Shown here: in pieces, positions 1-64,000 of the stretch
Position numbering within the stretch: the stretch's first letter is position 1
Layout of the letters: each line of letters starts with the position of its first letter
Origin: Bradyrhizobiaceae bacterium
Lineage (GTDB): Bacteria > Bacteroidota > Ignavibacteria > Kapaibacteriales > Kapaibacteriaceae
Length of the DNA: 64,000 nt
NCBI GenBank assembly: GCA_024103135.1
Contig: JAGFIZ010000036.1
Coordinates: forward strand, 9,684-73,683
Direction: 5' to 3'
Program-made: the position numbers and the translations under genes
Notes under the pieces: model-generated
The model's database searches: none
The model's input: only the letters and a program-made list of their open reading frames with translations
What the model was told of the DNA's origin: nothing

Positions 1-2
1 CG

Positions 3-740
3 GCCCTGGTCGATGAAAAGACCATTGCCGTGACCTATGACTTCAAGCGTGGGGAGGGTAGGGCAAAGTGGACAAGGGACGATACCGCAGCAAAGAAGGC
101 CGCAGCTGGATCGGCTTACAAACGTCCCGATAACAACGGTGATTGTGTTGACTGTTTCCAGTGCGTTACGGTTTGTCCAACAGGCATCGACATTCGTAAT
201 GGCATACAGATGGACTGTGTGAATTGCACAGCCTGTATTGATGCTTGTGACGAAGTGATGGACAAGGTTGGTCTACCTCGTGGGCTTATCAGGTACACAA
301 GTCAAGCTGCCGTCGAGAAAGGGTCCACAAGCTGGTTTACGCCACGAATTGCTGCCTACATGTCGGTCTGGGCAGTGTTAGTGATTGCGGTTGCTGCCAT
401 GTTCTTCATGCGCAGCACTGTCGAAGTCAACATCCTGCGTCAAGAGGGTACTACGTGGGTAACCACCACACAGGGACTGGGCAACGTCTACCGCATGGAA
501 ATTGTCAACAAGTCATCTGATCCATTGAACTACACCATTAGAGTGTCAGAGCCACAGGCTGCCAAGATCATTCCGCTAGGAATGCCGGGTAACGTCGCTG
601 CTCAATCTGCGATTAAGGGTCGGTTCATCGTGAGTATGCCAAAGTCGAGTATTACCAGTTCATCAATGAAGTTGACAATACACGTGGAAGGCAACGGTAA
701 GCACTTGCGTGATATTCATACATCGTTCTTGTCGCCCTAA
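3..740 (+). CDS. ccoG: CcoG/FixG-family 4Fe-4S ferredoxin (cbb3 oxidase maturation); 5' end lies off-window
   Basis: The frame is open from the window edge. Cys clusters CVDCFQCVTVCPTGIDIRNG and CVNCTACIDACDEVM are followed by GLIRYTS and a TM segment, as in the C-terminal half of CcoG. Confidence 0.85.
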   Translation, partial: ALVDEKTIAVTYDFKRGEGRAKWTRDDTAAKKAAAGSAYKRPDNNGDCVDCFQCVTVCPTGIDIRNGIQMDCVNCTACIDACDEVMDKVGLPRGLIRYTSQAAVEKGSTSWFTPRIAAYMSVWAVLVIAVAAMFFMRSTVEVNILRQEGTTWVTTTQGLGNVYRMEIVNKSSDPLNYTIRVSEPQAAKIIPLGMPGNVAAQSAIKGRFIVSMPKSSITSSSMKLTIHVEGNGKHLRDIHTSFLSP

Positions 741-741
741 C

Positions 742-1212
742 ATGTCCAACACCACACCATCAAAGCGATCACACTGGGGTAAGGGCATTGCAGCCGTGTA
801 CATTCTGTTCGTACTTGGAATTTTATCGTTTGTGGGGTTTGCACTTACACAAAGCGTCGACCTTGTTCGTTCAGACTACTATGAGGCATCACTTTCGTAT
901 AGCAAGAGTGCAGAAGCCCGTCAGCGAGCCACTGCGCTCAAGATGGACGACAGTGTTCGGGTCGGTAACGATGGAGGATTGGTAGTTGCCATGCCGCAAG
1001 CAGCCTATACGGATGCAACGATATTCTGCTATCGAGCAGACTCTCCGTCAATGGATGTGCATAAACAACTATCGGCCGATTCCTGGTTACACGAGTTTCC
1101 GCCTTCGATGCTTGCTGCTGGTAAGTGGCGGGTGGTACTACAGTGGAAGCATGACGGTACTCCTTATGAGTTTGAGAAAGTCATCATGATATGGAATACG
1201 TCGCAGGGTTGA
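742..1212 (+). CDS. FixH-family membrane protein
   Basis: The ATG lies 2 nt after the ccoG stop. An N-terminal TM (GIAAVYILFVLGILSFVGFAL) is followed by LVRSDYY, typical of FixH, and the gene sits directly after ccoG. Confidence 0.7.
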   Translation: MSNTTPSKRSHWGKGIAAVYILFVLGILSFVGFALTQSVDLVRSDYYEASLSYSKSAEARQRATALKMDDSVRVGNDGGLVVAMPQAAYTDATIFCYRADSPSMDVHKQLSADSWLHEFPPSMLAAGKWRVVLQWKHDGTPYEFEKVIMIWNTSQG

Positions 1213-1898
1213 TGTTAGGGCTGGCAGGGGGCTTGCATTGCGCAGGCATGTGCGGACCCATTGCGGCAACGGTGGGTAGGAGCAATGCATACCTTGTAGG
1301 GCGCGTATTGACGTACGCCGTTCTCGGTGCAGCAATTGGCTTCGGATCCAGCGTGATAGCACTCGGTGTATACTCACGGACTGTGAGCATCATTGGCGGC
1401 GTTCTCATGATTGTCTTTGCAACCATGCAAATCGTCTGGCATTGGAATCCATTTCCGCAACAACACGTGCTTCAACTAACGAAACCTATTCGTGAGCGAC
1501 TACAAGGACTATTGCAACGGCGGTCAGCAGTTGCTCTCCTTGGTATTGGCGCACTGAACGGACTTCTTCCATGTGGTCTTGTTGCCAGTGCATTGTTCGG
1601 AGCTGCGGCCACCACATCTACGCTGGGTGGCGCACTGTTCATGTTGCTCTTTGGTATCGGGACCTTACCAGTCATGGCCACCATTGCCTATGGCGGCACC
1701 TGGCTCAAGCAACGGCTTCACACCCGATATCGGATGGTTGTGCCCGTTGTTGCCCTTCTGATTGGTGCTGCTACGGTGGTCCGCGGCATGGGCCTCGGCA
1801 TTCCTTTACTCTCTCCAAAGCCCCTTACCATCCTTCAGGAGAATGGATGTTGTGGAGGTGGACATCTATCACATGCACATCCCAGTCAGGCGAGGTAA
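1191..1898 (+). CDS. DsbD_2 / TauE-SafE-like polytopic membrane protein of cbb3 clusters
   Basis: It has an LHCAGMCGPI motif near the N-terminus and about 6 hydrophobic segments. It overlaps the fixH end by 22 nt. Confidence 0.7.
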   Translation: MEYVAGLMLGLAGGLHCAGMCGPIAATVGRSNAYLVGRVLTYAVLGAAIGFGSSVIALGVYSRTVSIIGGVLMIVFATMQIVWHWNPFPQQHVLQLTKPIRERLQGLLQRRSAVALLGIGALNGLLPCGLVASALFGAAATTSTLGGALFMLLFGIGTLPVMATIAYGGTWLKQRLHTRYRMVVPVVALLIGAATVVRGMGLGIPLLSPKPLTILQENGCCGGGHLSHAHPSQAR

Positions 1899-1903
1899 TT
1901 TTG
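1896..1903 (+). promoter_or_regulatory. Bacteroidota-type -7 promoter box TAATTTTG
   Basis: It matches TAnnTTTG exactly, lies 33 nt upstream of the cytochrome c ATG, and overlaps the stop codon of the previous gene. Confidence 0.35.
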
Positions 1904-1936
1904 TCACTGGTCATTTTTCATCATTTAAGGATTCGT

Positions 1937-2350
1937 ATGAAACGCATCGCATTGGCGATAGTAGTTGGCGTACTGTCGATAGCAGTAGCCGCTCCTGCAT
2001 TTGCGCAGGATGTTAAGAATGGCAAGAAGGTCTATGAAGAGTATTGCAAGACCTGCCACCAGGCAAATGGACAGGGTATGCCCAAGATCTACCCACCAGT
2101 TGCCAAGAGTGACTACATCAAGAGCCAGTCAGTCGAAATCTTGATTCGTGAAGTTGTGTTTGGTAAGAGTGGCAAGGTCAAGGTAAATGGACAGGAGTAC
2201 AATGGTGTGATGGCTCCACTTCCATCAAAGTACAAGGACAAAGACGTAGCTGACGTACTTACCTATGTTTTCACGAATTTTGGAAACAGTAAGGGCAAGG
2301 TAACGCCACAGCAGGTGGCTGCCGCCAAGAAAAAAGGTAAAGTCAAGTAA
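1937..2350 (+). CDS. Class I c-type cytochrome, secreted
   Basis: Signal peptide MKRIALAIVVGVLSIAVAAPAFAQD and a single CKTCH haem site are present, with a distal Met candidate in NGVMAPL. The ORF-track start at 1571 is rejected because it overlaps the previous gene. Confidence 0.85.
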   Translation: MKRIALAIVVGVLSIAVAAPAFAQDVKNGKKVYEEYCKTCHQANGQGMPKIYPPVAKSDYIKSQSVEILIREVVFGKSGKVKVNGQEYNGVMAPLPSKYKDKDVADVLTYVFTNFGNSKGKVTPQQVAAAKKKGKVK

Positions 2351-2353
2351 GAC

Positions 2354-3310
2354 ATGACAAACAACACACGCGTCGAACTCCTGAAGTATATGATTATGGC
2401 TCGGGAGTTCGACGCTTCCATGTTACGCCTCTATCGTCAAGGCAAGGCCTTCGGCGGTGTGTATTCACAGCTTGGTAACGAGGCAGTAAGCGTTGGGAGT
2501 GCCATGGCACTGGATCCAACTCAAGACGTGCTCTTTCCGATGCATCGCAATGTTGGCGCTCACTTTGTGTTTGGTGCCACCATCGACCAAATGATGCAGA
2601 ACCAATTGGCCCGAGAGGGTAGTCAGATGCGTGGTACGGACGGGACGGGTCATTATGCGGACCCACGCCTACGCATCTATGGCAACGTGAGTCACCTGGG
2701 AGCCATGATCCCCGTTGCCAATGGCTTTGTACTGGCTGGCAAGCTTCGCGGTGAGAACACCGTTGCACTTACCTACATTGGGGATGGTGGAGCGCAAGTG
2801 GGAGAAGTTCACGAAGCTTTGAACTTTGCTGCTGTTCACAAGTTGCCGTTGGTGTTGATCATCGAGAACAATCAATATGCCTACTCAACACCGAACAGTC
2901 AGGAGTTTGCCGTAGATCAGTTGAGCAAGCGCGCAATTGGTTACGGTATCCATGGCGAAACGATCGACGGCACCGATGTCGAGTTGGTTCTCAAAACATG
3001 CCAGGCTGCCGTAGCGCGAGCAAGGCGCGGAGAAGGACCAAGCATTATCGAGACGCAGACGATGCGTATGAGGGGGCATGCAGAGCATGATGATTTCTCA
3101 TATGTCCCTAAGGAACTTCTGGACGAGTGGGCACTCCGCGATCCAGTGAATACCTACAGTGCCAAGCTCATTGCCGACGGCGTCATCTCAAGCGAGGAAG
3201 TAAAACAACTGCGTGATACCACGCTGGACCAGATGATTGCCTCAATTGATCGTACGCTTGAATTGCCTTGGCCCGACGCTTCGGAAGGCTTCAAGCAGGT
3301 CTTCCTTTGA
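2354..3310 (+). CDS. TPP-dependent 2-oxoacid dehydrogenase E1 component, alpha subunit
   Basis: The TPP-binding motif GDGGAQVGEVHEALNFAAVHKLPLVLIIENNQYA is present and the size is 318 aa. Confidence 0.9.
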   Translation: MTNNTRVELLKYMIMAREFDASMLRLYRQGKAFGGVYSQLGNEAVSVGSAMALDPTQDVLFPMHRNVGAHFVFGATIDQMMQNQLAREGSQMRGTDGTGHYADPRLRIYGNVSHLGAMIPVANGFVLAGKLRGENTVALTYIGDGGAQVGEVHEALNFAAVHKLPLVLIIENNQYAYSTPNSQEFAVDQLSKRAIGYGIHGETIDGTDVELVLKTCQAAVARARRGEGPSIIETQTMRMRGHAEHDDFSYVPKELLDEWALRDPVNTYSAKLIADGVISSEEVKQLRDTTLDQMIASIDRTLELPWPDASEGFKQVFL

Positions 3311-3370
3311 GAAGTCCTCATATCCACCAACTAAACATCACATACCTACTCCAAACGAGTTAAGATCTCC

Positions 3371-4339
3371 ATGACAACGTACCTCGACGCCATTGCCGAC
3401 GCCATTCGCATTGAAATGCGAAAGGATCAGAGTGTGTTTATGATTGGTGAGGACATCGGTGTGTATGGTGGTGCCTTCAAGCTAACCAAGGGCTTCCTGG
3501 CAGAGTTTGGTCCACAACGCATCATTGATGCACCCATTAGTGAAGCCGCAATCATGGGTGCAGGCATTGGTGCTGCTCTCAATGGAATGCGTCCGATCGT
3601 CGAGATGCAATTCATGGACTTCATCACCAATGGATTCAATCAACTCGTAACCGTAGCTGCAACCACTGCCTATCGTTGGGGAATACCTGTTCCTATGGTC
3701 GTGCGGGGACCATCCGGAGGTGGTGTTGGAGCAAATCCCTTTCACTCTCGGAACAGTGAGGCATGGTTTGCCCACGCAACAGGTCTGAAGGTTGTATGTC
3801 CTGCAACAGCGGCTGATGCTAAGGGGCTGATGACGGCTTCGATCCGTGACCAGAATCCCGTGGTATTCTTTGAACACAAGGGACTCTATCGCAAGATCAA
3901 GGACGAAGTACCAGAAGGTGAGTACGTGGTGCCACTTGGTCAAGCCAAGGTTGTTCGTGAAGGTACCGACGTGTCGGTGATCACCTATGGCAGTGCCGTT
4001 CACATGGCTCTTGAAGCAGCAACCATGCTCGAAGCAGACGGTGCGTCGGTTGAGGTCGTCGATATCAGAACCTTGGTACCGTTGGACGAAGAGACCATCC
4101 TACAGTCCGTGCGTAAGACCGGTCGTGCCGTTGTCGCACATGAAGCAGTGCTCACCGCAGGTTTTGCTGGAGAAATTGCCTCCCGTATTGCCGACTCTGC
4201 ATTTACCTTCCTTGACGCTCCGGTAAAGCGCGTTGCTGCGTATGATTCACCAACGCCGTTTGCTCCCACGCTCGAGAAGGCAGTATTGCCAAATGCCGAA
4301 AAGATCGCCGAAGCGTTGCGCTCAGTCCTGGCATTTTGA
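3371..4339 (+). CDS. 2-oxoacid dehydrogenase E1 component, beta subunit
   Basis: Transketolase-like pyrimidine-binding and C-terminal domains are recognisable (GEDIGVYGGAFKLTKGF, IDAPISEAAIMGAGIGAA). It is adjacent to E1 alpha. Confidence 0.9.
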   Translation: MTTYLDAIADAIRIEMRKDQSVFMIGEDIGVYGGAFKLTKGFLAEFGPQRIIDAPISEAAIMGAGIGAALNGMRPIVEMQFMDFITNGFNQLVTVAATTAYRWGIPVPMVVRGPSGGGVGANPFHSRNSEAWFAHATGLKVVCPATAADAKGLMTASIRDQNPVVFFEHKGLYRKIKDEVPEGEYVVPLGQAKVVREGTDVSVITYGSAVHMALEAATMLEADGASVEVVDIRTLVPLDEETILQSVRKTGRAVVAHEAVLTAGFAGEIASRIADSAFTFLDAPVKRVAAYDSPTPFAPTLEKAVLPNAEKIAEALRSVLAF

Positions 4340-4418
4340 TTTGACTCCTGGCCGTCGGCCATCAGCACTGTGCAAAACGATTTGCATCCGAACTACGGTC
4401 TCATGAACTGAGAGTCCG

Positions 4419-4426
4419 TATTTTTG
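4419..4426 (+). promoter_or_regulatory. -7 promoter box TATTTTTG
   Basis: It matches TAnnTTTG exactly, 27 nt upstream of the ATG at 4454. This argues against the TTG start at 4424 given in the ORF track. Confidence 0.4.
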
Positions 4427-4453
4427 TGCTTCATTTACAGAGTACCACTACCC

Positions 4454-4747
4454 ATGCCCAGAATTCTCTTCCGCGTTTCGTATGCCATTCCTGATGGAAA
4501 ACGTTCGGAATATCTCAGTCACATCGCCAAACTCCGGACATTCTACCAGGCCACAGGAGTCGAGTATTCTGTGTTTGAAGACCAAGGAAAGCACAACCAC
4601 TTCCAGGAAGTGTACGTGTACCCATCAGTCGAAGCGTATGAAGCATCCGACGATCCGGAGAACACCAAGGACGTTGCTGACGTGCTAGATGCCGTTTACG
4701 CCATGGCGTCAAACATCGCCTACCATGTGGCAAAAGAACTTGCATAG
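4454..4747 (+). CDS. Small hypothetical protein (97 aa)
   Basis: The ORF has a plausible promoter box. There is no signal peptide and no motif I recognise. Confidence 0.55.
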   Translation: MPRILFRVSYAIPDGKRSEYLSHIAKLRTFYQATGVEYSVFEDQGKHNHFQEVYVYPSVEAYEASDDPENTKDVADVLDAVYAMASNIAYHVAKELA

Positions 4748-4767
4748 GTGCATGTTGCCCGAATGCC

Positions 4768-6048
4768 ATGCTGGCGCAGTTTAGTTCCAAACCGCAGGCA
4801 TTCTTGCCAAATGATCGCAACGTAGTTGTCGAACACTGCGAGCGACTCTATAGCCTGGATTCAACGAAACCAGAGCCCCCTTCCGGGGTTGGGAATACCA
4901 TTCGCAAATGGGTGTTTGGTTTACTTGGTGGTAAAAGAGAAGAGGGGCGGGGACTCGATCGTGCTGCACGTGAAGGCAGACCACCCCGCATCTTGGTGTT
5001 TCGGTATGACGCCGTCGGCGATTACATCGTCACGTCGCCGTTTGTTCGACAAATCGTGGATCACATTCCAAACGTCGAGATCGATGTTGTAGGGTCCACC
5101 AGAAACGCCGGCCTCCTTCGCTCGGATCCATTTGTGAACGAGGTCGTGTCCATTCATCCTGCTCATCCGCCACACGTCAGTTGGAAGAATGTGTGGAATC
5201 ATGCGAGAAAGCGTAGGCCGGACGTCGTTGCAGCACTAGTGTTTACCAAGATGACGAAGGCAGCGATACTCACGGCCTTTGCCGGTAGGCAAGCGATGAG
5301 CGTGACCATCGAACACAGCAAGCGAAGGGATATCTACGGCAAGGTCTTCGACCTGCAGGTCCCGCATCGTGTGGCTGCCGAACACTACATGGAGACAATG
5401 TCCAGCGCTGCCGATGCATTGTTAGGTGTCCGCCAATCCAAACCGCAACCGTACATCGTGCTCGACCAACCAACCTGTGAACGTGTAAGCTCGCGTCTTG
5501 TACACTACGATGCAGGGTTCCAACTGCCTTCTGTTCAAGGTGTTGTTGCAGCGAAAGGACAGGTGTTGTTCACCGACGCATCACCTGGTCGACGCTACGT
5601 CGTGGTGAACGTAAGTGCCTTCTCGCCGAACCGACAGTGGAACGTGGCCATTGCTTGTGAGGTGGCAAGCAGGATTGCATCGGCATGTCCGGATGTCGTG
5701 TGCTTTGTGACGGGCGGACCCGACGCCTATCAGCGAATCAAGATCGGTGTTGATGGGCTAGGGCATGACCGTGTTGTCCAATGGACGGGAAACCTGAAGG
5801 AGTTTATGGCCTTGATTGCAGGTGCGGCCTTGATCGTAACTCCCGATACAGCGGCGGTTCACATTGCTGCAGCAGCTGGCCGACCAGTGGTAGCATTGTT
5901 TGCCGAGCTTATCAAGGTGGCCGAGTGGTTCCCGTACGGAACTGAGTATAGAGCACTACTCAGTCCAAACCCGAACACCATTGATGACTTGCCGGTGGAT
6001 TTCGTTGTCACCCATGCCTGTGACCTTCTACAATCATCAAGCATGTAA
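4768..6048 (+). CDS. Glycosyltransferase family 9 (heptosyltransferase-like) with N-terminal extension of about 70 aa
   Basis: The GT9 N-terminal signature RILVFRYDAVGDYIVTSPF and the C-terminal TPDTAAVHIAAAAGRPVVALF are present. Confidence 0.8.
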   Translation: MLAQFSSKPQAFLPNDRNVVVEHCERLYSLDSTKPEPPSGVGNTIRKWVFGLLGGKREEGRGLDRAAREGRPPRILVFRYDAVGDYIVTSPFVRQIVDHIPNVEIDVVGSTRNAGLLRSDPFVNEVVSIHPAHPPHVSWKNVWNHARKRRPDVVAALVFTKMTKAAILTAFAGRQAMSVTIEHSKRRDIYGKVFDLQVPHRVAAEHYMETMSSAADALLGVRQSKPQPYIVLDQPTCERVSSRLVHYDAGFQLPSVQGVVAAKGQVLFTDASPGRRYVVVNVSAFSPNRQWNVAIACEVASRIASACPDVVCFVTGGPDAYQRIKIGVDGLGHDRVVQWTGNLKEFMALIAGAALIVTPDTAAVHIAAAAGRPVVALFAELIKVAEWFPYGTEYRALLSPNPNTIDDLPVDFVVTHACDLLQSSSM

Positions 6049-7154
6049 TGATCAAGCACATTGAGATATGGCTTCGGACACTGATACGTGCTGTGCTTGT
6101 GGGATGGCGCAAACCACAATACGTCGACGTACCTGCTCAGTCAGGACAGTACCTTACTCAAGCACAGTCGATTCTATTGTTGCGCCAGGACAGGATAGGG
6201 GATGTGCTTATCAGTACACCCCTGGTGAAAGCTCTCCGTGATCAGTTTCCGCAGGCCCGAATTGACATTCTCCTTGGAAGCAACAACGAAGGTGTGAAGC
6301 AGGCGGTAGCACCCATGGTGAATCAGGTTCTGGTGTACCGGAAATCAGCAAGCAGCTTGATTTCTGTTCTCGCTGCAATTCGCAAGGTCAGGTACGACGT
6401 GATCGTCGACTTGATGGACAACCCTTCCACAACATCAAGCATCATCGTTCGGTGGAGCAAGGCCACAGCACGGTTGGGAGTCGACAAGACTAATGCCGCC
6501 GTCTACACGCATGTGGTGCCGATGTTGGATCGTAGTTCCACGCCCATTGCACGGCGAATTGCGCAATTGTTGATGCCGTTTGGTATCGATCCTGAAGGAG
6601 TATCACTCAAGCCCATTTACTCAATGGCAGATGCAGAGTTGGATGCTGCACGAGTTCGTCTTGGCATGAATCAGTCAGCCACGTCGTTTCACCTTGGAGT
6701 AGTAGCGAGCGGTAGCGGGAGTGGTCGATCTTACCCACCGGAAGCAACCGCACGCATACTGAATACCCTAACTGAGCAGTATCCAGCGGTAAAGGTCCAC
6801 CTGTTTAGCGATGGAAAGCATAGACAGTGGACACAAACCGTTTCTGAATTAACATCAGCAATACCAGTACAGCCATCTGCCGACTTTCACTCAGCAGTTG
6901 TGGCAATGAGCTGTATGCAGGCATTGTGGACACCCGACACGAGCATTGTTCACGTTGCGGCTGCTCGGTCAACGCCCGTTTGCGTAATGTACGTCCATTC
7001 AAATCCGGCGTTGTTACCATGGTATCCAATAGGCGCACACTATGAGGCATTAACAACGTCGACAAACGATATTGCTAACATCCCCGAAGCCGACATACTA
7101 GCGGCAATGCAGCGGCTGTTTGCATATTGCAATATTCACACTGGAGAGTCATGA
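6048..7154 (+). CDS. Glycosyltransferase family 9 (heptosyltransferase-like)
   Basis: ILLLRQDRIGDVLISTPLVKAL and TPDTSIVHVAAARSTPVCVMY are present. The start overlaps the previous stop (TAATG). Confidence 0.8.
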   Translation: MIKHIEIWLRTLIRAVLVGWRKPQYVDVPAQSGQYLTQAQSILLLRQDRIGDVLISTPLVKALRDQFPQARIDILLGSNNEGVKQAVAPMVNQVLVYRKSASSLISVLAAIRKVRYDVIVDLMDNPSTTSSIIVRWSKATARLGVDKTNAAVYTHVVPMLDRSSTPIARRIAQLLMPFGIDPEGVSLKPIYSMADAELDAARVRLGMNQSATSFHLGVVASGSGSGRSYPPEATARILNTLTEQYPAVKVHLFSDGKHRQWTQTVSELTSAIPVQPSADFHSAVVAMSCMQALWTPDTSIVHVAAARSTPVCVMYVHSNPALLPWYPIGAHYEALTTSTNDIANIPEADILAAMQRLFAYCNIHTGES

Positions 7155-8917
7155 ACTTTAGAAAGCGTACCGCACACTGCGGTGAGTTGCGTCCATCAGA
7201 TGCTGGCAGGACCGTCGTCCTCAATGGCTGGGTTAACGCTCGCCGAGATTATGGGAGCATTGTGTTTATCGACCTTCGCGACCGCGAGGGTGTGACGCAG
7301 GTCGTGCTTGATGCTACTGACAATCCTGAGCTGGCAGCAAACCTCAAGGATGTGCGTTCCGAGTGGGTTCTTTGGGTGGAAGGCGCAGTAAGAATGCGTG
7401 AGAATCCAAATCCGAAGATTCCGACAGGGCTTGTCGAGATCGTTGTTCGTGATGCCGGTGTTATCAATCGTAGTGAGGTGCCGCCGTTCGAGATTGTCGA
7501 CGATCTCCAGACAAACGAAGAGCTTCGCTTACAATATCGCTACCTTGATCTACGCCGACCAACCATCCAGCAGAAGTTGCTCATGCGTAGTCGACTTGCA
7601 TCCGTAACGCGTGAGTACTTTAGTGCTGAGGGCTTTGCCGAGGTCGAAACTCCCGTCCTCACACGCAGCACTCCAGAAGGAGCAAGAGACTACCTTGTGC
7701 CAAGCAGGGTGAACAAGGGAAGATTCTATGCCTTGCCTCAGAGTCCGCAACTCTTCAAGCAACTCCTCATGGTTAGTGGTTTCGACCGCTACATGCAGAT
7801 AGTGAAGGTGTTCCGCGACGAAGACCTCCGTGCAGACCGACAACCAGAGTTTACGCAGATCGATATCGAGATGAGCTTTGTCGAGCAGTCCGACATTATG
7901 GCCATGACCGAGCGGTATGTTCAACACGTTTGGAAACGCTTGCTTGATATTGACCTTGATCTTGGATTCAGGCAGGTCACCTTTGCCGATGCAATGAATA
8001 CCTATGGATCTGATAAGCCCGACCTAAGGTATGGCTTGCCGATTGTAGATGTAACTGACTATGCAGCGTCGAGTTCATTCGTCGTGTTTAAGTCGGCCGC
8101 CGATGCTGGACATGTCGTTAAGGCCTTACGTATTCCTGATGCGGCATCGTTTAGTAGAAAGCAGATCGACGAACTGACGGATCTTGCGAAAACACATGGT
8201 GCTGGAGGGCTTCCGTATCTGAAGCTTGTACAAGGCGAGGTTAGTGGATCGTTTAGCAAGAACCTTCCGCCTGACGAAGCCACAACGTTGCTGTCGGCAT
8301 GCTCTGCAGCTGATGGCGACCTTGTTCTTTTTGCCGTAGGTGAATGGGAACGAGCTTGTACCATTCTTGGAGCATTGCGTATTGAGGCCGCTCGGCGACT
8401 AGACCTTGTGTCCAAGACTACAACGCCGTACAGCATGCTCTGGATTACGGAGTTCCCGTTGCTTGAGCACGACCCTGAGGAGCAACGCTGGGTGGCTCGT
8501 CACCATCCGTTTACAAGTCCAATGACGGAGGACCTTCATCTACTCGAGTCGAATCCGGGTGCGATTCGTGCTCGTGCCTATGACCTTGTCATGAATGGTT
8601 ATGAGGCGGCAGGGGGCTCTGTACGTATTCACGATAGTACGGTGCAGCAACGTATGTTCGACTTGATCGGCATGTCGGTAGAAGAAGCTAACGCAAAGTT
8701 TGGCTTCCTGCTAAAGGCCCTCAAGTATGGTGCTCCACCACACGGTGGCATTGCCTTTGGCTTCGATCGTCTTGCTATGGTACTTGCGGGAACGAACAAC
8801 ATTCGCGACGTCATAGCGTTTCCTAAGACCACGTCAGGACTGTCGTTGATGGACGGCTGTCCGTCCGACGTTGATGATAAACAGCTCGCAGAACTGGGAA
8901 TCGCCCTACGGCAATAA
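7151..8917 (+). CDS. aspS: Aspartate--tRNA ligase
   Basis: Class II aaRS motifs are present (FRDEDLRADRQPEFTQIDIE, GGSVRIH, GIAFGFDRL) with an OB-fold N-terminus. The ATG overlaps the GT9 stop (ATGA). Confidence 0.95.
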   Translation: MNFRKRTAHCGELRPSDAGRTVVLNGWVNARRDYGSIVFIDLRDREGVTQVVLDATDNPELAANLKDVRSEWVLWVEGAVRMRENPNPKIPTGLVEIVVRDAGVINRSEVPPFEIVDDLQTNEELRLQYRYLDLRRPTIQQKLLMRSRLASVTREYFSAEGFAEVETPVLTRSTPEGARDYLVPSRVNKGRFYALPQSPQLFKQLLMVSGFDRYMQIVKVFRDEDLRADRQPEFTQIDIEMSFVEQSDIMAMTERYVQHVWKRLLDIDLDLGFRQVTFADAMNTYGSDKPDLRYGLPIVDVTDYAASSSFVVFKSAADAGHVVKALRIPDAASFSRKQIDELTDLAKTHGAGGLPYLKLVQGEVSGSFSKNLPPDEATTLLSACSAADGDLVLFAVGEWERACTILGALRIEAARRLDLVSKTTTPYSMLWITEFPLLEHDPEEQRWVARHHPFTSPMTEDLHLLESNPGAIRARAYDLVMNGYEAAGGSVRIHDSTVQQRMFDLIGMSVEEANAKFGFLLKALKYGAPPHGGIAFGFDRLAMVLAGTNNIRDVIAFPKTTSGLSLMDGCPSDVDDKQLAELGIALRQ

Positions 8918-8918
8918 C

Positions 8919-9785
8919 ATGAAGCGCAGAACATTCCTGTCCGTTGGCCTGCTTGGCACAGCAGCTAGTGCATCGTCGTTTGCACGGTGGTACTACCGTA
9001 CTTCGGACGAGACAAGCCACGTTGCGTCAACGAGATTTTCAAGAATCATGAATGCCTCGCAAATGGGGCAATGGGCCGCTCTTCCCATAGGCGAGCGCAT
9101 GATCCGTATTGCAAACCACTTTGTGGATGTGCCGTATGTGGGAGGAACGCTTGAAGGTGATCCCGAACAATGTAGGCTGGATTTTGAAGGTCTTGATTGC
9201 GTGACCTTCTTTGAGCTTACGCTAGGCATTGCCCGCATGATTGGCCATGGTGGTACAACGATTGAAGATCTTCGAAAAGAAGTCGAGTTCACCCGCTATC
9301 GCTCAGGCAAACTTGTCGGGTACGAGAGCAGACTTCACTATACGGCCGATTGGATTGCCGACAACGTTGTGAAGAAGGTCGTTGTTGACGTTACTCCGCA
9401 GTTAGACGGAAAACCGCTTCACCTGGCTGTGAATTTCATGAGTACACATCCTCAGTACTACAAGCCACTCCAAGAGCATCCAGAGCTTATTCCCGTGTTT
9501 GCCAAGATTGAGCAACACATCAACGCTCAGCAACACTTGTACATCCCAAAGGATGACGTGGCCAAGGTCGAGGATCAACTACAGTCTGGCGACATCGTGG
9601 CTATCGTAACCAACAAGGTTGGTCTGGACTACGCCCACACGGGATTGATTAACGTTGTTGATGGGCAGGCACGATTTATGCATGCCTCTTCGACGCAGAA
9701 GAAGGTCGTCCTTGATGCAACGATAAGCGAGTATCTCAAGAGGGTTTCATCCCACACAGGGGTGACGATTGTCCGCCCGATATAG
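8919..9785 (+). CDS. DUF1460 (AmiA-like amidase fold) protein with Tat-like signal
   Basis: MKRRTFLSVGLLGTAASASS has an RRxFL motif. VPYVGGTLEG...LDCVTFFELTLGIA matches the DUF1460 pattern as I recall it. Confidence 0.6.
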   Translation: MKRRTFLSVGLLGTAASASSFARWYYRTSDETSHVASTRFSRIMNASQMGQWAALPIGERMIRIANHFVDVPYVGGTLEGDPEQCRLDFEGLDCVTFFELTLGIARMIGHGGTTIEDLRKEVEFTRYRSGKLVGYESRLHYTADWIADNVVKKVVVDVTPQLDGKPLHLAVNFMSTHPQYYKPLQEHPELIPVFAKIEQHINAQQHLYIPKDDVAKVEDQLQSGDIVAIVTNKVGLDYAHTGLINVVDGQARFMHASSTQKKVVLDATISEYLKRVSSHTGVTIVRPI

Positions 9786-9797
9786 ACCTAGCAGCCA

Positions 9798-10643
9798 CTA
9801 CTTGAACTTAACAACGACGTCTTCCTTGAGTTCCATCGTGATGGCTTCGCGTGGATATTTAGCCATCATTTTCTGTGCTGACTTCAGATCGCCCTCCTTG
9901 ACCTTGTCGAATTCCATCAGTAGTGAAGGGTTGGCTTCCCACTGATCAATGAGTTTGTCGAAGTCGACGTACATCAATGTTAGCGTGTTGTCCGTCCGAT
10001 ACGTTGCCGTGGTCGAAGCAATTGGCTGGTCTACCTTCACACGCAAACTCATGCGCATCCCACGCATGAAACCAGACATGGCATCGAGCATCGCCAGGAG
10101 CTCTTGTTTGGATTGCGGTTTGTCTTTCTCTGACTTCTTACTGTCTTTTCCTGGAAGAGGGTTATGAATGGTAAGGGCACTGTCGATGTACGTAAACGTG
10201 ACGATCTTATCGTCCGAGTCGTCATCTTCTTCACCAGCGGTACCATCGGTACTTGAGTTCGACGCGCCAGTTGCATTCTTTGCACGATCCTTGTTCAACT
10301 GAACCCAGTTGATATTGCTGGCTAGGTAGGTGGCTACATATCCTCTCATGGTACCAACTTCGATGGGGTTCCATGATTCAAGGTTTACACCACCACCGAA
10401 CTTTCTACCTTCCTCACGGATGGATTCGTCAGACCAAGGGAGTGATGGCCCCTTGTCGTCGACACTATCCTGCCCAAGTTTCGAAAAGCTCTCCACCATG
10501 GAGAAGAATCGGGGAGCAAAGAGCATGGTGTCCACAATGTGGGCACGTCCGTCGGCATGGACGGTAATCGTCGTTAGAGTCCTCAAACAACCCGTTGTGA
10601 CCAGCCCTGCCACGAGCAAGGCAAGTATTACCCATTGTTTCAT
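9798..10643 (-). CDS. Hypothetical lipoprotein with acidic low-complexity insert
   Basis: MKQWVILALLVAGLVTTGC carries a lipobox. The internal stretch SSTDGTAGEEDDDSDD is acidic and low-complexity. No family is recognised. Confidence 0.6.
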   Translation of the reverse strand: MKQWVILALLVAGLVTTGCLRTLTTITVHADGRAHIVDTMLFAPRFFSMVESFSKLGQDSVDDKGPSLPWSDESIREEGRKFGGGVNLESWNPIEVGTMRGYVATYLASNINWVQLNKDRAKNATGASNSSTDGTAGEEDDDSDDKIVTFTYIDSALTIHNPLPGKDSKKSEKDKPQSKQELLAMLDAMSGFMRGMRMSLRVKVDQPIASTTATYRTDNTLTLMYVDFDKLIDQWEANPSLLMEFDKVKEGDLKSAQKMMAKYPREAITMELKEDVVVKFK

Positions 10644-10703
10644 ACGAATCCTTTCAAGTGCCGACAATTTACGAACAGCCCAGAGCGAAATCCCAAGGAC
10701 TGG

Positions 10704-11423
10704 CTAGGCCTTCTGGACACTGAGCTCCGTGGCAACGACATCGGCAATTGCTTCCGCGACAATGGTCGGCGTCACCGGGGTCGGGGAAAGTTCCTGCAAC
10801 GAGATACTGTTCTGTTGCAATGCCTGACGGAAGGCTGCACGACGTTCATCCGGAATGGATACCAGTTCAGAAAGCAATAGATGCTCCGGACCACAGAGGA
10901 TCGAACCATGCTGAAGTACAACATCGTTCTGGACGCACTGTGCACTGCCGACAACCTTACGTCCGCCTACCATGATTTCCGATCGAGCACTCGTAGCAAA
11001 GCATGCTTGTCCCATGTCTGATCCAGAAGCATAGTGCGACCGAAGATCTGTCCCAACGGTATCGAACTCTAGTACGTTACCATTCTCACCCAAGATGTTT
11101 ACCAAGGCACGATGAATGAGTTGATGAACGCTTGCATAGATGGATTGCGGACTGCCGGTTGCTACAACGCAGTAGGTGAGTTCATTGGCATGCAACACAG
11201 CTCGGCCGCCCGTAGGTCGGTGGACAATATCAATGCCATGCTTGGTTGCTGCCGAAGCGTCGATAACGTCGATACGTTGATGCTTCCCCAAGGAAACAGC
11301 CCACGGCTGCCAGGTGTAGAGACGCCACAACCAGGGAGCATTTTCCTGACGAAGACGATCTACGAGAGCAAGATCACGTCTCATGTTCTCGACGCCTGTA
11401 ACAGTCTCAACAGCCAACTGCAT
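10704..11423 (-). CDS. Lipoate-protein ligase / octanoyltransferase family (LplA/LipM-like)
   Basis: HRPTGGRAVLHANELTYCV and GRKVVGSAQ (catalytic Lys context) match BPL_LplA_LipB domains. Confidence 0.75.
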   Translation of the reverse strand: MQLAVETVTGVENMRRDLALVDRLRQENAPWLWRLYTWQPWAVSLGKHQRIDVIDASAATKHGIDIVHRPTGGRAVLHANELTYCVVATGSPQSIYASVHQLIHRALVNILGENGNVLEFDTVGTDLRSHYASGSDMGQACFATSARSEIMVGGRKVVGSAQCVQNDVVLQHGSILCGPEHLLLSELVSIPDERRAAFRQALQQNSISLQELSPTPVTPTIVAEAIADVVATELSVQKA

Positions 11424-12637
11424 TACTCGCTCTTGAGTATTCGCGTGAACTTGAGTTTGCCGACCTTGAGCACGTGGTCAGCATTAAGCTGGATCATGGC
11501 GTTAAGGTCAGCAACCTTCTCACCATCGACTGACACAGCCCCCTGACCAACCAATCTGCGTGCTTCACTGTTGGAAGCGGCAGAGCCAGTGGCCACGATA
11601 AGGGTAACGATGCCTATTTCATGTGTACCTGCATCGGCTTTGAACTCCGGCATGGTGTCTGGCACATCCTTCTTGACAAACATCCGCTCGAATTCGGCAA
11701 AGGCATCGTCGGCAGCTTGCTGGTTGTGATAACGAGCAACAATCTGCTTGGCAAGATTTACCTTGGCATTCCGCGGGTGTAGCGAACCATCGGCAAGTCC
11801 GTTGCGAACTGCCTCAGCCTCGGCGGACGATGCATTTACTGCTAGCTCGTACCAGCGGACGATGAGCGTATCCGGGATGCTCATGGTCTTACCGAACATG
11901 TCGCGTGGAGAGTCCGTAAGACCAATGTAATTGTCGAGCGACTTGCTCATCTTTTCGACGCCATCCGTGCCTTCAAGAATAGGCATGGTGAGGATGCACT
12001 GTGGTTCATGTCCGTAGGCACGCATGATCTCGCGTCCAACCAGGAGGTTGAACTTCTGATCCGTCCCGCCAAGCTCGATGTCGCTCTTCACGGCAACGCT
12101 GTCATATGCTTGAGAGAGTGGGTAGAGGAATTCGTGGACGGAGATTGGCTCACCGCTCCGGTAACGCTTGGTAAAGTCGTCTCTCTCCAGGAGCTGGGCC
12201 ACCGTGTACTTGCCAGCGAGATTCACTACCTCGGCGAACGACAAGGCATTGAGCCACGTGCTGTTGTGGGTAATCTCCAGTCTGTTGGTATCAAGAATGC
12301 GTTGTGCTTGCTCGACGTAGGTGCGACCATTCTCACGTGTTTCTTCAAGCGTTAGTGCAGGCCTGGTCTTGCTCTTGCCGGTTGGATCGCCAATCATTGC
12401 TGTAAAGTCGCCAACGATCAGGACAACGGTATGACCAAGATCTTGAAAGAGCCGAAGTTTATTGAGGACGACGGCATGACCAATGTGAATGTCAGGTCGG
12501 CTAGGATCCAGTCCCAGCTTTACCCGCAGTGGCTTGCCAGTTGCGTGACTACGTTCAAGCTTTGTCAGCAGTTCATCTTCCGGAAGCAGATCAACAACAT
12601 TGTGTTTGATTAGCTGTAGTTGTTCTTTTGGTGTCAT
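11423..12637 (-). CDS. tyrS: Tyrosine--tRNA ligase
   Basis: HIGH (DIHIGHAV) and KMSKS motifs are present, with a C-terminal S4-like domain. Confidence 0.95.
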   Translation of the reverse strand: MTPKEQLQLIKHNVVDLLPEDELLTKLERSHATGKPLRVKLGLDPSRPDIHIGHAVVLNKLRLFQDLGHTVVLIVGDFTAMIGDPTGKSKTRPALTLEETRENGRTYVEQAQRILDTNRLEITHNSTWLNALSFAEVVNLAGKYTVAQLLERDDFTKRYRSGEPISVHEFLYPLSQAYDSVAVKSDIELGGTDQKFNLLVGREIMRAYGHEPQCILTMPILEGTDGVEKMSKSLDNYIGLTDSPRDMFGKTMSIPDTLIVRWYELAVNASSAEAEAVRNGLADGSLHPRNAKVNLAKQIVARYHNQQAADDAFAEFERMFVKKDVPDTMPEFKADAGTHEIGIVTLIVATGSAASNSEARRLVGQGAVSVDGEKVADLNAMIQLNADHVLKVGKLKFTRILKSE

Positions 12638-12644
12638 AACGTCA

Positions 12645-12652
12645 CAAAGTTA
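12645..12652 (-). promoter_or_regulatory. -7 promoter box (TAACTTTG on minus strand)
   Basis: It matches TAnnTTTG exactly and ends 7 nt before the tyrS ATG. This implies a leaderless or near-leaderless mRNA. Confidence 0.35.
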
Positions 12653-12723
12653 TCACGTTGGTATAGCCAGCGAGCACTGCTGTGAAGGTTCTACCACGAA
12701 TCAATGCTTCGGGTAACAAGGCA

Positions 12724-13203
12724 TTAGTCTGCCATTCCGCCCTTCATGCGCTGCATTCCACGTTGCTGTTCCTTCTCCTTGATGGTATGGCGCTTGTCAA
12801 AGAGCTTCTTACCACGAGCAATGCCTAGCTCTACCTTGACGTAGGGACCAGAGAAGTAGATCGAGAGGGGGACAACCGTGAGACCCTTTTCTTCAAGGCT
12901 TACCCGAATGCGCTGCAATTCGTGTTTGTGAAGGAGCAGTTTACGCTGACGCATTGGGTCGTGATTCTCCCGATTCCCATGGTCGTACGGATTGATATGC
13001 AGTCCTATCAGCATCAACTCATCGACCGTTCTTGACGGAAAGGTCGCGTAGGCCTCGAGCATGCTCACCTTACCTGCGCGCAGACTCTTGACCTCCGTAC
13101 CCGTGAGTTGGATGCCTGCCTCGAAGGTGTGCAGGATCTCGAACTCGTGGTAGGCCTTCCGGTTCTTGGCTATGGTTCGTATGGTACGGTCATCTGGCTG
13201 CAT
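12724..13203 (-). CDS. smpB: SsrA-binding protein
   Basis: IAKNRKAYHEFEI, GTEVKSLRAG and LLLHKHEL are hallmark SmpB motifs. Confidence 0.95.
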   Translation of the reverse strand: MQPDDRTIRTIAKNRKAYHEFEILHTFEAGIQLTGTEVKSLRAGKVSMLEAYATFPSRTVDELMLIGLHINPYDHGNRENHDPMRQRKLLLHKHELQRIRVSLEEKGLTVVPLSIYFSGPYVKVELGIARGKKLFDKRHTIKEKEQQRGMQRMKGGMAD

Positions 13204-13248
13204 TGCAGGGTGGGTTCTTCTGACCCTTCGACGGTGCTGTAAATAGAG

Positions 13249-13273
13249 CAGCCCGGCGCATTGCGCTGGGCTG
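13249..13273 (-). terminator. Stem-loop downstream of tRNA-Ser
   Basis: CAGCCCGGCGC-ATT-GCGCTGGGCTG forms an 11-bp stem including one G-U pair, located between the tRNA 3' end and the smpB start. Confidence 0.45.
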
Positions 13274-13289
13274 TCAAAGGTGAAAAGTG

Positions 13290-13380
13290 CGGAGGGGGAG
13301 GGATTCGAACCCTCGATAGAGCTTTACAACCCTATGACGGTTTAGCAAACCGTTGCCTTCAGCCACTCGGCCACCCCTCC
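13290..13380 (-). tRNA. tRNA-Ser (anticodon GCU), long variable arm, CCA not encoded
   Basis: The reverse complement reads GGAGGGGTGGCCGAGTGG...ACGGT-TTGCTAA-ACCGT...GAGGGTTCGAATCCCTC-CCCCTCC-G. The acceptor, anticodon and T arms all pair. Confidence 0.93.
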
Positions 13381-13428
13381 GGGTTCAGGAATATGCAAGA
13401 TACAACGTATTCGTAAATTTTGCGAGTT

Positions 13429-16065
13429 ATGAATGCTAAAGAAACACCACTTAACCGACAATACAACCAAATCAAGGCCAAACACCCTGATACCATCCTA
13501 CTGTTTCGGTTAGGTGATTTCTACGAAACCTTTGGCAACGATGCACTGCTTACCTCGCAGGCCTGTGGCATTACGCTGACCAAACGTAATAACGGCGCCG
13601 AAGCCGAAACACCGCTCGCCGGGTTCCCACATCACCAGTTGGATACCTACCTGCCGAAGCTGGTCAAGGCTGGGCATCGCGTTGCTGTTTGCGAACAACT
13701 TGAGGACCCTAAACAAGCCAAGGGCATCGTCAAACGTGGCGTTGTAGAAATCGTTACGCCTGGTGTGGTGATGTACGACAAGCTCCTCGAACACAATGCC
13801 AATACGTTTGTGTGTTGTTTGGTCAAGGGGCTAGGTAGGCGTAGTGGTTCAACGCAGAATGATGAGCGATGGGGCATGGCCATTGCTGACATTTCAACCG
13901 GACAGTTCCTTGCAGGTGAGGTGGCTGGCAATACTCTTGCAAACCTCCTTGAGAGCTTTCAGCCGGCAGAACTCCTCGTGAACAAGGATCAGCGTGAGTA
14001 CTGGGAGCCCCTCCACAAGCAGGCAGCACCGCATGCTGCGCTAACACGACAAGAAGGGTGGTTGTTTGATGCAGACTTTGCTCTTACGACTGCTCTCCGT
14101 CACTTTGAACTGACCTCGCTGAAGGGTTTTGGCATTGAAAACGATAGCCTGGCTGCCACAGCCATTGGCGTTGTACTCCACTATGTAGGGGAAACACAAC
14201 GCAATGCCTTGCCACAACTACGATCGGTCCGTCTACTACACGGTGCCGAGGTCATGGTCCTGGATACGTCTACAAGACGTAACCTAGAGATTCATCAGTC
14301 TGGGTCAACTGGTACACGTGGTGCACTGTTGGACATCGTCGATCGCACAGCGTCGCCCATGGGTGGACGTCTTATGCGCTGGTGGATACAAGCCCCCTTG
14401 GTTTCGCTCTCGGCAATCAAGGAACGTCAGCAAGGCGTTACGAGCTTTGTTGACGATGCCGTGTTGCGGACGTCCATGCTTACGCATTGCGGACGAGTCG
14501 GGGACCTTGAGCGACTCGTTACCAAGGTCGTTACCGACAGGGCAACAGCTCGAGACCTAGTAACGCTGAAGGACGGCTTGAGGCAAATCCCTTCAATCAA
14601 GGAGCTGGTGAGCCCCCTTCCATCACTTGCGTCGCTTAACGCAGCTCTCACGTCGCATGACGACGTGGTCCAGATGATTGGCGAAGCCCTCAACGACGAA
14701 GCACCGATACAGGTTGGAACGGGGAAGATGTTTCGCTCGGGTTACCATGCAGAGCTTGATCAAGTGTGTAATGCACAAGCAAACGGACATGAGTGGATCC
14801 GTACCTTTCAGGAAAGGGAGCGCAGTGCCACTGGGATTTCAACGCTAAAGGTTTCCTTTAACAACGTCTTTGGTTACTACATCGAAGTCAGCAAGGTTCA
14901 GAGCGCCAATGTGCCATCGCATTACGAGCGAAAACAAACATTGACGAATGCCGAACGCTACACCACGCCAGAGTTGAAGCAACTTGAGCACACGTTGCTT
15001 ACGGCCTCAGAACAGGTATCGACGCTTGAAGCTCAGCTGCTTGCTCAGCTTAGGAAACGTGTGAGTGAACATTGCGACCAGATCCAGCGAACGGCACAGG
15101 TCGTTGCTCAGTTGGACTGCTTGAGATCGTTTGCTGATGTAGCGGTCGACAATGAGTATACCTTGCCAGTAGTACATGAAGAAACGGATCTCGTTATCGT
15201 AGACGCCCGACATCCTGTTATCGAAAAGGTGCTTCCTGCCGGTAACAGTTACGTTCCAAACGACATAACACTCGACACTACCGACCAGCAGATTCTGGTC
15301 ATCACTGGTCCGAACATGAGCGGCAAGAGCAGCTATCTACGGCAGACAGGACTGATTGTCTTCCTTGCACATATCGGATCCTACGTACCGGCAACTGAAG
15401 CACGCATACCGCTTACCGACCGGATCTTCACACGGGTTGGTGCACACGACAACTTGATGGCAGGGGAGAGTACGTTCCTTGTCGAAATGCAAGAAGCAGC
15501 GAACATCATTCACAACGCCACCACGCGGAGTCTGATTCTCCTCGACGAGGTAGGACGTGGAACAGCAACGTTCGATGGCATCAGCATTGCCTGGGCAATC
15601 GCAGAGTATCTGCATGAAGTCGTCGGAGCGAAGACCCTGTTTGCAACGCATTACCACGAGCTGACGGCGCTATCGGACCACTTCTCCAGGATCAAGAATG
15701 TCCGCGTAGAGGTCGTTGAACTTGCCGACGGTATTGTGTTTACTCACCGTGTAGTTCCAGGTTCTGCCGACCATAGCTTTGGCATTCACGTAGCACGAAT
15801 GGCCGGAATGCCTGCTAGTCTGTTAAAGACGGCCTCGGCTGTACTCAAGCAATTGGAATCTGGATCGCACGAGCCCGACTCAGTGCCCGTGCAAGTGTCA
15901 GTGAATCGTGAGGGTGGACGGAGCATGGTGAATGGAGATCAGCTCACGATCTTTCAGTTGCACGACGACGAGTTGCATGACAAACTGCGTAGTATTGACA
16001 TCGAATCACTCACGCCCTTGCAAGCGCTACAGGTACTTGCTGAACTCAAACAATCAATCGACTAA
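13429..16065 (+). CDS. mutS: DNA mismatch repair protein MutS
   Basis: The N-terminus TPLNRQYNQIKAKHPDTILLFRLGDFYETF, Walker A GPNMSGKSS and STFLVEM are present. Confidence 0.95.
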   Translation: MNAKETPLNRQYNQIKAKHPDTILLFRLGDFYETFGNDALLTSQACGITLTKRNNGAEAETPLAGFPHHQLDTYLPKLVKAGHRVAVCEQLEDPKQAKGIVKRGVVEIVTPGVVMYDKLLEHNANTFVCCLVKGLGRRSGSTQNDERWGMAIADISTGQFLAGEVAGNTLANLLESFQPAELLVNKDQREYWEPLHKQAAPHAALTRQEGWLFDADFALTTALRHFELTSLKGFGIENDSLAATAIGVVLHYVGETQRNALPQLRSVRLLHGAEVMVLDTSTRRNLEIHQSGSTGTRGALLDIVDRTASPMGGRLMRWWIQAPLVSLSAIKERQQGVTSFVDDAVLRTSMLTHCGRVGDLERLVTKVVTDRATARDLVTLKDGLRQIPSIKELVSPLPSLASLNAALTSHDDVVQMIGEALNDEAPIQVGTGKMFRSGYHAELDQVCNAQANGHEWIRTFQERERSATGISTLKVSFNNVFGYYIEVSKVQSANVPSHYERKQTLTNAERYTTPELKQLEHTLLTASEQVSTLEAQLLAQLRKRVSEHCDQIQRTAQVVAQLDCLRSFADVAVDNEYTLPVVHEETDLVIVDARHPVIEKVLPAGNSYVPNDITLDTTDQQILVITGPNMSGKSSYLRQTGLIVFLAHIGSYVPATEARIPLTDRIFTRVGAHDNLMAGESTFLVEMQEAANIIHNATTRSLILLDEVGRGTATFDGISIAWAIAEYLHEVVGAKTLFATHYHELTALSDHFSRIKNVRVEVVELADGIVFTHRVVPGSADHSFGIHVARMAGMPASLLKTASAVLKQLESGSHEPDSVPVQVSVNREGGRSMVNGDQLTIFQLHDDELHDKLRSIDIESLTPLQALQVLAELKQSID

Positions 16066-16078
16066 TGCTGAATCCGAA

Positions 16079-16981
16079 ATGGACGAGAATCTAGAATCAA
16101 TACGCAAGAAATGGACAGAGCGCGATCGGGTTGTGAAGGCCATAACCAAGGATGGTATGTTCCGTGCTGCCGTAGTGCATAACACCCTAAGCGTACAAAC
16201 AGCGCAGAACCAGCATGAGCTGGATCCATTGCGCTCGCTTATGCTTGCACGTGCTATGTCCGGAGCTACACTCATGGCATCGTTCCTAAAGGGTGAGGAG
16301 CGCGTTGTCCTCTCATTCGAAGGCGACGGGCAGATTCGCACCGTTTACGCCGAAGCCATGCAGGTAGGCGAGGTGCGTGGCTACTGTACGATGAACGAAG
16401 AACCCGTTGCTGACAGAAAGAGTGCACTTGGTCAGGGGCTTCTCAAGGTGCAGCGTGTACTCTACGGAAAGAACGAGCCAATAACAGGGATCGTCGAACT
16501 CATACGAGGTGATGTTACGACCGACCTTGGACACTATCTCACACAAAGCGAACAGATCCCTTCGGCGTTTATGTTGGACTGTGCCTACGACGAAGCTGAT
16601 AAGATCAGGCAAAGCGTAGGTCTTCTTGTTCAGGCCATGCCAGGTGCTCGACCGGAGGACATCTTCAAGGTTTACGACGTTCTGGATATGCTTGATAGGC
16701 CGACGGAGTTTGCCGACCGTGGATATACACCCGAGGATATTCTCCGTCAGATTCTTCCTACCGATATCGACGTGCTAGGCTCTTCGCCCGTAGACTTTTT
16801 CTGCCGGTGTTCGATTGAGCGGTTCAAGAGCGTCCTCCTCACATTGGGATACGACGAAATCCTAAGCATGGAACGGCAAGGACACAACGAGCTCCATTGT
16901 CAATACTGCAACAAACGCTACCTCTTAACCGAACAGGATTTCGGTGAGCTCAAGGAACAACTGCTCGCAAAGCGCAACTGA
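16079..16981 (+). CDS. hslO: Redox-regulated chaperone Hsp33
   Basis: The C-terminal zinc centre CRCS...CQYCNKRY is present. The ATG lies 14 nt after the mutS stop, and the ORF-track upstream extension overlaps mutS. Confidence 0.9.
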   Translation: MDENLESIRKKWTERDRVVKAITKDGMFRAAVVHNTLSVQTAQNQHELDPLRSLMLARAMSGATLMASFLKGEERVVLSFEGDGQIRTVYAEAMQVGEVRGYCTMNEEPVADRKSALGQGLLKVQRVLYGKNEPITGIVELIRGDVTTDLGHYLTQSEQIPSAFMLDCAYDEADKIRQSVGLLVQAMPGARPEDIFKVYDVLDMLDRPTEFADRGYTPEDILRQILPTDIDVLGSSPVDFFCRCSIERFKSVLLTLGYDEILSMERQGHNELHCQYCNKRYLLTEQDFGELKEQLLAKRN

Positions 16982-17007
16982 TTGAAGGGGGCTAGGTAGC
17001 TGTTGTG

Positions 17008-17025
17008 AGTCGCGCTTAAGCGACT
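17008..17025. terminator. Short hairpin in the convergent hslO/pta gap
   Basis: AGTCGC-GCTTAA-GCGACT forms a 6-bp stem and overlaps the pta stop codon. Confidence 0.25.
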
Positions 17026-17944
17026 AGGCGACTGATTGTGATTGCAGTATGGCGATGACGGCAGCCATGACAATGTCGTCAGCCGTACACCCACGGGAGA
17101 GGTCGACAAACGGCCGACGCAGTCCTTGTACAATCGGACCATAGGCCTTGAAACCAGCGAGACGCTCCGTGATCTTGTAGGCAATGTTGCCTGCATCGAG
17201 GTCCGGGAAGATCAGGACGTTGGCCATGCCGGCGAGCGGACTGTTTGCTGCTTTCCTATGTGCCACGACGGGGACGAATGCTGCATCAAACTGCAGTTCA
17301 CCATCGGCAACGATCTCGGGATGTTTCGCAGAAAACTGTTGAAATGCCTCCTGAACCTTCTGCACATGTGAATGCTGAGCCGAGCCCTTGGTAGAAAAGC
17401 TCAGGAAGGCAACGCGCGGATCGATCTCGGTAAGCGTCTTATGATTCTGTGAAGCAGACCATGCAATGTCGGCCAGCTGTTCAGCCGTCGGATCAGGGAC
17501 CACGCCACAATCGGCATAGGTTAGCGTGTGACCACTTGGGTGAGTCATCAGGAAGAAGCTGCTTACGACATTCACATCAGCTGCAGCGCCGATCACCCAG
17601 AGTCCGGCTCGGATAACATCGGACGTTGTGCTGATGGAGCCAGCAACGCCAGCATCCATTTCGCCTGTTTCCACAAGCCAGGCAGCCTTGTACAAGGGGA
17701 GTGCAGCTAGTGCTTCTGCCTGCTCCTTCGTTAAACCCTTCGAAGCACGACGCTCAAGAAGGTGATTGGTTAGGGCGGCTTCGTCAACACGAGTATCGGC
17801 AGTTATCAAGAATGGTCGCGCAATGCCACGCTCTTCAAGTGTTCTTGCTGCCTCAATCGTCCGCGGGTCGGCAGAATCAGGCAGGGCCACCGATGCTTGT
17901 TGTGTCGCAGCTCGTTGTGCTAGTCTATCCTCGAGTGTACTCAC
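17024..17944 (-). CDS. pta: Phosphate acetyltransferase (short form)
   Basis: ADCGVVPDPTAEQLADIA, STKGSAQH and FPDLDAGNIAYK are typical of the PTA_PTB domain. Confidence 0.9.
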   Translation of the reverse strand: MSTLEDRLAQRAATQQASVALPDSADPRTIEAARTLEERGIARPFLITADTRVDEAALTNHLLERRASKGLTKEQAEALAALPLYKAAWLVETGEMDAGVAGSISTTSDVIRAGLWVIGAAADVNVVSSFFLMTHPSGHTLTYADCGVVPDPTAEQLADIAWSASQNHKTLTEIDPRVAFLSFSTKGSAQHSHVQKVQEAFQQFSAKHPEIVADGELQFDAAFVPVVAHRKAANSPLAGMANVLIFPDLDAGNIAYKITERLAGFKAYGPIVQGLRRPFVDLSRGCTADDIVMAAVIAILQSQSVA

Positions 17945-18966
17945 GGTGCAATGCCAAGTAAAGCGTTTGTGGAGTCAGGCAGACTCACCGTGGTCACGAC
18001 CTTTTCTGCAAACTCATCGAATGCGGTGATCGTTCGGCCATCAGAAGAAGAACAGTACATGCGTGCTCTAGCAGCATCATACCAGATTCCATAGTACGCT
18101 TCGAACTGAACGGCTGCAGCACGCTTGGGTGAGCGTGAGGCTGCTTGCAGAAGACCGTTTTGTACGGGGACATAGCAGAAGCCGCTGGCATTCACGACTA
18201 TGCCATGGGGTAGTTGTTTCGGACCTTCACTTTCACGTGAAGTGAGTGCAACCGAAGCAACAATGGATCGATTTGTCACATCAAGCGCGCTAAGCATGGG
18301 TGCTGTTGGTGTTTCCGTGCTACCAGCGTCCTTCCCAGCCCCCTTCATCACAATACAGAACACACCACCCAATGCATCGGCCCGAACCCATTGCGGAGAT
18401 GGTGCAGGGAGGGGAATGGTTGCTTCCACTGCGTTGGTGCGAGAATCGATGATGCGCGCTTCCTGCAATTCGGGTACAAGCACGCAAATCTGGTTGCCTA
18501 GGGCGACGATGTCAGACGGCACGGCATTGAGTGGAATGCTGCTCACCACGCTGTTTATCGTAAGGTCAACGATGGCCACAGACTGTTCTGATGGAATTGC
18601 AACGTAAGCCGTGGTTGCATTGGCAAAGGCAATGCCTGATGCCATGCCAGGGAGAGCAATGGTATCGCTGGCCTGGAGATTGGATCTCTGGAGGACAACG
18701 ATCTCGGCATTAGACCGTAACAAGTAGAGGTTGTCTCTGTACTCTTGCAAACGTTGCACAGGATAGGTGCCCGATGCATCTGTTGGTTTCCAAACCGTGG
18801 TCTTGTTAAGTCCGCTTGGCATATCAACCGTGTACACTTCACCTGGTCCGCTTACAAGCAAACGCCACGTGTCATCAAAAGAGTTGACCAAGGGTTCTTC
18901 GGGAGAGCACCCTCCTGTAAAGATTACCAGGCCAATCAGCGGTATGATGTAGAGGTACTGTTTCAC
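17941..18966 (-). CDS. Beta-propeller-like lipoprotein (YncE/YVTN-like), function unknown
   Basis: A GTG start gives MKQYLYIIPLIGLVIFTGGC, a lipoprotein signal. The ATG at 19005 is an alternative start. Repeated motifs of the form ...VAIVDLTINSVV.../...ARIIDSRTNAV.../...LDVTNRSIV... occur. The stop overlaps the pta start by 4 nt. Confidence 0.6.
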   Translation of the reverse strand: MKQYLYIIPLIGLVIFTGGCSPEEPLVNSFDDTWRLLVSGPGEVYTVDMPSGLNKTTVWKPTDASGTYPVQRLQEYRDNLYLLRSNAEIVVLQRSNLQASDTIALPGMASGIAFANATTAYVAIPSEQSVAIVDLTINSVVSSIPLNAVPSDIVALGNQICVLVPELQEARIIDSRTNAVEATIPLPAPSPQWVRADALGGVFCIVMKGAGKDAGSTETPTAPMLSALDVTNRSIVASVALTSRESEGPKQLPHGIVVNASGFCYVPVQNGLLQAASRSPKRAAAVQFEAYYGIWYDAARARMYCSSSDGRTITAFDEFAEKVVTTVSLPDSTNALLGIAP

Positions 18967-19018
18967 TGTCAACAAACTACAAACCACACAGGGAACAACA
19001 TGCACGAGGTCGGTTTGG

Positions 19019-19867
19019 TTACGAGAGGTGACGAATAACGTGGCGAATGATCGACGTCATCACCGGTTCTGCTACCTTGGCTGCGGCAAGGACGTCTTCG
19101 ATGCTTACCGGTTGTAGCGAGTCCGGAAAACACTCGTCAGTGATGATGCTCATGCCCAAGACATCCATGCCCATGTGCACGGCAGCAATCGTTTCGGGGA
19201 CCGTGCTCATCCCAACGACATCGGCACCGATCCCACGCAAGAACCGATACTCTGCACGGGTTTCAAGGTTCGGACCAGGAACGGCTACATACACGCCTCG
19301 GTGGACATAGTGCTGTAGTTCAAGGGCAGCTTGCTGAGCCAAGGCGATGAGCTTCTTGCTGTATGGTTCACTCATGTCGGGAAAACGCGGACCAAGCCGC
19401 TCGTCGTTCGGACCAATGAGCGGACTTCCCCCAAGGAGGTTGATATGATCTTCCATGATCATCACATCGCCCCGGCGGTATATGGGATTCATACCACCGC
19501 ATGCATTCGACACGAACAACGTTCGAGCGCCAAGCCGGTGAAGAACACGGAGAGGGAAGGTGATCTGCTGTTGTGAATACCCCTCGTACACATGGAACCT
19601 TCCTTGTAGAACGGCAACGGGTACCGATTCGAGTGTCCCGAGGATGAGTCGTCCCTTGTGACTTTCTACCGTGCTCAGCGGGAAGCCAGGGATGTTCTGG
19701 TAGTCGATGGCCACATGCGCGTCGACCTGTTCGGCGAGAGCGCCAAGTCCGGTACCTAGGATGATTGCCACACGAGGTACTAATGGCGACAGTGAACGGA
19801 TTGCCGATTCTGCTGCCGTGATCGCCTCGTACAGGGGCATGGCATTGATGTCATTCGTAAGCGTCAT
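19019..19867 (-). CDS. Purine nucleoside phosphorylase (trimeric PNP family)
   Basis: GRFHVYEGY, SNACGGMNP and VGMSTVPE are present. The start is taken at MTLTNDI, and the track start at 19951 is probably too long. Confidence 0.88.
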   Translation of the reverse strand: MTLTNDINAMPLYEAITAAESAIRSLSPLVPRVAIILGTGLGALAEQVDAHVAIDYQNIPGFPLSTVESHKGRLILGTLESVPVAVLQGRFHVYEGYSQQQITFPLRVLHRLGARTLFVSNACGGMNPIYRRGDVMIMEDHINLLGGSPLIGPNDERLGPRFPDMSEPYSKKLIALAQQAALELQHYVHRGVYVAVPGPNLETRAEYRFLRGIGADVVGMSTVPETIAAVHMGMDVLGMSIITDECFPDSLQPVSIEDVLAAAKVAEPVMTSIIRHVIRHLS

Positions 19868-20035
19868 GCTGAAAAATACGATAGTGTACTGTTGCAGCAG
19901 GGTTAGAGCGACTCTGATGCTGCAATTGGAGAGTCCAGTACGACAACACAATAGGTCGGTGTGGATAACTCAAATGCTGAGGTTGTTGTTAGTAACGTTC
20001 AGCCTTACAAGCAAAGCCCCCTGAAGGCGTTTTTG

Positions 20036-20043
20036 TACTTTTG
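20036..20043 (+). promoter_or_regulatory. -7 promoter box TACTTTTG
   Basis: It matches TAnnTTTG exactly, 22 nt upstream of the GTG start of the TPR gene. A GAGGA Shine-Dalgarno-like element lies in between. Confidence 0.4.
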
Positions 20044-20065
20044 ATGCGCAGCAACCGAGGAAAAA

Positions 20066-23000
20066 GTGAACCTACGTCTTCTTAGTGTGTCGCTTGTTCT
20101 CCTGGGCATGTTATGCATTGCATTACATCTCAGCGGTCAGGTAGTCTCACACCCACTCCTAACACTTGAACAGACTGAGCTCGAGGTTGATCACTTGATC
20201 AACAGCGGGTCCGTCCGTTATGCTCAAGAAGTGTTAAGGGGGCTTGAGAGTCGGTGGGTAAGAGCAGCGACCGACGAATTGGTTCTTGATCAAGCGCGAG
20301 TGTTTGACGTAAGCAAGCAACCAGCGCTGTATGGTCGTACAACGCAGACGTTTATCGACCAGCGGTCGAACTCACCACGCATACCGTTTGTTCATGCTGA
20401 GCGCGGATTTTCTGCCTTGTTAGACAAGCAATGGAAGGTTGCGGCTAGTGAGTTTGAACGTGCTGCCTCAACCGCTCAAGAGCAAGGAGCTATTCGACAG
20501 GTTCCGGAATACAAGCATGTACAACATCTGGTCTTGTTCTGGTTAGGAGTTGCTCGCGCAAACGGTGGACTCTTTGCCGAAGCATTGAATGCCTTTGACG
20601 CTTGTGTGACGGCGGACACGGCAGGCGACTATGCAGCGAGGGCAGTGTTTGCAAAGGCGCAGTTGTATGAACGTAACGCAAACATCGATCAGGCCATTGC
20701 ATCGTATGCACAGGTGCGTACACGCTATCCGCAAACCAACATCGTGATCGCAGCACGGCTGCGAGAAGCACAGATGTTCCTCAACAAACATCAGCCCGAA
20801 CGTGCCACTGACGTTCTGGTTGGCGTTGATGCGTTGATCCGTTCCTCCGTCGCTTCCGATACCTCCACATTGGCGCGTCAGCTATACATTGAACATGCCG
20901 ATGAGCAGTTGCAGCTACTACGGACCAACATCCAGATTCAACGTGACCAGTACGCAGGGGCCTTGGACGCTGCACGATCGTTCGTACGTCAGTATCCTCA
21001 GTCGCGATACGCACCGCTGATCCAACTGTACGGAGGATATTCTGCATTGAGCATGGACTCGAATGCTGTTGCATCCGAGATGCTTGGTGCACTCATTCAG
21101 CGTGAGCCGTCGGAAGCCTCGGCCATCAAGCAACAGGCACAGTTGTACAATGCCGTTGCCCTGCAGCGGCTAGGTCGGGTTGATGAAGCTCGTGCAATGT
21201 TTGCCGACCTGTCGACGCAGCCCGATTATCCATATCAAGCTCAGGCACTGCTTGAGCTAGGTCAGCTTGCCTATCAGCGAGGGGACGTGTCTGCTGCACA
21301 GAAAAATCTCGACAGAGCAGAGCGTGCGGCATCGGACCCCTCAACCATGATTCGTGCACGAATCCTCCTCGGAGCCGTGTATGTAGAACAGCAGAAATGG
21401 GAAGAAGCCGCAGATGCCTATGCTCGCGCAGAACAACTGGCACTCAGTGCAACGGACCAGTACCTGAAGCATCGTAGTCGCTATCTGGCCGAGGCACGAC
21501 TGAAGAAGGGTATCTGCTTGCTTCAGCAGAACGAGAGGCCGGCAGCAATCAAGGCCTTGACGGAGTACTTGGGTAGTCATCCTACCGACCCTTCACGCGA
21601 TGAGGGAACGTTCTGGCTTGCCGAAGCCATGTATCGCTCCGACCTTTTACGCAATGCTCAGGAACTCTACGAAGACATTGTTCATCGGTATACCGCAAGT
21701 CCACGTCGCGAGGAAGCCATGTATGGTCTGGCCTGGACATACTTCCGCAAACGTGAGTTCGACAAGTCCGTGAACATGTTTAGTCAACTTGTCGGCACCT
21801 ACCCGAAGAGCAAGTTCACTGCTGATGCCCTTGTGCGTCAGGGTGATGGTCTCTACATCACCCGGCGGTATGGCGATGCAGCAGCAGCGTATAGCAAGGC
21901 AGCCCGTATAGCACCGTCGACTGACGAAGGACTGTATGCCGGGTATCAGGCTGGACAAGCCATGTATCGAGCTGGAAGACTAGACCAGGCCTTTGATCAT
22001 CTGCGCCAGTATGCATCGGCTCATCCTTCGAGCAAGCTTGCCGATGATGCTCTGTACCTCGCTGGTTGGATCGCCTTCCAGCAAAACAATGATGCTGGTG
22101 CCATTGCCGAGTTCGACCGTCTGCTTAAGGCATACCCGACGGGTGACCAGGCAGTGAAGGCCCTCTACACCATGGCCGATGCCCGCTATAACACGGGTGA
22201 TGTGCAGGGGGCTATCGACACGTACAAGACGGTAATCTCGAAGTATCCTGGCAGTCCGCTTGCCGTTGAGTCAGCCAAAAGCATCCAGATGGCCTTGGTA
22301 AGTGAGGGTCGTACGGATGAAGCTCTCGCTCTGGCTGACTCCTGGATTGCTGCCGACCCACAGGGGCATATTGCTCAGGAGTTTGCTTTCGAAAAGGCAA
22401 ACATTTTTTACACGGGCAGGAGTTACAAGAGTGCTGCGGACGAACTGCTTGCCTACATGGCCAAGTACCCACAGAGCAGCAAGGCCGATGAGGCATTGTT
22501 CTTGCTTGGAAAAAGCTATCTGTCGATGAATGAACTAGGTCAAGCCGTCGATGCATTCAAAACGCTGGAGACCAAACACCCCGACAGTCGCTGGATCTCC
22601 GTTTCGAAACTCGATCTCGCTGAGTTTCATAACGAGCAGGCACGTGCAAAGACTGCGGATTCGTTGTTTGCCATCGTACAGTTCAAATACCCAACGGATA
22701 CACCAAGTGCCTCACGTGCCGGTTTTGAGCGAGCCACCATTGCTAGACTCCAGCAAGACACCGTGGCAGCGATGCAGATCTTTCGATATACGGCCGACAA
22801 GTATCCGGCAACGGAGTATGGTGACCAGGCACGCTATCAGCTGGCATCACACTACCGTGCCATGCGACAGTACGATAGTGCACGTGCAGAGCTAGCCGTC
22901 CTCATACGGACCTCGCCTGACGCCTTGATCAGGGCCAACGCCCTGTACGACATCGGCGATTCATACGCAAGAGAACGCCAGTGGCCTCAGGCCATTGAAT

Positions 23001-23203
23001 TCCTCGAACGCATTCGTACGGAGTATGCCGGCGTCGAGGATTGGTACACACTGGCACTGATTGGCCTCGGAACGTGCTATGAACAACTTGCTCAACCCGA
23101 CAAGGCAAAGGAAGTCTATGGTGCGGTTGCACAGCTCCGACCTGAAGATGACTTTGGCAAGACGGCCATCGCTCGGTTAAAGAGACTGGAGAAGAAGCGA
23201 TGA
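20066..23203 (+). CDS. Giant secreted TPR protein built from at least 12 BamD/YbgF-type repeats
   Basis: A signal peptide is present. The module (Y/H)P.S....(A/E)AL(Y/F).(L/A)(G/A)..Y recurs about a dozen times (YPQSRYAPLI, YPKSKFTADALV, HPSSKLADDALYLAG, YPQSSKADEALFLLGKSY and others). Confidence 0.8.
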   Translation: MNLRLLSVSLVLLGMLCIALHLSGQVVSHPLLTLEQTELEVDHLINSGSVRYAQEVLRGLESRWVRAATDELVLDQARVFDVSKQPALYGRTTQTFIDQRSNSPRIPFVHAERGFSALLDKQWKVAASEFERAASTAQEQGAIRQVPEYKHVQHLVLFWLGVARANGGLFAEALNAFDACVTADTAGDYAARAVFAKAQLYERNANIDQAIASYAQVRTRYPQTNIVIAARLREAQMFLNKHQPERATDVLVGVDALIRSSVASDTSTLARQLYIEHADEQLQLLRTNIQIQRDQYAGALDAARSFVRQYPQSRYAPLIQLYGGYSALSMDSNAVASEMLGALIQREPSEASAIKQQAQLYNAVALQRLGRVDEARAMFADLSTQPDYPYQAQALLELGQLAYQRGDVSAAQKNLDRAERAASDPSTMIRARILLGAVYVEQQKWEEAADAYARAEQLALSATDQYLKHRSRYLAEARLKKGICLLQQNERPAAIKALTEYLGSHPTDPSRDEGTFWLAEAMYRSDLLRNAQELYEDIVHRYTASPRREEAMYGLAWTYFRKREFDKSVNMFSQLVGTYPKSKFTADALVRQGDGLYITRRYGDAAAAYSKAARIAPSTDEGLYAGYQAGQAMYRAGRLDQAFDHLRQYASAHPSSKLADDALYLAGWIAFQQNNDAGAIAEFDRLLKAYPTGDQAVKALYTMADARYNTGDVQGAIDTYKTVISKYPGSPLAVESAKSIQMALVSEGRTDEALALADSWIAADPQGHIAQEFAFEKANIFYTGRSYKSAADELLAYMAKYPQSSKADEALFLLGKSYLSMNELGQAVDAFKTLETKHPDSRWISVSKLDLAEFHNEQARAKTADSLFAIVQFKYPTDTPSASRAGFERATIARLQQDTVAAMQIFRYTADKYPATEYGDQARYQLASHYRAMRQYDSARAELAVLIRTSPDALIRANALYDIGDSYARERQWPQAIEFLERIRTEYAGVEDWYTLALIGLGTCYEQLAQPDKAKEVYGAVAQLRPEDDFGKTAIARLKRLEKKR

Positions 23204-24804
23204 TCACTGCAAGGTCGCCATGGTTTCTTCTTGTTCTACTCTGTGCATGTCAGCTCAGTACTCGTGAGCTCGATGCACAAACACAGCAGTCGCCTGCACA
23301 ACCAATCGAATTGCCAGAGTTCATCGTCACGGGCAAGGAGCAGGTTGGCGTACCTGGCGCCGCAAAGCAGGCACCGTTGCGTCCGCCCATGCTTGCCAAA
23401 GCCACGCTTGACAGCCTTAACCCTGTGGACAAACTCTCGCTCCCGCCTATGGCCGAAGTGCCACTGCCTGAGTATTCACGGTCGCGGCTGTACTTCCCGG
23501 GATGGGTGAGCGCAGAGTTAGGAAACTACATGACGCCGTCGGTCAGTGCAGGGTACTCACTGAATACTGGTGGGTACATGCTCGACGCCATCGGCAAGTT
23601 GCAGCTGTCTAATGGTTGGGTAACGGGGTCGGAGTTTCTTACCGGATCGTTAGGAGTACGAAGCTCATACGTGGCTCCTGAGGAGTATGTGGTCTTTGGT
23701 GGCAGTGAGACTCGGGTAGCACTGGACTTCGCCTCGACATCATACAAGCTCTATGCCTTGCAACATGCTCCATCACGCAACGTTCAGACAATGTCTGGTC
23801 TCGTTGCTACGACAGGGAAGTCTGGCGACTATCGGTTCGATGCACAAGTTGATGCCCGACGTTCAGCGCTTAATGACGCTGATAGTTCGACAGCGGCGAA
23901 TAATCAGTTGCATGGCACGGTAACCGTTGTGCGTCAGTGGGACTCAACGGCCTTCGGTGGATTTGTCGACGTCATGTTACCATCCTATCGTTCGCAAGGC
24001 TACTCGATGTTTCAGGGAGGTCTCACAGGCAGTTTCGATTTTAGAGACATGCATGTTTCGTACTCGGCCTCGGTACAAACAGCAAACTCAACGATGAACG
24101 ATCAACGCTTTGGTGTGGGTGTATCGGCGAAAGCACAATGGCAGCTAGGGTACTTGTACACGGTTGATGCACAGGTCAACAGTGGACTTCGGCTGGTTAC
24201 GATAAGCGACATCATGTCAAGCAATCCGTATGTCAGCAGTCAATCAACAGTAGACGTTCCGTATGATTTGGCCGACGTCACTGCAGGTCTACGACACCAC
24301 CCAACGAATCAGCTGACGATTGCCGGGTTTGCACGATTACGCCTAACCGATAGAGACCTAGTGTGGAGCAGTGCTAATGGTGGTGTGTTCACGCCGCAAT
24401 GGCTTCAAACCTCCACAACATCACTGCATGGGTCGGTACGTTGGTGGGCTTCGCATGCCGACGCCGTCACTGCAGATCTGACGCTTACCCACAGTACCGT
24501 TGATTCCGTGAACACGCCATATGTACCGGCAGTACAAGCTGCAGTAGGTTATGAACGGGCGTGGACGGACAAGTTGAGCGCAAGTGCAACCATCATCTAT
24601 ATTGGTGAGCGGTATGTTGATGTAACGTCTGACAGATTGCTAGACGGCTATGTCGACGTTAGACTAGCTGGCCGCTACACCCTAAACACCGCATTCGACG
24701 TCTTTGTTCGAGCTGAGAATCTTGTTGGAAGCACAATGGTCATCTGGGATGGTTACATCGAACGTGGAGTATTTGTGAGCGCTGGTCTCACATGGAGGTT
24801 TTAA
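23200..24804 (+). CDS. Outer-membrane beta-barrel, TonB-dependent-receptor-like but apparently plug-less
   Basis: It has a signal peptide, a TonB-box-like ELPEFIVTGKE, a Pro-rich linker and long alternating beta-strand sequence. The TBDR-like C-terminus is VRAENLVGSTMVIWDGYIERGVFVSAGLTWRF. The start overlaps the TPR stop (ATGA). Confidence 0.7.
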   Translation: MITARSPWFLLVLLCACQLSTRELDAQTQQSPAQPIELPEFIVTGKEQVGVPGAAKQAPLRPPMLAKATLDSLNPVDKLSLPPMAEVPLPEYSRSRLYFPGWVSAELGNYMTPSVSAGYSLNTGGYMLDAIGKLQLSNGWVTGSEFLTGSLGVRSSYVAPEEYVVFGGSETRVALDFASTSYKLYALQHAPSRNVQTMSGLVATTGKSGDYRFDAQVDARRSALNDADSSTAANNQLHGTVTVVRQWDSTAFGGFVDVMLPSYRSQGYSMFQGGLTGSFDFRDMHVSYSASVQTANSTMNDQRFGVGVSAKAQWQLGYLYTVDAQVNSGLRLVTISDIMSSNPYVSSQSTVDVPYDLADVTAGLRHHPTNQLTIAGFARLRLTDRDLVWSSANGGVFTPQWLQTSTTSLHGSVRWWASHADAVTADLTLTHSTVDSVNTPYVPAVQAAVGYERAWTDKLSASATIIYIGERYVDVTSDRLLDGYVDVRLAGRYTLNTAFDVFVRAENLVGSTMVIWDGYIERGVFVSAGLTWRF

Positions 24805-24806
24805 CC

Positions 24807-25604
24807 ATGAGCACCTTTGACAACGATTGGGAAAACACCGCATTCGACGACGCATCTGAAGGGTTTATGCGTTCACCACAAGAGGAAACATCTCCTGCTT
24901 CCATTACACAGCCCCCTGACGGCTCCAAAGAGTCAACAGAGAAGAAAGGAAGGGGCGCGCTATTCTGGTTCGGGTCTGCAGCTGCACTTGTCTTGCTTGT
25001 TTCCATCATTGGAGGTGGCTTGTATTGGCTCACGCGGCCAACCATCGAAGATCAAGCATTCATGTCGAGTCCTACCACCGAGGGTGCAAACCCAACTCCT
25101 CCGGTAGCTGTGCATGAGGATAGTACGACCATTGATCTTACCAAGTTGGCAGACACATCGAAGCCAGTTGAACAAGCACCTACTAGCACTCGGGAGCAGT
25201 TGGCAATGGTCGACCGTGCACTCAACGAGAAACCAGAGCAACCTAAGGCAACACCGAACAACAAACCACAACGTGAATCAAAGCCGACGCAGCCAGCGAA
25301 GCGTGTCGAGCAACCACGAACACAACCACGTATGAATACGCCAGAAGCCACAGCTGCAAAGGAAGAAGTCGAGAATCAAGAATACGTCATCCAAGTATTC
25401 AGTAGTCCGTCCCGTAGCGATGCTGCAGAGTGGCTGCAGCTTTTGCGTGAAAAGCAAGTTGCCGATGGACGCATCGTAGAGCAAAAGATCAAGGGCGAGA
25501 GCTGGTATCGCGTCCGCTTCGGAAGCTTCGACAATCGGTCTGACGCCGAGGCGCAAGCCCGTAAACTGGGCTTCAGACAACCATGGATTGCTAGGGTTCG
25601 ATGA
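24807..25604 (+). CDS. SPOR-domain (peptidoglycan-binding) bitopic membrane protein
   Basis: The TM segment is ALFWFGSAAALVLLVSIIGGGLYWL. The C-terminal region YVIQVFSSPSRSDAAEWLQLLRE...WYRVRFGSFDNRSDAEAQARKLG is a SPOR domain. A GGAGG lies 9 nt before this ATG, and the ATG at 24792 is an alternative start. Confidence 0.8.
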   Translation: MSTFDNDWENTAFDDASEGFMRSPQEETSPASITQPPDGSKESTEKKGRGALFWFGSAAALVLLVSIIGGGLYWLTRPTIEDQAFMSSPTTEGANPTPPVAVHEDSTTIDLTKLADTSKPVEQAPTSTREQLAMVDRALNEKPEQPKATPNNKPQRESKPTQPAKRVEQPRTQPRMNTPEATAAKEEVENQEYVIQVFSSPSRSDAAEWLQLLREKQVADGRIVEQKIKGESWYRVRFGSFDNRSDAEAQARKLGFRQPWIARVR

Positions 25605-26347
25605 GACCACACCAAGACATTAACACAGCGCAGATTCAGTTGCGGTGGAGTCCAAATGCCTTCAAGGGCTTTGGAATTTCCCTTGCTGTGTTCCTCATTG
25701 TCTTGTTCATTACCAAGTGCACGAAGATCGACCCACCAGCATCGTATTCGATACCGGGCTCGACGACTGTTGACCTGGTGTTTGGTGCCGGGAACTCGAC
25801 CGGACCCAGTGGGGGCAACCTTACGCAAGAAGGTAAGGCGAAACGCGGACCAGAAGGAACACTGCTTGAAGATGCATCATCAGCCAAGTCGTCTAAAGTC
25901 ACGCGAACTACATCCGACCCAACACAAAGTGCACGTCATAAGCTTGTACCCGATGTCGGGAGCAAGGGCCGAGGTAGCGAACACGCCACCGGTGAAGAAG
26001 AGCGTGGTCTGAAGGACGGTTCGGATGACGGACCTGGTCTTGGATGGGCAGGTGCAGGGGCTGGTAAGGGGCTAGGGTACGGACTTGAATGGGGCGGGGG
26101 AGGCAATCGAATTGTGCTCAACAAAGTTCTTCCGAAGTTTCCTCCAGGTACTCTCAATACACAAGTCAAGCTTCGATTTCGTGTAAGGCCCGACGGCACC
26201 GTCAGCTGGGTCATGCCTGTGCGAAAAGGTGGCAACCCTGCCGTTGATCAAGCGGCAATTCAAGCCATGTATCGGTGGCGATTTAATCCATTGTCGACCG
26301 ACGTCGAAATGGAAGGAACCATTGCCTTTACATTCCAGAACTCTTGA
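25601..26347 (+). CDS. TonB-family protein (N-terminal TM, Gly-rich linker, TonB_C domain)
   Basis: The C-terminus is VKLRFRVRPDGTVSWVMPVRKGGNPAVDQAAIQAMYRWRFNP. The start overlaps the SPOR gene stop (ATGA). Confidence 0.8.
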   Translation: MRPHQDINTAQIQLRWSPNAFKGFGISLAVFLIVLFITKCTKIDPPASYSIPGSTTVDLVFGAGNSTGPSGGNLTQEGKAKRGPEGTLLEDASSAKSSKVTRTTSDPTQSARHKLVPDVGSKGRGSEHATGEEERGLKDGSDDGPGLGWAGAGAGKGLGYGLEWGGGGNRIVLNKVLPKFPPGTLNTQVKLRFRVRPDGTVSWVMPVRKGGNPAVDQAAIQAMYRWRFNPLSTDVEMEGTIAFTFQNS

Positions 26348-26380
26348 CACCATGGGCTACGCCTACAACGGACACTTGGC

Positions 26381-26548
26381 ATGAATGAACTAATAACCTG
26401 GTACACGGAATTGGCCGTTCCACTGAAGACCGTTTTCTGGGTCCTGGTGGTGTTTTTGGGATTGGCGATCGTAAAACGACTTGTAAAGATTGCATTATTG
26501 GTCACGTTGCTAATCATTGTCATTTTTGTGGCCGCCTTGATTTTGTAA
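26381..26548 (+). CDS. Candidate 55-aa two-TM membrane peptide (below ORF-track cut-off)
   Basis: My own translation is MNELITWYTELAVPLKTVFWVLVVFLGLAIVKRLVKIALLVTLLIIVIFVAALIL*. It fills an otherwise empty 231-nt gap, and no clear Shine-Dalgarno element is visible. Confidence 0.4.
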   Translation: MNELITWYTELAVPLKTVFWVLVVFLGLAIVKRLVKIALLVTLLIIVIFVAALIL

Positions 26549-26578
26549 CACAACACGAGTTCAGATTTCAGGACTTCT

Positions 26579-27922
26579 ATGCCCTTCAACATTGGAATTA
26601 TTGGCACGGGATACGTTGGTTTGGTTACGGGTACTTGTCTAGCTGATGTGGGCAATTCTGTACTCTGCGTGGACGTCGATGCTCAGAAAATCGAGCGGAT
26701 GAGAGGGGGCGATCCAATCATCTTTGAAAAGGGGTTGGACCGGTTGCTAGAACGCAATCTCAAGGAAGGACGTATTACCTTTACCTTGGACCTTGCAGAA
26801 GCCGTCAGGACGTGTACAATACTCATGTTCTGTTTGCCAACGCCTCCAGGCAAGGACGGGTCAGCTGACCTTGCAGCAGTTGTGTCTGTAGCAAATCATA
26901 CAGCACGTATCCTGCACGAAGAGCAGATCACTGAGCCAAGGATCGTCGTCAACAAAAGCACCGTTCCTGTTGGTACGGCAGCGATGATCGAGGCCATCTT
27001 CGCAGAGCATGCACCCAATGCCGACGTCCATATCGTAAGTAACCCGGAATTCCTAAGCGAGGGCGTATCGGTTGATGACTTCATGAAACCTGAGCGCGTG
27101 ATTGTTGGCACCAAGAGCGAGTATGCAAAGAAGGCCATGGTCGACCTCTACCAACCGTTCGTCCGATCTGGAGCACCGATCTATTGCTTTGATGTTCCGA
27201 GCGCCGAGGTGACCAAGTATGCGGCCAATGCGTTTTTAGCAACGAAGATTTCCTTTATGAATGACCTGTCGAAGTACTGCGAAATCGTCGGGGCTGATGT
27301 TGATAACGTTCGTCGAGGAATAAGTGCCGACAGCAGGATTGCCACGGGATTCCTGTATGCCGGTGTCGGCTATGGCGGTAGCTGCTTCCCCAAGGATGTG
27401 AAGGCCATCATCCATTCTGCAAAAGCTTTGGGAATGTCGTTGGAAGTGATCGAAGCAACTGAACGCGTCAATCACAAACAACTGCAACGATTTATTCAGC
27501 GCATACTCGATCGTTTTGATGGTGATGTTGCAGGCAAACACTTTGCCGTGTGGGGACTGTCATTCAAGCCTAATACGGACGATATCCGTGATGCACCATC
27601 CCTGGAAATCATTCGTGCGCTTACACAACGAGGTGCCACGGTATCGGCATTCGACCCCGAAGCCATTGCCAACACGCAAAAAGCCCTCGGTGATATGATC
27701 ACCTATGCTCCAAGCATGTACGACGCAACGGTTGGTGCTGATGCGCTGATCATTCCAACGGAGTGGAATGAGTTCAGAAAACCGATGTTTTCCCGGGTGA
27801 AGGAACAGATGAAGCAACCACTCATTTTTGATGGTCGCAACCTCTACACCCTTGACGAGGCTGCAGAAGCCGGCTTTGAATACTACAGCGTTGGTCGTGC
27901 CAGCGTTATCCCCGACGCCTAA
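26579..27922 (+). CDS. ugd: UDP-glucose 6-dehydrogenase
   Basis: The NAD-binding fold IGIIGTGYVGLVTG, the catalytic GGSCFPKD and a 447-aa size all fit. Confidence 0.93.
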   Translation: MPFNIGIIGTGYVGLVTGTCLADVGNSVLCVDVDAQKIERMRGGDPIIFEKGLDRLLERNLKEGRITFTLDLAEAVRTCTILMFCLPTPPGKDGSADLAAVVSVANHTARILHEEQITEPRIVVNKSTVPVGTAAMIEAIFAEHAPNADVHIVSNPEFLSEGVSVDDFMKPERVIVGTKSEYAKKAMVDLYQPFVRSGAPIYCFDVPSAEVTKYAANAFLATKISFMNDLSKYCEIVGADVDNVRRGISADSRIATGFLYAGVGYGGSCFPKDVKAIIHSAKALGMSLEVIEATERVNHKQLQRFIQRILDRFDGDVAGKHFAVWGLSFKPNTDDIRDAPSLEIIRALTQRGATVSAFDPEAIANTQKALGDMITYAPSMYDATVGADALIIPTEWNEFRKPMFSRVKEQMKQPLIFDGRNLYTLDEAAEAGFEYYSVGRASVIPDA

Positions 27923-29462
27923 GCACCTTGCCAGAAATCTTGCGGAATAGGAGGAACTGTCGTCGAGTGCGCCACCACCGACGCAGACGCATGGCCAACA
28001 TGCGTAGCAATCGAGCAAGTGAGAAGTTGTTTGCGCCGATTCCACCTTGGAGCATGTTTCGAATCTGACTTCGTTCACTGTCTGAAATCGAGACGTCATC
28101 GGCTGAAGTACCTGGTCTGTTCAGTATCTGACCGAGCATCTGTTCCAACTCCTGTGCATACCGTTCCAGTCGTGGGGCATCAATGGTGTTGTACTGCATC
28201 AGGAGGTACAGATGATCATAGAGCATTGCTGCTCGCTTAATGTCTTCAACCTGATGTTCATCGCGAAGTTCTTGGAGTAGGGCACCTGCCAGTTCTTCCA
28301 GTTCGCGGACCTTATCCTCAGGAAAGGAGAACATCTCCTTGGGGTCGATATCGTCGACCTCTACGTAGACGGTGCTGAGCTTTTGTATCTCCAGCCCGTA
28401 CTGTTTCGTAACGTCAGCGGCAATACGCTGCTTAAGGGTCTCGATCTGCTTGACAACGATGCTTAGCTGACTCTTTAGCGACTGTGTACGCATGCCACCA
28501 GAGGCCGATGACAGACTAACCTCGTACTCATGTTTTTGCTGCAACAACTCCCGCAGACGGATTGCATCTTCACTGTTGCTGTGGTACACCTGATCTTCGA
28601 TGATCTTGTCGTCTACCACCATCCGTGCATGACCAATCTTCACGGTATTTACAGTGATTGTATCACCCATTTGCGAGCGTAGCCCATCCAGATCGATATG
28701 TGCTACACCATCGGTAATCACAAGAATCTGAGCGTGGGAAAGCTGGCTTTCATGCGAGATATCGTCAATCGCCTGCTGGAGTGCTTTCTGCAGGACGGTA
28801 CCATTTCCGGTAGCATCCAGGTGCATTACCGTGCTGATCAGTCGCTGGAATGAAGGCACATCCCGAGCCACGTGTAGTTCGCCAACCGTAAGATCGAACG
28901 TTCTGCAGAACACGGTTCCAAGCTCTTGCTCGTTTCGCTTGAGGAATAGGTAGGCGATGGACTTTGCGAGTAAGATGCGGTAATGCAGTCGCATTGAGCT
29001 CGAGGTGTCGAACAGCACATACACCTTTTGCTTCCTGTCGTCCGGTGCAAAACGGTCACTCTCCGTTTGATACCGAAAGTTGTGCGGCTGTCGTGGACGG
29101 GGCATCCAGAGTGAGCGTTCTGCAAGTCGCTGAAGGAAAACCGTTTCTGGGAGTAGAAACTGATATGGATAGATCTGACGGACCTCCGTGACACTACGAA
29201 TCAGATCGGCTTCGTACTCCTTGACCTCAGTAACAAGCGGAATGAGAATCGACTGTAGGGTAGAGTCTCGGTCCGTTGGCTCCTGGAGTTCGAGAATCGG
29301 TGCTAACGCACGCGACAAGTCATGGGAGAGATCTTCCAGGATTCGGGCGATCTCATAGATCAATGTGAAGTTGTCAGGTAGATGTGCCTCGACATGGTCA
29401 AAGAAGCCATACTCCTCCATCTGGGAGAAGAATTGCGAGGTTTCTATCACTTCACGAGACAT
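27906..29462 (-). CDS. VWA-domain protein (ViaA-like partner of the adjacent AAA+ ATPase) with long helical C-terminal extension
   Basis: MIDAS residues VYVLFDTSSSM, ATGNGT and LVITDG are present. The C-terminus has charged heptad-like helices and a basic tail RLRRWWRTRRQFLLFRKISGKVLRRRG. Confidence 0.8.
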   Translation of the reverse strand: MSREVIETSQFFSQMEEYGFFDHVEAHLPDNFTLIYEIARILEDLSHDLSRALAPILELQEPTDRDSTLQSILIPLVTEVKEYEADLIRSVTEVRQIYPYQFLLPETVFLQRLAERSLWMPRPRQPHNFRYQTESDRFAPDDRKQKVYVLFDTSSSMRLHYRILLAKSIAYLFLKRNEQELGTVFCRTFDLTVGELHVARDVPSFQRLISTVMHLDATGNGTVLQKALQQAIDDISHESQLSHAQILVITDGVAHIDLDGLRSQMGDTITVNTVKIGHARMVVDDKIIEDQVYHSNSEDAIRLRELLQQKHEYEVSLSSASGGMRTQSLKSQLSIVVKQIETLKQRIAADVTKQYGLEIQKLSTVYVEVDDIDPKEMFSFPEDKVRELEELAGALLQELRDEHQVEDIKRAAMLYDHLYLLMQYNTIDAPRLERYAQELEQMLGQILNRPGTSADDVSISDSERSQIRNMLQGGIGANNFSLARLLRMLAMRLRRWWRTRRQFLLFRKISGKVLRRRG

Positions 29463-29464
29463 TG

Positions 29465-30817
29465 CTACGAAGCCCTGTTCAGTTCTCGTTCCACGGCTAT
29501 CATGGTTTGCGTAAACACTTGCTCAACACTATGCTTAAGCTCGCGCACCTCGTCGCATACGGGAATGAAGTCCTTCAGGAATTGCTCCAGCATCATCTTG
29601 TTGCGATCCTTAGGCTGTTCGTTCCCGAAGGTCTGTTTCAGCCACTCTACGAGCGATCTGCGGATTGCCGTATTGGAGAGGTTGCTAAGGGGCTCCTTCA
29701 TCTTGGAAGGGTCTGCTCGCAGCGTCTCAAGGATCTCGGTAAAGTCCAACAACACCGTCACCTGATCAAAACCGCGTGCTGATGTGAGACTGTTGAGTAC
29801 CGTCGTATAGGCCTTCCTGAACAGTGCCACCTCCTCGGGTAGGCCCACGGTGGCGAAGATGAAGTAGAGTCTGCTTACATCGTCGTGGACAACTGACGAA
29901 CGACCTTTGAGAAGAGCCAACGCACGCAACAGGTCAAGCGACTTGGCCTGCGTCCGTGGAGATATGTAGAAGTCCGATGTAGCACCAGTGTTCTTCTTGT
30001 CGTGCATCTCTCTGTTCCTAAGAAACTCGAAATGCCTGATGACGATGTTGGTAAAGTATAGCATCTCGTTCGAGACGCTGATAACCAGGTCGGTCGCTTC
30101 ACCACGGCACACCTTGTAAAGGTGCTGAAGCCGCTTGAACGGAATCTTCTCTGGCGGTGTTATGGTACGTCCACCATGCGCCAGGTACTGCTGAGAAATT
30201 TTGTACTGAATGAACGGATCCTTGTCGGGAAGGATAATGGCCTTGTACATGAACCGGTCCAGCAACGCCTCGGTAACCTCGTTCACACGAAGGTAGTTTG
30301 TTGCAGCAATCACGGTGTGAAGGGGGCTTTCCACACTTTGAACACCACGCATGAGCTTGCGTTCGTTCAAAAGCGATAAGAGTGCACGGAGAGTGAAGTC
30401 GTTGGCATCAAAGATCTCGTCAATAAATCCAAACTCGCTCTCCACCAACGAGTCAGCCGTGTTATGGATGATTCGTCCGGTCTTGAGTTGCTCCAGGTCC
30501 AACCCACCAAAAAACGTGTCTGGCTGTTGCTCCTTGCTTGCTTGAACGCGGAAGAGTCGTGCACCTTCGAAAACCGAGAACACTTGTTCGGCAAGGAGAC
30601 TCTTACCAGCACCTGTGCGACTCTGCAAGAGCATGTGCTCGCCGGTAAGCAAGGCACAGATCGCCTGTTCGATCACTTCCTCGCGGTTGATCACACGGCT
30701 GCCAATAAACGCTGCTGCTGCCTTGAGTTCTGCAGCAATGGCTTCAACACTTGGTAATGGTTGAAGGTTTTGTGTATTCATAGTTCCTCCGTTCCAGCGA
30801 ATATAGTCCACGATCAA
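29465..30817 (-). CDS. MoxR/RavA-like AAA+ ATPase
   Basis: The P-loop SRTGAGKS, Walker B GFIDEIFD, sensor-1 VIAATN and LLDRF are collinear by eye with E. coli RavA. The alternative ATG at 30781 (MNTQNL) is possible. Confidence 0.8.
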   Translation of the reverse strand: MIVDYIRWNGGTMNTQNLQPLPSVEAIAAELKAAAAFIGSRVINREEVIEQAICALLTGEHMLLQSRTGAGKSLLAEQVFSVFEGARLFRVQASKEQQPDTFFGGLDLEQLKTGRIIHNTADSLVESEFGFIDEIFDANDFTLRALLSLLNERKLMRGVQSVESPLHTVIAATNYLRVNEVTEALLDRFMYKAIILPDKDPFIQYKISQQYLAHGGRTITPPEKIPFKRLQHLYKVCRGEATDLVISVSNEMLYFTNIVIRHFEFLRNREMHDKKNTGATSDFYISPRTQAKSLDLLRALALLKGRSSVVHDDVSRLYFIFATVGLPEEVALFRKAYTTVLNSLTSARGFDQVTVLLDFTEILETLRADPSKMKEPLSNLSNTAIRRSLVEWLKQTFGNEQPKDRNKMMLEQFLKDFIPVCDEVRELKHSVEQVFTQTMIAVERELNRAS

Positions 30818-30835
30818 CCCCTGTAAATTGCACTA

Positions 30836-32671
30836 ATGTCAGAAGAGCCAGAAACGCGTCACGAGCAACTCCTTAGTAAGGTTGCCCAGTTGCCTTCCTT
30901 GCCGGGAGTCTATCTACATCGTGATGCAGAGGGAACCATCATCTACGTTGGCAAGGCAAAGAGCCTGCGAAACCGCGTAAAGGCCTATTTCCAGGATGCC
31001 CGACATGTAGATGCCAAGACCAAGGCATTGAAAAAGAATATTGCCGATGTAGAGGTCATCGTCACCGATACCGAAGCAGAAGCTCTCCTTCTGGAAAACA
31101 ACCTGATCAAGGAGCACCAACCGAAGTACAACATCCTGTTGAAGGACGATAAGAGCTACCCGTACATCCGCATAACGAAGGAGGAGTTCCCACGGGTGCT
31201 AAAGACTCGGCATGTAGTGAGGGACGGGAGCAAATACTTTGGTCCGTACACGGATGGAACCTACTTGTTCTATCTGCTGAAAACGCTGCGATCGATTTTC
31301 CCCTTACGGACATGTGATCTGCCGCTGACGGAGTCAACCATTGCCCAAGGCAAATACCAGCTTTGTTTGGAATACCACATCAAACGATGTGACGGTCCGT
31401 GCGTTGGACTTATCTCTCGAGAACAATACAACGCTTACATCAAGCAGGTACAACAGGTTCTGAGTGGAAAAACGCGCGACCTTGAGAAGCAGATGGAAGA
31501 GAAGATGATGGAGTTGGCTGAAGAACTGCGATTTGAAGAGGCAGCCATCATTCGTCAGCGTCTGCTTAAGCTTCGCGAATACACGGCCAAGCAGAAGGTC
31601 ATGAACAGCGATGCATCGGACCGTGACGTGATTGCACTGTCGCGTATCGGCAAGGATGCCTGCACCGTCATCCTTACCATTCGCGATGGTAATCTGGTCG
31701 GCAAACGCCATTTTTTCCTCCCTGCTGAATCAAGCATCTCTGATGCAGAGCTCATCCAAACAACGGTCGAGCGCTGGTATATCGATCAGGATCAGATTCC
31801 CGACGAAATCCTGCTACCAATAGAACTGCCAGAAGTGGCCTTGCTAACGGAATACCTTGGTACAAGGGCTCATCATGCCGTTGGCATCACCGTTCCCGTC
31901 ATTGGCGACAAGAAGAAACTCATCGGCATGGCCGAAACCAATGCCGAATACCTGCTCCGTGAACACTTGATGCAACAGGCACAACGTGATCAAAGCATCC
32001 CGAAGGATCTACTGTCGCTCCAGAAAGACCTGCAGTTGGAGGCCCTGCCCAGAAGAATCGAGTGTTACGATAATTCACACATGCAGGGCGACGAGTATGT
32101 GAGTTCCATGGTGGTGTTTATCGATGGCAAGCCACGCAAGAGCGAGTACCGAACCTTCAGACTCAAGCAAGAAGGTAACGACGACTTCGAAGCGATGCGT
32201 GAGGTTATCCGACGTCGGTTTACGGGCTCCTTGAAGGACACGCCATTGCCCGATCTCTGCATCATTGATGGTGGAAAGGGGCAAGTGTCTGCCGCAATGG
32301 AATCACTGCATGCCATTGATCTTGCTGACAGGTTTGCCGTAGTCGGCTTGGCAAAGAAACTCGAAGAGATCATCCTCCCACATGGCGAAGACAGCATCAT
32401 TCTGCCTCGCACGTCGGGAAGTCTGCGCATGCTTCAACGAGCACGCGACGAAGCACATCGAGTTGCAATCACGTATCACAGAAAACTCCGAGATAAGCGA
32501 ACTTTGCAAACAGAGTTGACGAGTATTCCTGGCGTTGGAGTGAAAACTTCTACTACCTTGCTCATTCGATTTGGATCGGTTGATGGACTCAGGCTAGCAT
32601 CCGTCGAACAGATCGCCGACGTTGTTGGACAATCGCTAGCACAACGCATCTACCATCATCTGCATCCATGA
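30836..32671 (+). CDS. uvrC: Excinuclease ABC subunit C
   Basis: The GIY-YIG motif (GVYLHRDAEGTIIYVGKAKSLRNRV), a UVR domain (EEAAIIRQRL), the endonuclease domain and a C-terminal HhH are present. Confidence 0.95.
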   Translation: MSEEPETRHEQLLSKVAQLPSLPGVYLHRDAEGTIIYVGKAKSLRNRVKAYFQDARHVDAKTKALKKNIADVEVIVTDTEAEALLLENNLIKEHQPKYNILLKDDKSYPYIRITKEEFPRVLKTRHVVRDGSKYFGPYTDGTYLFYLLKTLRSIFPLRTCDLPLTESTIAQGKYQLCLEYHIKRCDGPCVGLISREQYNAYIKQVQQVLSGKTRDLEKQMEEKMMELAEELRFEEAAIIRQRLLKLREYTAKQKVMNSDASDRDVIALSRIGKDACTVILTIRDGNLVGKRHFFLPAESSISDAELIQTTVERWYIDQDQIPDEILLPIELPEVALLTEYLGTRAHHAVGITVPVIGDKKKLIGMAETNAEYLLREHLMQQAQRDQSIPKDLLSLQKDLQLEALPRRIECYDNSHMQGDEYVSSMVVFIDGKPRKSEYRTFRLKQEGNDDFEAMREVIRRRFTGSLKDTPLPDLCIIDGGKGQVSAAMESLHAIDLADRFAVVGLAKKLEEIILPHGEDSIILPRTSGSLRMLQRARDEAHRVAITYHRKLRDKRTLQTELTSIPGVGVKTSTTLLIRFGSVDGLRLASVEQIADVVGQSLAQRIYHHLHP

Positions 32672-34533
32672 CACCGCTTATACGCACCCTACGATCTGAA
32701 CTCCGATCACTCCTGGCCAACCCATCAAAGCCGTACACGGTTCCCGGTCTGTGGGTAGGGAGTGATTCGCCGGTGACGTTCCCAAGTGCACCAGCCTATC
32801 TGCTTCATCAGTTTCAGGTCATCGACCAAGACGAACGCCGACGTCGGCACCGTCCTTGGTCAGTCTCCCATGCTCTGGCCTACAATTGCATGGTTCGGCA
32901 TGTAACGTCATACAATCATGGCGAAGGAACTGCAGAAAGTGGATGGCGTACTACAGGGACGTTCATCAAGTTGGCAGCACTGCTTCCGTATCTGGTACGC
33001 ATGGATGTGGACACGCTGGTTCTGATGCCCATAACGGAGATCGGTACGGTTGGACGTAAGGGAACCCTCGGCTCGGCTTATGCAGTGAAACATCCATGGC
33101 ATATCGATCCACTTCTCGCAGAACCATCGATTCCTATTAGTGTCGAGGACCAAGCACGTATTCTTGTCGAAGCATGTCATGCTCTCGGAATCCGCGTAGT
33201 TCTTGAAACCGTACTCCGCACGGCAAGCATTGATAGTTCGCTTGCTCAAACACATCCTGAATGGTTCTACTGGGTGGACGAAGGCAAGGTCGCCGAACTG
33301 GAAGGGGGCTTCGTAGCACCCCGATTCTCTTCTGAATCGATAAAGGTCATGAAGCAGATGGTCGCTTCAGGCAATCATCACAACTTGCCTGAGCCCCCTG
33401 ACACCTATCGCGACTTGTTTACTCCACCACCACTCCGTGTAGAAGCCGACGAACGTGGCTGGAAGGGTATAGGTCCAAAACAACGCACGTTGAGGGTACC
33501 GGGTGCCTTTGCAGATTGGCCGACCGACGACCCGCAGCCTGCGTGGACGGATGTGACGTATCTGCGCCTTCACGACCATCCACAGTATCGGTACATGGCC
33601 TACAACACGGTGCGGATGTTCGAGAGTGCGCTGGAGGTCGACGAGTACAGGTCACAACCGCTGTGGAATACCATAGCGTCAATCATACCGTACTACATCC
33701 GCATGTTGAATATCGATGGTGCGATGATCGACATGGGACATGCCTTGCCCGCAGACCTACGTATGCGGATTATGCGAGAGGCACGAGCGCTGCGACAGGA
33801 CTTCTTGCTACTCGAAGAAAATTTCTCAGATAGTGATGATCAGTCACGGCACTCCGGCTACGACGCTGCCGTAGGAAGCCTGCCACTTGTTGCCACATCG
33901 GTTTCAGCAATTCGAGACTTCATCCAGAACAAGGCTGGTTCGACGTCGACAGTGAAGTACTTTGGTACGCCCGAATCACACAATACGCCAAGAGCTCAAT
34001 ATCATTGGAAGCATGGCAAGGCCGTTGCAGCTGTGTGGACGGTGCTACGTGTACTTCCTAATGCGTTGGGGTTTGTCCACGCTGGTATCGAGTTGGATGA
34101 GGTGGTACCGGTCAATACTGGCCTTGGGTTTTCGGACGAGCTCGCTCGTGCTTATCCACCGGAGAAGCTCCCGTTGTTTAGTGATGTGCCCTTACCATGG
34201 GATACGCAAAGTGTGGTGCTGACGGCTATTGTGCGTGTAGCGCGCTTGCTCCATGGCACGTCGTTCTGGGAGCATTCAACGGAACATGATCTCCTGATTC
34301 CATTGACGATGCCAGAGGCAGGTGTGGCCTTCCTCCGCATCCCGTCCAATAGCAGACAGGGCTTGTTATGCGTCGCCAATCTTTCAGATCAACCATTGAG
34401 ATCACGTCTAACGATCCCTGCCGATAGTGGTGTGATGTTCCTTGCACCGAATGCCAAGGTCAAACGAGCGGGGAGTACGATTGACGTTGAACTGGATCCG
34501 TGGGATGTGGAGCTGGTCTTCACACTCCACTAG
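32668..34533 (+). CDS. Alpha-amylase-family (GH13-like) protein
   Basis: Candidate conserved regions are IRVVLETVLRTAS (I), DGAMIDMGHAL (II), LLLEENF (III) and GTPESHNTPR (IV). The start overlaps the uvrC stop (ATGA). Confidence 0.65.
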   Translation: MTPLIRTLRSELRSLLANPSKPYTVPGLWVGSDSPVTFPSAPAYLLHQFQVIDQDERRRRHRPWSVSHALAYNCMVRHVTSYNHGEGTAESGWRTTGTFIKLAALLPYLVRMDVDTLVLMPITEIGTVGRKGTLGSAYAVKHPWHIDPLLAEPSIPISVEDQARILVEACHALGIRVVLETVLRTASIDSSLAQTHPEWFYWVDEGKVAELEGGFVAPRFSSESIKVMKQMVASGNHHNLPEPPDTYRDLFTPPPLRVEADERGWKGIGPKQRTLRVPGAFADWPTDDPQPAWTDVTYLRLHDHPQYRYMAYNTVRMFESALEVDEYRSQPLWNTIASIIPYYIRMLNIDGAMIDMGHALPADLRMRIMREARALRQDFLLLEENFSDSDDQSRHSGYDAAVGSLPLVATSVSAIRDFIQNKAGSTSTVKYFGTPESHNTPRAQYHWKHGKAVAAVWTVLRVLPNALGFVHAGIELDEVVPVNTGLGFSDELARAYPPEKLPLFSDVPLPWDTQSVVLTAIVRVARLLHGTSFWEHSTEHDLLIPLTMPEAGVAFLRIPSNSRQGLLCVANLSDQPLRSRLTIPADSGVMFLAPNAKVKRAGSTIDVELDPWDVELVFTLH

Positions 34534-34553
34534 TAGTCAAGCTGCCGCATGGA

Positions 34554-37500
34554 CTACCAACGCTTGACCCACGAGACCATGGGGACGAACTTCCAGCCGG
34601 AACTCGGTCTTGAGGTAACTGTCGAGATGCCGACGTAGCTGATACCAAATTCAAATGCATCGGTCTCACGGAAGTACCGCGCCACACCGGTGATGGGTAT
34701 AAAATCCATGGTTCGCATAAAGAAGGTTTCGGCACATAGCTTCCACTGTTCTGCAATGCGATAGTCGTAGGCAATACCAGCTATCGTGGCATCAGCCCTG
34801 AACCTACCGTCGAACAACGTTGTGTGGTCTTTGAATGCATAGCCGAGGTAGAGATTTAACCGACTGTCATCATTGCCATAGCCCAGCGTTGCCCACAAGG
34901 CATTGAAGGTAATCTTGCTATCGAATCCATTCGTGAGTTCCTGATTGTACCAACTCTGTCCTAGCTGAAATCCACCGCCGAACACAAGGTCCGGTGCAAG
35001 GGGAATTGCTCCCTTCATGCCGACAGACCATGCACCACTTGCTGATGCCCGGTCATGCCCGAAGCCAATCCATGCGCTGTTGAAAGGTAACATGCCGCCT
35101 ACGAGGACCATGAGGTTGTCCGTTACACTGTATCCCAGGCTAACACCAAGGACGTCGTACACTCCGGTTGTGATCGTTCCTGCGGGAGGAATGATGGCTG
35201 ACGGAAGCATGATTGACCGGAACGTTGTTGGGTCGGCATGTGCTGCAAACACATTCGAATCTGCACGAACAAACAGTGTAGCCGTGATAGGATCATCAAA
35301 GCCATTCACAAGAAACTCAACCTGCGTAGCAAACCTACCTGCGCGTGGAGCAGTTACCTGAACGTCGATGGATTGATGCTGTCCTTCTGGTAGGGTTACT
35401 CCACCACTTGTCAGTACCGTGATCGTTGGGTCGGCGCCAGCCACAGTTCGTATATCACGAATGCGGATGGAGGACGAGCCCGTGTTGTGAAGGAGGTCCT
35501 TGACCGTGATGGTCACGGGTGTACCAATGGGGACTGTTCCGAGATCGCGGATATCGCTGCCGGCCTGGAGGACGCCTGGCGGACACCGTCCGCTGATCCG
35601 TGCATTGATGATGCCCGAACTCGTTTCTGCAACGATCAGTGCGGCACGTTCTCCAACAGCGTGGGGATGGAAAGAGTAGGTGATAGGCCGACTCTCACCA
35701 GGGGCAAGGACGAACTCCTTGGGTGCGTTGAGTCCAAAGTCCGGTGCTTGTGTACCCTCGATGCGAAGTCCACGAATGGTGATGGAGTCCTTGCTGGTGT
35801 TGGTGATTGCCGAGACAACGATGCTGTCTACGCTCTGCCCGACGGCACACTGTCGTAGTCTGACGGGTGCAAGCACTGCACGAGCGTAGTAGATGCTCCA
35901 GAGTCCATCACTTTGATCCTGTTGTAATAGTGGTGTTCTAAGGTCGTAAACCTGAACGTTCGAGGACGCATCGATCACTGCCATCTTCGAACCATCGGCA
36001 GGTGCAGACGGACGTCCGACGCCGCGCTGTACACGCAAGAGCTGGATTCCGGTTTGTGCATCGAAGGCCGTAGCAAAGCTCAGGGTCGAGAGCAGAAGGG
36101 TTGAGTTGTTTGCGAGGATCTGAGCGCTACTGGCGCCGCCAGGCTCTGATAGGCGACGAATGCTCACAACGTGATTACCAGTTGCTACATCGACAATTTT
36201 CGTCTCGTCGCGACCTGTCTCGACTGCCAGTCGACGTCCATCGGGCGAGAAGGCAGCATACGTGTTGTCATTCTTGAAGAACCTGCTAGCAATGGGGCGC
36301 GGCTTCTCCAAGGTTGCAACATCCCACAGGGAGGTATTGCCAGCACCATCAACGGCTATCAGTGAGCGACTGTCGGGTGAAAAGACAGCACTGTAGTACG
36401 ATGGTACGTTCGGTGATTTAAGGATGCGAACGTCCTGAGTATTGGTCACCGAGAATAAGCGGACCATGCTGTCTTGCTCACATACGGCAACGTAGGCACC
36501 ATTGGGACTGATCGACACATCGCGAATTGCTGACTGTCTGCGCGGCAACTCTGCCAGGAGGTTTCCATTGATAGCATCAAGTACACTCGTAACATCTCCG
36601 TCGGCGCCACCTACAACCACATACCTACCGTCGCTGCTTACATCGCAAGCGATAGGAAGTTTTGTTACGGCTCGACGCCAGCGGAGCGCACCATCAGGCA
36701 AGGTGTAGAAGGCAACTGAGTCTCTTGCCCACGTAAGAAGGCGGTCACCCTTCGACGAGATCAGTACACGCTCACCTTGTCCTAACACGGAAACGAGTGT
36801 ACCATTTACACCATCCCACAACATTGCGGGTGGAGGTAACTGATGCTGTCCACTGAGTCCGGGAGCTTGGCCAGTGACAATGAGCTTGCCGTCTGGCGTG
36901 TAGGCAACATCTGAATATGGCTTGCCTGTGATGGTGAACATCGGTTTTGTTTGATCTGCCTGTGGTTTGACGTGAGAAACACGAAGCAGGCAGCTGTCTG
37001 AAGTTTCATGACCGGTATTCCAACGCCGGGTAAGCCCCTTTTCACCCTCCGAAACAAGCATCCATGTGCGCCCTGCATCAAAGCTGATCTCGACCTTTAC
37101 TGGAATCCCTGGTGGTATGCCAGTCCACCGTAGGTCTGTCATGGACCTTGCAGGTAGTCGCTCTCCACCATTGGGATGCACCACTGTCAGCGTCTTCCTG
37201 GACGGTGGTGCAAGAGGATTGCCAGAGGTGAGGTAGAGTAGCGGTGTCGGACACGGTTGGGCATCGAGTTCGACATCGGCGACGATGAAGGTCGTGTCTG
37301 ACTTGATACACGTGAAGCTAACGACGAGTGAGTCGCCTGGTTGGATGGTGTATGGGAGCTTTATTGCTCCCATGGTAAATGCATCGGGTCGGCTACATCT
37401 AATTGACGTGATCGTTGTCGCTGCGGCACGATTGACGATGGTAAATGACTTCGTGAGAGAACCGGCACTATCAAACTGCAAGCTTGGCTGACGCACATCA

Positions 37501-38396
37501 ACGCCACCACGTCGCTGTGGTGGTACGTCAATGTCAGTTTCATACATGGCACCATATACGGTTGCCCGTAGACTGGTTGTTGAAGCGCATGACGGCGGTG
37601 GATCCCATACTATCGTGCAACCACCAGCTCCGGTAGCATCAGCAAAGATCCGTTGATAAGCCATGACGGCTTGTTCGACCGTTGTCACGTTGTCAAACCA
37701 CAACCCGCCTGTGCCCTCGGCCACGCGCTGGAGCACGCCTGGCATGTTAAGTCCGAGCGTAACGCAATAGATCGTCACGCTGTCCTGTAATGCCTGATTG
37801 ATCACGCTATCAGCGTCCACGCTCCCGAAGCCGTCGGTAAGAAACACCACCACGCGTTTGTGCGTGCCTACACGTGCAATGGCCAGACTTCCCATGATAC
37901 TATCCAGGAGACCACGTTCGTAGTTGGTTCCTCCGCGCGGACGTAACCGGTCAACTGCCGACCTAAGCTCCGTCTTGTCCTCGGTCAAATCGCATTGTAG
38001 TACAGCACTATGATCGAAGGCCGTCACTGCTGCATCCGATCCTTCTTCAAGCGCATCAATCCAGGCCTGTGCAGCTTGCTTGGCCAGGTCGATGTTCGGT
38101 CCACCAAAACGCATGCTGCCGCTCACGTCGATGGTAAGTACTGATGATATCAGTGTACTTGGGCCGGGTGGGTTGCACGTAACACTCACGATACGTGCTG
38201 GCAAGCCCCCTTCCAGAATCGACAACTCATCCTTGGTGAAGTTCGTAATCTTCCTTTCGGCATTGAAGTACACTGCTGATGCCGTCCGTAGACCCGAACT
38301 ATCGGAAGAGAATGATCGAAGGAAGAGATTGCCTTGTGCGAGAGTCATGGAGTAACTCAGACACAGAAGCATGGCTGCGAGGAGGACGCGAATCAT
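34554..38396 (-). CDS. 1280-aa secreted multidomain protein: VWA + Ig-like + WD40/PD40-like beta-propeller + Ig-like x2 + C-terminal beta-barrel-like domain
   Basis: The signal peptide is MIRVLLAAMLLCLSYSMTLAQG. MIDAS residues are LTIDVSGSM, GGTNY and FLTDG. Blade motifs include FSPDGRRLAV, ISPNGAYVAV and VSSDGRYVVVGG. The C-terminus of alternating aromatic strands ends in VSWVKRW. Confidence 0.75.
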   Translation of the reverse strand: MIRVLLAAMLLCLSYSMTLAQGNLFLRSFSSDSSGLRTASAVYFNAERKITNFTKDELSILEGGLPARIVSVTCNPPGPSTLISSVLTIDVSGSMRFGGPNIDLAKQAAQAWIDALEEGSDAAVTAFDHSAVLQCDLTEDKTELRSAVDRLRPRGGTNYERGLLDSIMGSLAIARVGTHKRVVVFLTDGFGSVDADSVINQALQDSVTIYCVTLGLNMPGVLQRVAEGTGGLWFDNVTTVEQAVMAYQRIFADATGAGGCTIVWDPPPSCASTTSLRATVYGAMYETDIDVPPQRRGGVDVRQPSLQFDSAGSLTKSFTIVNRAAATTITSIRCSRPDAFTMGAIKLPYTIQPGDSLVVSFTCIKSDTTFIVADVELDAQPCPTPLLYLTSGNPLAPPSRKTLTVVHPNGGERLPARSMTDLRWTGIPPGIPVKVEISFDAGRTWMLVSEGEKGLTRRWNTGHETSDSCLLRVSHVKPQADQTKPMFTITGKPYSDVAYTPDGKLIVTGQAPGLSGQHQLPPPAMLWDGVNGTLVSVLGQGERVLISSKGDRLLTWARDSVAFYTLPDGALRWRRAVTKLPIACDVSSDGRYVVVGGADGDVTSVLDAINGNLLAELPRRQSAIRDVSISPNGAYVAVCEQDSMVRLFSVTNTQDVRILKSPNVPSYYSAVFSPDSRSLIAVDGAGNTSLWDVATLEKPRPIASRFFKNDNTYAAFSPDGRRLAVETGRDETKIVDVATGNHVVSIRRLSEPGGASSAQILANNSTLLLSTLSFATAFDAQTGIQLLRVQRGVGRPSAPADGSKMAVIDASSNVQVYDLRTPLLQQDQSDGLWSIYYARAVLAPVRLRQCAVGQSVDSIVVSAITNTSKDSITIRGLRIEGTQAPDFGLNAPKEFVLAPGESRPITYSFHPHAVGERAALIVAETSSGIINARISGRCPPGVLQAGSDIRDLGTVPIGTPVTITVKDLLHNTGSSSIRIRDIRTVAGADPTITVLTSGGVTLPEGQHQSIDVQVTAPRAGRFATQVEFLVNGFDDPITATLFVRADSNVFAAHADPTTFRSIMLPSAIIPPAGTITTGVYDVLGVSLGYSVTDNLMVLVGGMLPFNSAWIGFGHDRASASGAWSVGMKGAIPLAPDLVFGGGFQLGQSWYNQELTNGFDSKITFNALWATLGYGNDDSRLNLYLGYAFKDHTTLFDGRFRADATIAGIAYDYRIAEQWKLCAETFFMRTMDFIPITGVARYFRETDAFEFGISYVGISTVTSRPSSGWKFVPMVSWVKRW

Positions 38397-38403
38397 GAAG
38401 GTG

Positions 38404-39546
38404 CTAGGCAGAGGCGGTTTTGACAGCTGAATGGAAGAGCGATCGCAAGTCCATAAGCATCGTCAGCAACGTCAGTTGTACGGAAACATTTCGTCGAATA
38501 TCTCGTGCAGCAGTTTCAAGCAGGTCGAGCGCATGCACGAGGTCGGCCGATCCAAAGCCAGCAGCGAACTTCTGAACAGCTTCACGCTGATCAATGTTGA
38601 CGATTGGCGCCTCGGCTCCAGCAAGGAGTACACTTTGAACATCGCGCAACCATAATGCCAGGAGGCGTATGGTGCGCAGTGCACGTCTGCGATCTCGCTT
38701 GTCAGCCTGATTGGCAACGGCTTCTACGAGGTCGCCACGGAAGCCCTTTCCACGTAGGGCGGTGCGCAGTAAATCAATGGCCTCTGCTCGTTCAGCCTGG
38801 AGGTCTTCGTTAAGGTAACTGCGTGCCGTTGCCAGGTTGCCTTCGGCGAACGACGCTACGATTGCTGCTTCGTTTGCGTTGACGCCTTGTTCGACAAGCG
38901 CCGTAACAACGTCGTCATCGTCCAGTGGTGACAGGGTAATCGTTTGACAGCGTGAGGTGATGGTCTGCAGCAGACGTTCAGGCGATGCCGTAGTGAGGAT
39001 AAGCAACACCTGGTGGTGTGGTTCTTCAAGCGTCTTGAGGAAAGCATTGGATGCCTCAACGGTCATCTCATCGGCATGATGGATGATCACCACGCGCCAA
39101 CCGGCCTGTGCGGCCGACATTGCCAGCTCACGCTTGAGTTCGCGAATCTGACTAATGCGAATCTGGGTCGCATCGGCAAGGCCAAACGCTTCGTACGGAT
39201 CTTCGGCAATGGTCCGCAATTGATGGGCAAGCTCATCGAGTACGTCAGGAGCAAGCTCGCTCTCTACGTCGGCCTTCCCGGATGGAAGTGCACAAACAAG
39301 CTTGATGTTCGGGTGCTGGAGTGTTGACGCTTGAATGCAGGAGTGACATGTACCACAAGCATCGAGTGATGCCGATGTTGTCACGTTCTCACACGTCATG
39401 CACCGTGCTACAGCAAGTGCAACGGCAAGCGTTCCATAACCATCTTCACCCGATAGCACCAAGGCATGAGGCATGCGATCGTGAGCGATGGCATGTTGTA
39501 GCAGACGAATCGTGCTGTGTTGACCGACAACGCTATTCCAAGACAT
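38404..39546 (-). CDS. holB: DNA polymerase III delta-prime subunit
   Basis: The AAA+ clamp-loader fold shows HALVLSGEDGYG in place of a canonical P-loop, a zinc module CGTCHSCIQ and SRCQ (TSRCQTI). Confidence 0.85.
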   Translation of the reverse strand: MSWNSVVGQHSTIRLLQHAIAHDRMPHALVLSGEDGYGTLAVALAVARCMTCENVTTSASLDACGTCHSCIQASTLQHPNIKLVCALPSGKADVESELAPDVLDELAHQLRTIAEDPYEAFGLADATQIRISQIRELKRELAMSAAQAGWRVVIIHHADEMTVEASNAFLKTLEEPHHQVLLILTTASPERLLQTITSRCQTITLSPLDDDDVVTALVEQGVNANEAAIVASFAEGNLATARSYLNEDLQAERAEAIDLLRTALRGKGFRGDLVEAVANQADKRDRRRALRTIRLLALWLRDVQSVLLAGAEAPIVNIDQREAVQKFAAGFGSADLVHALDLLETAARDIRRNVSVQLTLLTMLMDLRSLFHSAVKTASA

Positions 39547-39596
39547 TGTACAAATATCGCTGTTGGCTGGAAGGAGGGCTTCCGTATTTTCACACC

Positions 39597-40271
39597 ATGA
39601 GAATCCTAGTTGTCGAAGACGAACGGAAGGTAGCGTCGTTCATCAAACGTGGTCTCGAAGAGGAGCGTTATACGGTAGAGACAGCCCCTGATGGCGATGA
39701 AGGTTTGCGTCTGGCACAGAATAATGTTTTCGATGCCATCGTGCTTGACGTGATGCTACCAAAACTGGATGGCTATAGCGTGCTGCGTCAACTTCGGGCT
39801 GCTGGCAATGCAACACCGGTGTTGATGCTGACTGCTCGTGGAACAACGGAAGACAGGGTCCAAGGTCTAGACCTTGGTGCTGATGACTATCTGTCAAAGC
39901 CATTCCACTTTGAAGAGCTTGCAGCTCGCCTCCGGTCCATCCTACGTCGGTCTACGCCTGAAAAAACCACCAAGCTTGTCTGTGGTGAGCTAACCCTGGA
40001 TATGGTGACGCACATGGCATACCGCGACGGCAAGGAGATCGAGCTAACAACCAAGGAATATGCCTTGCTCGAGTTCCTCATGCGAAACAAGGAACGCATT
40101 CTAAGTCGCTCAATGATTACCCAACACGTCTGGAAGCACAACTTCGATCCAGAGAGCAACATCATCGATGTGTACATCAAACGGTTACGCCAAAAGATCG
40201 AACGTCCCGACAAACCTCAAATGGTGCAGAGCATTCGCGGCGTAGGGTATCGGCTAAAGGAAGAAGAGTAA
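39597..40271 (+). CDS. OmpR/PhoB-family response regulator (no adjacent histidine kinase)
   Basis: The receiver domain reads MRILVVEDE...DAIVLDVMLPKLDG...LTAR, and a winged-helix output domain (VRGVGYRL) follows. The track start at 39321 overlaps holB and is rejected. Confidence 0.9.
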   Translation: MRILVVEDERKVASFIKRGLEEERYTVETAPDGDEGLRLAQNNVFDAIVLDVMLPKLDGYSVLRQLRAAGNATPVLMLTARGTTEDRVQGLDLGADDYLSKPFHFEELAARLRSILRRSTPEKTTKLVCGELTLDMVTHMAYRDGKEIELTTKEYALLEFLMRNKERILSRSMITQHVWKHNFDPESNIIDVYIKRLRQKIERPDKPQMVQSIRGVGYRLKEEE

Positions 40272-40405
40272 ACATTCTCCATCACTGTGCTCAGTACACA
40301 TAGGCCGAACGAAGCGTCAGTGCTTGATTCGGCAGTGTTGAGCCACCATACATCTTGGCACCATGCACGTGAACACGGTGCAGACTAACTGTTGGAACGA
40401 CCACC

Positions 40406-40729
40406 ATGGCAACGGAACTCTCGCACGTACAAGACGTCCTCCAATTAGAATTCCGACGCGTTCAGGACGCGCTCTTTGATTACCAGCGGACATGGTTCAC
40501 AGAACGCTCGCGTGAGTTCTTTTCACTGGAGCTCTGCGGTGAGGCAGGGGAGTTGGCCAACCTCGAAAAGAAGCGTTGGAAGGGTACAGAAATAGAAAAC
40601 GGCCGCTTCGGTGAAGAAGCAGCCGATGTTTTCATTGCCTTGCTCAACTATTGCGAGCGTGCGAAGATCGACCTTGCACAAGCGATTGCGGAGAAGATCG
40701 CAAAGATCCCTCCATCGAAACATCCTTAG
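40406..40729 (+). CDS. MazG-like nucleotide pyrophosphohydrolase (single-domain, 107 aa)
   Basis: [18 protein letters not shown] and [13 protein letters not shown] match the EExxE/D all-alpha NTP-PPase pattern. Confidence 0.7.
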
Positions 40730-40905
40730 CGGATTTCCTTGTGTACCGTGTGGCGCTTGAGAAATGGATTGTACTTCTTCATTTCAAGCCGCTCTGTTAC
40801 GTTTTGCTTGTTCTTGGTGGTTGTATAGCGCGAAGCTGGCTTGCCCTCTTTCTTGGCTTCCGTGCATTCGAGCGTTATGATCACGCGTGCGCCTTTCTTG
40901 GCCAT
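40726..40905 (-). CDS. rpmG: 50S ribosomal protein L33 (59 aa, absent from ORF track)
   Basis: My own translation is [59 protein letters not shown], which carries the typical L33 motifs YTTTKNK and LELKKYxP. Confidence 0.9.
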
Positions 40906-40943
40906 GACGTCCTCTGACTGCTGTTAGTTCTGGATAAGAACAA

Positions 40944-40951
40944 CAAAGATA
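40944..40951 (-). promoter_or_regulatory. -7 promoter box (TATCTTTG on minus strand)
   Basis: It matches TAnnTTTG exactly, 39 nt upstream of the rpmG ATG. Confidence 0.4.
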
Positions 40952-41016
40952 CGAAAAACTTGGTTCAAAGCGTATCTGTAAGGACAAAAAGGATTTACGT
41001 GGGTTTGCCTAGATAC

Positions 41017-41053
41017 AACAACGGCCTTGACCCGTAGAATCAAAGCCGTTGTT
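41017..41053 (-). terminator. Stem-loop downstream of lon
   Basis: AACAACGGC(C)TTGA-9 nt-TCAA(A)GCCGTTGTT forms a 13-bp stem with one mismatch, 20 nt after the lon stop. There is no strong U-tract. Confidence 0.4.
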
Positions 41054-41073
41054 TCAATGTCATGCGTGATGTT

Positions 41074-43629
41074 CTAGCGACGAGTTGCTCCCCGGCTGCT
41101 TTTCTTGCCTGCCTTGACGCCTGGCTTTCCGGACTTGGGTTGTGCCGTACGCGTTGGTCTGGCCGACTTGGAAGGGGGCTTTGACTTCGCACCCACAAAG
41201 GCTACAGGGATTGCATCGTCGATGGATTTGACGTAGACAATTTCCAAGCCATCCGTCAGCCCCTTCTGAAGTTCATCTACGTCAGAGCGATTGGCATCTG
41301 GAACCATGACGGTCTTCATGCCTGCTCGCTTTGCTGCAAGGAGCTTTTCGTTCAGTCCTCCAATAGGGAGAACCTGTCCTCTAAGCGTAACCTCACCAGT
41401 CATGGCAACGTTGCCGCGCAGTGGCTTGCCTGTAGCCGCACTTAGGATGGCAAGGGTCATCGTAATCCCTGCCGATGGTCCGTCTTTGGGAATTGCTCCC
41501 TCGGGAACGTGAACGTGGATTTCCTTGCCCTTGGTGGCTTCGGGATCCATACCGTACCGCTCGTAGTTGCTGCGGAGGAAGGATAGGGCAGCCATGGCCG
41601 ACTCCTTCATGACTTCGCCGAGCTTGCCCGTAAGAGTAAGCTTCTCAGGACCAGGCATGAAGGTGACTTCTACAGGTAGGGTGTCGCCGCCAACTGACGT
41701 CCATGCAAGCCCCGTCGCAACACCAACCTTGTTGGAGAGCTCCTGATCTTTCTCCTTGAATCGTGGTGCTCGGAGATAGTCGGCAATATGGGCTTCGTCC
41801 ACCTTCCAGCTACGACGCTTGAGTTTCTTGAATTCTGCTGTTTCACGTATACCTACGGTGGACTTACTCTTCGTCTTCCTTGTCTGCTTCGAGGTTTCGG
41901 TAACGATGTTGGTGGCAAGCTTCCGTAGGATTGACGCCAGTTCACGTTCTAGGTTGCGCACACCTGCCTCGCGCGTGTACTCGCGAACGATTCGCTGCAA
42001 GGCACCATCGGTAAAGCTGATGTTGAAACCTTGTAGACCATGACGCTCGATAAGCTTCGGCAGGATGTGGCGCTTGGCAATCTGCACCTTGTCCGGCTCG
42101 AGGTAGCTGTTGATATCGATGACTTCCAGACGGTCAAGCAACGGTGCAGGAATGTCATACTTCACATTTGCCGTTGCAATGAAGAGTACGTTGGAGAGAT
42201 CGTAGTCCACCTCGAGATAGTGGTCGTTGAATGCATTGTTCTGCTCAGGATCCAGTACCTCAAGGAGTGCTGCCGATGGGTCGCCACGGAAGTCCATACT
42301 CATCTTGTCGACCTCGTCGAGCAGGATGACCGGGTTCACACTTCCAGCACGCTTCATTGCCTGGATGATCTTGCCCGGCAAGGCGCCGATATATGTTCTG
42401 CGGTGACCTCGGATTTCTGATTCATCGCGGACGCCACCGAGGGATATGCGGACGAAGTTGCGGCCAAGAGCTCGAGCGATAGACTTGGCGAGAGAGGTTT
42501 TACCAACGCCTGGAGGACCAGAGAAGCACAAGATTTGTCCGCGCATTGATCCAACCAGATTCAGCACGCTGATGTACTCCAGAATGCGTTGTTTCGGTTT
42601 CTCAAGATCGTAGTGGTCTTCCTCCAGGATCTGGCTTACATGCCGAACATCCATGGTATCCGTCGTCCTAGTTGACCACGGCAGCGAGGCAACCATTTCC
42701 AGCCAGGTACGATTCACGGAGTATTCAGGCGACATGGAAGGAGTCTTCTTCAGTCTATCGAATTCTTCCATCACCTTTGTGCGAACGCCCTCCGGCAACC
42801 CAGCCGCGTCAAGTTGATCGCGTAGGTTACTTAGCTCGGCACCACCATCATCATCGTCGCCTAGCTCTTTCTGCAGAGCACGGATTTGTTCCTGGATAAA
42901 GTACTTGCGCTGCGACTTCTGAATCTGATCCTGAACCTTGGTATCGATCTCGGCTTCCAGACGGAGCATCTCCAGCTCATTCGAGATGAGTTGGATGAGC
43001 TCTACGTACTGGTTCTCGATACCTTGAGCAGAAAGGATCTTTTGTTTGACCTCGACCTTTTGTTGAACGTTTGCTGCAGCATAGAACAGCTTACGAACTG
43101 GATCGTCGAGATTCTCGAAGGCACCCAACACTTCGGGCGGAAGATTGCGATGTTCCTTGACGTACTCTTCGAATAGGTCGCTTGCATGCCGTACCAGCGC
43201 CTGAACATGTTGGTCGGTTGCATCAAAGGTCACGGGTAGGGGGCTAAGGGTCGCCTTGAGATAGGGCTCTGTGCTAACCTGCTTCTTGATCTTTGCAGGG
43301 AACAGTCCTTCGACCAACACCTTGAGCAAGTTGTTTGGTAGCCGTAATACCTGCAGGACCTTGGCAACGGTGCCATGCTCGTACATGTCGGCAAACGTAG
43401 GCTCGTCGACCTGGGCTTCTTTCTGGGAGAGAAGCATGACGTACTTGTCCTTTTCCAGTGCTGCGGCAACGGCTTTAAGCGACGATGCCCTCCCGATTAG
43501 CACCGGAAAGATCATGTGTGGAAAGATGACGATGTCTCGCAGGGCCAAGACTGGCAGGGTATCAGGGATGCTTGGCGTTCGTTTTTCAGCTGCTTCGATG
43601 CTGGTAAGGACGTCTTCGTTTTGATTCAT
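41074..43629 (-). CDS. lon: ATP-dependent Lon protease (LonA) with Lys/Arg-rich C-terminal tail
   Basis: The LON N-domain, Walker A GPPGVGKTS and the catalytic PKDGPSAG are present, with Lys in the LAAKRAG context. Confidence 0.95.
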   Translation of the reverse strand: MNQNEDVLTSIEAAEKRTPSIPDTLPVLALRDIVIFPHMIFPVLIGRASSLKAVAAALEKDKYVMLLSQKEAQVDEPTFADMYEHGTVAKVLQVLRLPNNLLKVLVEGLFPAKIKKQVSTEPYLKATLSPLPVTFDATDQHVQALVRHASDLFEEYVKEHRNLPPEVLGAFENLDDPVRKLFYAAANVQQKVEVKQKILSAQGIENQYVELIQLISNELEMLRLEAEIDTKVQDQIQKSQRKYFIQEQIRALQKELGDDDDGGAELSNLRDQLDAAGLPEGVRTKVMEEFDRLKKTPSMSPEYSVNRTWLEMVASLPWSTRTTDTMDVRHVSQILEEDHYDLEKPKQRILEYISVLNLVGSMRGQILCFSGPPGVGKTSLAKSIARALGRNFVRISLGGVRDESEIRGHRRTYIGALPGKIIQAMKRAGSVNPVILLDEVDKMSMDFRGDPSAALLEVLDPEQNNAFNDHYLEVDYDLSNVLFIATANVKYDIPAPLLDRLEVIDINSYLEPDKVQIAKRHILPKLIERHGLQGFNISFTDGALQRIVREYTREAGVRNLERELASILRKLATNIVTETSKQTRKTKSKSTVGIRETAEFKKLKRRSWKVDEAHIADYLRAPRFKEKDQELSNKVGVATGLAWTSVGGDTLPVEVTFMPGPEKLTLTGKLGEVMKESAMAALSFLRSNYERYGMDPEATKGKEIHVHVPEGAIPKDGPSAGITMTLAILSAATGKPLRGNVAMTGEVTLRGQVLPIGGLNEKLLAAKRAGMKTVMVPDANRSDVDELQKGLTDGLEIVYVKSIDDAIPVAFVGAKSKPPSKSARPTRTAQPKSGKPGVKAGKKSSRGATRR

Positions 43630-43655
43630 GCGGTAGGTTGACGATTCTATAAACC

Positions 43656-43663
43656 CAAAATTA
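43656..43663 (-). promoter_or_regulatory. -7 promoter box (TAATTTTG on minus strand)
   Basis: It matches TAnnTTTG exactly, 27 nt upstream of the lon ATG. Confidence 0.4.
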
Positions 43664-43856
43664 CTACTCGAGACGAATCAAGCCCCTTACCACCTTTCGG
43701 ACCTGACAAGCGATGTCCGCATGGGTCAGGATACTGCTAGGGAAAATTGACATGTGAGAGCGGGGGTGGTGTATTCGTGCTTGTTGTTGTAAAGAAGCCC
43801 GCTAAGTCCGTATATTCGTACTCTTTACGTATTGTAATCACCATTCAGGACAACAT

Positions 43857-44513
43857 TTGAGGCGACCATCAGTTCGAGGTCCGCAACAGCGGCCAGAGCC
43901 AACAAACAAGCACAAGATCAACGAGGAAATCATCAGTCCTCAGGTACGCGTCGTCGGACAAAACGGCGAGCAGTTAGGGGTCATGTCAGTTCGTGATGCC
44001 CTTAAACTAGCAGTTGAAGCAGATAAAGACCTCGTTGAAATTGCACCTCAAGCAATTCCGCCTGTATGTAAGATCATCAATTACGGAAAGTTTGCCTACG
44101 AACAGTCGAAGCGTGAACAAGAGGTAAAGCAATCTCAGAAGCAGAAAGAGTTGAAAGAGATTCGTCTGCGTGCCGGTACTGACACTCACGACTTGGACTT
44201 CAAGGTTCGGCACTCAAGGAAGTTCCTCGAGTTGGGGCATAAGGTTAAGGCAGCAGTTACCTTTCGTGGTCGCGAAATCGTCCACCAGGACATCGGAAGA
44301 GCTCTTTTGCAGAAGTTCATTGATGCCTTGGCTGATATTTCAAAGATCGATCAGGATATGCGAACAGAGGGACGCATCCTTAGTGTAACGTTGGCACCAG
44401 ACTCAAAGAAAAAAGCAGCAAAGAAAAAAGATTCGGGTCATGCACAGCCCGCTCAGAAACCTGAAGCAGCGAGTGCAGCACCCATCGAAACCGAACAACA
44501 GAACGAGAACTAG
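43857..44513 (+). CDS. infC: Translation initiation factor IF-3 (start codon uncertain, non-ATG)
   Basis: INEEIISPQVRVVGQNGEQLGV, PPVCKIINYGKF and KEIRLRAGTDTHDLDFK are present. The first in-frame start listed is TTG, and no in-frame ATG precedes the conserved core. Confidence 0.88.
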   Translation: MRRPSVRGPQQRPEPTNKHKINEEIISPQVRVVGQNGEQLGVMSVRDALKLAVEADKDLVEIAPQAIPPVCKIINYGKFAYEQSKREQEVKQSQKQKELKEIRLRAGTDTHDLDFKVRHSRKFLELGHKVKAAVTFRGREIVHQDIGRALLQKFIDALADISKIDQDMRTEGRILSVTLAPDSKKKAAKKKDSGHAQPAQKPEAASAAPIETEQQNEN

Positions 44514-44522
44514 GAGTAATCC

Positions 44523-44720
44523 ATGCCAAAGATGAAGACAAGTGCAGGAGCCAAGAAGCGGTTCAAGCTTACTGGTACTGGGGCAATCAAGCGCCAAAAA
44601 GCGTATAAGAGCCACATCCTGACAAGCAAGTCGCGCAAGCGCAAGCGTGCACTTCGACAGAGCACACTCGTGCACAAGAGCAACGAGAATTTGATCTTGC
44701 ATGCACTAGCACTGAGATAA
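44523..44720 (+). CDS. rpmI: 50S ribosomal protein L35
   Basis: [33 protein letters not shown] is typical of L35. Confidence 0.93.
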
Positions 44721-44788
44721 CCATTTTTCTTTTTCGTTGATCGGGGAAGCCGTTCTCCCGACGACGCACACACACTAGGAGTAGCATC

Positions 44789-45133
44789 ATGCCACGTTCA
44801 GTGAACAAAGTAGCGGCGCACCATAAGAAGAAAAAGTACTTCAAGCTCGCAAAGGGCTATTGGGGCGCCAGATCAAAGGTTTGGACAATCGTCCGCGACC
44901 ACGTCGAGAAAGGTCTGCAGTACGCATACCGCGACCGTCGCAACAAGAAGCGCACATTTAGGTCGCTCTGGATCGTCCGCATCAACGCAGCAGCTAGACT
45001 CAACGGAACCACGTATTCCCGTTTGATGCACAAGCTGCATGTGAACAACATTACCATCAACCGCAAGGTTCTTGCTGACATTGCAATGAACCATCCAGAG
45101 GCATTTGCAGCCATTGTCAAGCAGGTTGGGTAA
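44789..45133 (+). CDS. rplT: 50S ribosomal protein L20
   Basis: [27 protein letters not shown] and [20 protein letters not shown] are typical of L20. Confidence 0.95.
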
Positions 45134-45145
45134 CGGCTAGTCGGA

Positions 45146-46159
45146 ATGCGTGAACACATCGAACAACTGCGCGCTGTAATCGAAGCAGACCTTGCGCAGA
45201 TAACCAATGCCGAGACATTGGAGCAGTTCCGGCTCACGCACATGGTGCGCAAAGGCACCGTACAAAAACTCGTCGAATCGCTTCGTACTGTACCGGTGGC
45301 AGAGAAACCTGCCGCCGGTAGTGCGATTAATGCATTCCGTTCGTGGGTAGAAGACGAGTTCCAAAAACGTAAGGATGCCTTCGAAGGTAGTGCCGGTGTT
45401 TTGTTGGTCGACGTTGCCCTGCCAGCACGTAATGCTACGCGTGGTAGCATTCATCCGATCACACAGACGGTGAATGAGATCGTTGACATTTTCACGAGCA
45501 TGGGTTTCGAAGTTGCCGATGGACCCGACGTAGAAGACGATACGCACAACTTCGAGAAGCTGAATTTTGCACCTGACCATCCTGCACGGGACATGCAGGA
45601 TACGTTCTTCGTTGACAGCGAACGGAATGACCTTCTCTTGCGCACCCACACGTCGAGCGTCCAGATTCGCGTGATGGAGAACATGCAACCTCCGATTCGT
45701 TGCATCATGCCTGGACGGGTGTACCGCAACGAGGCAGTCTCTGCTCGGTCACTTGCAGAGTTCCACCAGGTCGAAGGGTTGTATGTTGACAAGGGTGTGA
45801 GCATGGCCGACCTTAAAGGCACCATTACGGCCTTTGCCAAGCGCTTCTATGATGCCGATGCCAGGTTCCGATTCCGCACAAGTTTCTTTCCGTTTACCGA
45901 ACCCAGTGCAGAGGTAGACATGAGTTGCTTCTTGTGTAAGGGGCAAGGTTGTCGGATTTGTAAGCATACCGGTTGGCTGGAGATTGCTGGCTGCGGCATG
46001 GTACATCCGAACGTGCTTTCTGCCTGTGGTATCGACCCCGAGGTGTACAGCGGCTTTGCCTTTGGTTTCGGTGTAGAGCGCGTGGTGATGATGCGCATGG
46101 GGATCGACGATATACGCCTGCTCTACCAAAACGACCTGCGCGTCCTGCGTCAACTGTAG
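45146..46159 (+). CDS. pheS: Phenylalanine--tRNA ligase alpha subunit
   Basis: Class II motifs HPARDMQDTFF, PGRVYRNEAVSARSLAEFHQVEG and GFAFGFGVERV are present. Confidence 0.95.
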   Translation: MREHIEQLRAVIEADLAQITNAETLEQFRLTHMVRKGTVQKLVESLRTVPVAEKPAAGSAINAFRSWVEDEFQKRKDAFEGSAGVLLVDVALPARNATRGSIHPITQTVNEIVDIFTSMGFEVADGPDVEDDTHNFEKLNFAPDHPARDMQDTFFVDSERNDLLLRTHTSSVQIRVMENMQPPIRCIMPGRVYRNEAVSARSLAEFHQVEGLYVDKGVSMADLKGTITAFAKRFYDADARFRFRTSFFPFTEPSAEVDMSCFLCKGQGCRICKHTGWLEIAGCGMVHPNVLSACGIDPEVYSGFAFGFGVERVVMMRMGIDDIRLLYQNDLRVLRQL

Positions 46160-46160
46160 C

Positions 46161-46844
46161 ATGCTGCTGCGAGCCACTGGTTTATGCAAATCGTACAGCG
46201 CCAAAGGCAAGGCGCAAACTCATGTGCTACAGAACGTAGACCTTGAATGTGAAGCGGGCGAGTTTATTGCCCTTATGGGTCCTAGCGGTGCGGGGAAGAG
46301 TACGCTCATGCACATCCTAGCCACGTTGGACAGACCAGATAAGGGTGAGGTAGTTCTTGCCACAAAAGGTACGACGTATGCATACAGCGCCCTGAACAAT
46401 AAAACCCTTGCACTGCTCCGTAGTACGGAGATTGGCATTGTCTATCAATTTCATCACCTTCTCCCCGAGTTCACAGCAGAAGAGAATGTGATGATGCCAC
46501 TACTCATTGCAGGTGTTCCTCAGACGGATGCACGCAATGCTGCTTCTGCTATGTTGGAGCGTGTTGGAATGCTGAACAGGGGCTCTCACGCACCGTCGGA
46601 ACTTAGCGGTGGAGAACAACAACGGGTGGCAATAGCTCGTGCGTTGGTACACAATCCATCGGTGTTGTTTGCAGACGAGCCAACCGGCAACCTTGATTCG
46701 GACAATGCAGAAGCGGTTGCATCACTCATCGTCGAGTTGCAGACAGAGAGAAAGATGACGTGCGTCGTTGCCACGCATAGTCACGACCTGGCTGTACATG
46801 CACATCGCATTGTGCAGTTGCGTGACGGACATGTAGTTGCATGA
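46161..46844 (+). CDS. ABC transporter ATP-binding protein (LolD/MacB type)
   Basis: Walker [10 protein letters not shown], the signature [15 protein letters not shown] and Walker [12 protein letters not shown] are present. Confidence 0.85.
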
Positions 46845-46851
46845 TGGCGGT

Positions 46852-47214
46852 ATGAAGCACCACAAGGTTATAGCTCGATACATTTCGTTGTATGGCCTGT
46901 TTCTGATTGTTTGTGGCGTCGTGGGCTACGTGATCACTCAGGATCACAGTCAGAGTTCCCTGGTCAATGGTATTGTCGGTGGCATTCTCATGGTCGTCAT
47001 CGGTCTCCTTCACCGTCAGAATCGATCATACACGCTTCCAGCAGCCATGGGTGCCTGTGGCATCTTTACCATTACGTTCATCTGGCGCGCCATTGTACAG
47101 TGGCCGTTGGTAGGGGGCTCTAGTAGCCACCTTGTAGTGGCCCTTCTCCTCACGATGATGACTCTGGTGAGTGTGGTCATGGTAGCTGTCCTAGGCAGAC
47201 AGCTCCGTTTGTAA
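46852..47214 (+). CDS. Small four-TM protein, TMEM14/UPF0136-like
   Basis: It has four hydrophobic segments and VCGVVGYVITQDHSQSSLVNGIVGG, which resembles the TMEM14 motif. The start is taken after the lolD-like stop. Confidence 0.55.
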   Translation: MKHHKVIARYISLYGLFLIVCGVVGYVITQDHSQSSLVNGIVGGILMVVIGLLHRQNRSYTLPAAMGACGIFTITFIWRAIVQWPLVGGSSSHLVVALLLTMMTLVSVVMVAVLGRQLRL

Positions 47215-47251
47215 ATGCCGCAACGACATTAACAGTCATGGAACGTACCAG

Positions 47252-47267
47252 ACTCAACGCGTTGAGT
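47252..47267 (+). terminator. Palindromic hairpin ACTCAACGCGTTGAGT followed by TTTA
   Basis: This perfect 16-nt palindrome lies 38 nt after the stop of the plus-strand gene, in a convergent gap. Confidence 0.35.
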
Positions 47268-47270
47268 TTA

Positions 47271-47298
47271 CAGTCCGTTCATTCGTGAACGAAGACTG
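47271..47298 (-). terminator. Hairpin just downstream of rimO stop
   Basis: CAGTC-CGTTCA-TTCG-TGAACG-AA-GACTG forms an 11-bp stem with a 2-nt bulge and a UUCG-type tetraloop. Confidence 0.4.
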
Positions 47299-47302
47299 GT
47301 CG

Positions 47303-48577
47303 CTAGATACTCGCAAACAGTGTAAAGTCGTCGGCATCTTCGATTTCAACGTCGACAAAATCACCGATGAGTAGCGGCTTTTCGCTTCGTATGTAGACTT
47401 CGTTGTCCACTTCGGGGGCATCGGCTTCAGTCCGGCCTAGCCACTCACCGTTGACGTTTTCTTCGACAAGCACTCGTTGCACGGTTCCAATCTTCTCGGC
47501 GTTCTTTTGTCCGCTGATTTCGCGCTGGAGGTCCATGATCCGTGCAATCCGTTCTTCCTTTACCGACTGAGGCACTGGATCACCCAGGATGTGTGCATAC
47601 GTGTCGTCCTCTTGTGAATAGGCAAACACTCCAACACGGTCCAGACGCTGCTTTTCCAGGAACTCAGCAAGGATGTCGACGTCTTGTTCCTTCTCGTTGG
47701 GATAGCCTAGAATGAACGTACTGCGGATGGTGATGCCTGGCACTCTTTCCCGAATCGTATCCAGTAGTTGTTCGGTTTTTTCACGCGTAATGCCGCGACG
47801 CATACTGGTAAGGACTGGATCACTGGCATGCTGAAGCGGAATGTCGAGATACTTACAGATGTTAGGTCTGCTGGCGATGGCATCGAGGATGTCCACCGGG
47901 AAGCCAGACGGAAAGGCATACATACACCGAATCCAGTCTGCACCACTCTCATCAGCTAGCCGCTTCAATAGATCGGCAAGCGTTCTCTTGCCATTGATGT
48001 CCAGACCGTAGTAGGTAAGATCTTGAGCAATGAGAATGAGCTCACGTGCTCCCTGGTTCACTAGTGAAGCAGCCTGGGCAACGATCTTATCAGCCGGTAC
48101 GCTACGATGCTTCCCACGCATAATGGGAATAGCGCAGAAACTACATGGACGGTCACAGCCCTCCGATATCTTCACGTAGGCATAGGGCGCAGGCGTTTGG
48201 ACAATTCGTTCACCGAGAAGGGCATACTTCAAATCAGGAGAGAGTGCCTTGACGATGCTTTCGAAGGCCTCGGTGCCAAAGAAGTGGTCAACCTCGGGGA
48301 ACTCGCTTCGCAGGTCATCGGCATACCGTTCACTTAGGCAGCCAGCAACAACAAGCTTCTTGATGTCGCCCTGCTTCTTACGCTCCGTCGCCTCGATGAT
48401 GGTGTTCACGCTCTCTTCCTTGGCAAGGTCGATAAAGCCGCAGGTATTGATAACCAAGGTGTCGGCATCCTCAATGGTGTCGACGATGGCCATGTTGTTT
48501 GCTACAAGCGTGCCAGCAAGTGTCTCACTGTCGACCGTGTTCTTACTGCAGCCAAGCGTTACGATGTGGATGTTCAT
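47303..48577 (-). CDS. rimO: Ribosomal protein S12 methylthiotransferase
   Basis: The N-terminus is IVTLGCSKNTVDSE, the radical-SAM motif is CDRPCSFCAIP, and a C-terminal TRAM domain follows. Confidence 0.88.
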   Translation of the reverse strand: MNIHIVTLGCSKNTVDSETLAGTLVANNMAIVDTIEDADTLVINTCGFIDLAKEESVNTIIEATERKKQGDIKKLVVAGCLSERYADDLRSEFPEVDHFFGTEAFESIVKALSPDLKYALLGERIVQTPAPYAYVKISEGCDRPCSFCAIPIMRGKHRSVPADKIVAQAASLVNQGARELILIAQDLTYYGLDINGKRTLADLLKRLADESGADWIRCMYAFPSGFPVDILDAIASRPNICKYLDIPLQHASDPVLTSMRRGITREKTEQLLDTIRERVPGITIRSTFILGYPNEKEQDVDILAEFLEKQRLDRVGVFAYSQEDDTYAHILGDPVPQSVKEERIARIMDLQREISGQKNAEKIGTVQRVLVEENVNGEWLGRTEADAPEVDNEVYIRSEKPLLIGDFVDVEIEDADDFTLFASI

Positions 48578-48587
48578 GAGTCTGGTG

Positions 48588-49073
48588 TTAGTTCCCTGAG
48601 TGTTTTGCTCGCATCATCTCTACCACCGCCTGTGGAACAAACTCGCTGATGTCTTGCTGGTACCTACCTAACTCTCGGATGATGGAAGAGTTCAGGTAGG
48701 TATACTTTTCGTGTGGTAGAAGAAAAATCGTTGCCACGTTCGGCGCGAGCTTGCGATTCATCAAGGCAATCTGGAATTCGTATTCAAAGTCGGTGACGGC
48801 ACGAAGGCCGCGGACGATGACGTCGACGCCATGTTCTTGTGCGTAGTCAACGACGAGACCAGCATACACGACAACACGTACGTTCGGCAGGTGGACCAAT
48901 GCAGCCTCGGCCATCTGTACGCGTTCCTGCTCCGAAAACATTGGAGTTTTCTTGCTGTTCCTGGCGATAACTACCGTCACCGTGTCGAACATTTGCGCGG
49001 CACGTTCAATAACGTCCACGTGACCGAAGGTAATGGGATCGAAGGATCCCGGATACATTGCATGCTTTGGCAT
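48588..49073 (-). CDS. coaD: Pantetheine-phosphate adenylyltransferase
   Basis: YPGSFDPITFGHVDVIERA is present and the size is 161 aa. The ORF-track extension to 49406 overlaps rsmD and is rejected. Confidence 0.93.
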   Translation of the reverse strand: MPKHAMYPGSFDPITFGHVDVIERAAQMFDTVTVVIARNSKKTPMFSEQERVQMAEAALVHLPNVRVVVYAGLVVDYAQEHGVDVIVRGLRAVTDFEYEFQIALMNRKLAPNVATIFLLPHEKYTYLNSSIIRELGRYQQDISEFVPQAVVEMMRAKHSGN

Positions 49074-49081
49074 GTGCAAAC

Positions 49082-49639
49082 CTATGGCAATGGTCTGAGA
49101 ATCTCTACCATTGTGTCGCCTTTCTGTTTTGACCACAGCACGTCCCACTGTACCGATGGCATTCGCACTTCGTTTGTGCCATACTCCAGCATGACGAGGC
49201 AATCTGCAGGTATCCGTGGGTGGAGTAGGGAGACAAGCTGGTTCGCTTGCTTCAGTCCATACGGTGGATCGGCCACAATCAACTGAACGGTAGACTCCGT
49301 TGGTGAGGTTGGCATTTGCTGAATGAACGCAACAACGTCGGCGCATACAACGTTGGCCATTGACGTAGCGTCGAGTTCCTGCAACATGGTCTGTATGCCT
49401 TTGCACGTGGGACCATGGTTTTCAACAAACGTGCAATACGAAGCACCACGGCTCAGGCATTCAAGTCCAAGAGAGCCCGTACCAGCATACAAATCCATCA
49501 CCCTAGCCCCCTCCCAATCAATGTGGTTGTCGAGCACATTGAACATTGTCGTTCGCCACAAATCTGTGGATGGTCGTGTGCGCGGTGTCGGTGGTGGGGG
49601 AATGGTGCGTCCCTTCCAACGTCCGGAAATAATGCGCAT
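49082..49639 (-). CDS. rsmD: 16S rRNA (guanine966-N2)-methyltransferase
   Basis: MRIISGRWKGRTI, DLYAGTGSLGLECLSRGA and the VADPPY motif are present. Confidence 0.9.
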   Translation of the reverse strand: MRIISGRWKGRTIPPPPTPRTRPSTDLWRTTMFNVLDNHIDWEGARVMDLYAGTGSLGLECLSRGASYCTFVENHGPTCKGIQTMLQELDATSMANVVCADVVAFIQQMPTSPTESTVQLIVADPPYGLKQANQLVSLLHPRIPADCLVMLEYGTNEVRMPSVQWDVLWSKQKGDTMVEILRPLP

Positions 49640-49640
49640 T

Positions 49641-50426
49641 TCAGGCAGTCTCGAGTTCAACGGAAACAGGTGCAACTAGTCCTTCGTGAAGTAGCATTGC
49701 ACCAACCATGCAACCGAGCATGTGTGATCGTGAAAGGACACGTCGTTCTGACTCTGCCGTCAGTTTCGAGAGTACGTGCCTGAATGGCTGAAAGCGTTCG
49801 ACGACGTGGAATTGTTTGCCTACGCGTTGTTGGATGCCCACAAGGTCCTGTGGCGTGACGGCATCACCGAAAACCGTACAACGTCTACCCTTGAAATCCA
49901 GCATTTGCTGAACAGAGTCCAGTACATCGGCGTGCGACGTTGATGCGCCCTCGGAAACAGGAATGCAGAGCACATGCTCCACCGTGCTGCCTGCATCAAG
50001 TACCCACCAACGTGAACCAGACCGGCCGACGTATACCGTTGGCTCGTCAAGGCGCGCAGCAGCAAGGATGCCTTCGATGTCAGATACGTTGTGTCGTCCA
50101 CACTTGTCTACTCCCATCAGCGTAGTCCATGCTGACCCCTGGTAGGTGCCGCGTGATTCAATGGCAACGATGTGATGCTCTAGCGATGTTACCTCCTGGA
50201 GGAAATGATCAAGCTCGAATATGCGGCGCTCTGCATTGTCGGTAAGCACTGGGTAGCTATGGGTTGCTACGGCATCGCCATGATGGACAACAACATCAGC
50301 ACCAGACGGAGTAGCTGAATCAACGGTCGCTGTCTCATGATACTCCTCAAGCGAGAGCAAGCCAGCTTGAAGGCGATAGGTGAGTACGATGGTTCGTAGG
50401 GGATGTCGGTATTCACAGGTAGGCAT
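49641..50426 (-). CDS. Hypothetical protein (possibly DUF3822-like, judged from synteny only)
   Basis: This 261-aa ORF is tightly packed upstream of rsmD-coaD. In Bacteroidota a DUF3822 gene commonly occupies that position. The sequence itself was not recognisable by eye. Confidence 0.5.
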   Translation of the reverse strand: MPTCEYRHPLRTIVLTYRLQAGLLSLEEYHETATVDSATPSGADVVVHHGDAVATHSYPVLTDNAERRIFELDHFLQEVTSLEHHIVAIESRGTYQGSAWTTLMGVDKCGRHNVSDIEGILAAARLDEPTVYVGRSGSRWWVLDAGSTVEHVLCIPVSEGASTSHADVLDSVQQMLDFKGRRCTVFGDAVTPQDLVGIQQRVGKQFHVVERFQPFRHVLSKLTAESERRVLSRSHMLGCMVGAMLLHEGLVAPVSVELETA

Positions 50427-50434
50427 ACAGGAAT

Positions 50435-50950
50435 TTACGGCACACTCACCATGTTCCGCAGCTTCTCGATCGTCTTGGGGCCAATGCCCTTTACCCGCGT
50501 AAGGTCTTCAACCGATGTAAATGGTCGACGTTCTCGTTCTGCGATGATCTTCTCGGCCATTGCCGGTCCCACGCGCGGCAATCGCATCAACATTGCTCGC
50601 GATGCCGTATTGATGCGAACCTTTCCAAGTGGTGCTTGCTTACTGGCTGTTCGCGCAACAGCATGTCGACTGGTGGAAGGGGGCTCCGTAGTGAGGGATA
50701 CCGCCTCGTCGACACTACGATGCTGCTGCGCTGTTGATGCGTCACGTGCGTTCTCGTTCATTGCTCGCTGCATGGAGTCGAGCAAGGCAATGACCTTCTG
50801 GGTTGCTAACACGTCATGGGTGGTATGAGTGGGGACAAGTAGCTTGCCGACCCATCCGCCAAGGAGGATAGTAACAATGGTAAGCAGTACAATGGCCTCG
50901 CTCTTCGAGAGACCCAGTTCACGCTGGAGAAGTGAGAGTAAGCGCTTCAT
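50435..50950 (-). CDS. comEA: ComEA-like helix-hairpin-helix DNA-binding protein
   Basis: An N-terminal TM is followed by the C-terminal INTASRAMLMRLPRVGPAMAEKIIAERERRPFTSVEDLTRVKGIGPKTIEKL. Confidence 0.85.
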   Translation of the reverse strand: MKRLLSLLQRELGLSKSEAIVLLTIVTILLGGWVGKLLVPTHTTHDVLATQKVIALLDSMQRAMNENARDASTAQQHRSVDEAVSLTTEPPSTSRHAVARTASKQAPLGKVRINTASRAMLMRLPRVGPAMAEKIIAERERRPFTSVEDLTRVKGIGPKTIEKLRNMVSVP

Positions 50951-50975
50951 TTCGTTAGGAAGCGCTCACCACATA

Positions 50976-52121
50976 TCAGGAGAACGCTTCTTTAACCTTG
51001 TCGAAAAACGATCGGTGTGACCGTTGATCGGGTGGAGTAAAATGTTCCGATGACTGAAGGTCCTGAACCTGTTTCTTTTCCGCAGCCGTGAGCGATGTCG
51101 GCACATAGACGTTAATGTGAACGTACTGATCGCCACGACCTCTTGATTGCAGGTGTTGAATGCCCTTCCCCTTCATCCGCAACTTGGTACCTGGTTGCGT
51201 ACCTGGCTCGATCGTGATAACGGACGAACCTTCAAGAGTGGGAACTTCTAACTCTGCACCAAGCGTTGCCGTAGGGAAGGAGACGGTGAGATCCATGTGT
51301 ACGTCGTCTTCGTCACGAACAAACACCTCGTGCTCTTCCTCGATGATTTCAACCCTGATATCACCAGCTGGTCCGCCACGTCGTCCGCTATGCCCCTTAC
51401 CAGTAACGGTCAGATAATTTCCTGTACGAACACCAGCTGGTATCGTGACGCTTACGCTACTCTCTCCCTCAACGCGACCATCACCTGAGCATGTAACGCA
51501 TGGCGTACGAAGGACCTCGCCAGTGCCGCCACAGTTTGCACAGGGACCGATGTTCACGAACTGACCAAACACACTACGGGTCACCTGACGTACTTCGCCA
51601 CTTCCATGGCACTGAGTGCACTGTACCCAACCAGAGGCATCGGGAGTGCCTTGCCCCTTACAATCAGAACACTGAACGTAATGCCGCAGCTTAATCGTCT
51701 TCTCAACACCGGTACTGATCTCTTCGAGAGTAAGCTTCATACGGACGCGGAGATCCGCTCCTGCCTCGCCTCTGCTTCGTTTGCCGCCTTGCGAGCCGTT
51801 GAACATGTTACCAAAGACGCTCGAACCGAAGATGTCGCCAAATGCACTAAAGATGTCGTTGATGTTCGAGAATCCTTGAGCGCCGCCACCGAAGCCGCCC
51901 ATGCCTTCCTTGCCAAAGCGATCGTAACGAGCGCGCTTATCGGGATTGCTCAGTACGTCATAGGCCTCTGCTGCTTCCTTAAACCGCTCTTCTGCAGATG
52001 GGTCGTCCGGATTCCTGTCCGGATGGTACTGCAGGGCCAGCTTTCGATAGGCCGCCTTGATTTGCTCGGCTGAGGCACCCTTGTCCAGGCCCAGGATTTC
52101 GTAGTAGTCGCGATTGGTCAT
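50976..52121 (-). CDS. dnaJ: Molecular chaperone DnaJ
   Basis: The J-domain carries HPD, a G/F region follows, and there are four CxxCxGxG zinc motifs. Confidence 0.95.
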
Positions 52122-52128
52122 GCCTTGC

Positions 52129-52698
52129 TCATTCCTTGGAGTCTGTTGGTGAAAGTGGTCCTGCCGAGGTTACGACCTTGGCATGACGTAGGACGCGATC
52201 ATGAAGCATGTAACCGCGTTGTATGGTTTGTACGAGGTGACCTTCCGGAACATCGCTTGGCGTGTGCATGAGCGCTTCATGGAGGTCTACGTGGAAAGGT
52301 TCGCCGGACTCGCCGTCGATGGCTGTGACGCCGACTTCGGCAAGGATCTTGACGGTCTTGGCATAGATAAGCTCAAGACCTTCTTTCAAGGCCGCTGCAT
52401 CCTCCGTCTTCCTTGCAGCTTCAACGGCATGATGCAGATCATCAAAGATGGGTAGGAGCTTCGTCAGCAGGGATTCTGATGCAAACCGTGCCATCTGCTC
52501 GCGTTCTGCGTTGTGTCGGCGACGAATGTTCTCGATATCGGCTGCCCGTCGCAAGGCCAGGTCCTTCCATTCTTCAAGTTCTTGCTCTAGGGTGGACTCG
52601 GCATCGGTGGTGCCATGCTCGGTTTCGGACGAACCCGTAGGTTCTACTTCGTCAAATGGGAGATTGGTGTTCTCTGCGTCTTCTGTGTAGTGATTCAT
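52129..52698 (-). CDS. grpE: Nucleotide exchange factor GrpE
   Basis: [12 protein letters not shown] and a C-terminal GY.L.DRVLR.A.V pattern are present. Confidence 0.93.
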
Positions 52699-52727
52699 AG
52701 CGGGCGTAGACGAATGAAGGGGGTAGT

Positions 52728-53780
52728 CTATGGTAAATCTTTGTGGAGGGTTGAACTGAGCACGTCGCCGACAGTTTGCACAAGCGACATGATGCGTGAG
52801 TAATTCATGCGCTTAGGGCCGATGAGAGAGATCGAGCCGCTGGCTGAACCCACTCTGTAGGTCGTTGACACCATGCTGTAGTCGGCTAGCTGTTCATTAC
52901 GAAGTTCGTTGCCAATGCGGACAGATACTCCTGTGGACTCGGGCATTGCGTCGACGACATGGATAATAATGTCTTCGTTCTCAAGCAACTCGATGACGCT
53001 TCGTAACCGTTCTGGACTCTCGAACTCAGGATGCGCCAGGAGCTGCTGAGCTCCAGAAACGTGGATGTCGGCAAGCTCATCTGAGCTGGACAACCTTTCG
53101 GCATGTTCTACAAAGAGTCTAAGCACAGACCGGTCCGACGTGCTAGACTCATGCATATCGGCGAAGATCTCTCCAATTTGTCGCAATGGCTTTCCAGAAA
53201 GTCGTTCATTGATCAAAGAGGAAATCTGGTCCAAAGAGCTGAGGTCAATTGGTGAGGTGGTTTCGAGCGTGATGGTGTGGACTATGTCGCTTGCCAATGC
53301 AATCACAACCAGGATACGTTCTGACGATAGTTGAAAGAGTTCGATCTTGGTTACGATGATGTCGGTGAACCTGGGTACCCGAACCACGGCGATGGCCTTC
53401 GATAACGAGCCAAGGATCTTTGATGTGTCTCGAAGTAGGGTTTCGCGTGGACGTAGTGCAAGGTCACCTACAATCTTGTTTTCACTTCGAGACAGTGACT
53501 CCAGCTGCATCAAGGAGTCGACGTAGACGCGATACCCCAGATCTGTCGGTGTTCTACCAGCCGATGTGTGGGGATGGGAGATGTAACCCCAGGACTCGAG
53601 ATCTGCCATGACATTGCGAATCGTAGCGGAACTAAGATTCAGTTCCGCCTCTAGATACTTCGACAGATTACGTGACCCCACCGGGGCGGCGTTGAGGATA
53701 AACAACTGAACAACGGCCTTCAGTATCGTTCGCTCTCTGTCGTTGAGCTCGGAATGTCCACGGGGCACATACAAGCTCAT
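52728..53780 (-). CDS. hrcA: Heat-inducible transcription repressor HrcA
   Basis: The N-terminal winged helix reads LNDRERTILKAVVQLFILNAAPVGSRNLSK, the size is 350 aa, and the order is hrcA-grpE-dnaJ. Confidence 0.92.
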   Translation of the reverse strand: MSLYVPRGHSELNDRERTILKAVVQLFILNAAPVGSRNLSKYLEAELNLSSATIRNVMADLESWGYISHPHTSAGRTPTDLGYRVYVDSLMQLESLSRSENKIVGDLALRPRETLLRDTSKILGSLSKAIAVVRVPRFTDIIVTKIELFQLSSERILVVIALASDIVHTITLETTSPIDLSSLDQISSLINERLSGKPLRQIGEIFADMHESSTSDRSVLRLFVEHAERLSSSDELADIHVSGAQQLLAHPEFESPERLRSVIELLENEDIIIHVVDAMPESTGVSVRIGNELRNEQLADYSMVSTTYRVGSASGSISLIGPKRMNYSRIMSLVQTVGDVLSSTLHKDLP

Positions 53781-53782
53781 GA

Positions 53783-56386
53783 CTAGGCTGCCAGGACGTT
53801 CTGATAATACTGCAGGAACTCAAGGACGTCGTACTTCACGATCCAGATTACGAGGACTACGGCAAAGGCCAGAGCGAGGACGCCTAAACCGATGCCATAC
53901 ACGTAGAGCCCGCTAACATCAAACACCACCGATGTAGCACGTAGTGTACGGAATACCGTCCAGCCAAAGGCAGCGAAGGTGATCAACGGAATCCAGAACG
54001 ATAGGGCATTCGTGCTCATAACCTGGTACAACGCAACGCCGATGGGTAACAATGCTAACAGCGGTACGCAACTCCAGACAACGATCGTTAGTGTGTCACG
54101 GTACAGCACCTTGCCTTTAATGAAGATAGCTGCCAGGCGGAGCATCGATGCAAAGAGGTTGACGAGGACAAACACGCCGCCGCCCAACACCACAACTGCA
54201 GCAAATGGTCTCCAGGCGATGTACCGGATAAGCAGGTACATCCAGTCGAACGGTACGGCAAGGTGAAGGAGATATTCAAGCCGTGGATCGGTACGTAAGA
54301 AATACAAGATAGCTGCAAGGACAAGTCCCGCACCTACTGAAATCACTGCACCCAGGAGTGTAGTTTGAACGGTCGATAGGATGCGTTGATCCCGAATGTC
54401 AGCATAGAAATTGTACGGTCGAATGATCGACCTGATGAAGTACTCCCTGAACCGTCTCGAACGATTGATCAAAAACGTCAATATCAAGGCAAGCACAAGA
54501 CCAGTAGCTACGAAGGTTAGGGGGGTGCTGTCGGAATAGTCGCGTGCTTGAAGAAGCGGCTCCTTTTCGTCATTGATCAGCGACTTGTACATGTCGTAGG
54601 CAACTCGTTGTTGTCTCCATGCATCAACCAACCCATCGGTATGTAAGTACGGGTCGTTTGCATCCACCATCATCGTCGGCATGACCAGTGAATAATCTGC
54701 AAAGCTGCTCACGACACACCCAGCTAGGTTGGCCATCCTTGTCGCCTGCCATCCGTCACGCAGTGCTACGGCCTGCGATTCTAGGGAGAGGGGGTCGCTA
54801 AATCCATTCGAATTGGATGGAGAGACAACAGCACCGATCTGGGTAAGCACGGCTGCTGAACGAATGATACGCTTTGCGTCGGCGAGGACGGCTGACATGC
54901 GTTCACGATCGTGCGGACTCCTGAGCGAGACGATGATGACGTCGAAGCCTCCTTCGCTGACCTTATCGATCTGTCCGCCAGCGACAACCTTGTACAGCGG
55001 CACTGATACCTTGCTGCGTAGCAGCTTGGCAATGTTCTGATGATACTGTTGCGTACGTGGTGCACCTTCTTCTAGAAAATCACTAATGCCAATGGCAACC
55101 ACGCTAGGATGGGTTCCAACGTAGGCAGCCAGAAGATCTGCCTGATTGCGTAGTAAAGCCGAGATTTCTTCTGCTTCAAGCATGGCTTGAGGGATGCTTG
55201 CAGCATTTAGTTCAGCAAACACCATCAAGCCGTAGCGGTCGCACAGCTCCAGTAAGTAGGGGTGTGGTGCCCCATGAACGAAGCGTACGGCGTTGACGCC
55301 AAGTGTCTTGAGCATGGCTACGTCATGCTCCATTTGACGCCAGGTGATGGACGGACCAACCTTCGGATACTCCTCGACATAGTCGATGGCATTGATGAAG
55401 GTCGGCACATCATTCAGCCGAATGATCCGGGAGTCGTCCTTTGCTGCAACACGAATAGATCGTAAGCCAACGTTGGTTGTGTAGGAGTCGACGAGCATTC
55501 CGTCAAGTGTCGTGCGGACCTCGAGTGTGTAGAGGTTCGGGTCCGATGGCGACCACAGACGAGGGTTCGCTATCTGCATGTCGAACTCAGCATGCGTTGT
55601 ACGTGCACGTTCTACGCGAACGGATTGCGTGTTTGACCGCGCTACAACTTCGTTTGTCGAGTTCAATCGAAGGACGGCTTCGACGTTGGTCGTGATACTT
55701 CCTTGCTTCATGGCATCGTCGGAAGAAGCCCCACGAATAAGTCGGTCGACGTTCGCACCTCGAATCGTTGCTTGTACGCTTAGCGATGCAGAAGAATACG
55801 ATGCTGAAAATGCGGTAGAAGTATGGACTTCACTAGTCCACACATGCGGGGTGCCAACGAGGAAGATCTCTCTCGTGAGGCCTGTCCAGGTCTTGGTCCC
55901 CCATGGAGCATATCGGCGGACCAGATTGTGCAGGTCGCCACCATTGGTTAGCGTCAGCTCAATCACATTGTTACCGGCAATAAGCATCCGCTCATTGATG
56001 TCGGCCGTAAACGGAGCTGTGCCCCCAGGGTGTCTCGTAACAAAGCGATTGTTGACCTTGACCACCACCTCGTCGCTCACACCAAGAAACACAATTTGCC
56101 ATGCCCGAGAGTGCAGGGTGTTGCCGTCCATCTTGAACGTACGGCGTACGGTCAGCGGCTCTCCATTCTTGAAGATGCCTGGCAGTGATACCGTACCATC
56201 TGCATCGCCCCCTTCCACCAGATTCCAGGTACCCGACAAGTTGATCACCGATCGCGTATCGGTTGGCAGAATCGCGCGCACCTGAGCTGGCTCCAGTGGC
56301 GTGTAGTCATGAAAGTCAACCGAAAGAGCGGGTAGGGGGCTAACGATTACTGTCAGCAATAGAAGAAGCAAATGCTTCATGGGCAT
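53783..56386 (-). CDS. Fusion protein: secreted GH2-like (sugar-binding / Ig / TIM-barrel) ectodomain + six-TM Yip1-like C-terminal module
   Basis: The signal peptide is MPMKHLLLLLLTVIVSPLPALS. GH2-like blocks are NRFVTRHPGGTAPFTADI, WSPSDPNLYTL, NAVRFVHGAPHP and THPSVVAIGIS. The last 270 aa or so contain six hydrophobic helices. Confidence 0.65.
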   Translation of the reverse strand: MPMKHLLLLLLTVIVSPLPALSVDFHDYTPLEPAQVRAILPTDTRSVINLSGTWNLVEGGDADGTVSLPGIFKNGEPLTVRRTFKMDGNTLHSRAWQIVFLGVSDEVVVKVNNRFVTRHPGGTAPFTADINERMLIAGNNVIELTLTNGGDLHNLVRRYAPWGTKTWTGLTREIFLVGTPHVWTSEVHTSTAFSASYSSASLSVQATIRGANVDRLIRGASSDDAMKQGSITTNVEAVLRLNSTNEVVARSNTQSVRVERARTTHAEFDMQIANPRLWSPSDPNLYTLEVRTTLDGMLVDSYTTNVGLRSIRVAAKDDSRIIRLNDVPTFINAIDYVEEYPKVGPSITWRQMEHDVAMLKTLGVNAVRFVHGAPHPYLLELCDRYGLMVFAELNAASIPQAMLEAEEISALLRNQADLLAAYVGTHPSVVAIGISDFLEEGAPRTQQYHQNIAKLLRSKVSVPLYKVVAGGQIDKVSEGGFDVIIVSLRSPHDRERMSAVLADAKRIIRSAAVLTQIGAVVSPSNSNGFSDPLSLESQAVALRDGWQATRMANLAGCVVSSFADYSLVMPTMMVDANDPYLHTDGLVDAWRQQRVAYDMYKSLINDEKEPLLQARDYSDSTPLTFVATGLVLALILTFLINRSRRFREYFIRSIIRPYNFYADIRDQRILSTVQTTLLGAVISVGAGLVLAAILYFLRTDPRLEYLLHLAVPFDWMYLLIRYIAWRPFAAVVVLGGGVFVLVNLFASMLRLAAIFIKGKVLYRDTLTIVVWSCVPLLALLPIGVALYQVMSTNALSFWIPLITFAAFGWTVFRTLRATSVVFDVSGLYVYGIGLGVLALAFAVVLVIWIVKYDVLEFLQYYQNVLAA

Positions 56387-56462
56387 TACACTAAGCTCGT
56401 GAGGCAAATCGTGAAACGCGGGACAAACCGAATTGTCCCACATGAACAGTTTACAGAAGGCA

Positions 56463-56470
56463 CAAAACTA
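56463..56470 (-). promoter_or_regulatory. -7 promoter box (TAGTTTTG on minus strand)
   Basis: It matches TAnnTTTG exactly, 77 nt upstream of the GH2-like gene ATG. Confidence 0.35.
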
Positions 56471-56479
56471 CAGTACACA

Positions 56480-56487
56480 TATCTTTG
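56480..56487 (+). promoter_or_regulatory. -7 promoter box TATCTTTG
   Basis: It matches TAnnTTTG exactly, 93 nt upstream of the sprA GTG. It sits back-to-back with the minus-strand box 10 nt away. Confidence 0.35.
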
Positions 56488-56580
56488 CGAGAGCCGTTTT
56501 CATTTTTGGAGCATGCTATTCACCTGTTCCGCTACTCTTTACAACCTTCTACACACTAATAAGCGAGTGAATAGCCGATC

Positions 56581-59500
56581 GTGACCGATCGCGGATCTCT
56601 GCAACGACGTTGTGTCTTTGTTCTTGCCTGTGCCATGGTCGTCGGTACGTTTTCCCTGCGTGCCCAGACTGACACGGTAAGTCAGAAGCCCAAACAAGAC
56701 AGCAGCGTCGTTCTGGACTTTGGAGACCCAACAAATACAGACTTGCCAACCCTTGGTCCGAAGCTGGACGTAAACAGGAGGCGGCTCGTTAGGGGGAGGA
56801 CTACGCCCAATCGCCCGCTTCCGAGTGGTTTTGAACTTCGGGGGAGTGTAGACTCGCTATTGCGGTCAATTCGACTAGGAGAGTCCGTAAATGGACTCGA
56901 CGTTGGTACGAGTTACTCCATGGGGTTGGACGATTACCTCAAGTTGAAGAGGGATGCCATAGCATGGGATCTTCGTGACTCGGCGACAACGGCCTACGAG
57001 CTCAAGAAGATGCTTTCGGAAAGTGAGTTGTTGAAGCTTCTGGATCAGGCAACAAACCTGACCATACCGCTACCGCCAAGTCCGCTCTTCGGCATCTTCG
57101 GCAAGCCGGAAATCAACATCAACGTCAATGGCGAGGTTAACGTTCGTGCAGGCTGGCGATGGGATACCCAGAACCTTGGTACGGCTTCTGTTCTTGGTCA
57201 GACGCAGTCATCGCCAATCTTCAATCAAAACATTCAGGTGAATGTGAGTGCACGGGTTGGCGAAAAGTTCAAGTTCAACGTAGACTGGAACACGCTTAAC
57301 CAGTTTGAGTTCAATAATCGCTTCAAGGTCGGATACGAGGGGTACGACGACGATATCGTGAAGCGCGTCGAGTTTGGCAATGTGAACATGGAGACCAATA
57401 GCACGCTCATCGGAGGTGGGCAGACGCTGTTTGGTGTTCGGGCAGACTTCCAGTTTGGTCCACTCTACCTTAAGACCATTGCCTCGCAACGTCGTGCAGA
57501 GCGGCAGATGATCAATGCTTCTGGTGGTACGTCAAGGCAATTCTTTACGGTTCGTGCCTACGATTATGCTCGCAACCACTTCTTTATCGACACGGCATAC
57601 TTCGAGGTCTGGGATGCGTATTTCAAGTCGGTGACCCCGGTACTCCCGCCGCAGTACTCACACCTTGTCGTTAAGGAGATCGAAGTCTGGGAGAGTACCA
57701 CCGAGCTTACACAGGTACAAGCTAACGAGGCCATTGCCTATGCCGACCTCCATCCCATCCGCTATGCGCAGGGCGAGCGTTATCCTGATGCTTTGAAAAG
57801 TGCCAGCATCAAAGCCGGCGAGATAGAGCGAGGACGATTTACCCGACTCGACCCAAAGCGGTATGAGGTTGACATGAACCTTGGTACCGTTACCGTGCTC
57901 AACATGCGTACTGACCGCTACTATGCTGTTTCATATCGATATGAGGGCGAAAACCCACTCACCGATAGTGACGACTTGTATGTAGGGACGCTGTCAAAGA
58001 ATGCCGCGGAAAAGGACACCATCCTATTGAAGTTGATTTCCCGTCAGCAAATGCAACCAGGATTCACTACCCTGTGGAAGCGACTGATGAAGAACGTGTA
58101 CAGTCTTGGCGTTTCGAACATCAACCCGACGGATGCGAACATCGGCATGTGGTACTATCGGAATACCAACGACTCAACGGACGTGCTCGAAGGTGCGCCG
58201 GACAAGATCGTGACCATCTTCCGCATCGACCAGATCACCAATGGTACAGGTACGGCGCCCCCTGACGGAAATTTTGATGCCAGACCACCAGTCTTCAATG
58301 CTGCTAGGGGAGAGATCATCTTTCCTAGTCTAGAGCCATTTAGAGATGGGCTTCGTCAGTACTTCGCCAGCAAGGGTAATCCCCAGTTGGCCGAACAATA
58401 CGTGTTCAACGAGGTGTATGACACAACCGATCAGGCAGCCCGTCTGAATAGTGCCAAGGACCGATTCCTCATCGTAGGTCAAGCATCAGGAACAGCGTCG
58501 GGAAGTCGCATACCATTGGCCTACAACACGGCACCTGGATCGGTGAAGGTGCGTCTGGATGGACAAGAGCTCCGCGAGGGTGTTGACTATTCGGTTGACT
58601 ATTACGGTGGGTCGCTTACCCTGCTTAACGCGCGAGCAATGCTACCCAACGCCAACCTACAGGTAGAGTACGAGAAGAATGACATCTTCAACCTCAGTAC
58701 TCGAACCCTGCTTGGCGTTAGAGCTGATTATCAACTGTTCAAAAGCCGGAATCTTACAAGTCGGCTTGGCATGACGCTGATGAGCTATGATCAGGCAGCA
58801 CTGGTGGACCGTGTTCAACCCGGACAGGAGCCAAATGCCAACACCATGTTTGGATTCGATGGTGACATCAATGCGACATTGCCATGGCTTACTAGATTGA
58901 TTGACGACTTGCCCTTCCTTGACACGAAGGTCAAGAGCTCATTCTCCATGAAGGGCGAGTGGGCCATGGTCAACCCCGAGCCAAACAAGCGCTACAGTAA
59001 CGTCACCTCGGACGGTGGACAACCGGTTGCCTACGTAGATGATTTTGAAGGTGCGCGGCGTCAGCTAAGCTTTGGTCTTACACCAGGGATGTGGACGCAG
59101 TCGAGTCCGTTCCCCGATGAAACAAAGTGGGACAGCGATACTATTGCTCGAGACTTCAGAGGGCGAGCATTCTGGTATCAGAAGTTCGTGCCCGACGTGC
59201 CACAGCAAGACGTATATCCAAACCGTGCACAACGCCTAGGTCAAACCAACATCAATCCCATTCGCATTGTCTTTGATCCAAGAAAACGTGGCGTCTATAA
59301 CATGAACCCGCAGTTCCTGGATGAAGAGAATCCGCGATGGAACGACCCTGACTCGCTTACCGTTCGTGCCGAGACACAGCAGTTCTTTGATCAGAACGGA
59401 GAACGCATCTGGGGTGGTATGATGCGTCTCCTCTCGCCATTCAACTCAAACTTCGATAACGATAACGTAGACTTCATCGAAGTGATGATGAGAATCGAAT

Positions 59501-62500
59501 CGTACGAACCCGGTTCGAAGATGTACATAGACCTCGGGCAGATCTCCGAAGACGTTATCCCGAATCAACGCCTAAACACCGAAGACAAGTTCCCGCCCAA
59601 CAACCTGATGGATCAAGGCGAAGACACTGGCTTGGACACCATGTTCAATGCTGAAGAACAGCAAGTCTATCCCGATCCTCTAAACAGAGAAGCGGACCCA
59701 GCCCGTGACGACTATCACTTTGACTTCAGTGCCAACCGGCAAACACAGCAGGAAAGTCAGTTCGTACGTTACAACCTCTATGAGAACAACTCAACACAAA
59801 GCGAGCTGGGTCAGTTTCCCGATACCGAAATCCTGAATAAGAACAACGGTCAGACCATCATGTTGGACAACAGCTACTTCAGGTATGAAGTCAAGCTGGA
59901 ACCAAATCCCAACACCAATCCACAGATTGTTGGGGGTAACCCCGACAAAGGATGGTTCCAGTTCCGGATACCTGTGCGCAGGCCAGATGCAATTGTTGGA
60001 AATCCGTTGTTCACGAACATTCAATACGTCCGTATTGCCTTCTCAGGTGGCCACGTCAAGCTCTCGATTGCTGACTGGGGTGTAGTTGGTGCCTACTGGT
60101 TGCGTCGGCACAACTTCCAACCAGGTGTTCCGGAAGACGACAGTGTGCTTGCCGTAACATTCGTTAACCGCGAAGAACATTCCAGCGCACCTGACTTCTA
60201 CACCATGCCACCAGGTGTGCAGCCTCCACAACAGTTGCAGAATCCAGATCCGTTCTCGAATCTTTACATGAACGAACAGTCGCTTCGGCTTGACGTTCGC
60301 AGTCTACGATACGGTGAAGAGCGCATGGCTGCACGGAAGTACACTCCTTGGGATTTGTTCTATTACAAGCAATTGGCCTTCTTCTTCCATGGCGACAATA
60401 CCATGCCGGACAGAGAAGCCGATGGAGCAACACCGCCTGCATACTGCTTTATTCGCTTTGGCGTCGACTCGGCCAACTATTATGAGATGCGTAGACCATT
60501 GCTTAGAGGTTGGCAGGATCTCCGCATTATTCTGTCTGATCTTACGGCCATCAAGGAGATCAGAGATGCAACGCGAATCAATGAACGACAAGAGTTCCCT
60601 GTCCCAGGGGACCCACGTGCCCGTTTCGCAATCAAGGGGAGTCCGATACTCACGCGTGTATCGTTCTTTGGTTTTGGTATTGCCAATCCGGCCGAGCGCT
60701 ATCCAAACGAACTCTCGACTACGCTGTGGGTAGACGAACTACGCGTTGTGGAACCTGTGAGAGATAAGGATTGGGCAGCTATCGGTTCGACAACCATGAA
60801 CTTTGCTGACCTTGGTGATATGTCGGCAAGCATCAACCATAGCACGCCGAACTTCCACCGACTGGAAGAGCGATTCGGTAACCGTAGTCAGGTAACGTCC
60901 TGGAACGTTACGATGAACGGTTCGCTGGAGAAGCTTCTACCGAAGGAGATGAAGAGTGCGAAGATCCCGATAACCTACACGCACAATGAGTTTCTTCAGC
61001 ATCCTCTCTACCAAGCCCAGAACGACGTTTCGCTCGATGCAGCAGCAGATGCTGCACGTCGGGATACCTTGGCGAAGGGGGCTTCGATAGAAACAGCAAA
61101 CGAAGCAGCTCGTTATATCGAGCAGCGATCTGAGACCCTTAAGGTTCAGGACCAATGGGCCATTACCGGTCTGAAACTAGGGTTGCCGTCTACGGCGTGG
61201 TACTTGGACGATACCTTCAATAAACTCACGTTCAACTACAACTACTCGCAAGAGTATCAGCGGTCCCAGGTAGTGGCGAATAAGTTTATGTGGCGATGGC
61301 AGTTTAGGATGGACTATGCCGTGACGATTCCGAACAAGTTGAATGTAAGTCCACTCAAGTTCCTCGACGGTGTGTTTGGATTGAAGGCCTATAAGGACAT
61401 GAAGGTGAACTTCCTTCCTCAGAATTTCACGGCAAACGTTGGCTTTGAGCGCGCACGGACAACAGAACAAAACCGTTATCTCAGCTTTGCAAGCCCAATA
61501 GTGCGAGAGTTTATCGGAACTCAGACCTTTGGATTTAACTGGCGTCTAATCGAGAATGGTTTCCTAAGTCCAACGATTGACTACAAGGTCACCAACACAA
61601 CCACACTGGTTCCGTTGGAGCTTGACGAGAACGGAAATCAACGATCCGGTTCGGAATTGTTCAGCCAGATGTTCTTCACTAATGGAAGCGTGTTCAACTT
61701 CGGGAATACTGGTTCATACCAACAGGTTGTAACATTTACCATGCGACCTAGGTTGCCTGCAATTGCGAACCTTGATCGACTGATTGAGACATCAGCTTCA
61801 TATTCTTCGACCTTCCGACTCGTTGACCCACTCCAGCCCGACCCAGCGCAGCACGACATTGTCCGCTCCGGAGTAGTGAACTCTCAGCTTCGTATCAGTC
61901 CGATTCTCCGGTGGAAACAGTTAGGAACGGAACTGTTTGGACCAATCAAATACACGGAAGGGGATGGACTGGGCACCGTCGGTACAGTGCTCAAGGACAT
62001 CTTCTTCGGGTTTGACAATTTCACCTTCTTGTTCTCACAGGTGAACAACTCCAATAACGGTGGTATCATGGGCGGCACGGGGTTCTCGAACTTCTGGGCA
62101 CGGACGATGACGTTTAGGAGCAATGAGCCAATGTGGGGACCAAGCACACCGTACCAGCTGGGCTGGACGTATGACCCTCATGGCGGTATCGGTCTAGCTG
62201 GTTCTAGTGCCTTCCCATTCTTCAAGTTCGTCACCACCCCAGGAAAGCGTCCACCTAACGGTGTAATGATGGACAACTACGACAGTAAAACGTCGCTTAC
62301 CTTCCAAACCAACCGTCCGCTCTGGCCTGGTGCAACGCTAGACCTTACGGCGAAGACAGACGTGGGCTACTCACTACAACAGCGCGTTATCACCAATGCC
62401 AATGGTGATCCGACGTTCACCAATGTAAACAAACGTCAGACGATTGAACGGTCGTTCATCAGCCTGCCATTCTTCTTCACGAACGACAATGTCGACCATG

Positions 62501-63306
62501 TACTGGAGCTATACAGTCAACGCCGCAATGCAATCCTAGCCACGGCCGATACCAACAAGCGCAACGCGATGTTGTTACAGGCTCTCAATGAAAGTTTTGT
62601 TGAAGGCTTTGAGAGTCTGCAGCTCTTTGGAGGTGAAGCTGCCAAGATTATGCCTGCGATAAACTGGACGTTACGGTGGGACGGCATCGAAAAGCTATGG
62701 GGACTTCGCGACATTGCCCAACGCATCTACTTGGAGCATGCCTACCAGAGTACCTACAAAGAGAATGCAACGATAACCGACAACGGACGTGTGGTAGACA
62801 TTCAGGAAATCCGTACTGGGTTCCAGCCGTTGGTAGGGGTCAACATGAGCTTCGATGAGAAGCGCCTCAACGGACTTCTCACGGCAACCGTTCGGTATAG
62901 CATAACGGAAGCACATTCCTTAGCCGGATCGGCACGATCCACCATTCAAAAAGAGAACACCCATGAGCTGCAGGTTCAGGCCTCCTACCTCCGTAGGGGA
63001 ATGAGCTTGAATCTGCTCGGTCTCGAATTAAAGAACGACATTGAGTTTACCTTCCTCACACAGTTGCGCAAAAACATCCAGTCGCGTATTGAGGTTGACG
63101 AGTATCCATCACAGCAGGCACGAACGGTGAACGGTCAAACACAGATCACCATCGAGCCGCGTGCCCGGTACACGGTGAGCAATCGTGTGACTGCTTCGGC
63201 CTTTGTTCGCTACGAAGGAAATTTCACCGAGGGGGCCTCTACCCCTGGCTACAGCACTACGCAGGTCGGCGTGGATATTCGGCTGTCGATATCTGGCGGA
63301 CGCTAG
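56581..63306 (+). CDS. sprA: T9SS outer-membrane translocon SprA/Sov-like protein (2241 aa)
   Basis: It has a signal peptide, very large size and beta-rich composition. The N-terminal block KVGYEGYDDDIVKRVEFGNVNMETNSTLIGGGQTLFGVRADFQFG closely resembles the conserved SprA block (EYTGYEDEIIKKIEAGNVS...SLFGIKTQLQFG) as I recall it. Confidence 0.75.
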   Translation: MTDRGSLQRRCVFVLACAMVVGTFSLRAQTDTVSQKPKQDSSVVLDFGDPTNTDLPTLGPKLDVNRRRLVRGRTTPNRPLPSGFELRGSVDSLLRSIRLGESVNGLDVGTSYSMGLDDYLKLKRDAIAWDLRDSATTAYELKKMLSESELLKLLDQATNLTIPLPPSPLFGIFGKPEININVNGEVNVRAGWRWDTQNLGTASVLGQTQSSPIFNQNIQVNVSARVGEKFKFNVDWNTLNQFEFNNRFKVGYEGYDDDIVKRVEFGNVNMETNSTLIGGGQTLFGVRADFQFGPLYLKTIASQRRAERQMINASGGTSRQFFTVRAYDYARNHFFIDTAYFEVWDAYFKSVTPVLPPQYSHLVVKEIEVWESTTELTQVQANEAIAYADLHPIRYAQGERYPDALKSASIKAGEIERGRFTRLDPKRYEVDMNLGTVTVLNMRTDRYYAVSYRYEGENPLTDSDDLYVGTLSKNAAEKDTILLKLISRQQMQPGFTTLWKRLMKNVYSLGVSNINPTDANIGMWYYRNTNDSTDVLEGAPDKIVTIFRIDQITNGTGTAPPDGNFDARPPVFNAARGEIIFPSLEPFRDGLRQYFASKGNPQLAEQYVFNEVYDTTDQAARLNSAKDRFLIVGQASGTASGSRIPLAYNTAPGSVKVRLDGQELREGVDYSVDYYGGSLTLLNARAMLPNANLQVEYEKNDIFNLSTRTLLGVRADYQLFKSRNLTSRLGMTLMSYDQAALVDRVQPGQEPNANTMFGFDGDINATLPWLTRLIDDLPFLDTKVKSSFSMKGEWAMVNPEPNKRYSNVTSDGGQPVAYVDDFEGARRQLSFGLTPGMWTQSSPFPDETKWDSDTIARDFRGRAFWYQKFVPDVPQQDVYPNRAQRLGQTNINPIRIVFDPRKRGVYNMNPQFLDEENPRWNDPDSLTVRAETQQFFDQNGERIWGGMMRLLSPFNSNFDNDNVDFIEVMMRIESYEPGSKMYIDLGQISEDVIPNQRLNTEDKFPPNNLMDQGEDTGLDTMFNAEEQQVYPDPLNREADPARDDYHFDFSANRQTQQESQFVRYNLYENNSTQSELGQFPDTEILNKNNGQTIMLDNSYFRYEVKLEPNPNTNPQIVGGNPDKGWFQFRIPVRRPDAIVGNPLFTNIQYVRIAFSGGHVKLSIADWGVVGAYWLRRHNFQPGVPEDDSVLAVTFVNREEHSSAPDFYTMPPGVQPPQQLQNPDPFSNLYMNEQSLRLDVRSLRYGEERMAARKYTPWDLFYYKQLAFFFHGDNTMPDREADGATPPAYCFIRFGVDSANYYEMRRPLLRGWQDLRIILSDLTAIKEIRDATRINERQEFPVPGDPRARFAIKGSPILTRVSFFGFGIANPAERYPNELSTTLWVDELRVVEPVRDKDWAAIGSTTMNFADLGDMSASINHSTPNFHRLEERFGNRSQVTSWNVTMNGSLEKLLPKEMKSAKIPITYTHNEFLQHPLYQAQNDVSLDAAADAARRDTLAKGASIETANEAARYIEQRSETLKVQDQWAITGLKLGLPSTAWYLDDTFNKLTFNYNYSQEYQRSQVVANKFMWRWQFRMDYAVTIPNKLNVSPLKFLDGVFGLKAYKDMKVNFLPQNFTANVGFERARTTEQNRYLSFASPIVREFIGTQTFGFNWRLIENGFLSPTIDYKVTNTTTLVPLELDENGNQRSGSELFSQMFFTNGSVFNFGNTGSYQQVVTFTMRPRLPAIANLDRLIETSASYSSTFRLVDPLQPDPAQHDIVRSGVVNSQLRISPILRWKQLGTELFGPIKYTEGDGLGTVGTVLKDIFFGFDNFTFLFSQVNNSNNGGIMGGTGFSNFWARTMTFRSNEPMWGPSTPYQLGWTYDPHGGIGLAGSSAFPFFKFVTTPGKRPPNGVMMDNYDSKTSLTFQTNRPLWPGATLDLTAKTDVGYSLQQRVITNANGDPTFTNVNKRQTIERSFISLPFFFTNDNVDHVLELYSQRRNAILATADTNKRNAMLLQALNESFVEGFESLQLFGGEAAKIMPAINWTLRWDGIEKLWGLRDIAQRIYLEHAYQSTYKENATITDNGRVVDIQEIRTGFQPLVGVNMSFDEKRLNGLLTATVRYSITEAHSLAGSARSTIQKENTHELQVQASYLRRGMSLNLLGLELKNDIEFTFLTQLRKNIQSRIEVDEYPSQQARTVNGQTQITIEPRARYTVSNRVTASAFVRYEGNFTEGASTPGYSTTQVGVDIRLSISGGR

Positions 63307-63345
63307 CGTGGAACGTGCATGAAACACGTGAACACGGCTCGGTTG

Positions 63346-63353
63346 TAAGTTTG
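63346..63353 (+). promoter_or_regulatory. -7 promoter box TAAGTTTG
   Basis: It matches TAnnTTTG exactly, 60 nt upstream of the NUDIX gene ATG. Confidence 0.35.
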
Positions 63354-63412
63354 TATGGTTGCCTATCTCTCAGGCCATTTCCGTCAACTCCTCCACTTTC
63401 CACTAACCGAGC

Positions 63413-63991
63413 ATGAGCGTTCCTTCATGGACAACAATTAGCAAGTCAGTCGAGCAGGACTGGCTTGTTATGAAGCTACGTTCGGAGCGACGTATGCATG
63501 CCGAAGATGGGCGTGAAGGAACATTTACTGTGGCCAGCGCTCCGCTATGGGTGAACATCTTACCAATCACTGAAGACGGTGAGATTGTTCTTGTTGAACA
63601 GTTCCGACACGGAACGGGATCTACAACTTTTGAGATCCCTGGAGGGGTTGTTCATGCCGACGAAGATCCCCGGCTGGCAGCAGAACGCGAGTGCAGAGAG
63701 GAAACTGGCTGGGCTGGAACAGGCGACGCAGAGTTACTAGGCATCGTCGACCCCAATCCAGCATTCATGGAGAATCAGTGCAGGGTGTATGTGTGGACAG
63801 GATGCAGTAAGACACAAATGCAGGATCTTGATCCGTTGGAAGACATTGTCGTCCACACCGTTTCACTGCATGAATTTCTGCGGTTGGTAGAACAAGGAAC
63901 AATTCGACATTCACTTGTGCTCAGTGCCGTAGCGCTAGCACTCATCAAATCCCGCATACCGTCGGGGAACATAGGGGCTCATAATGGCTAA
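63413..63991 (+). CDS. NUDIX hydrolase (ADP-ribose pyrophosphatase-like)
   Basis: The Nudix box GGVVHADEDPRLAAERECREETGW is present. Confidence 0.85.
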   Translation: MSVPSWTTISKSVEQDWLVMKLRSERRMHAEDGREGTFTVASAPLWVNILPITEDGEIVLVEQFRHGTGSTTFEIPGGVVHADEDPRLAAERECREETGWAGTGDAELLGIVDPNPAFMENQCRVYVWTGCSKTQMQDLDPLEDIVVHTVSLHEFLRLVEQGTIRHSLVLSAVALALIKSRIPSGNIGAHNG

Positions 63992-64000
63992 GGTTATCGC

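Follow-up and report, generated by a model that had tools for sequence, protein, structure and literature searches.

What does a pair of nearly abutting minus-strand genes, one encoding a MoxR-type AAA+ ATPase and the other a VWA domain protein, do in a genome of Kapabacteria, and is this pair a weapon or a tool of routine cell maintenance? We addressed this question in the window, that is, the whole 64-kb stretch of DNA that was analysed. In our assessment, the two genes probably represent a MoxR chaperone module of the RavA/ViaA type and form part of the Kapabacteria core genome; the pair is most likely a chaperone with a housekeeping function, not a defence system, and is an undescribed subfamily of the known MoxR-VWA type.

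The locus and the ATPase

The gene for the ViaA-like VWA partner (27906..29462, minus strand; 518 aa; stop TAA at 27906-27908) shares the last 17 nt of its 3' end with the convergent ugd gene, and Pfam agrees with ugd and uvrC as the flanks of the pair. The ATPase open reading frame, as mechanically called, occupies 29465-30817 on the minus strand and yields 450 aa from TTG 30817. This length, given in the earlier note, is correct for the reading frame, but the gene probably extends over 29465..30781 only (minus strand; stop TAG at 29465-29467) and encodes 438 aa from ATG 30781. The shorter form is supported by the lengths of the homologues, most of which comprise ~430-440 aa and align from the Met of this ATG; furthermore, a database protein that is 100% identical to the ATPase has 438 aa, and GGAGGA is located upstream of the ATG, at 30790-30785. 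The junction of the two genes (29460..29467, minus strand) reads TAG (29467-29465), CA, ATG (29462-29460), in full agreement with the previously reported gap of 2 nt, and among the 32 adjacent loci with a placeable start codon, 26 have a spacing of 0-10 nt and one has an overlap (-4). The possible expression signals upstream of the ATPase ATG (30785..30827, minus strand) include, in addition to GGAGGA, a promoter-like TTTACA-16-TATATT (30827-30800) with 10 of 12 matches; given that three such sites are present in the region, with 3.2 expected by chance, this putative promoter is to be taken as no more than a hint.

Judging by sequence and structural model, the ATPase is a RavA-clade MoxR AAA+ protein. 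The hhalign comparison with Escherichia coli RavA spans residues 25-306, the whole AAA+ module, with a probability of 99.1% (E 8.7e-19); RavA is the best sequence match in a phmmer search of the PDB (1e-18, and 1e-20 with the family profile), and the AF2 model (pLDDT 80.8, pTM 0.82) retrieves the RavA structures 4upb, 6q7l and 3nbx as the top Foldseek matches (E 2e-15, TM ~0.55). Thus, the likeness to RavA that the earlier note had perceived by eye is borne out, whereas its suggestion that the pair might lie outside the characterised MoxR-VWA families fails for the ATPase, which falls inside the characterised RavA clade. The Pfam searches proposed at the time for both proteins return bpMoxR (PF20030; 107.9 bits, E 4.7e-31), AAA_5 and AAA_lid_8 for the ATPase and VWA_2 for the partner. 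The name bpMoxR has no diagnostic value, given that this model assigns a higher score to E. coli RavA itself (191 bits vs 108 bits). On the NCBIfam RavA equivalog model, the ATPase scores 70.5, the cutoff being 681, and searches of Pfam and NCBIfam reveal no matches to the NorQ/CbbQ families.

The catalytic motifs can be followed through the entire module. The Walker A motif, as read from the sequence (S54-R-T-G-A-G-K-S61; 30599..30622, minus strand), has its first Gly replaced by Ser and aligns with GPPGIAKS of RavA; S54, R55, T56, G57, G59 and K60 do not vary among 30 homologues. The family version is SRTGxGK[ST], the remaining catalytic motifs being canonical, and relatives at ~37% identity possess SRTGMAKS and SAAGVAKS. 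Walker B (F117-D125, FGFIDEIFD, including D121 and E122; 30407..30433, minus strand), which aligns with FLDEIW of RavA, is invariant in the 30 homologues, and so are all residues of the sensor-1 to sensor-2 stretch (29954..30298, minus strand), namely sensor-1 N162 (30296-30298), R176 of LDRF (30254-30256) and sensor-2 R276 (SPR within ISPRTQAK; 29954-29956). The P-loop with its Ser, Walker B, sensor-1 and LDRF accordingly stand as originally described, and the lid segment aligns with RavA 248-279 as claimed, the RavA-type lid AAA_lid_8 spanning residues 268-308. The 438-aa protein is predicted to be catalytically competent, although the Ser of its Walker A motif might affect ATP binding, and would form a RavA-like hexamer. 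Beyond residue 312, DSSP analysis of the AF2 model yields helices alone, and this all-helical C-terminal region (~residues 315-438; 29465..29839, minus strand) occupies the place of the LARA and RavA_C domains of RavA: in Pfam searches, LARA_dom and ATPase_RavA_C are absent from the ATPase, and E. coli RavA matches both.

The VWA partner

The partner barely exceeds the Pfam VWA_2 cutoff (27.6 bits against 27), and VWA_CoxE matches are recorded for many of its homologues, as they are for ViaA. The search for homologues yielded 189 proteins, the full-length ones being 42-76% identical, and Foldseek matches the AF2 model (pLDDT 73.4, pTM 0.65) to the VWA domains of CLCA1, MDN1, Rpn10, BatB and NorD. 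The NCBIfam search returned no ViaA model, and in family-model and PDB searches no curated family covers the N- or C-terminal regions; hhalign against E. coli ViaA gives a probability of 18% (E 1.3e-3), with a weak similarity that reaches into the pre-VWA motif.

Proceeding from the N-terminus, conservation and AF2 helices delineate an acidic helical region (residues 1-57; 29292..29462, minus strand; D+E 12 vs K+R 3) with the motif FFxRMExFGFFDxVExHLPDxFTxxYEIARxLED, which is kept in relatives at 22% identity. By analogy with the N-terminal domain of ViaA (PMC9489729), this region is a candidate ATPase-binding element. The VWA core, β1-β5 (residues 146-276; 28635..29027, minus strand), bears the MIDAS, formed by D152-x-S154-x-S156 (28995-29009), T222 (28797-28799) and D251 (28710-28712), all on the minus strand; all 28 homologues and the relatives at 22% identity alike retain these five residues without variation, and the MIDAS is complete, as stated before.

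Following β5, and ahead of the probable last strand of the fold, AF2 places a helical hairpin (residues 285-362; 28377..28610, minus strand; helices 285-294, 298-319, 323-354 and 357-362; pLDDT ~83-91), followed by the segment VYVEVDD (residues 365-371; 28350..28370, minus strand; AF2 strand 365-369). This segment is strongly conserved as VYVxVDDI, with FIEIxDL in the same position in distant relatives, and Y355, G356 and D371 are invariant among the partner homologues. The presence of a conserved strand after long helices suggests that the VWA fold continues beyond the hairpin instead of ending around residue 280; VYVEVDD probably completes its sheet as the last strand. The earlier description of the VWA domain as followed by ~230 aa of helix thus holds for the helices and the tail, but the fold probably resumes at 365-369. 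An extension that binds the pore is a general feature of MoxR-associated VWA domains, and, following NorQD, the hairpin could be a candidate equivalent of the pore-entering 'finger' (PMC9976466; PMC13036017); being helical and ~75 aa long, unlike the β-stabilised finger of NorD, it would have this role by analogy. Next comes an acidic helical bundle (residues 382-473; 28044..28319, minus strand; AF2 helices 382-401, 405-424, 430-448 and 461-473), with A412, H417 and L439 invariant and no match among families or in the PDB.

The protein ends in a basic amphipathic helix (residues 482-518, SLARLLRMLAMRLRRWWRTRRQFLLFRKISGKVLRRRG; 27909..28019, minus strand; AF2 helix 482-510). The strongly basic and amphipathic character ascribed to this tail is confirmed by a net charge of +14 over the last 45 aa and by the most amphipathic 18-mer in the whole protein (muH 0.78). 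As for its conservation, the tail ranks first among the amphipathic segments in 16 of the 28 family members; in distant relatives it is hydrophobic and not strongly basic. Being basic, amphipathic and C-terminal, it parallels the Arg-rich helix of E. coli ViaA that has been experimentally shown to bind anionic lipids (PMC9489729), and on this analogy is predicted to be an inner-membrane tether. The domain order that had been considered atypical, a helical N-domain, a MIDAS VWA and an Arg-rich C-terminal helix, is in fact that of ViaA (PMC9489729); the true departures from ViaA are the shorter N-domain, the hairpin within the VWA fold and the extra helical bundle.

How might such a pair function? 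The partner would serve as the adaptor of the ATPase ring, with the MIDAS gripping an acidic side chain of the client via a bound metal ion. The acidic N-terminal helices and/or the VWA hairpin would couple the adaptor to the ring, a proposal made because the N-terminal domain of ViaA binds RavA and the VWA finger of NorD enters the NorQ pore. Through the Arg/Lys/Trp-rich amphipathic C-terminal helix, the complex would be kept at the inner membrane, on its cytoplasmic side, as has been shown for ViaA. ATP hydrolysis would then drive the remodelling or maturation of a client complex that is conserved and probably membrane-associated.

Distribution and rival explanations

Conservation of the two proteins, at 42-85% identity, extends over more than 100 species genomes (111 GTDB species genomes for the partner), so the pair is no chance feature. 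The ATPase gene lies directly upstream of the partner gene, with tight gaps, in 54 of the 78 analysed loci, and is non-adjacent in ~22; two genomes keep both genes without linkage, ~37 kb and ~96 kb apart, on one contig each. Relatives at ~22% identity show the same two-gene layout in 34 of 39 clustered loci (37 metagenome loci together with L092 and L093). We have to conclude that the pair is co-retained, as anticipated, but that its linkage, and hence the operon, is not constant. The window consists of core genes (aminoacyl-tRNA synthetases, MutS, UvrC, Lon, IF3, DnaJ, HrcA), with no GC anomaly, and the neighbours of the pair differ between lineages. The search for genes that travel with the pair found no third gene conserved across subclades in the 78 loci; likewise, in the window no client gene neighbours the pair, as noted before, and none is conserved across subclades.

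Could the pair nevertheless be a MoxR-vWA NTP-dependent conflict system, a class mentioned in the earlier note, with an anti-phage or abortive role (Kaur, Burroughs, Iyer, Aravind 2020), and specifically one of the β-propeller ternary type to which the Pfam name points? The top Pfam match of the ATPase, bpMoxR, a weak PADLOC match to mad8 (E 0.0026) and a 1280-aa VWA + WD40 protein 4 kb away all point in this direction. The bpMoxR model, however, is matched more strongly by E. coli RavA, and the 1280-aa protein has a hydrophobic, by eye signal-peptide-like, N-terminus and is syntenic solely in the window's own subclade. The defining features of these systems are a β-propeller, a third TM/TPR/propeller gene and a GxxxTAKS P-loop (PMC7159879 section 22). 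The AF2 model of the partner contains no β-propeller, such a third gene is conserved across subclades in no case, the P-loop is SRTGxGKS, there is no effector domain, and PADLOC calls no defence system here; moreover, both genes are highly conserved, reside in core-genome DNA and are sometimes unlinked. With the label non-diagnostic and the defining features missing, this reading is largely refuted and has to be considered very improbable. We attach just as little weight to flagellar or sigma-54-dependent functions, notwithstanding the VWA gene directly upstream of fliC-fliS-fliD-flaG in five loci (L052, L053, L056, L086, L089), flagellin genes 6.5 kb from the pair in the distant relative L092, rpoN after the unlinked ATPase gene in HR21 and a sigma-54 activator just upstream of the pair in eight loci. 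Each association is limited to one subclade and so may reflect a single rearrangement, and the annotated ORFs of the window include no flagellar or rpoN genes.

The Arg-rich tail could bind nucleic acid or ribosomes rather than lipid, in which case the pair might help to assemble a ribonucleoprotein or a complex bound to DNA, in the manner of Midasin/Rea1. The charge of +14 is compatible with this possibility, and so are the translation and DNA-repair neighbours, uvrC and IF3 in the window and L21/L27 beside the unlinked ATPase gene of L006; the tail, however, has a clear hydrophobic face (Trp, Leu, Phe) with a high hydrophobic moment, its distant counterparts are hydrophobic, and the neighbours vary among lineages, which makes this scenario quite unlikely. 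A true functional orthologue of the enterobacterial RavA-ViaA, with fumarate reductase, NADH dehydrogenase I and the aminoglycoside-sensitisation pathway as clients, is unlikely as well, albeit the one among these alternatives that we would retain longest: RavA is the closest characterised ATPase, and the order of the tightly spaced genes and of the partner elements, including the basic amphipathic C-terminal helix, is identical. Against it, the equivalog models are missed by a wide margin or not matched at all, LARA is absent, the partner N-domain is less than half the length of that of ViaA with no detectable similarity, the partner has ~200 additional helical residues, and frd and nuo genes were not found in the window. 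A housekeeping chaperone of RavA/ViaA type therefore remains our preferred reading.

Comparison with known systems

The Bat/MoxR-DUF58-BatA/B aerotolerance operon of Bacteroides, from the same phylum, also combines a MoxR ATPase with VWA proteins, and the BatB VWA is a fold match of the partner, but the MRP-type (AAA_3) MoxR, DUF58 and the membrane-spanning BatA/B are all absent here. The distant relative locus L093 carries a separate Bat-type operon alongside the pair. NorQ-NorD and CbbQ-CbbO are MoxR/VWA metal-insertion and Rubisco-activase modules. In these systems, a hexameric MoxR ring acts together with one VWA adaptor, whose MIDAS binds a carboxylate of the client and whose VWA domain reaches the pore of the ring by means of a protrusion (PMC9976466, PMC13036017). 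The pair would share this general ring-plus-adaptor logic, with the NorD VWA among the fold matches, but differs in that the ATPase is in the RavA clade and not in the CbbQ/NorQ clade, that no nor or cbb genes are near, that the protrusion is a long helical hairpin and that the partner bears a membrane-anchor-like tail. With the MoxR-vWA-β-propeller conflict systems, it has in common the passing of the PF20030 threshold, the wider RavA-like branch and a non-canonical P-loop; unlike them, it shows neither hypervariability nor patchy distribution, and lacks a β-propeller on the VWA protein, a third component and GxxxTAKS.

The comparison with E. coli RavA-ViaA is the closest. The pair differs in the ATPase, which is devoid of LARA and RavA_C and has SRTGxGKS in place of GPPGIAKS; in the N-region of the partner, ~145 aa vs 319 aa in ViaA and not detectably similar; in the VWA fold, split by the ~75-aa hairpin and then followed by the ~90-aa bundle; and in leaving the equivalog models unmatched. 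It nevertheless shares with RavA-ViaA a homologous AAA+ module and lid, an operon order of ATPase followed by VWA with the genes nearly abutting, and a partner in which a helical N-region, a MIDAS VWA and an Arg-rich amphipathic C-terminal helix succeed one another.

The gene pair and its setting in the window

Both ORFs that the earlier note placed at 27906-30817 on the minus strand are present, and the start of the ATPase gene has to be moved. The mechanically called ORF extends over 29465-30817 from a TTG codon at 30817 (450 aa). The database protein that is 100% identical to the ATPase comprises 438 aa, most homologues are approximately 430-440 aa long and align from the Met of the ATG at 30781, and a GGAGGA stretch (30790-30785) can be read in the sequence ahead of this ATG, so we take 29465-30781 (minus strand, 438 aa) as the ATPase gene. 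A promoter-like TTTACA-16-TATATT element at 30827-30800 is placed such that it would suit the ATG at 30781; the promoter and terminator scan of the pair region yielded site counts at chance level. The gene of the VWA partner (27906-29462, minus strand, 518 aa) lies downstream, and the previously noted spacing of 2 nt is borne out by the junction, where the TAG of the ATPase gene (29467-29465) is followed by CA and then by the ATG of the partner from 29462. At its 3' end, the partner gene overlaps the convergent ugd gene by 17 nt (27906-27922), which leaves no space for an intergenic terminator, and uvrC begins on the other strand, 54 nt away from the ATPase gene on its upstream side.

The window as a whole is a series of housekeeping genes with uniform GC, and its GC composition carries no island signature. 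A co-directional cluster at 20066-26347 (plus strand), which encodes a 1045-aa TPR/YfiO(BamD)-like protein, a 534-aa protein without a family, and SPOR-domain and TonB_C-domain proteins, recurs beside ugd in ~30 related loci and has the appearance of an envelope module. On the same strand, a 621-aa ORF (32668-34533) overlaps the uvrC stop by 4 nt, its sole family match being a weak one to the glycosyl-hydrolase-like GHL6, and the pairing of uvrC with an ORF of about 620 aa is kept in 31-37 related loci. Near the window end, there is a very large plus-strand ORF with a GTG start (56581-63306, 2241 aa).

A RavA-clade ATPase with a divergent VWA partner

The pair is an undescribed subfamily, covered by no curated model, in which a RavA-clade MoxR ATPase is combined with a divergent ViaA-like partner. 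Judged by its sequence, the ATPase is a RavA-clade MoxR protein, with a homologous AAA+ module and a RavA-type lid. The Pfam matches are to bpMoxR (PF20030, 107.9 bits, residues 18-182), AAA_5 and the RavA-type lid AAA_lid_8 (23.9 bits vs a cutoff of 22.8); the sole NCBIfam match is RavA (NF010054), at 70.5 bits vs an equivalog cutoff of 681 and within the N-terminal 160 residues only. E. coli RavA (1e-18) and CHU_0153 are the only sequence relatives of the ATPase in the PDB, RavA also being on top with the family profile, and the hhalign comparison of this profile with E. coli RavA (probability 99.1%, E 8.7e-19) aligns residues 25-306 of the ATPase with residues 17-278 of RavA, that is, across the whole AAA+ module. 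The best fold matches of the AF2 model (pLDDT 80.8, pTM 0.82) are the RavA structures 4upb, 6q7l and 3nbx (E 2e-15 to 1e-13, TM ~0.55). Among 30 homologues, the invariant positions include S54-R-T-G, the second G and K60 of the Walker A motif (S54-R-T-G-x-G-K60-[ST]), D121 and E122 of Walker B, N162 of sensor-1, R176 of LDRF and R276 of SPR, as well as the segment QASKEQQPD. The earlier note was correct in reading a Ser in place of the first Walker A Gly, and this substitution is, on the strength of the alignment, a hallmark of the ATPase family. Beyond residue 312 the model is entirely helical, and no Pfam match at E<=1 is found to LARA_dom (PF20265) or ATPase_RavA_C (PF12592), both of which E. 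coli RavA itself matches. Across a whole bacterial lineage, the mean column identity of the ATPase is 62%.

The VWA domain of the partner is barely seen by Pfam (VWA_2, 27.6 bits vs a cutoff of 27, residues 148-252); outside this domain the partner has no Pfam family match, and PDB searches with its sequence and profile gave no match. In the alignment of 28 family members, the residues of MIDAS, the metal site of the VWA domain (D152, S154, S156, T222 and D251), are invariant, and the family also keeps an acidic N-terminal motif (FFxRMExFGFFDxVExHLPDxFTxxYEIARxLED), a pre-VWA motif (YPxQFLLPExVFxQRLAERSLW...PDxRKQKVY) and the segment YGxEIxxLSxVYVxVDDI. The AF2 model of the partner (pLDDT 73.4, pTM 0.65) consists of N-terminal helices (residues 1-57), low-confidence linkers (60-89 and 117-143), VWA strands and helices (146-276), a confidently predicted helical hairpin (285-362, pLDDT ~83-91) followed by a strand (365-369), a helical bundle (382-473) and a terminal helix (482-510). 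From the conserved strand beyond the hairpin, we infer that the hairpin is probably an insertion in the VWA fold and not the start of a separate coiled-coil domain. Foldseek returned only generic VWA domains, namely those of CLCA1, MDN1 (the MIDAS domain), Rpn10, BatB and NorD.

The tail of the partner has a net charge of +14 over the last 45 residues and holds the most amphipathic 18-residue window of the whole protein (muH 0.78); it ranks first among the amphipathic segments of the protein in 16 of the 28 family members and is basic in all 28 (+7 to +18). The hhalign match to E. coli ViaA is weak (probability 18%, E 1.3e-3) and joins residues 88-282 with residues 255-452 of ViaA, which amounts to the pre-VWA motif and the VWA domain only, and the partner does not match the ViaA NCBIfam model (NF008230). 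Its score against VWA_CoxE (PF05762) is 15.7 bits, under the cutoff of 26.4, and the annotated window genes include no cox (CO dehydrogenase) genes.

Distribution, linkage and the wider family

Both proteins have their homologues in Kapabacteria-type MAGs (Bacteroidota, Kapaibacteriaceae, FCB group), and when one genome was scanned for each GTDB species, at least 111 genomes encoded the partner. In the ORF clustering, the ATPase lies immediately upstream of the partner on the same strand in 54 of 78 loci, the gap being mostly 0-10 nt where the start codon can be placed; it is not adjacent in approximately 22 loci with enough upstream sequence, and hence the genes that the earlier note described as translationally coupled are not universally linked. 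In two of the genomes without adjacency, GCA_044228285.1 (~37 kb apart) and GCA_046328995.1 (~96 kb apart), the two genes are unlinked on one contig, and their retention in both genomes argues for a pair that is co-retained and is not an indivisible cassette. The neighbours vary by subclade: ugd and uvrC in the clade of the window; Usp, a sigma-54 activator and rhodanese in another subclade; and, in a third, fliC-fliS-fliD-flaG downstream of an unlinked VWA gene. Altogether, the clustering of ORFs from the 78 Kapabacteria loci and 39 distant ones revealed lineage-specific synteny only and no conserved client gene.

In one Kapabacteria subclade (loci L052, L053, L056, L086 and L089), the VWA gene (~10001-11550 in most of them) is no longer next to an ATPase gene and is directly upstream of fliC-fliS-fliD-flaG. 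A sigma-54 theme is seen in the loci L007/L008 (8589-9827) and L009 (11377-13017): in one subclade the pair is directly preceded by a sigma-54 activator gene, and in bacterium HR21 rpoN directly follows an unlinked ATPase; this sigma-54 theme may be coincidental. Proteins 50-73% identical to the Kapabacteria family occur under implausible MAG labels (Hyphomicrobiales, Didemnitutus, Melioribacter roseus P3M-2, Patescibacteria, Chitinophaga pinensis and Chloroflexota, in loci L011, L017, L028, L029, L042, L046, L049 and L081), which are probably binning or labelling errors.

The exhaustive profile search for the partner in 1.84 billion representatives produced 682 matches, which we sort into three tiers: the core family of Kapabacteria, with E below 1e-100; proteins of 470-560 aa that align nearly end to end (E 1e-47 to 1e-30); and proteins in which the pre-VWA and VWA region alone aligns, to a C-terminal VWA domain as in the ViaA layout, one of them matching the ViaA model weakly. 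A further homology search with a mixed alignment (A3) recovered the core family only. The second-tier proteins, about 22% identical to the window partner, still have the N-terminal motif and MIDAS; the strand after the insert is retained as FIEIxDL, and their C-terminal helix is hydrophobic or basic. A RavA-like ATPase, 36-38% identical to that of the window and with SRTGMAKS or SAAGVAKS as Walker A, is directly upstream in two of the three second-tier loci examined, and an unrelated AAA_14/DUF4143 ATPase stands in its stead in the remaining one. At locus L091 (6797-9416), it is with an AAA_14/DUF4143 ATPase, not with a MoxR one, that the distant partner relative P0389 (471 aa, on 63 contigs) is paired. 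A metagenome scan with a narrower alignment (A6) that represents one second-tier group yielded 39 loci; in the distant set used for clustering (37 of these metagenome loci together with the loci L092 and L093), the ATPase is directly upstream in 34 of 39, and in 26-27 loci an operon begins with adk and continues with genes for a four-TM protein of ~130 aa and a PAS/HATPase_c kinase, followed by the ATPase and VWA genes. This adk-to-VWA operon is found among loci L097-L135 (e.g., L098, 3317-9575), with a convergent epimerase gene downstream.

Possible function and relation to known MoxR-VWA systems

Could the pair belong to a conflict system, a lead raised in the earlier note and one that the bpMoxR match seems to favor? 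E. coli RavA matches PF20030 at 191 bits and so outscores the window ATPase; the match is therefore not discriminating, the model recognises RavA-clade AAA+ modules in general, and, as a practical warning, the Pfam name bpMoxR is not evidence of a conflict system. The defining marks of the MoxR-vWA-β-propeller ternary systems (PMC7159879) are a vWA protein that ends in a propeller of ~4 blades, a conserved third gene whose product joins a variable N-terminus to a TM segment, TPR repeats and a β-propeller, and, often, a GxxxTAKS P-loop. The C-terminal half of the partner is helical in the AF2 model and has no propeller Pfam match; no third gene of the TM/TPR/propeller kind is conserved across subclades in the 78 loci, the flanks of the pair being ugd and uvrC; and the ATPase family invariably has SRTGxGK[ST], with GxxxTAKS absent. 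PADLOC detected only mad8 for the ATPase, at a non-significant E of 0.0026, and nothing for the VWA partner. With this null result and all the defining features absent, we reject the defence or conflict reading, to which only a very slim chance can still be granted.

The window also encodes a 1280-aa protein with an N-terminal VWA domain, WD40/β-propeller repeats and a HYDIN/VesB-like Ig domain (34554-38396, minus strand), and synteny of its gene is seen in 12 loci of the subclade that includes the window. It was rejected as a third component, given its hydrophobic N-terminus, signal-peptide-like by eye, and synteny in this subclade only; the protein is probably secreted or located in the outer membrane and probably has no connection with the pair.

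MoxR-VWA pairs are common, and few of them have known clients: RavA-ViaA (the E. coli MoxR ATPase and its VWA cofactor), NorQD, CbbQO and CoxDE. From the observed homology, motifs, architecture and distribution, we infer a scheme of quaternary structure, contact mode, membrane binding and client that as a whole follows the RavA/ViaA-type chaperone mechanism and that we consider reasonably probable. The ATPase, its catalytic site intact by motifs, would form a RavA-like ring with the partner as adaptor. A carboxylate of the client would be bound by MIDAS, coupling of the adaptor to the ring would fall to the acidic N-terminal helices or the VWA hairpin, or to the two together, and the basic amphipathic tail would position the machine on the inner membrane, where ATP hydrolysis would drive the remodelling of a conserved client that is probably membrane-associated. 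The proposed coupling draws on the N-terminal domain of ViaA, which is the RavA binder (PMC9489729), and on the VWA finger of NorD, which enters the NorQ pore in a manner proposed as general for MoxR/VWA couples (PMC9976466, PMC13036017).

Other roles for the same parts have to be weighed. The charge of the tail would suit binding to nucleic acid or the ribosome; the tail is also amphipathic and resembles the lipid-binding helix of ViaA, and we regard this alternative as distinctly improbable. The homology of the AAA+ modules makes it conceivable that the pair acts on the same clients as the enterobacterial RavA-ViaA; the window ATPase differs from RavA in having neither the LARA nor the RavA C-terminal domain, which are tied to LdcI binding, and shared clients appear unlikely. 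A flagellar or sigma-54 link is suggested by gene neighbours that belong to single subclades or, with rpoN, to HR21, and there is hardly more than a trace of probability in its favor. A more far-reaching reading, which we consider unlikely, is that the pair exemplifies a widespread new class of membrane-tethered MoxR machines in which the adaptor, equipped with its own lipid anchor, engages the ATPase via a long helical hairpin, not a β finger, and that acts as a signal-regulated remodeller of an inner-membrane complex, not a constitutive chaperone. In the sister lineage, the pair is directly downstream of the four-TM protein and the cytoplasmic PAS histidine kinase and so could be signal-regulated.

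A specialist would find little that is surprising here, and no long-standing question is settled. The subfamily is unusually conserved, near single-purpose in appearance, and keeps features of the one function-tested element of ViaA, the lipid-binding C-terminal helix; this conservation and the retained tail make it a clean comparative system for asking which role RavA-ViaA-type machines have at the membrane and whether helical inserts, too, can work by the 'VWA finger in the pore' mechanism.

The interpretation in the earlier note holds insofar as a RavA-clade MoxR ATPase has a divergent ViaA-like partner, and gives way on the conflict-system lead and on the order of elements, which it took as atypical and which parallels ViaA; linkage of the two genes is, moreover, not universal. 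The N-region of the partner is shorter (~145 aa vs 319 aa in ViaA), and the partner has the hairpin insert and an extra helical bundle, with ~240 aa after the VWA core, whereas the VWA domain of ViaA is C-terminal. The two proteins share the succession of a helical N-region, a MIDAS VWA domain and a basic amphipathic C-terminal helix. The Arg-rich helix of ViaA (R476, R479) is its tether to the inner membrane and a binder of anionic phospholipids (PMC9489729), and the tail of the partner matches it in sequence features, being basic and amphipathic, and in its modelled helix.
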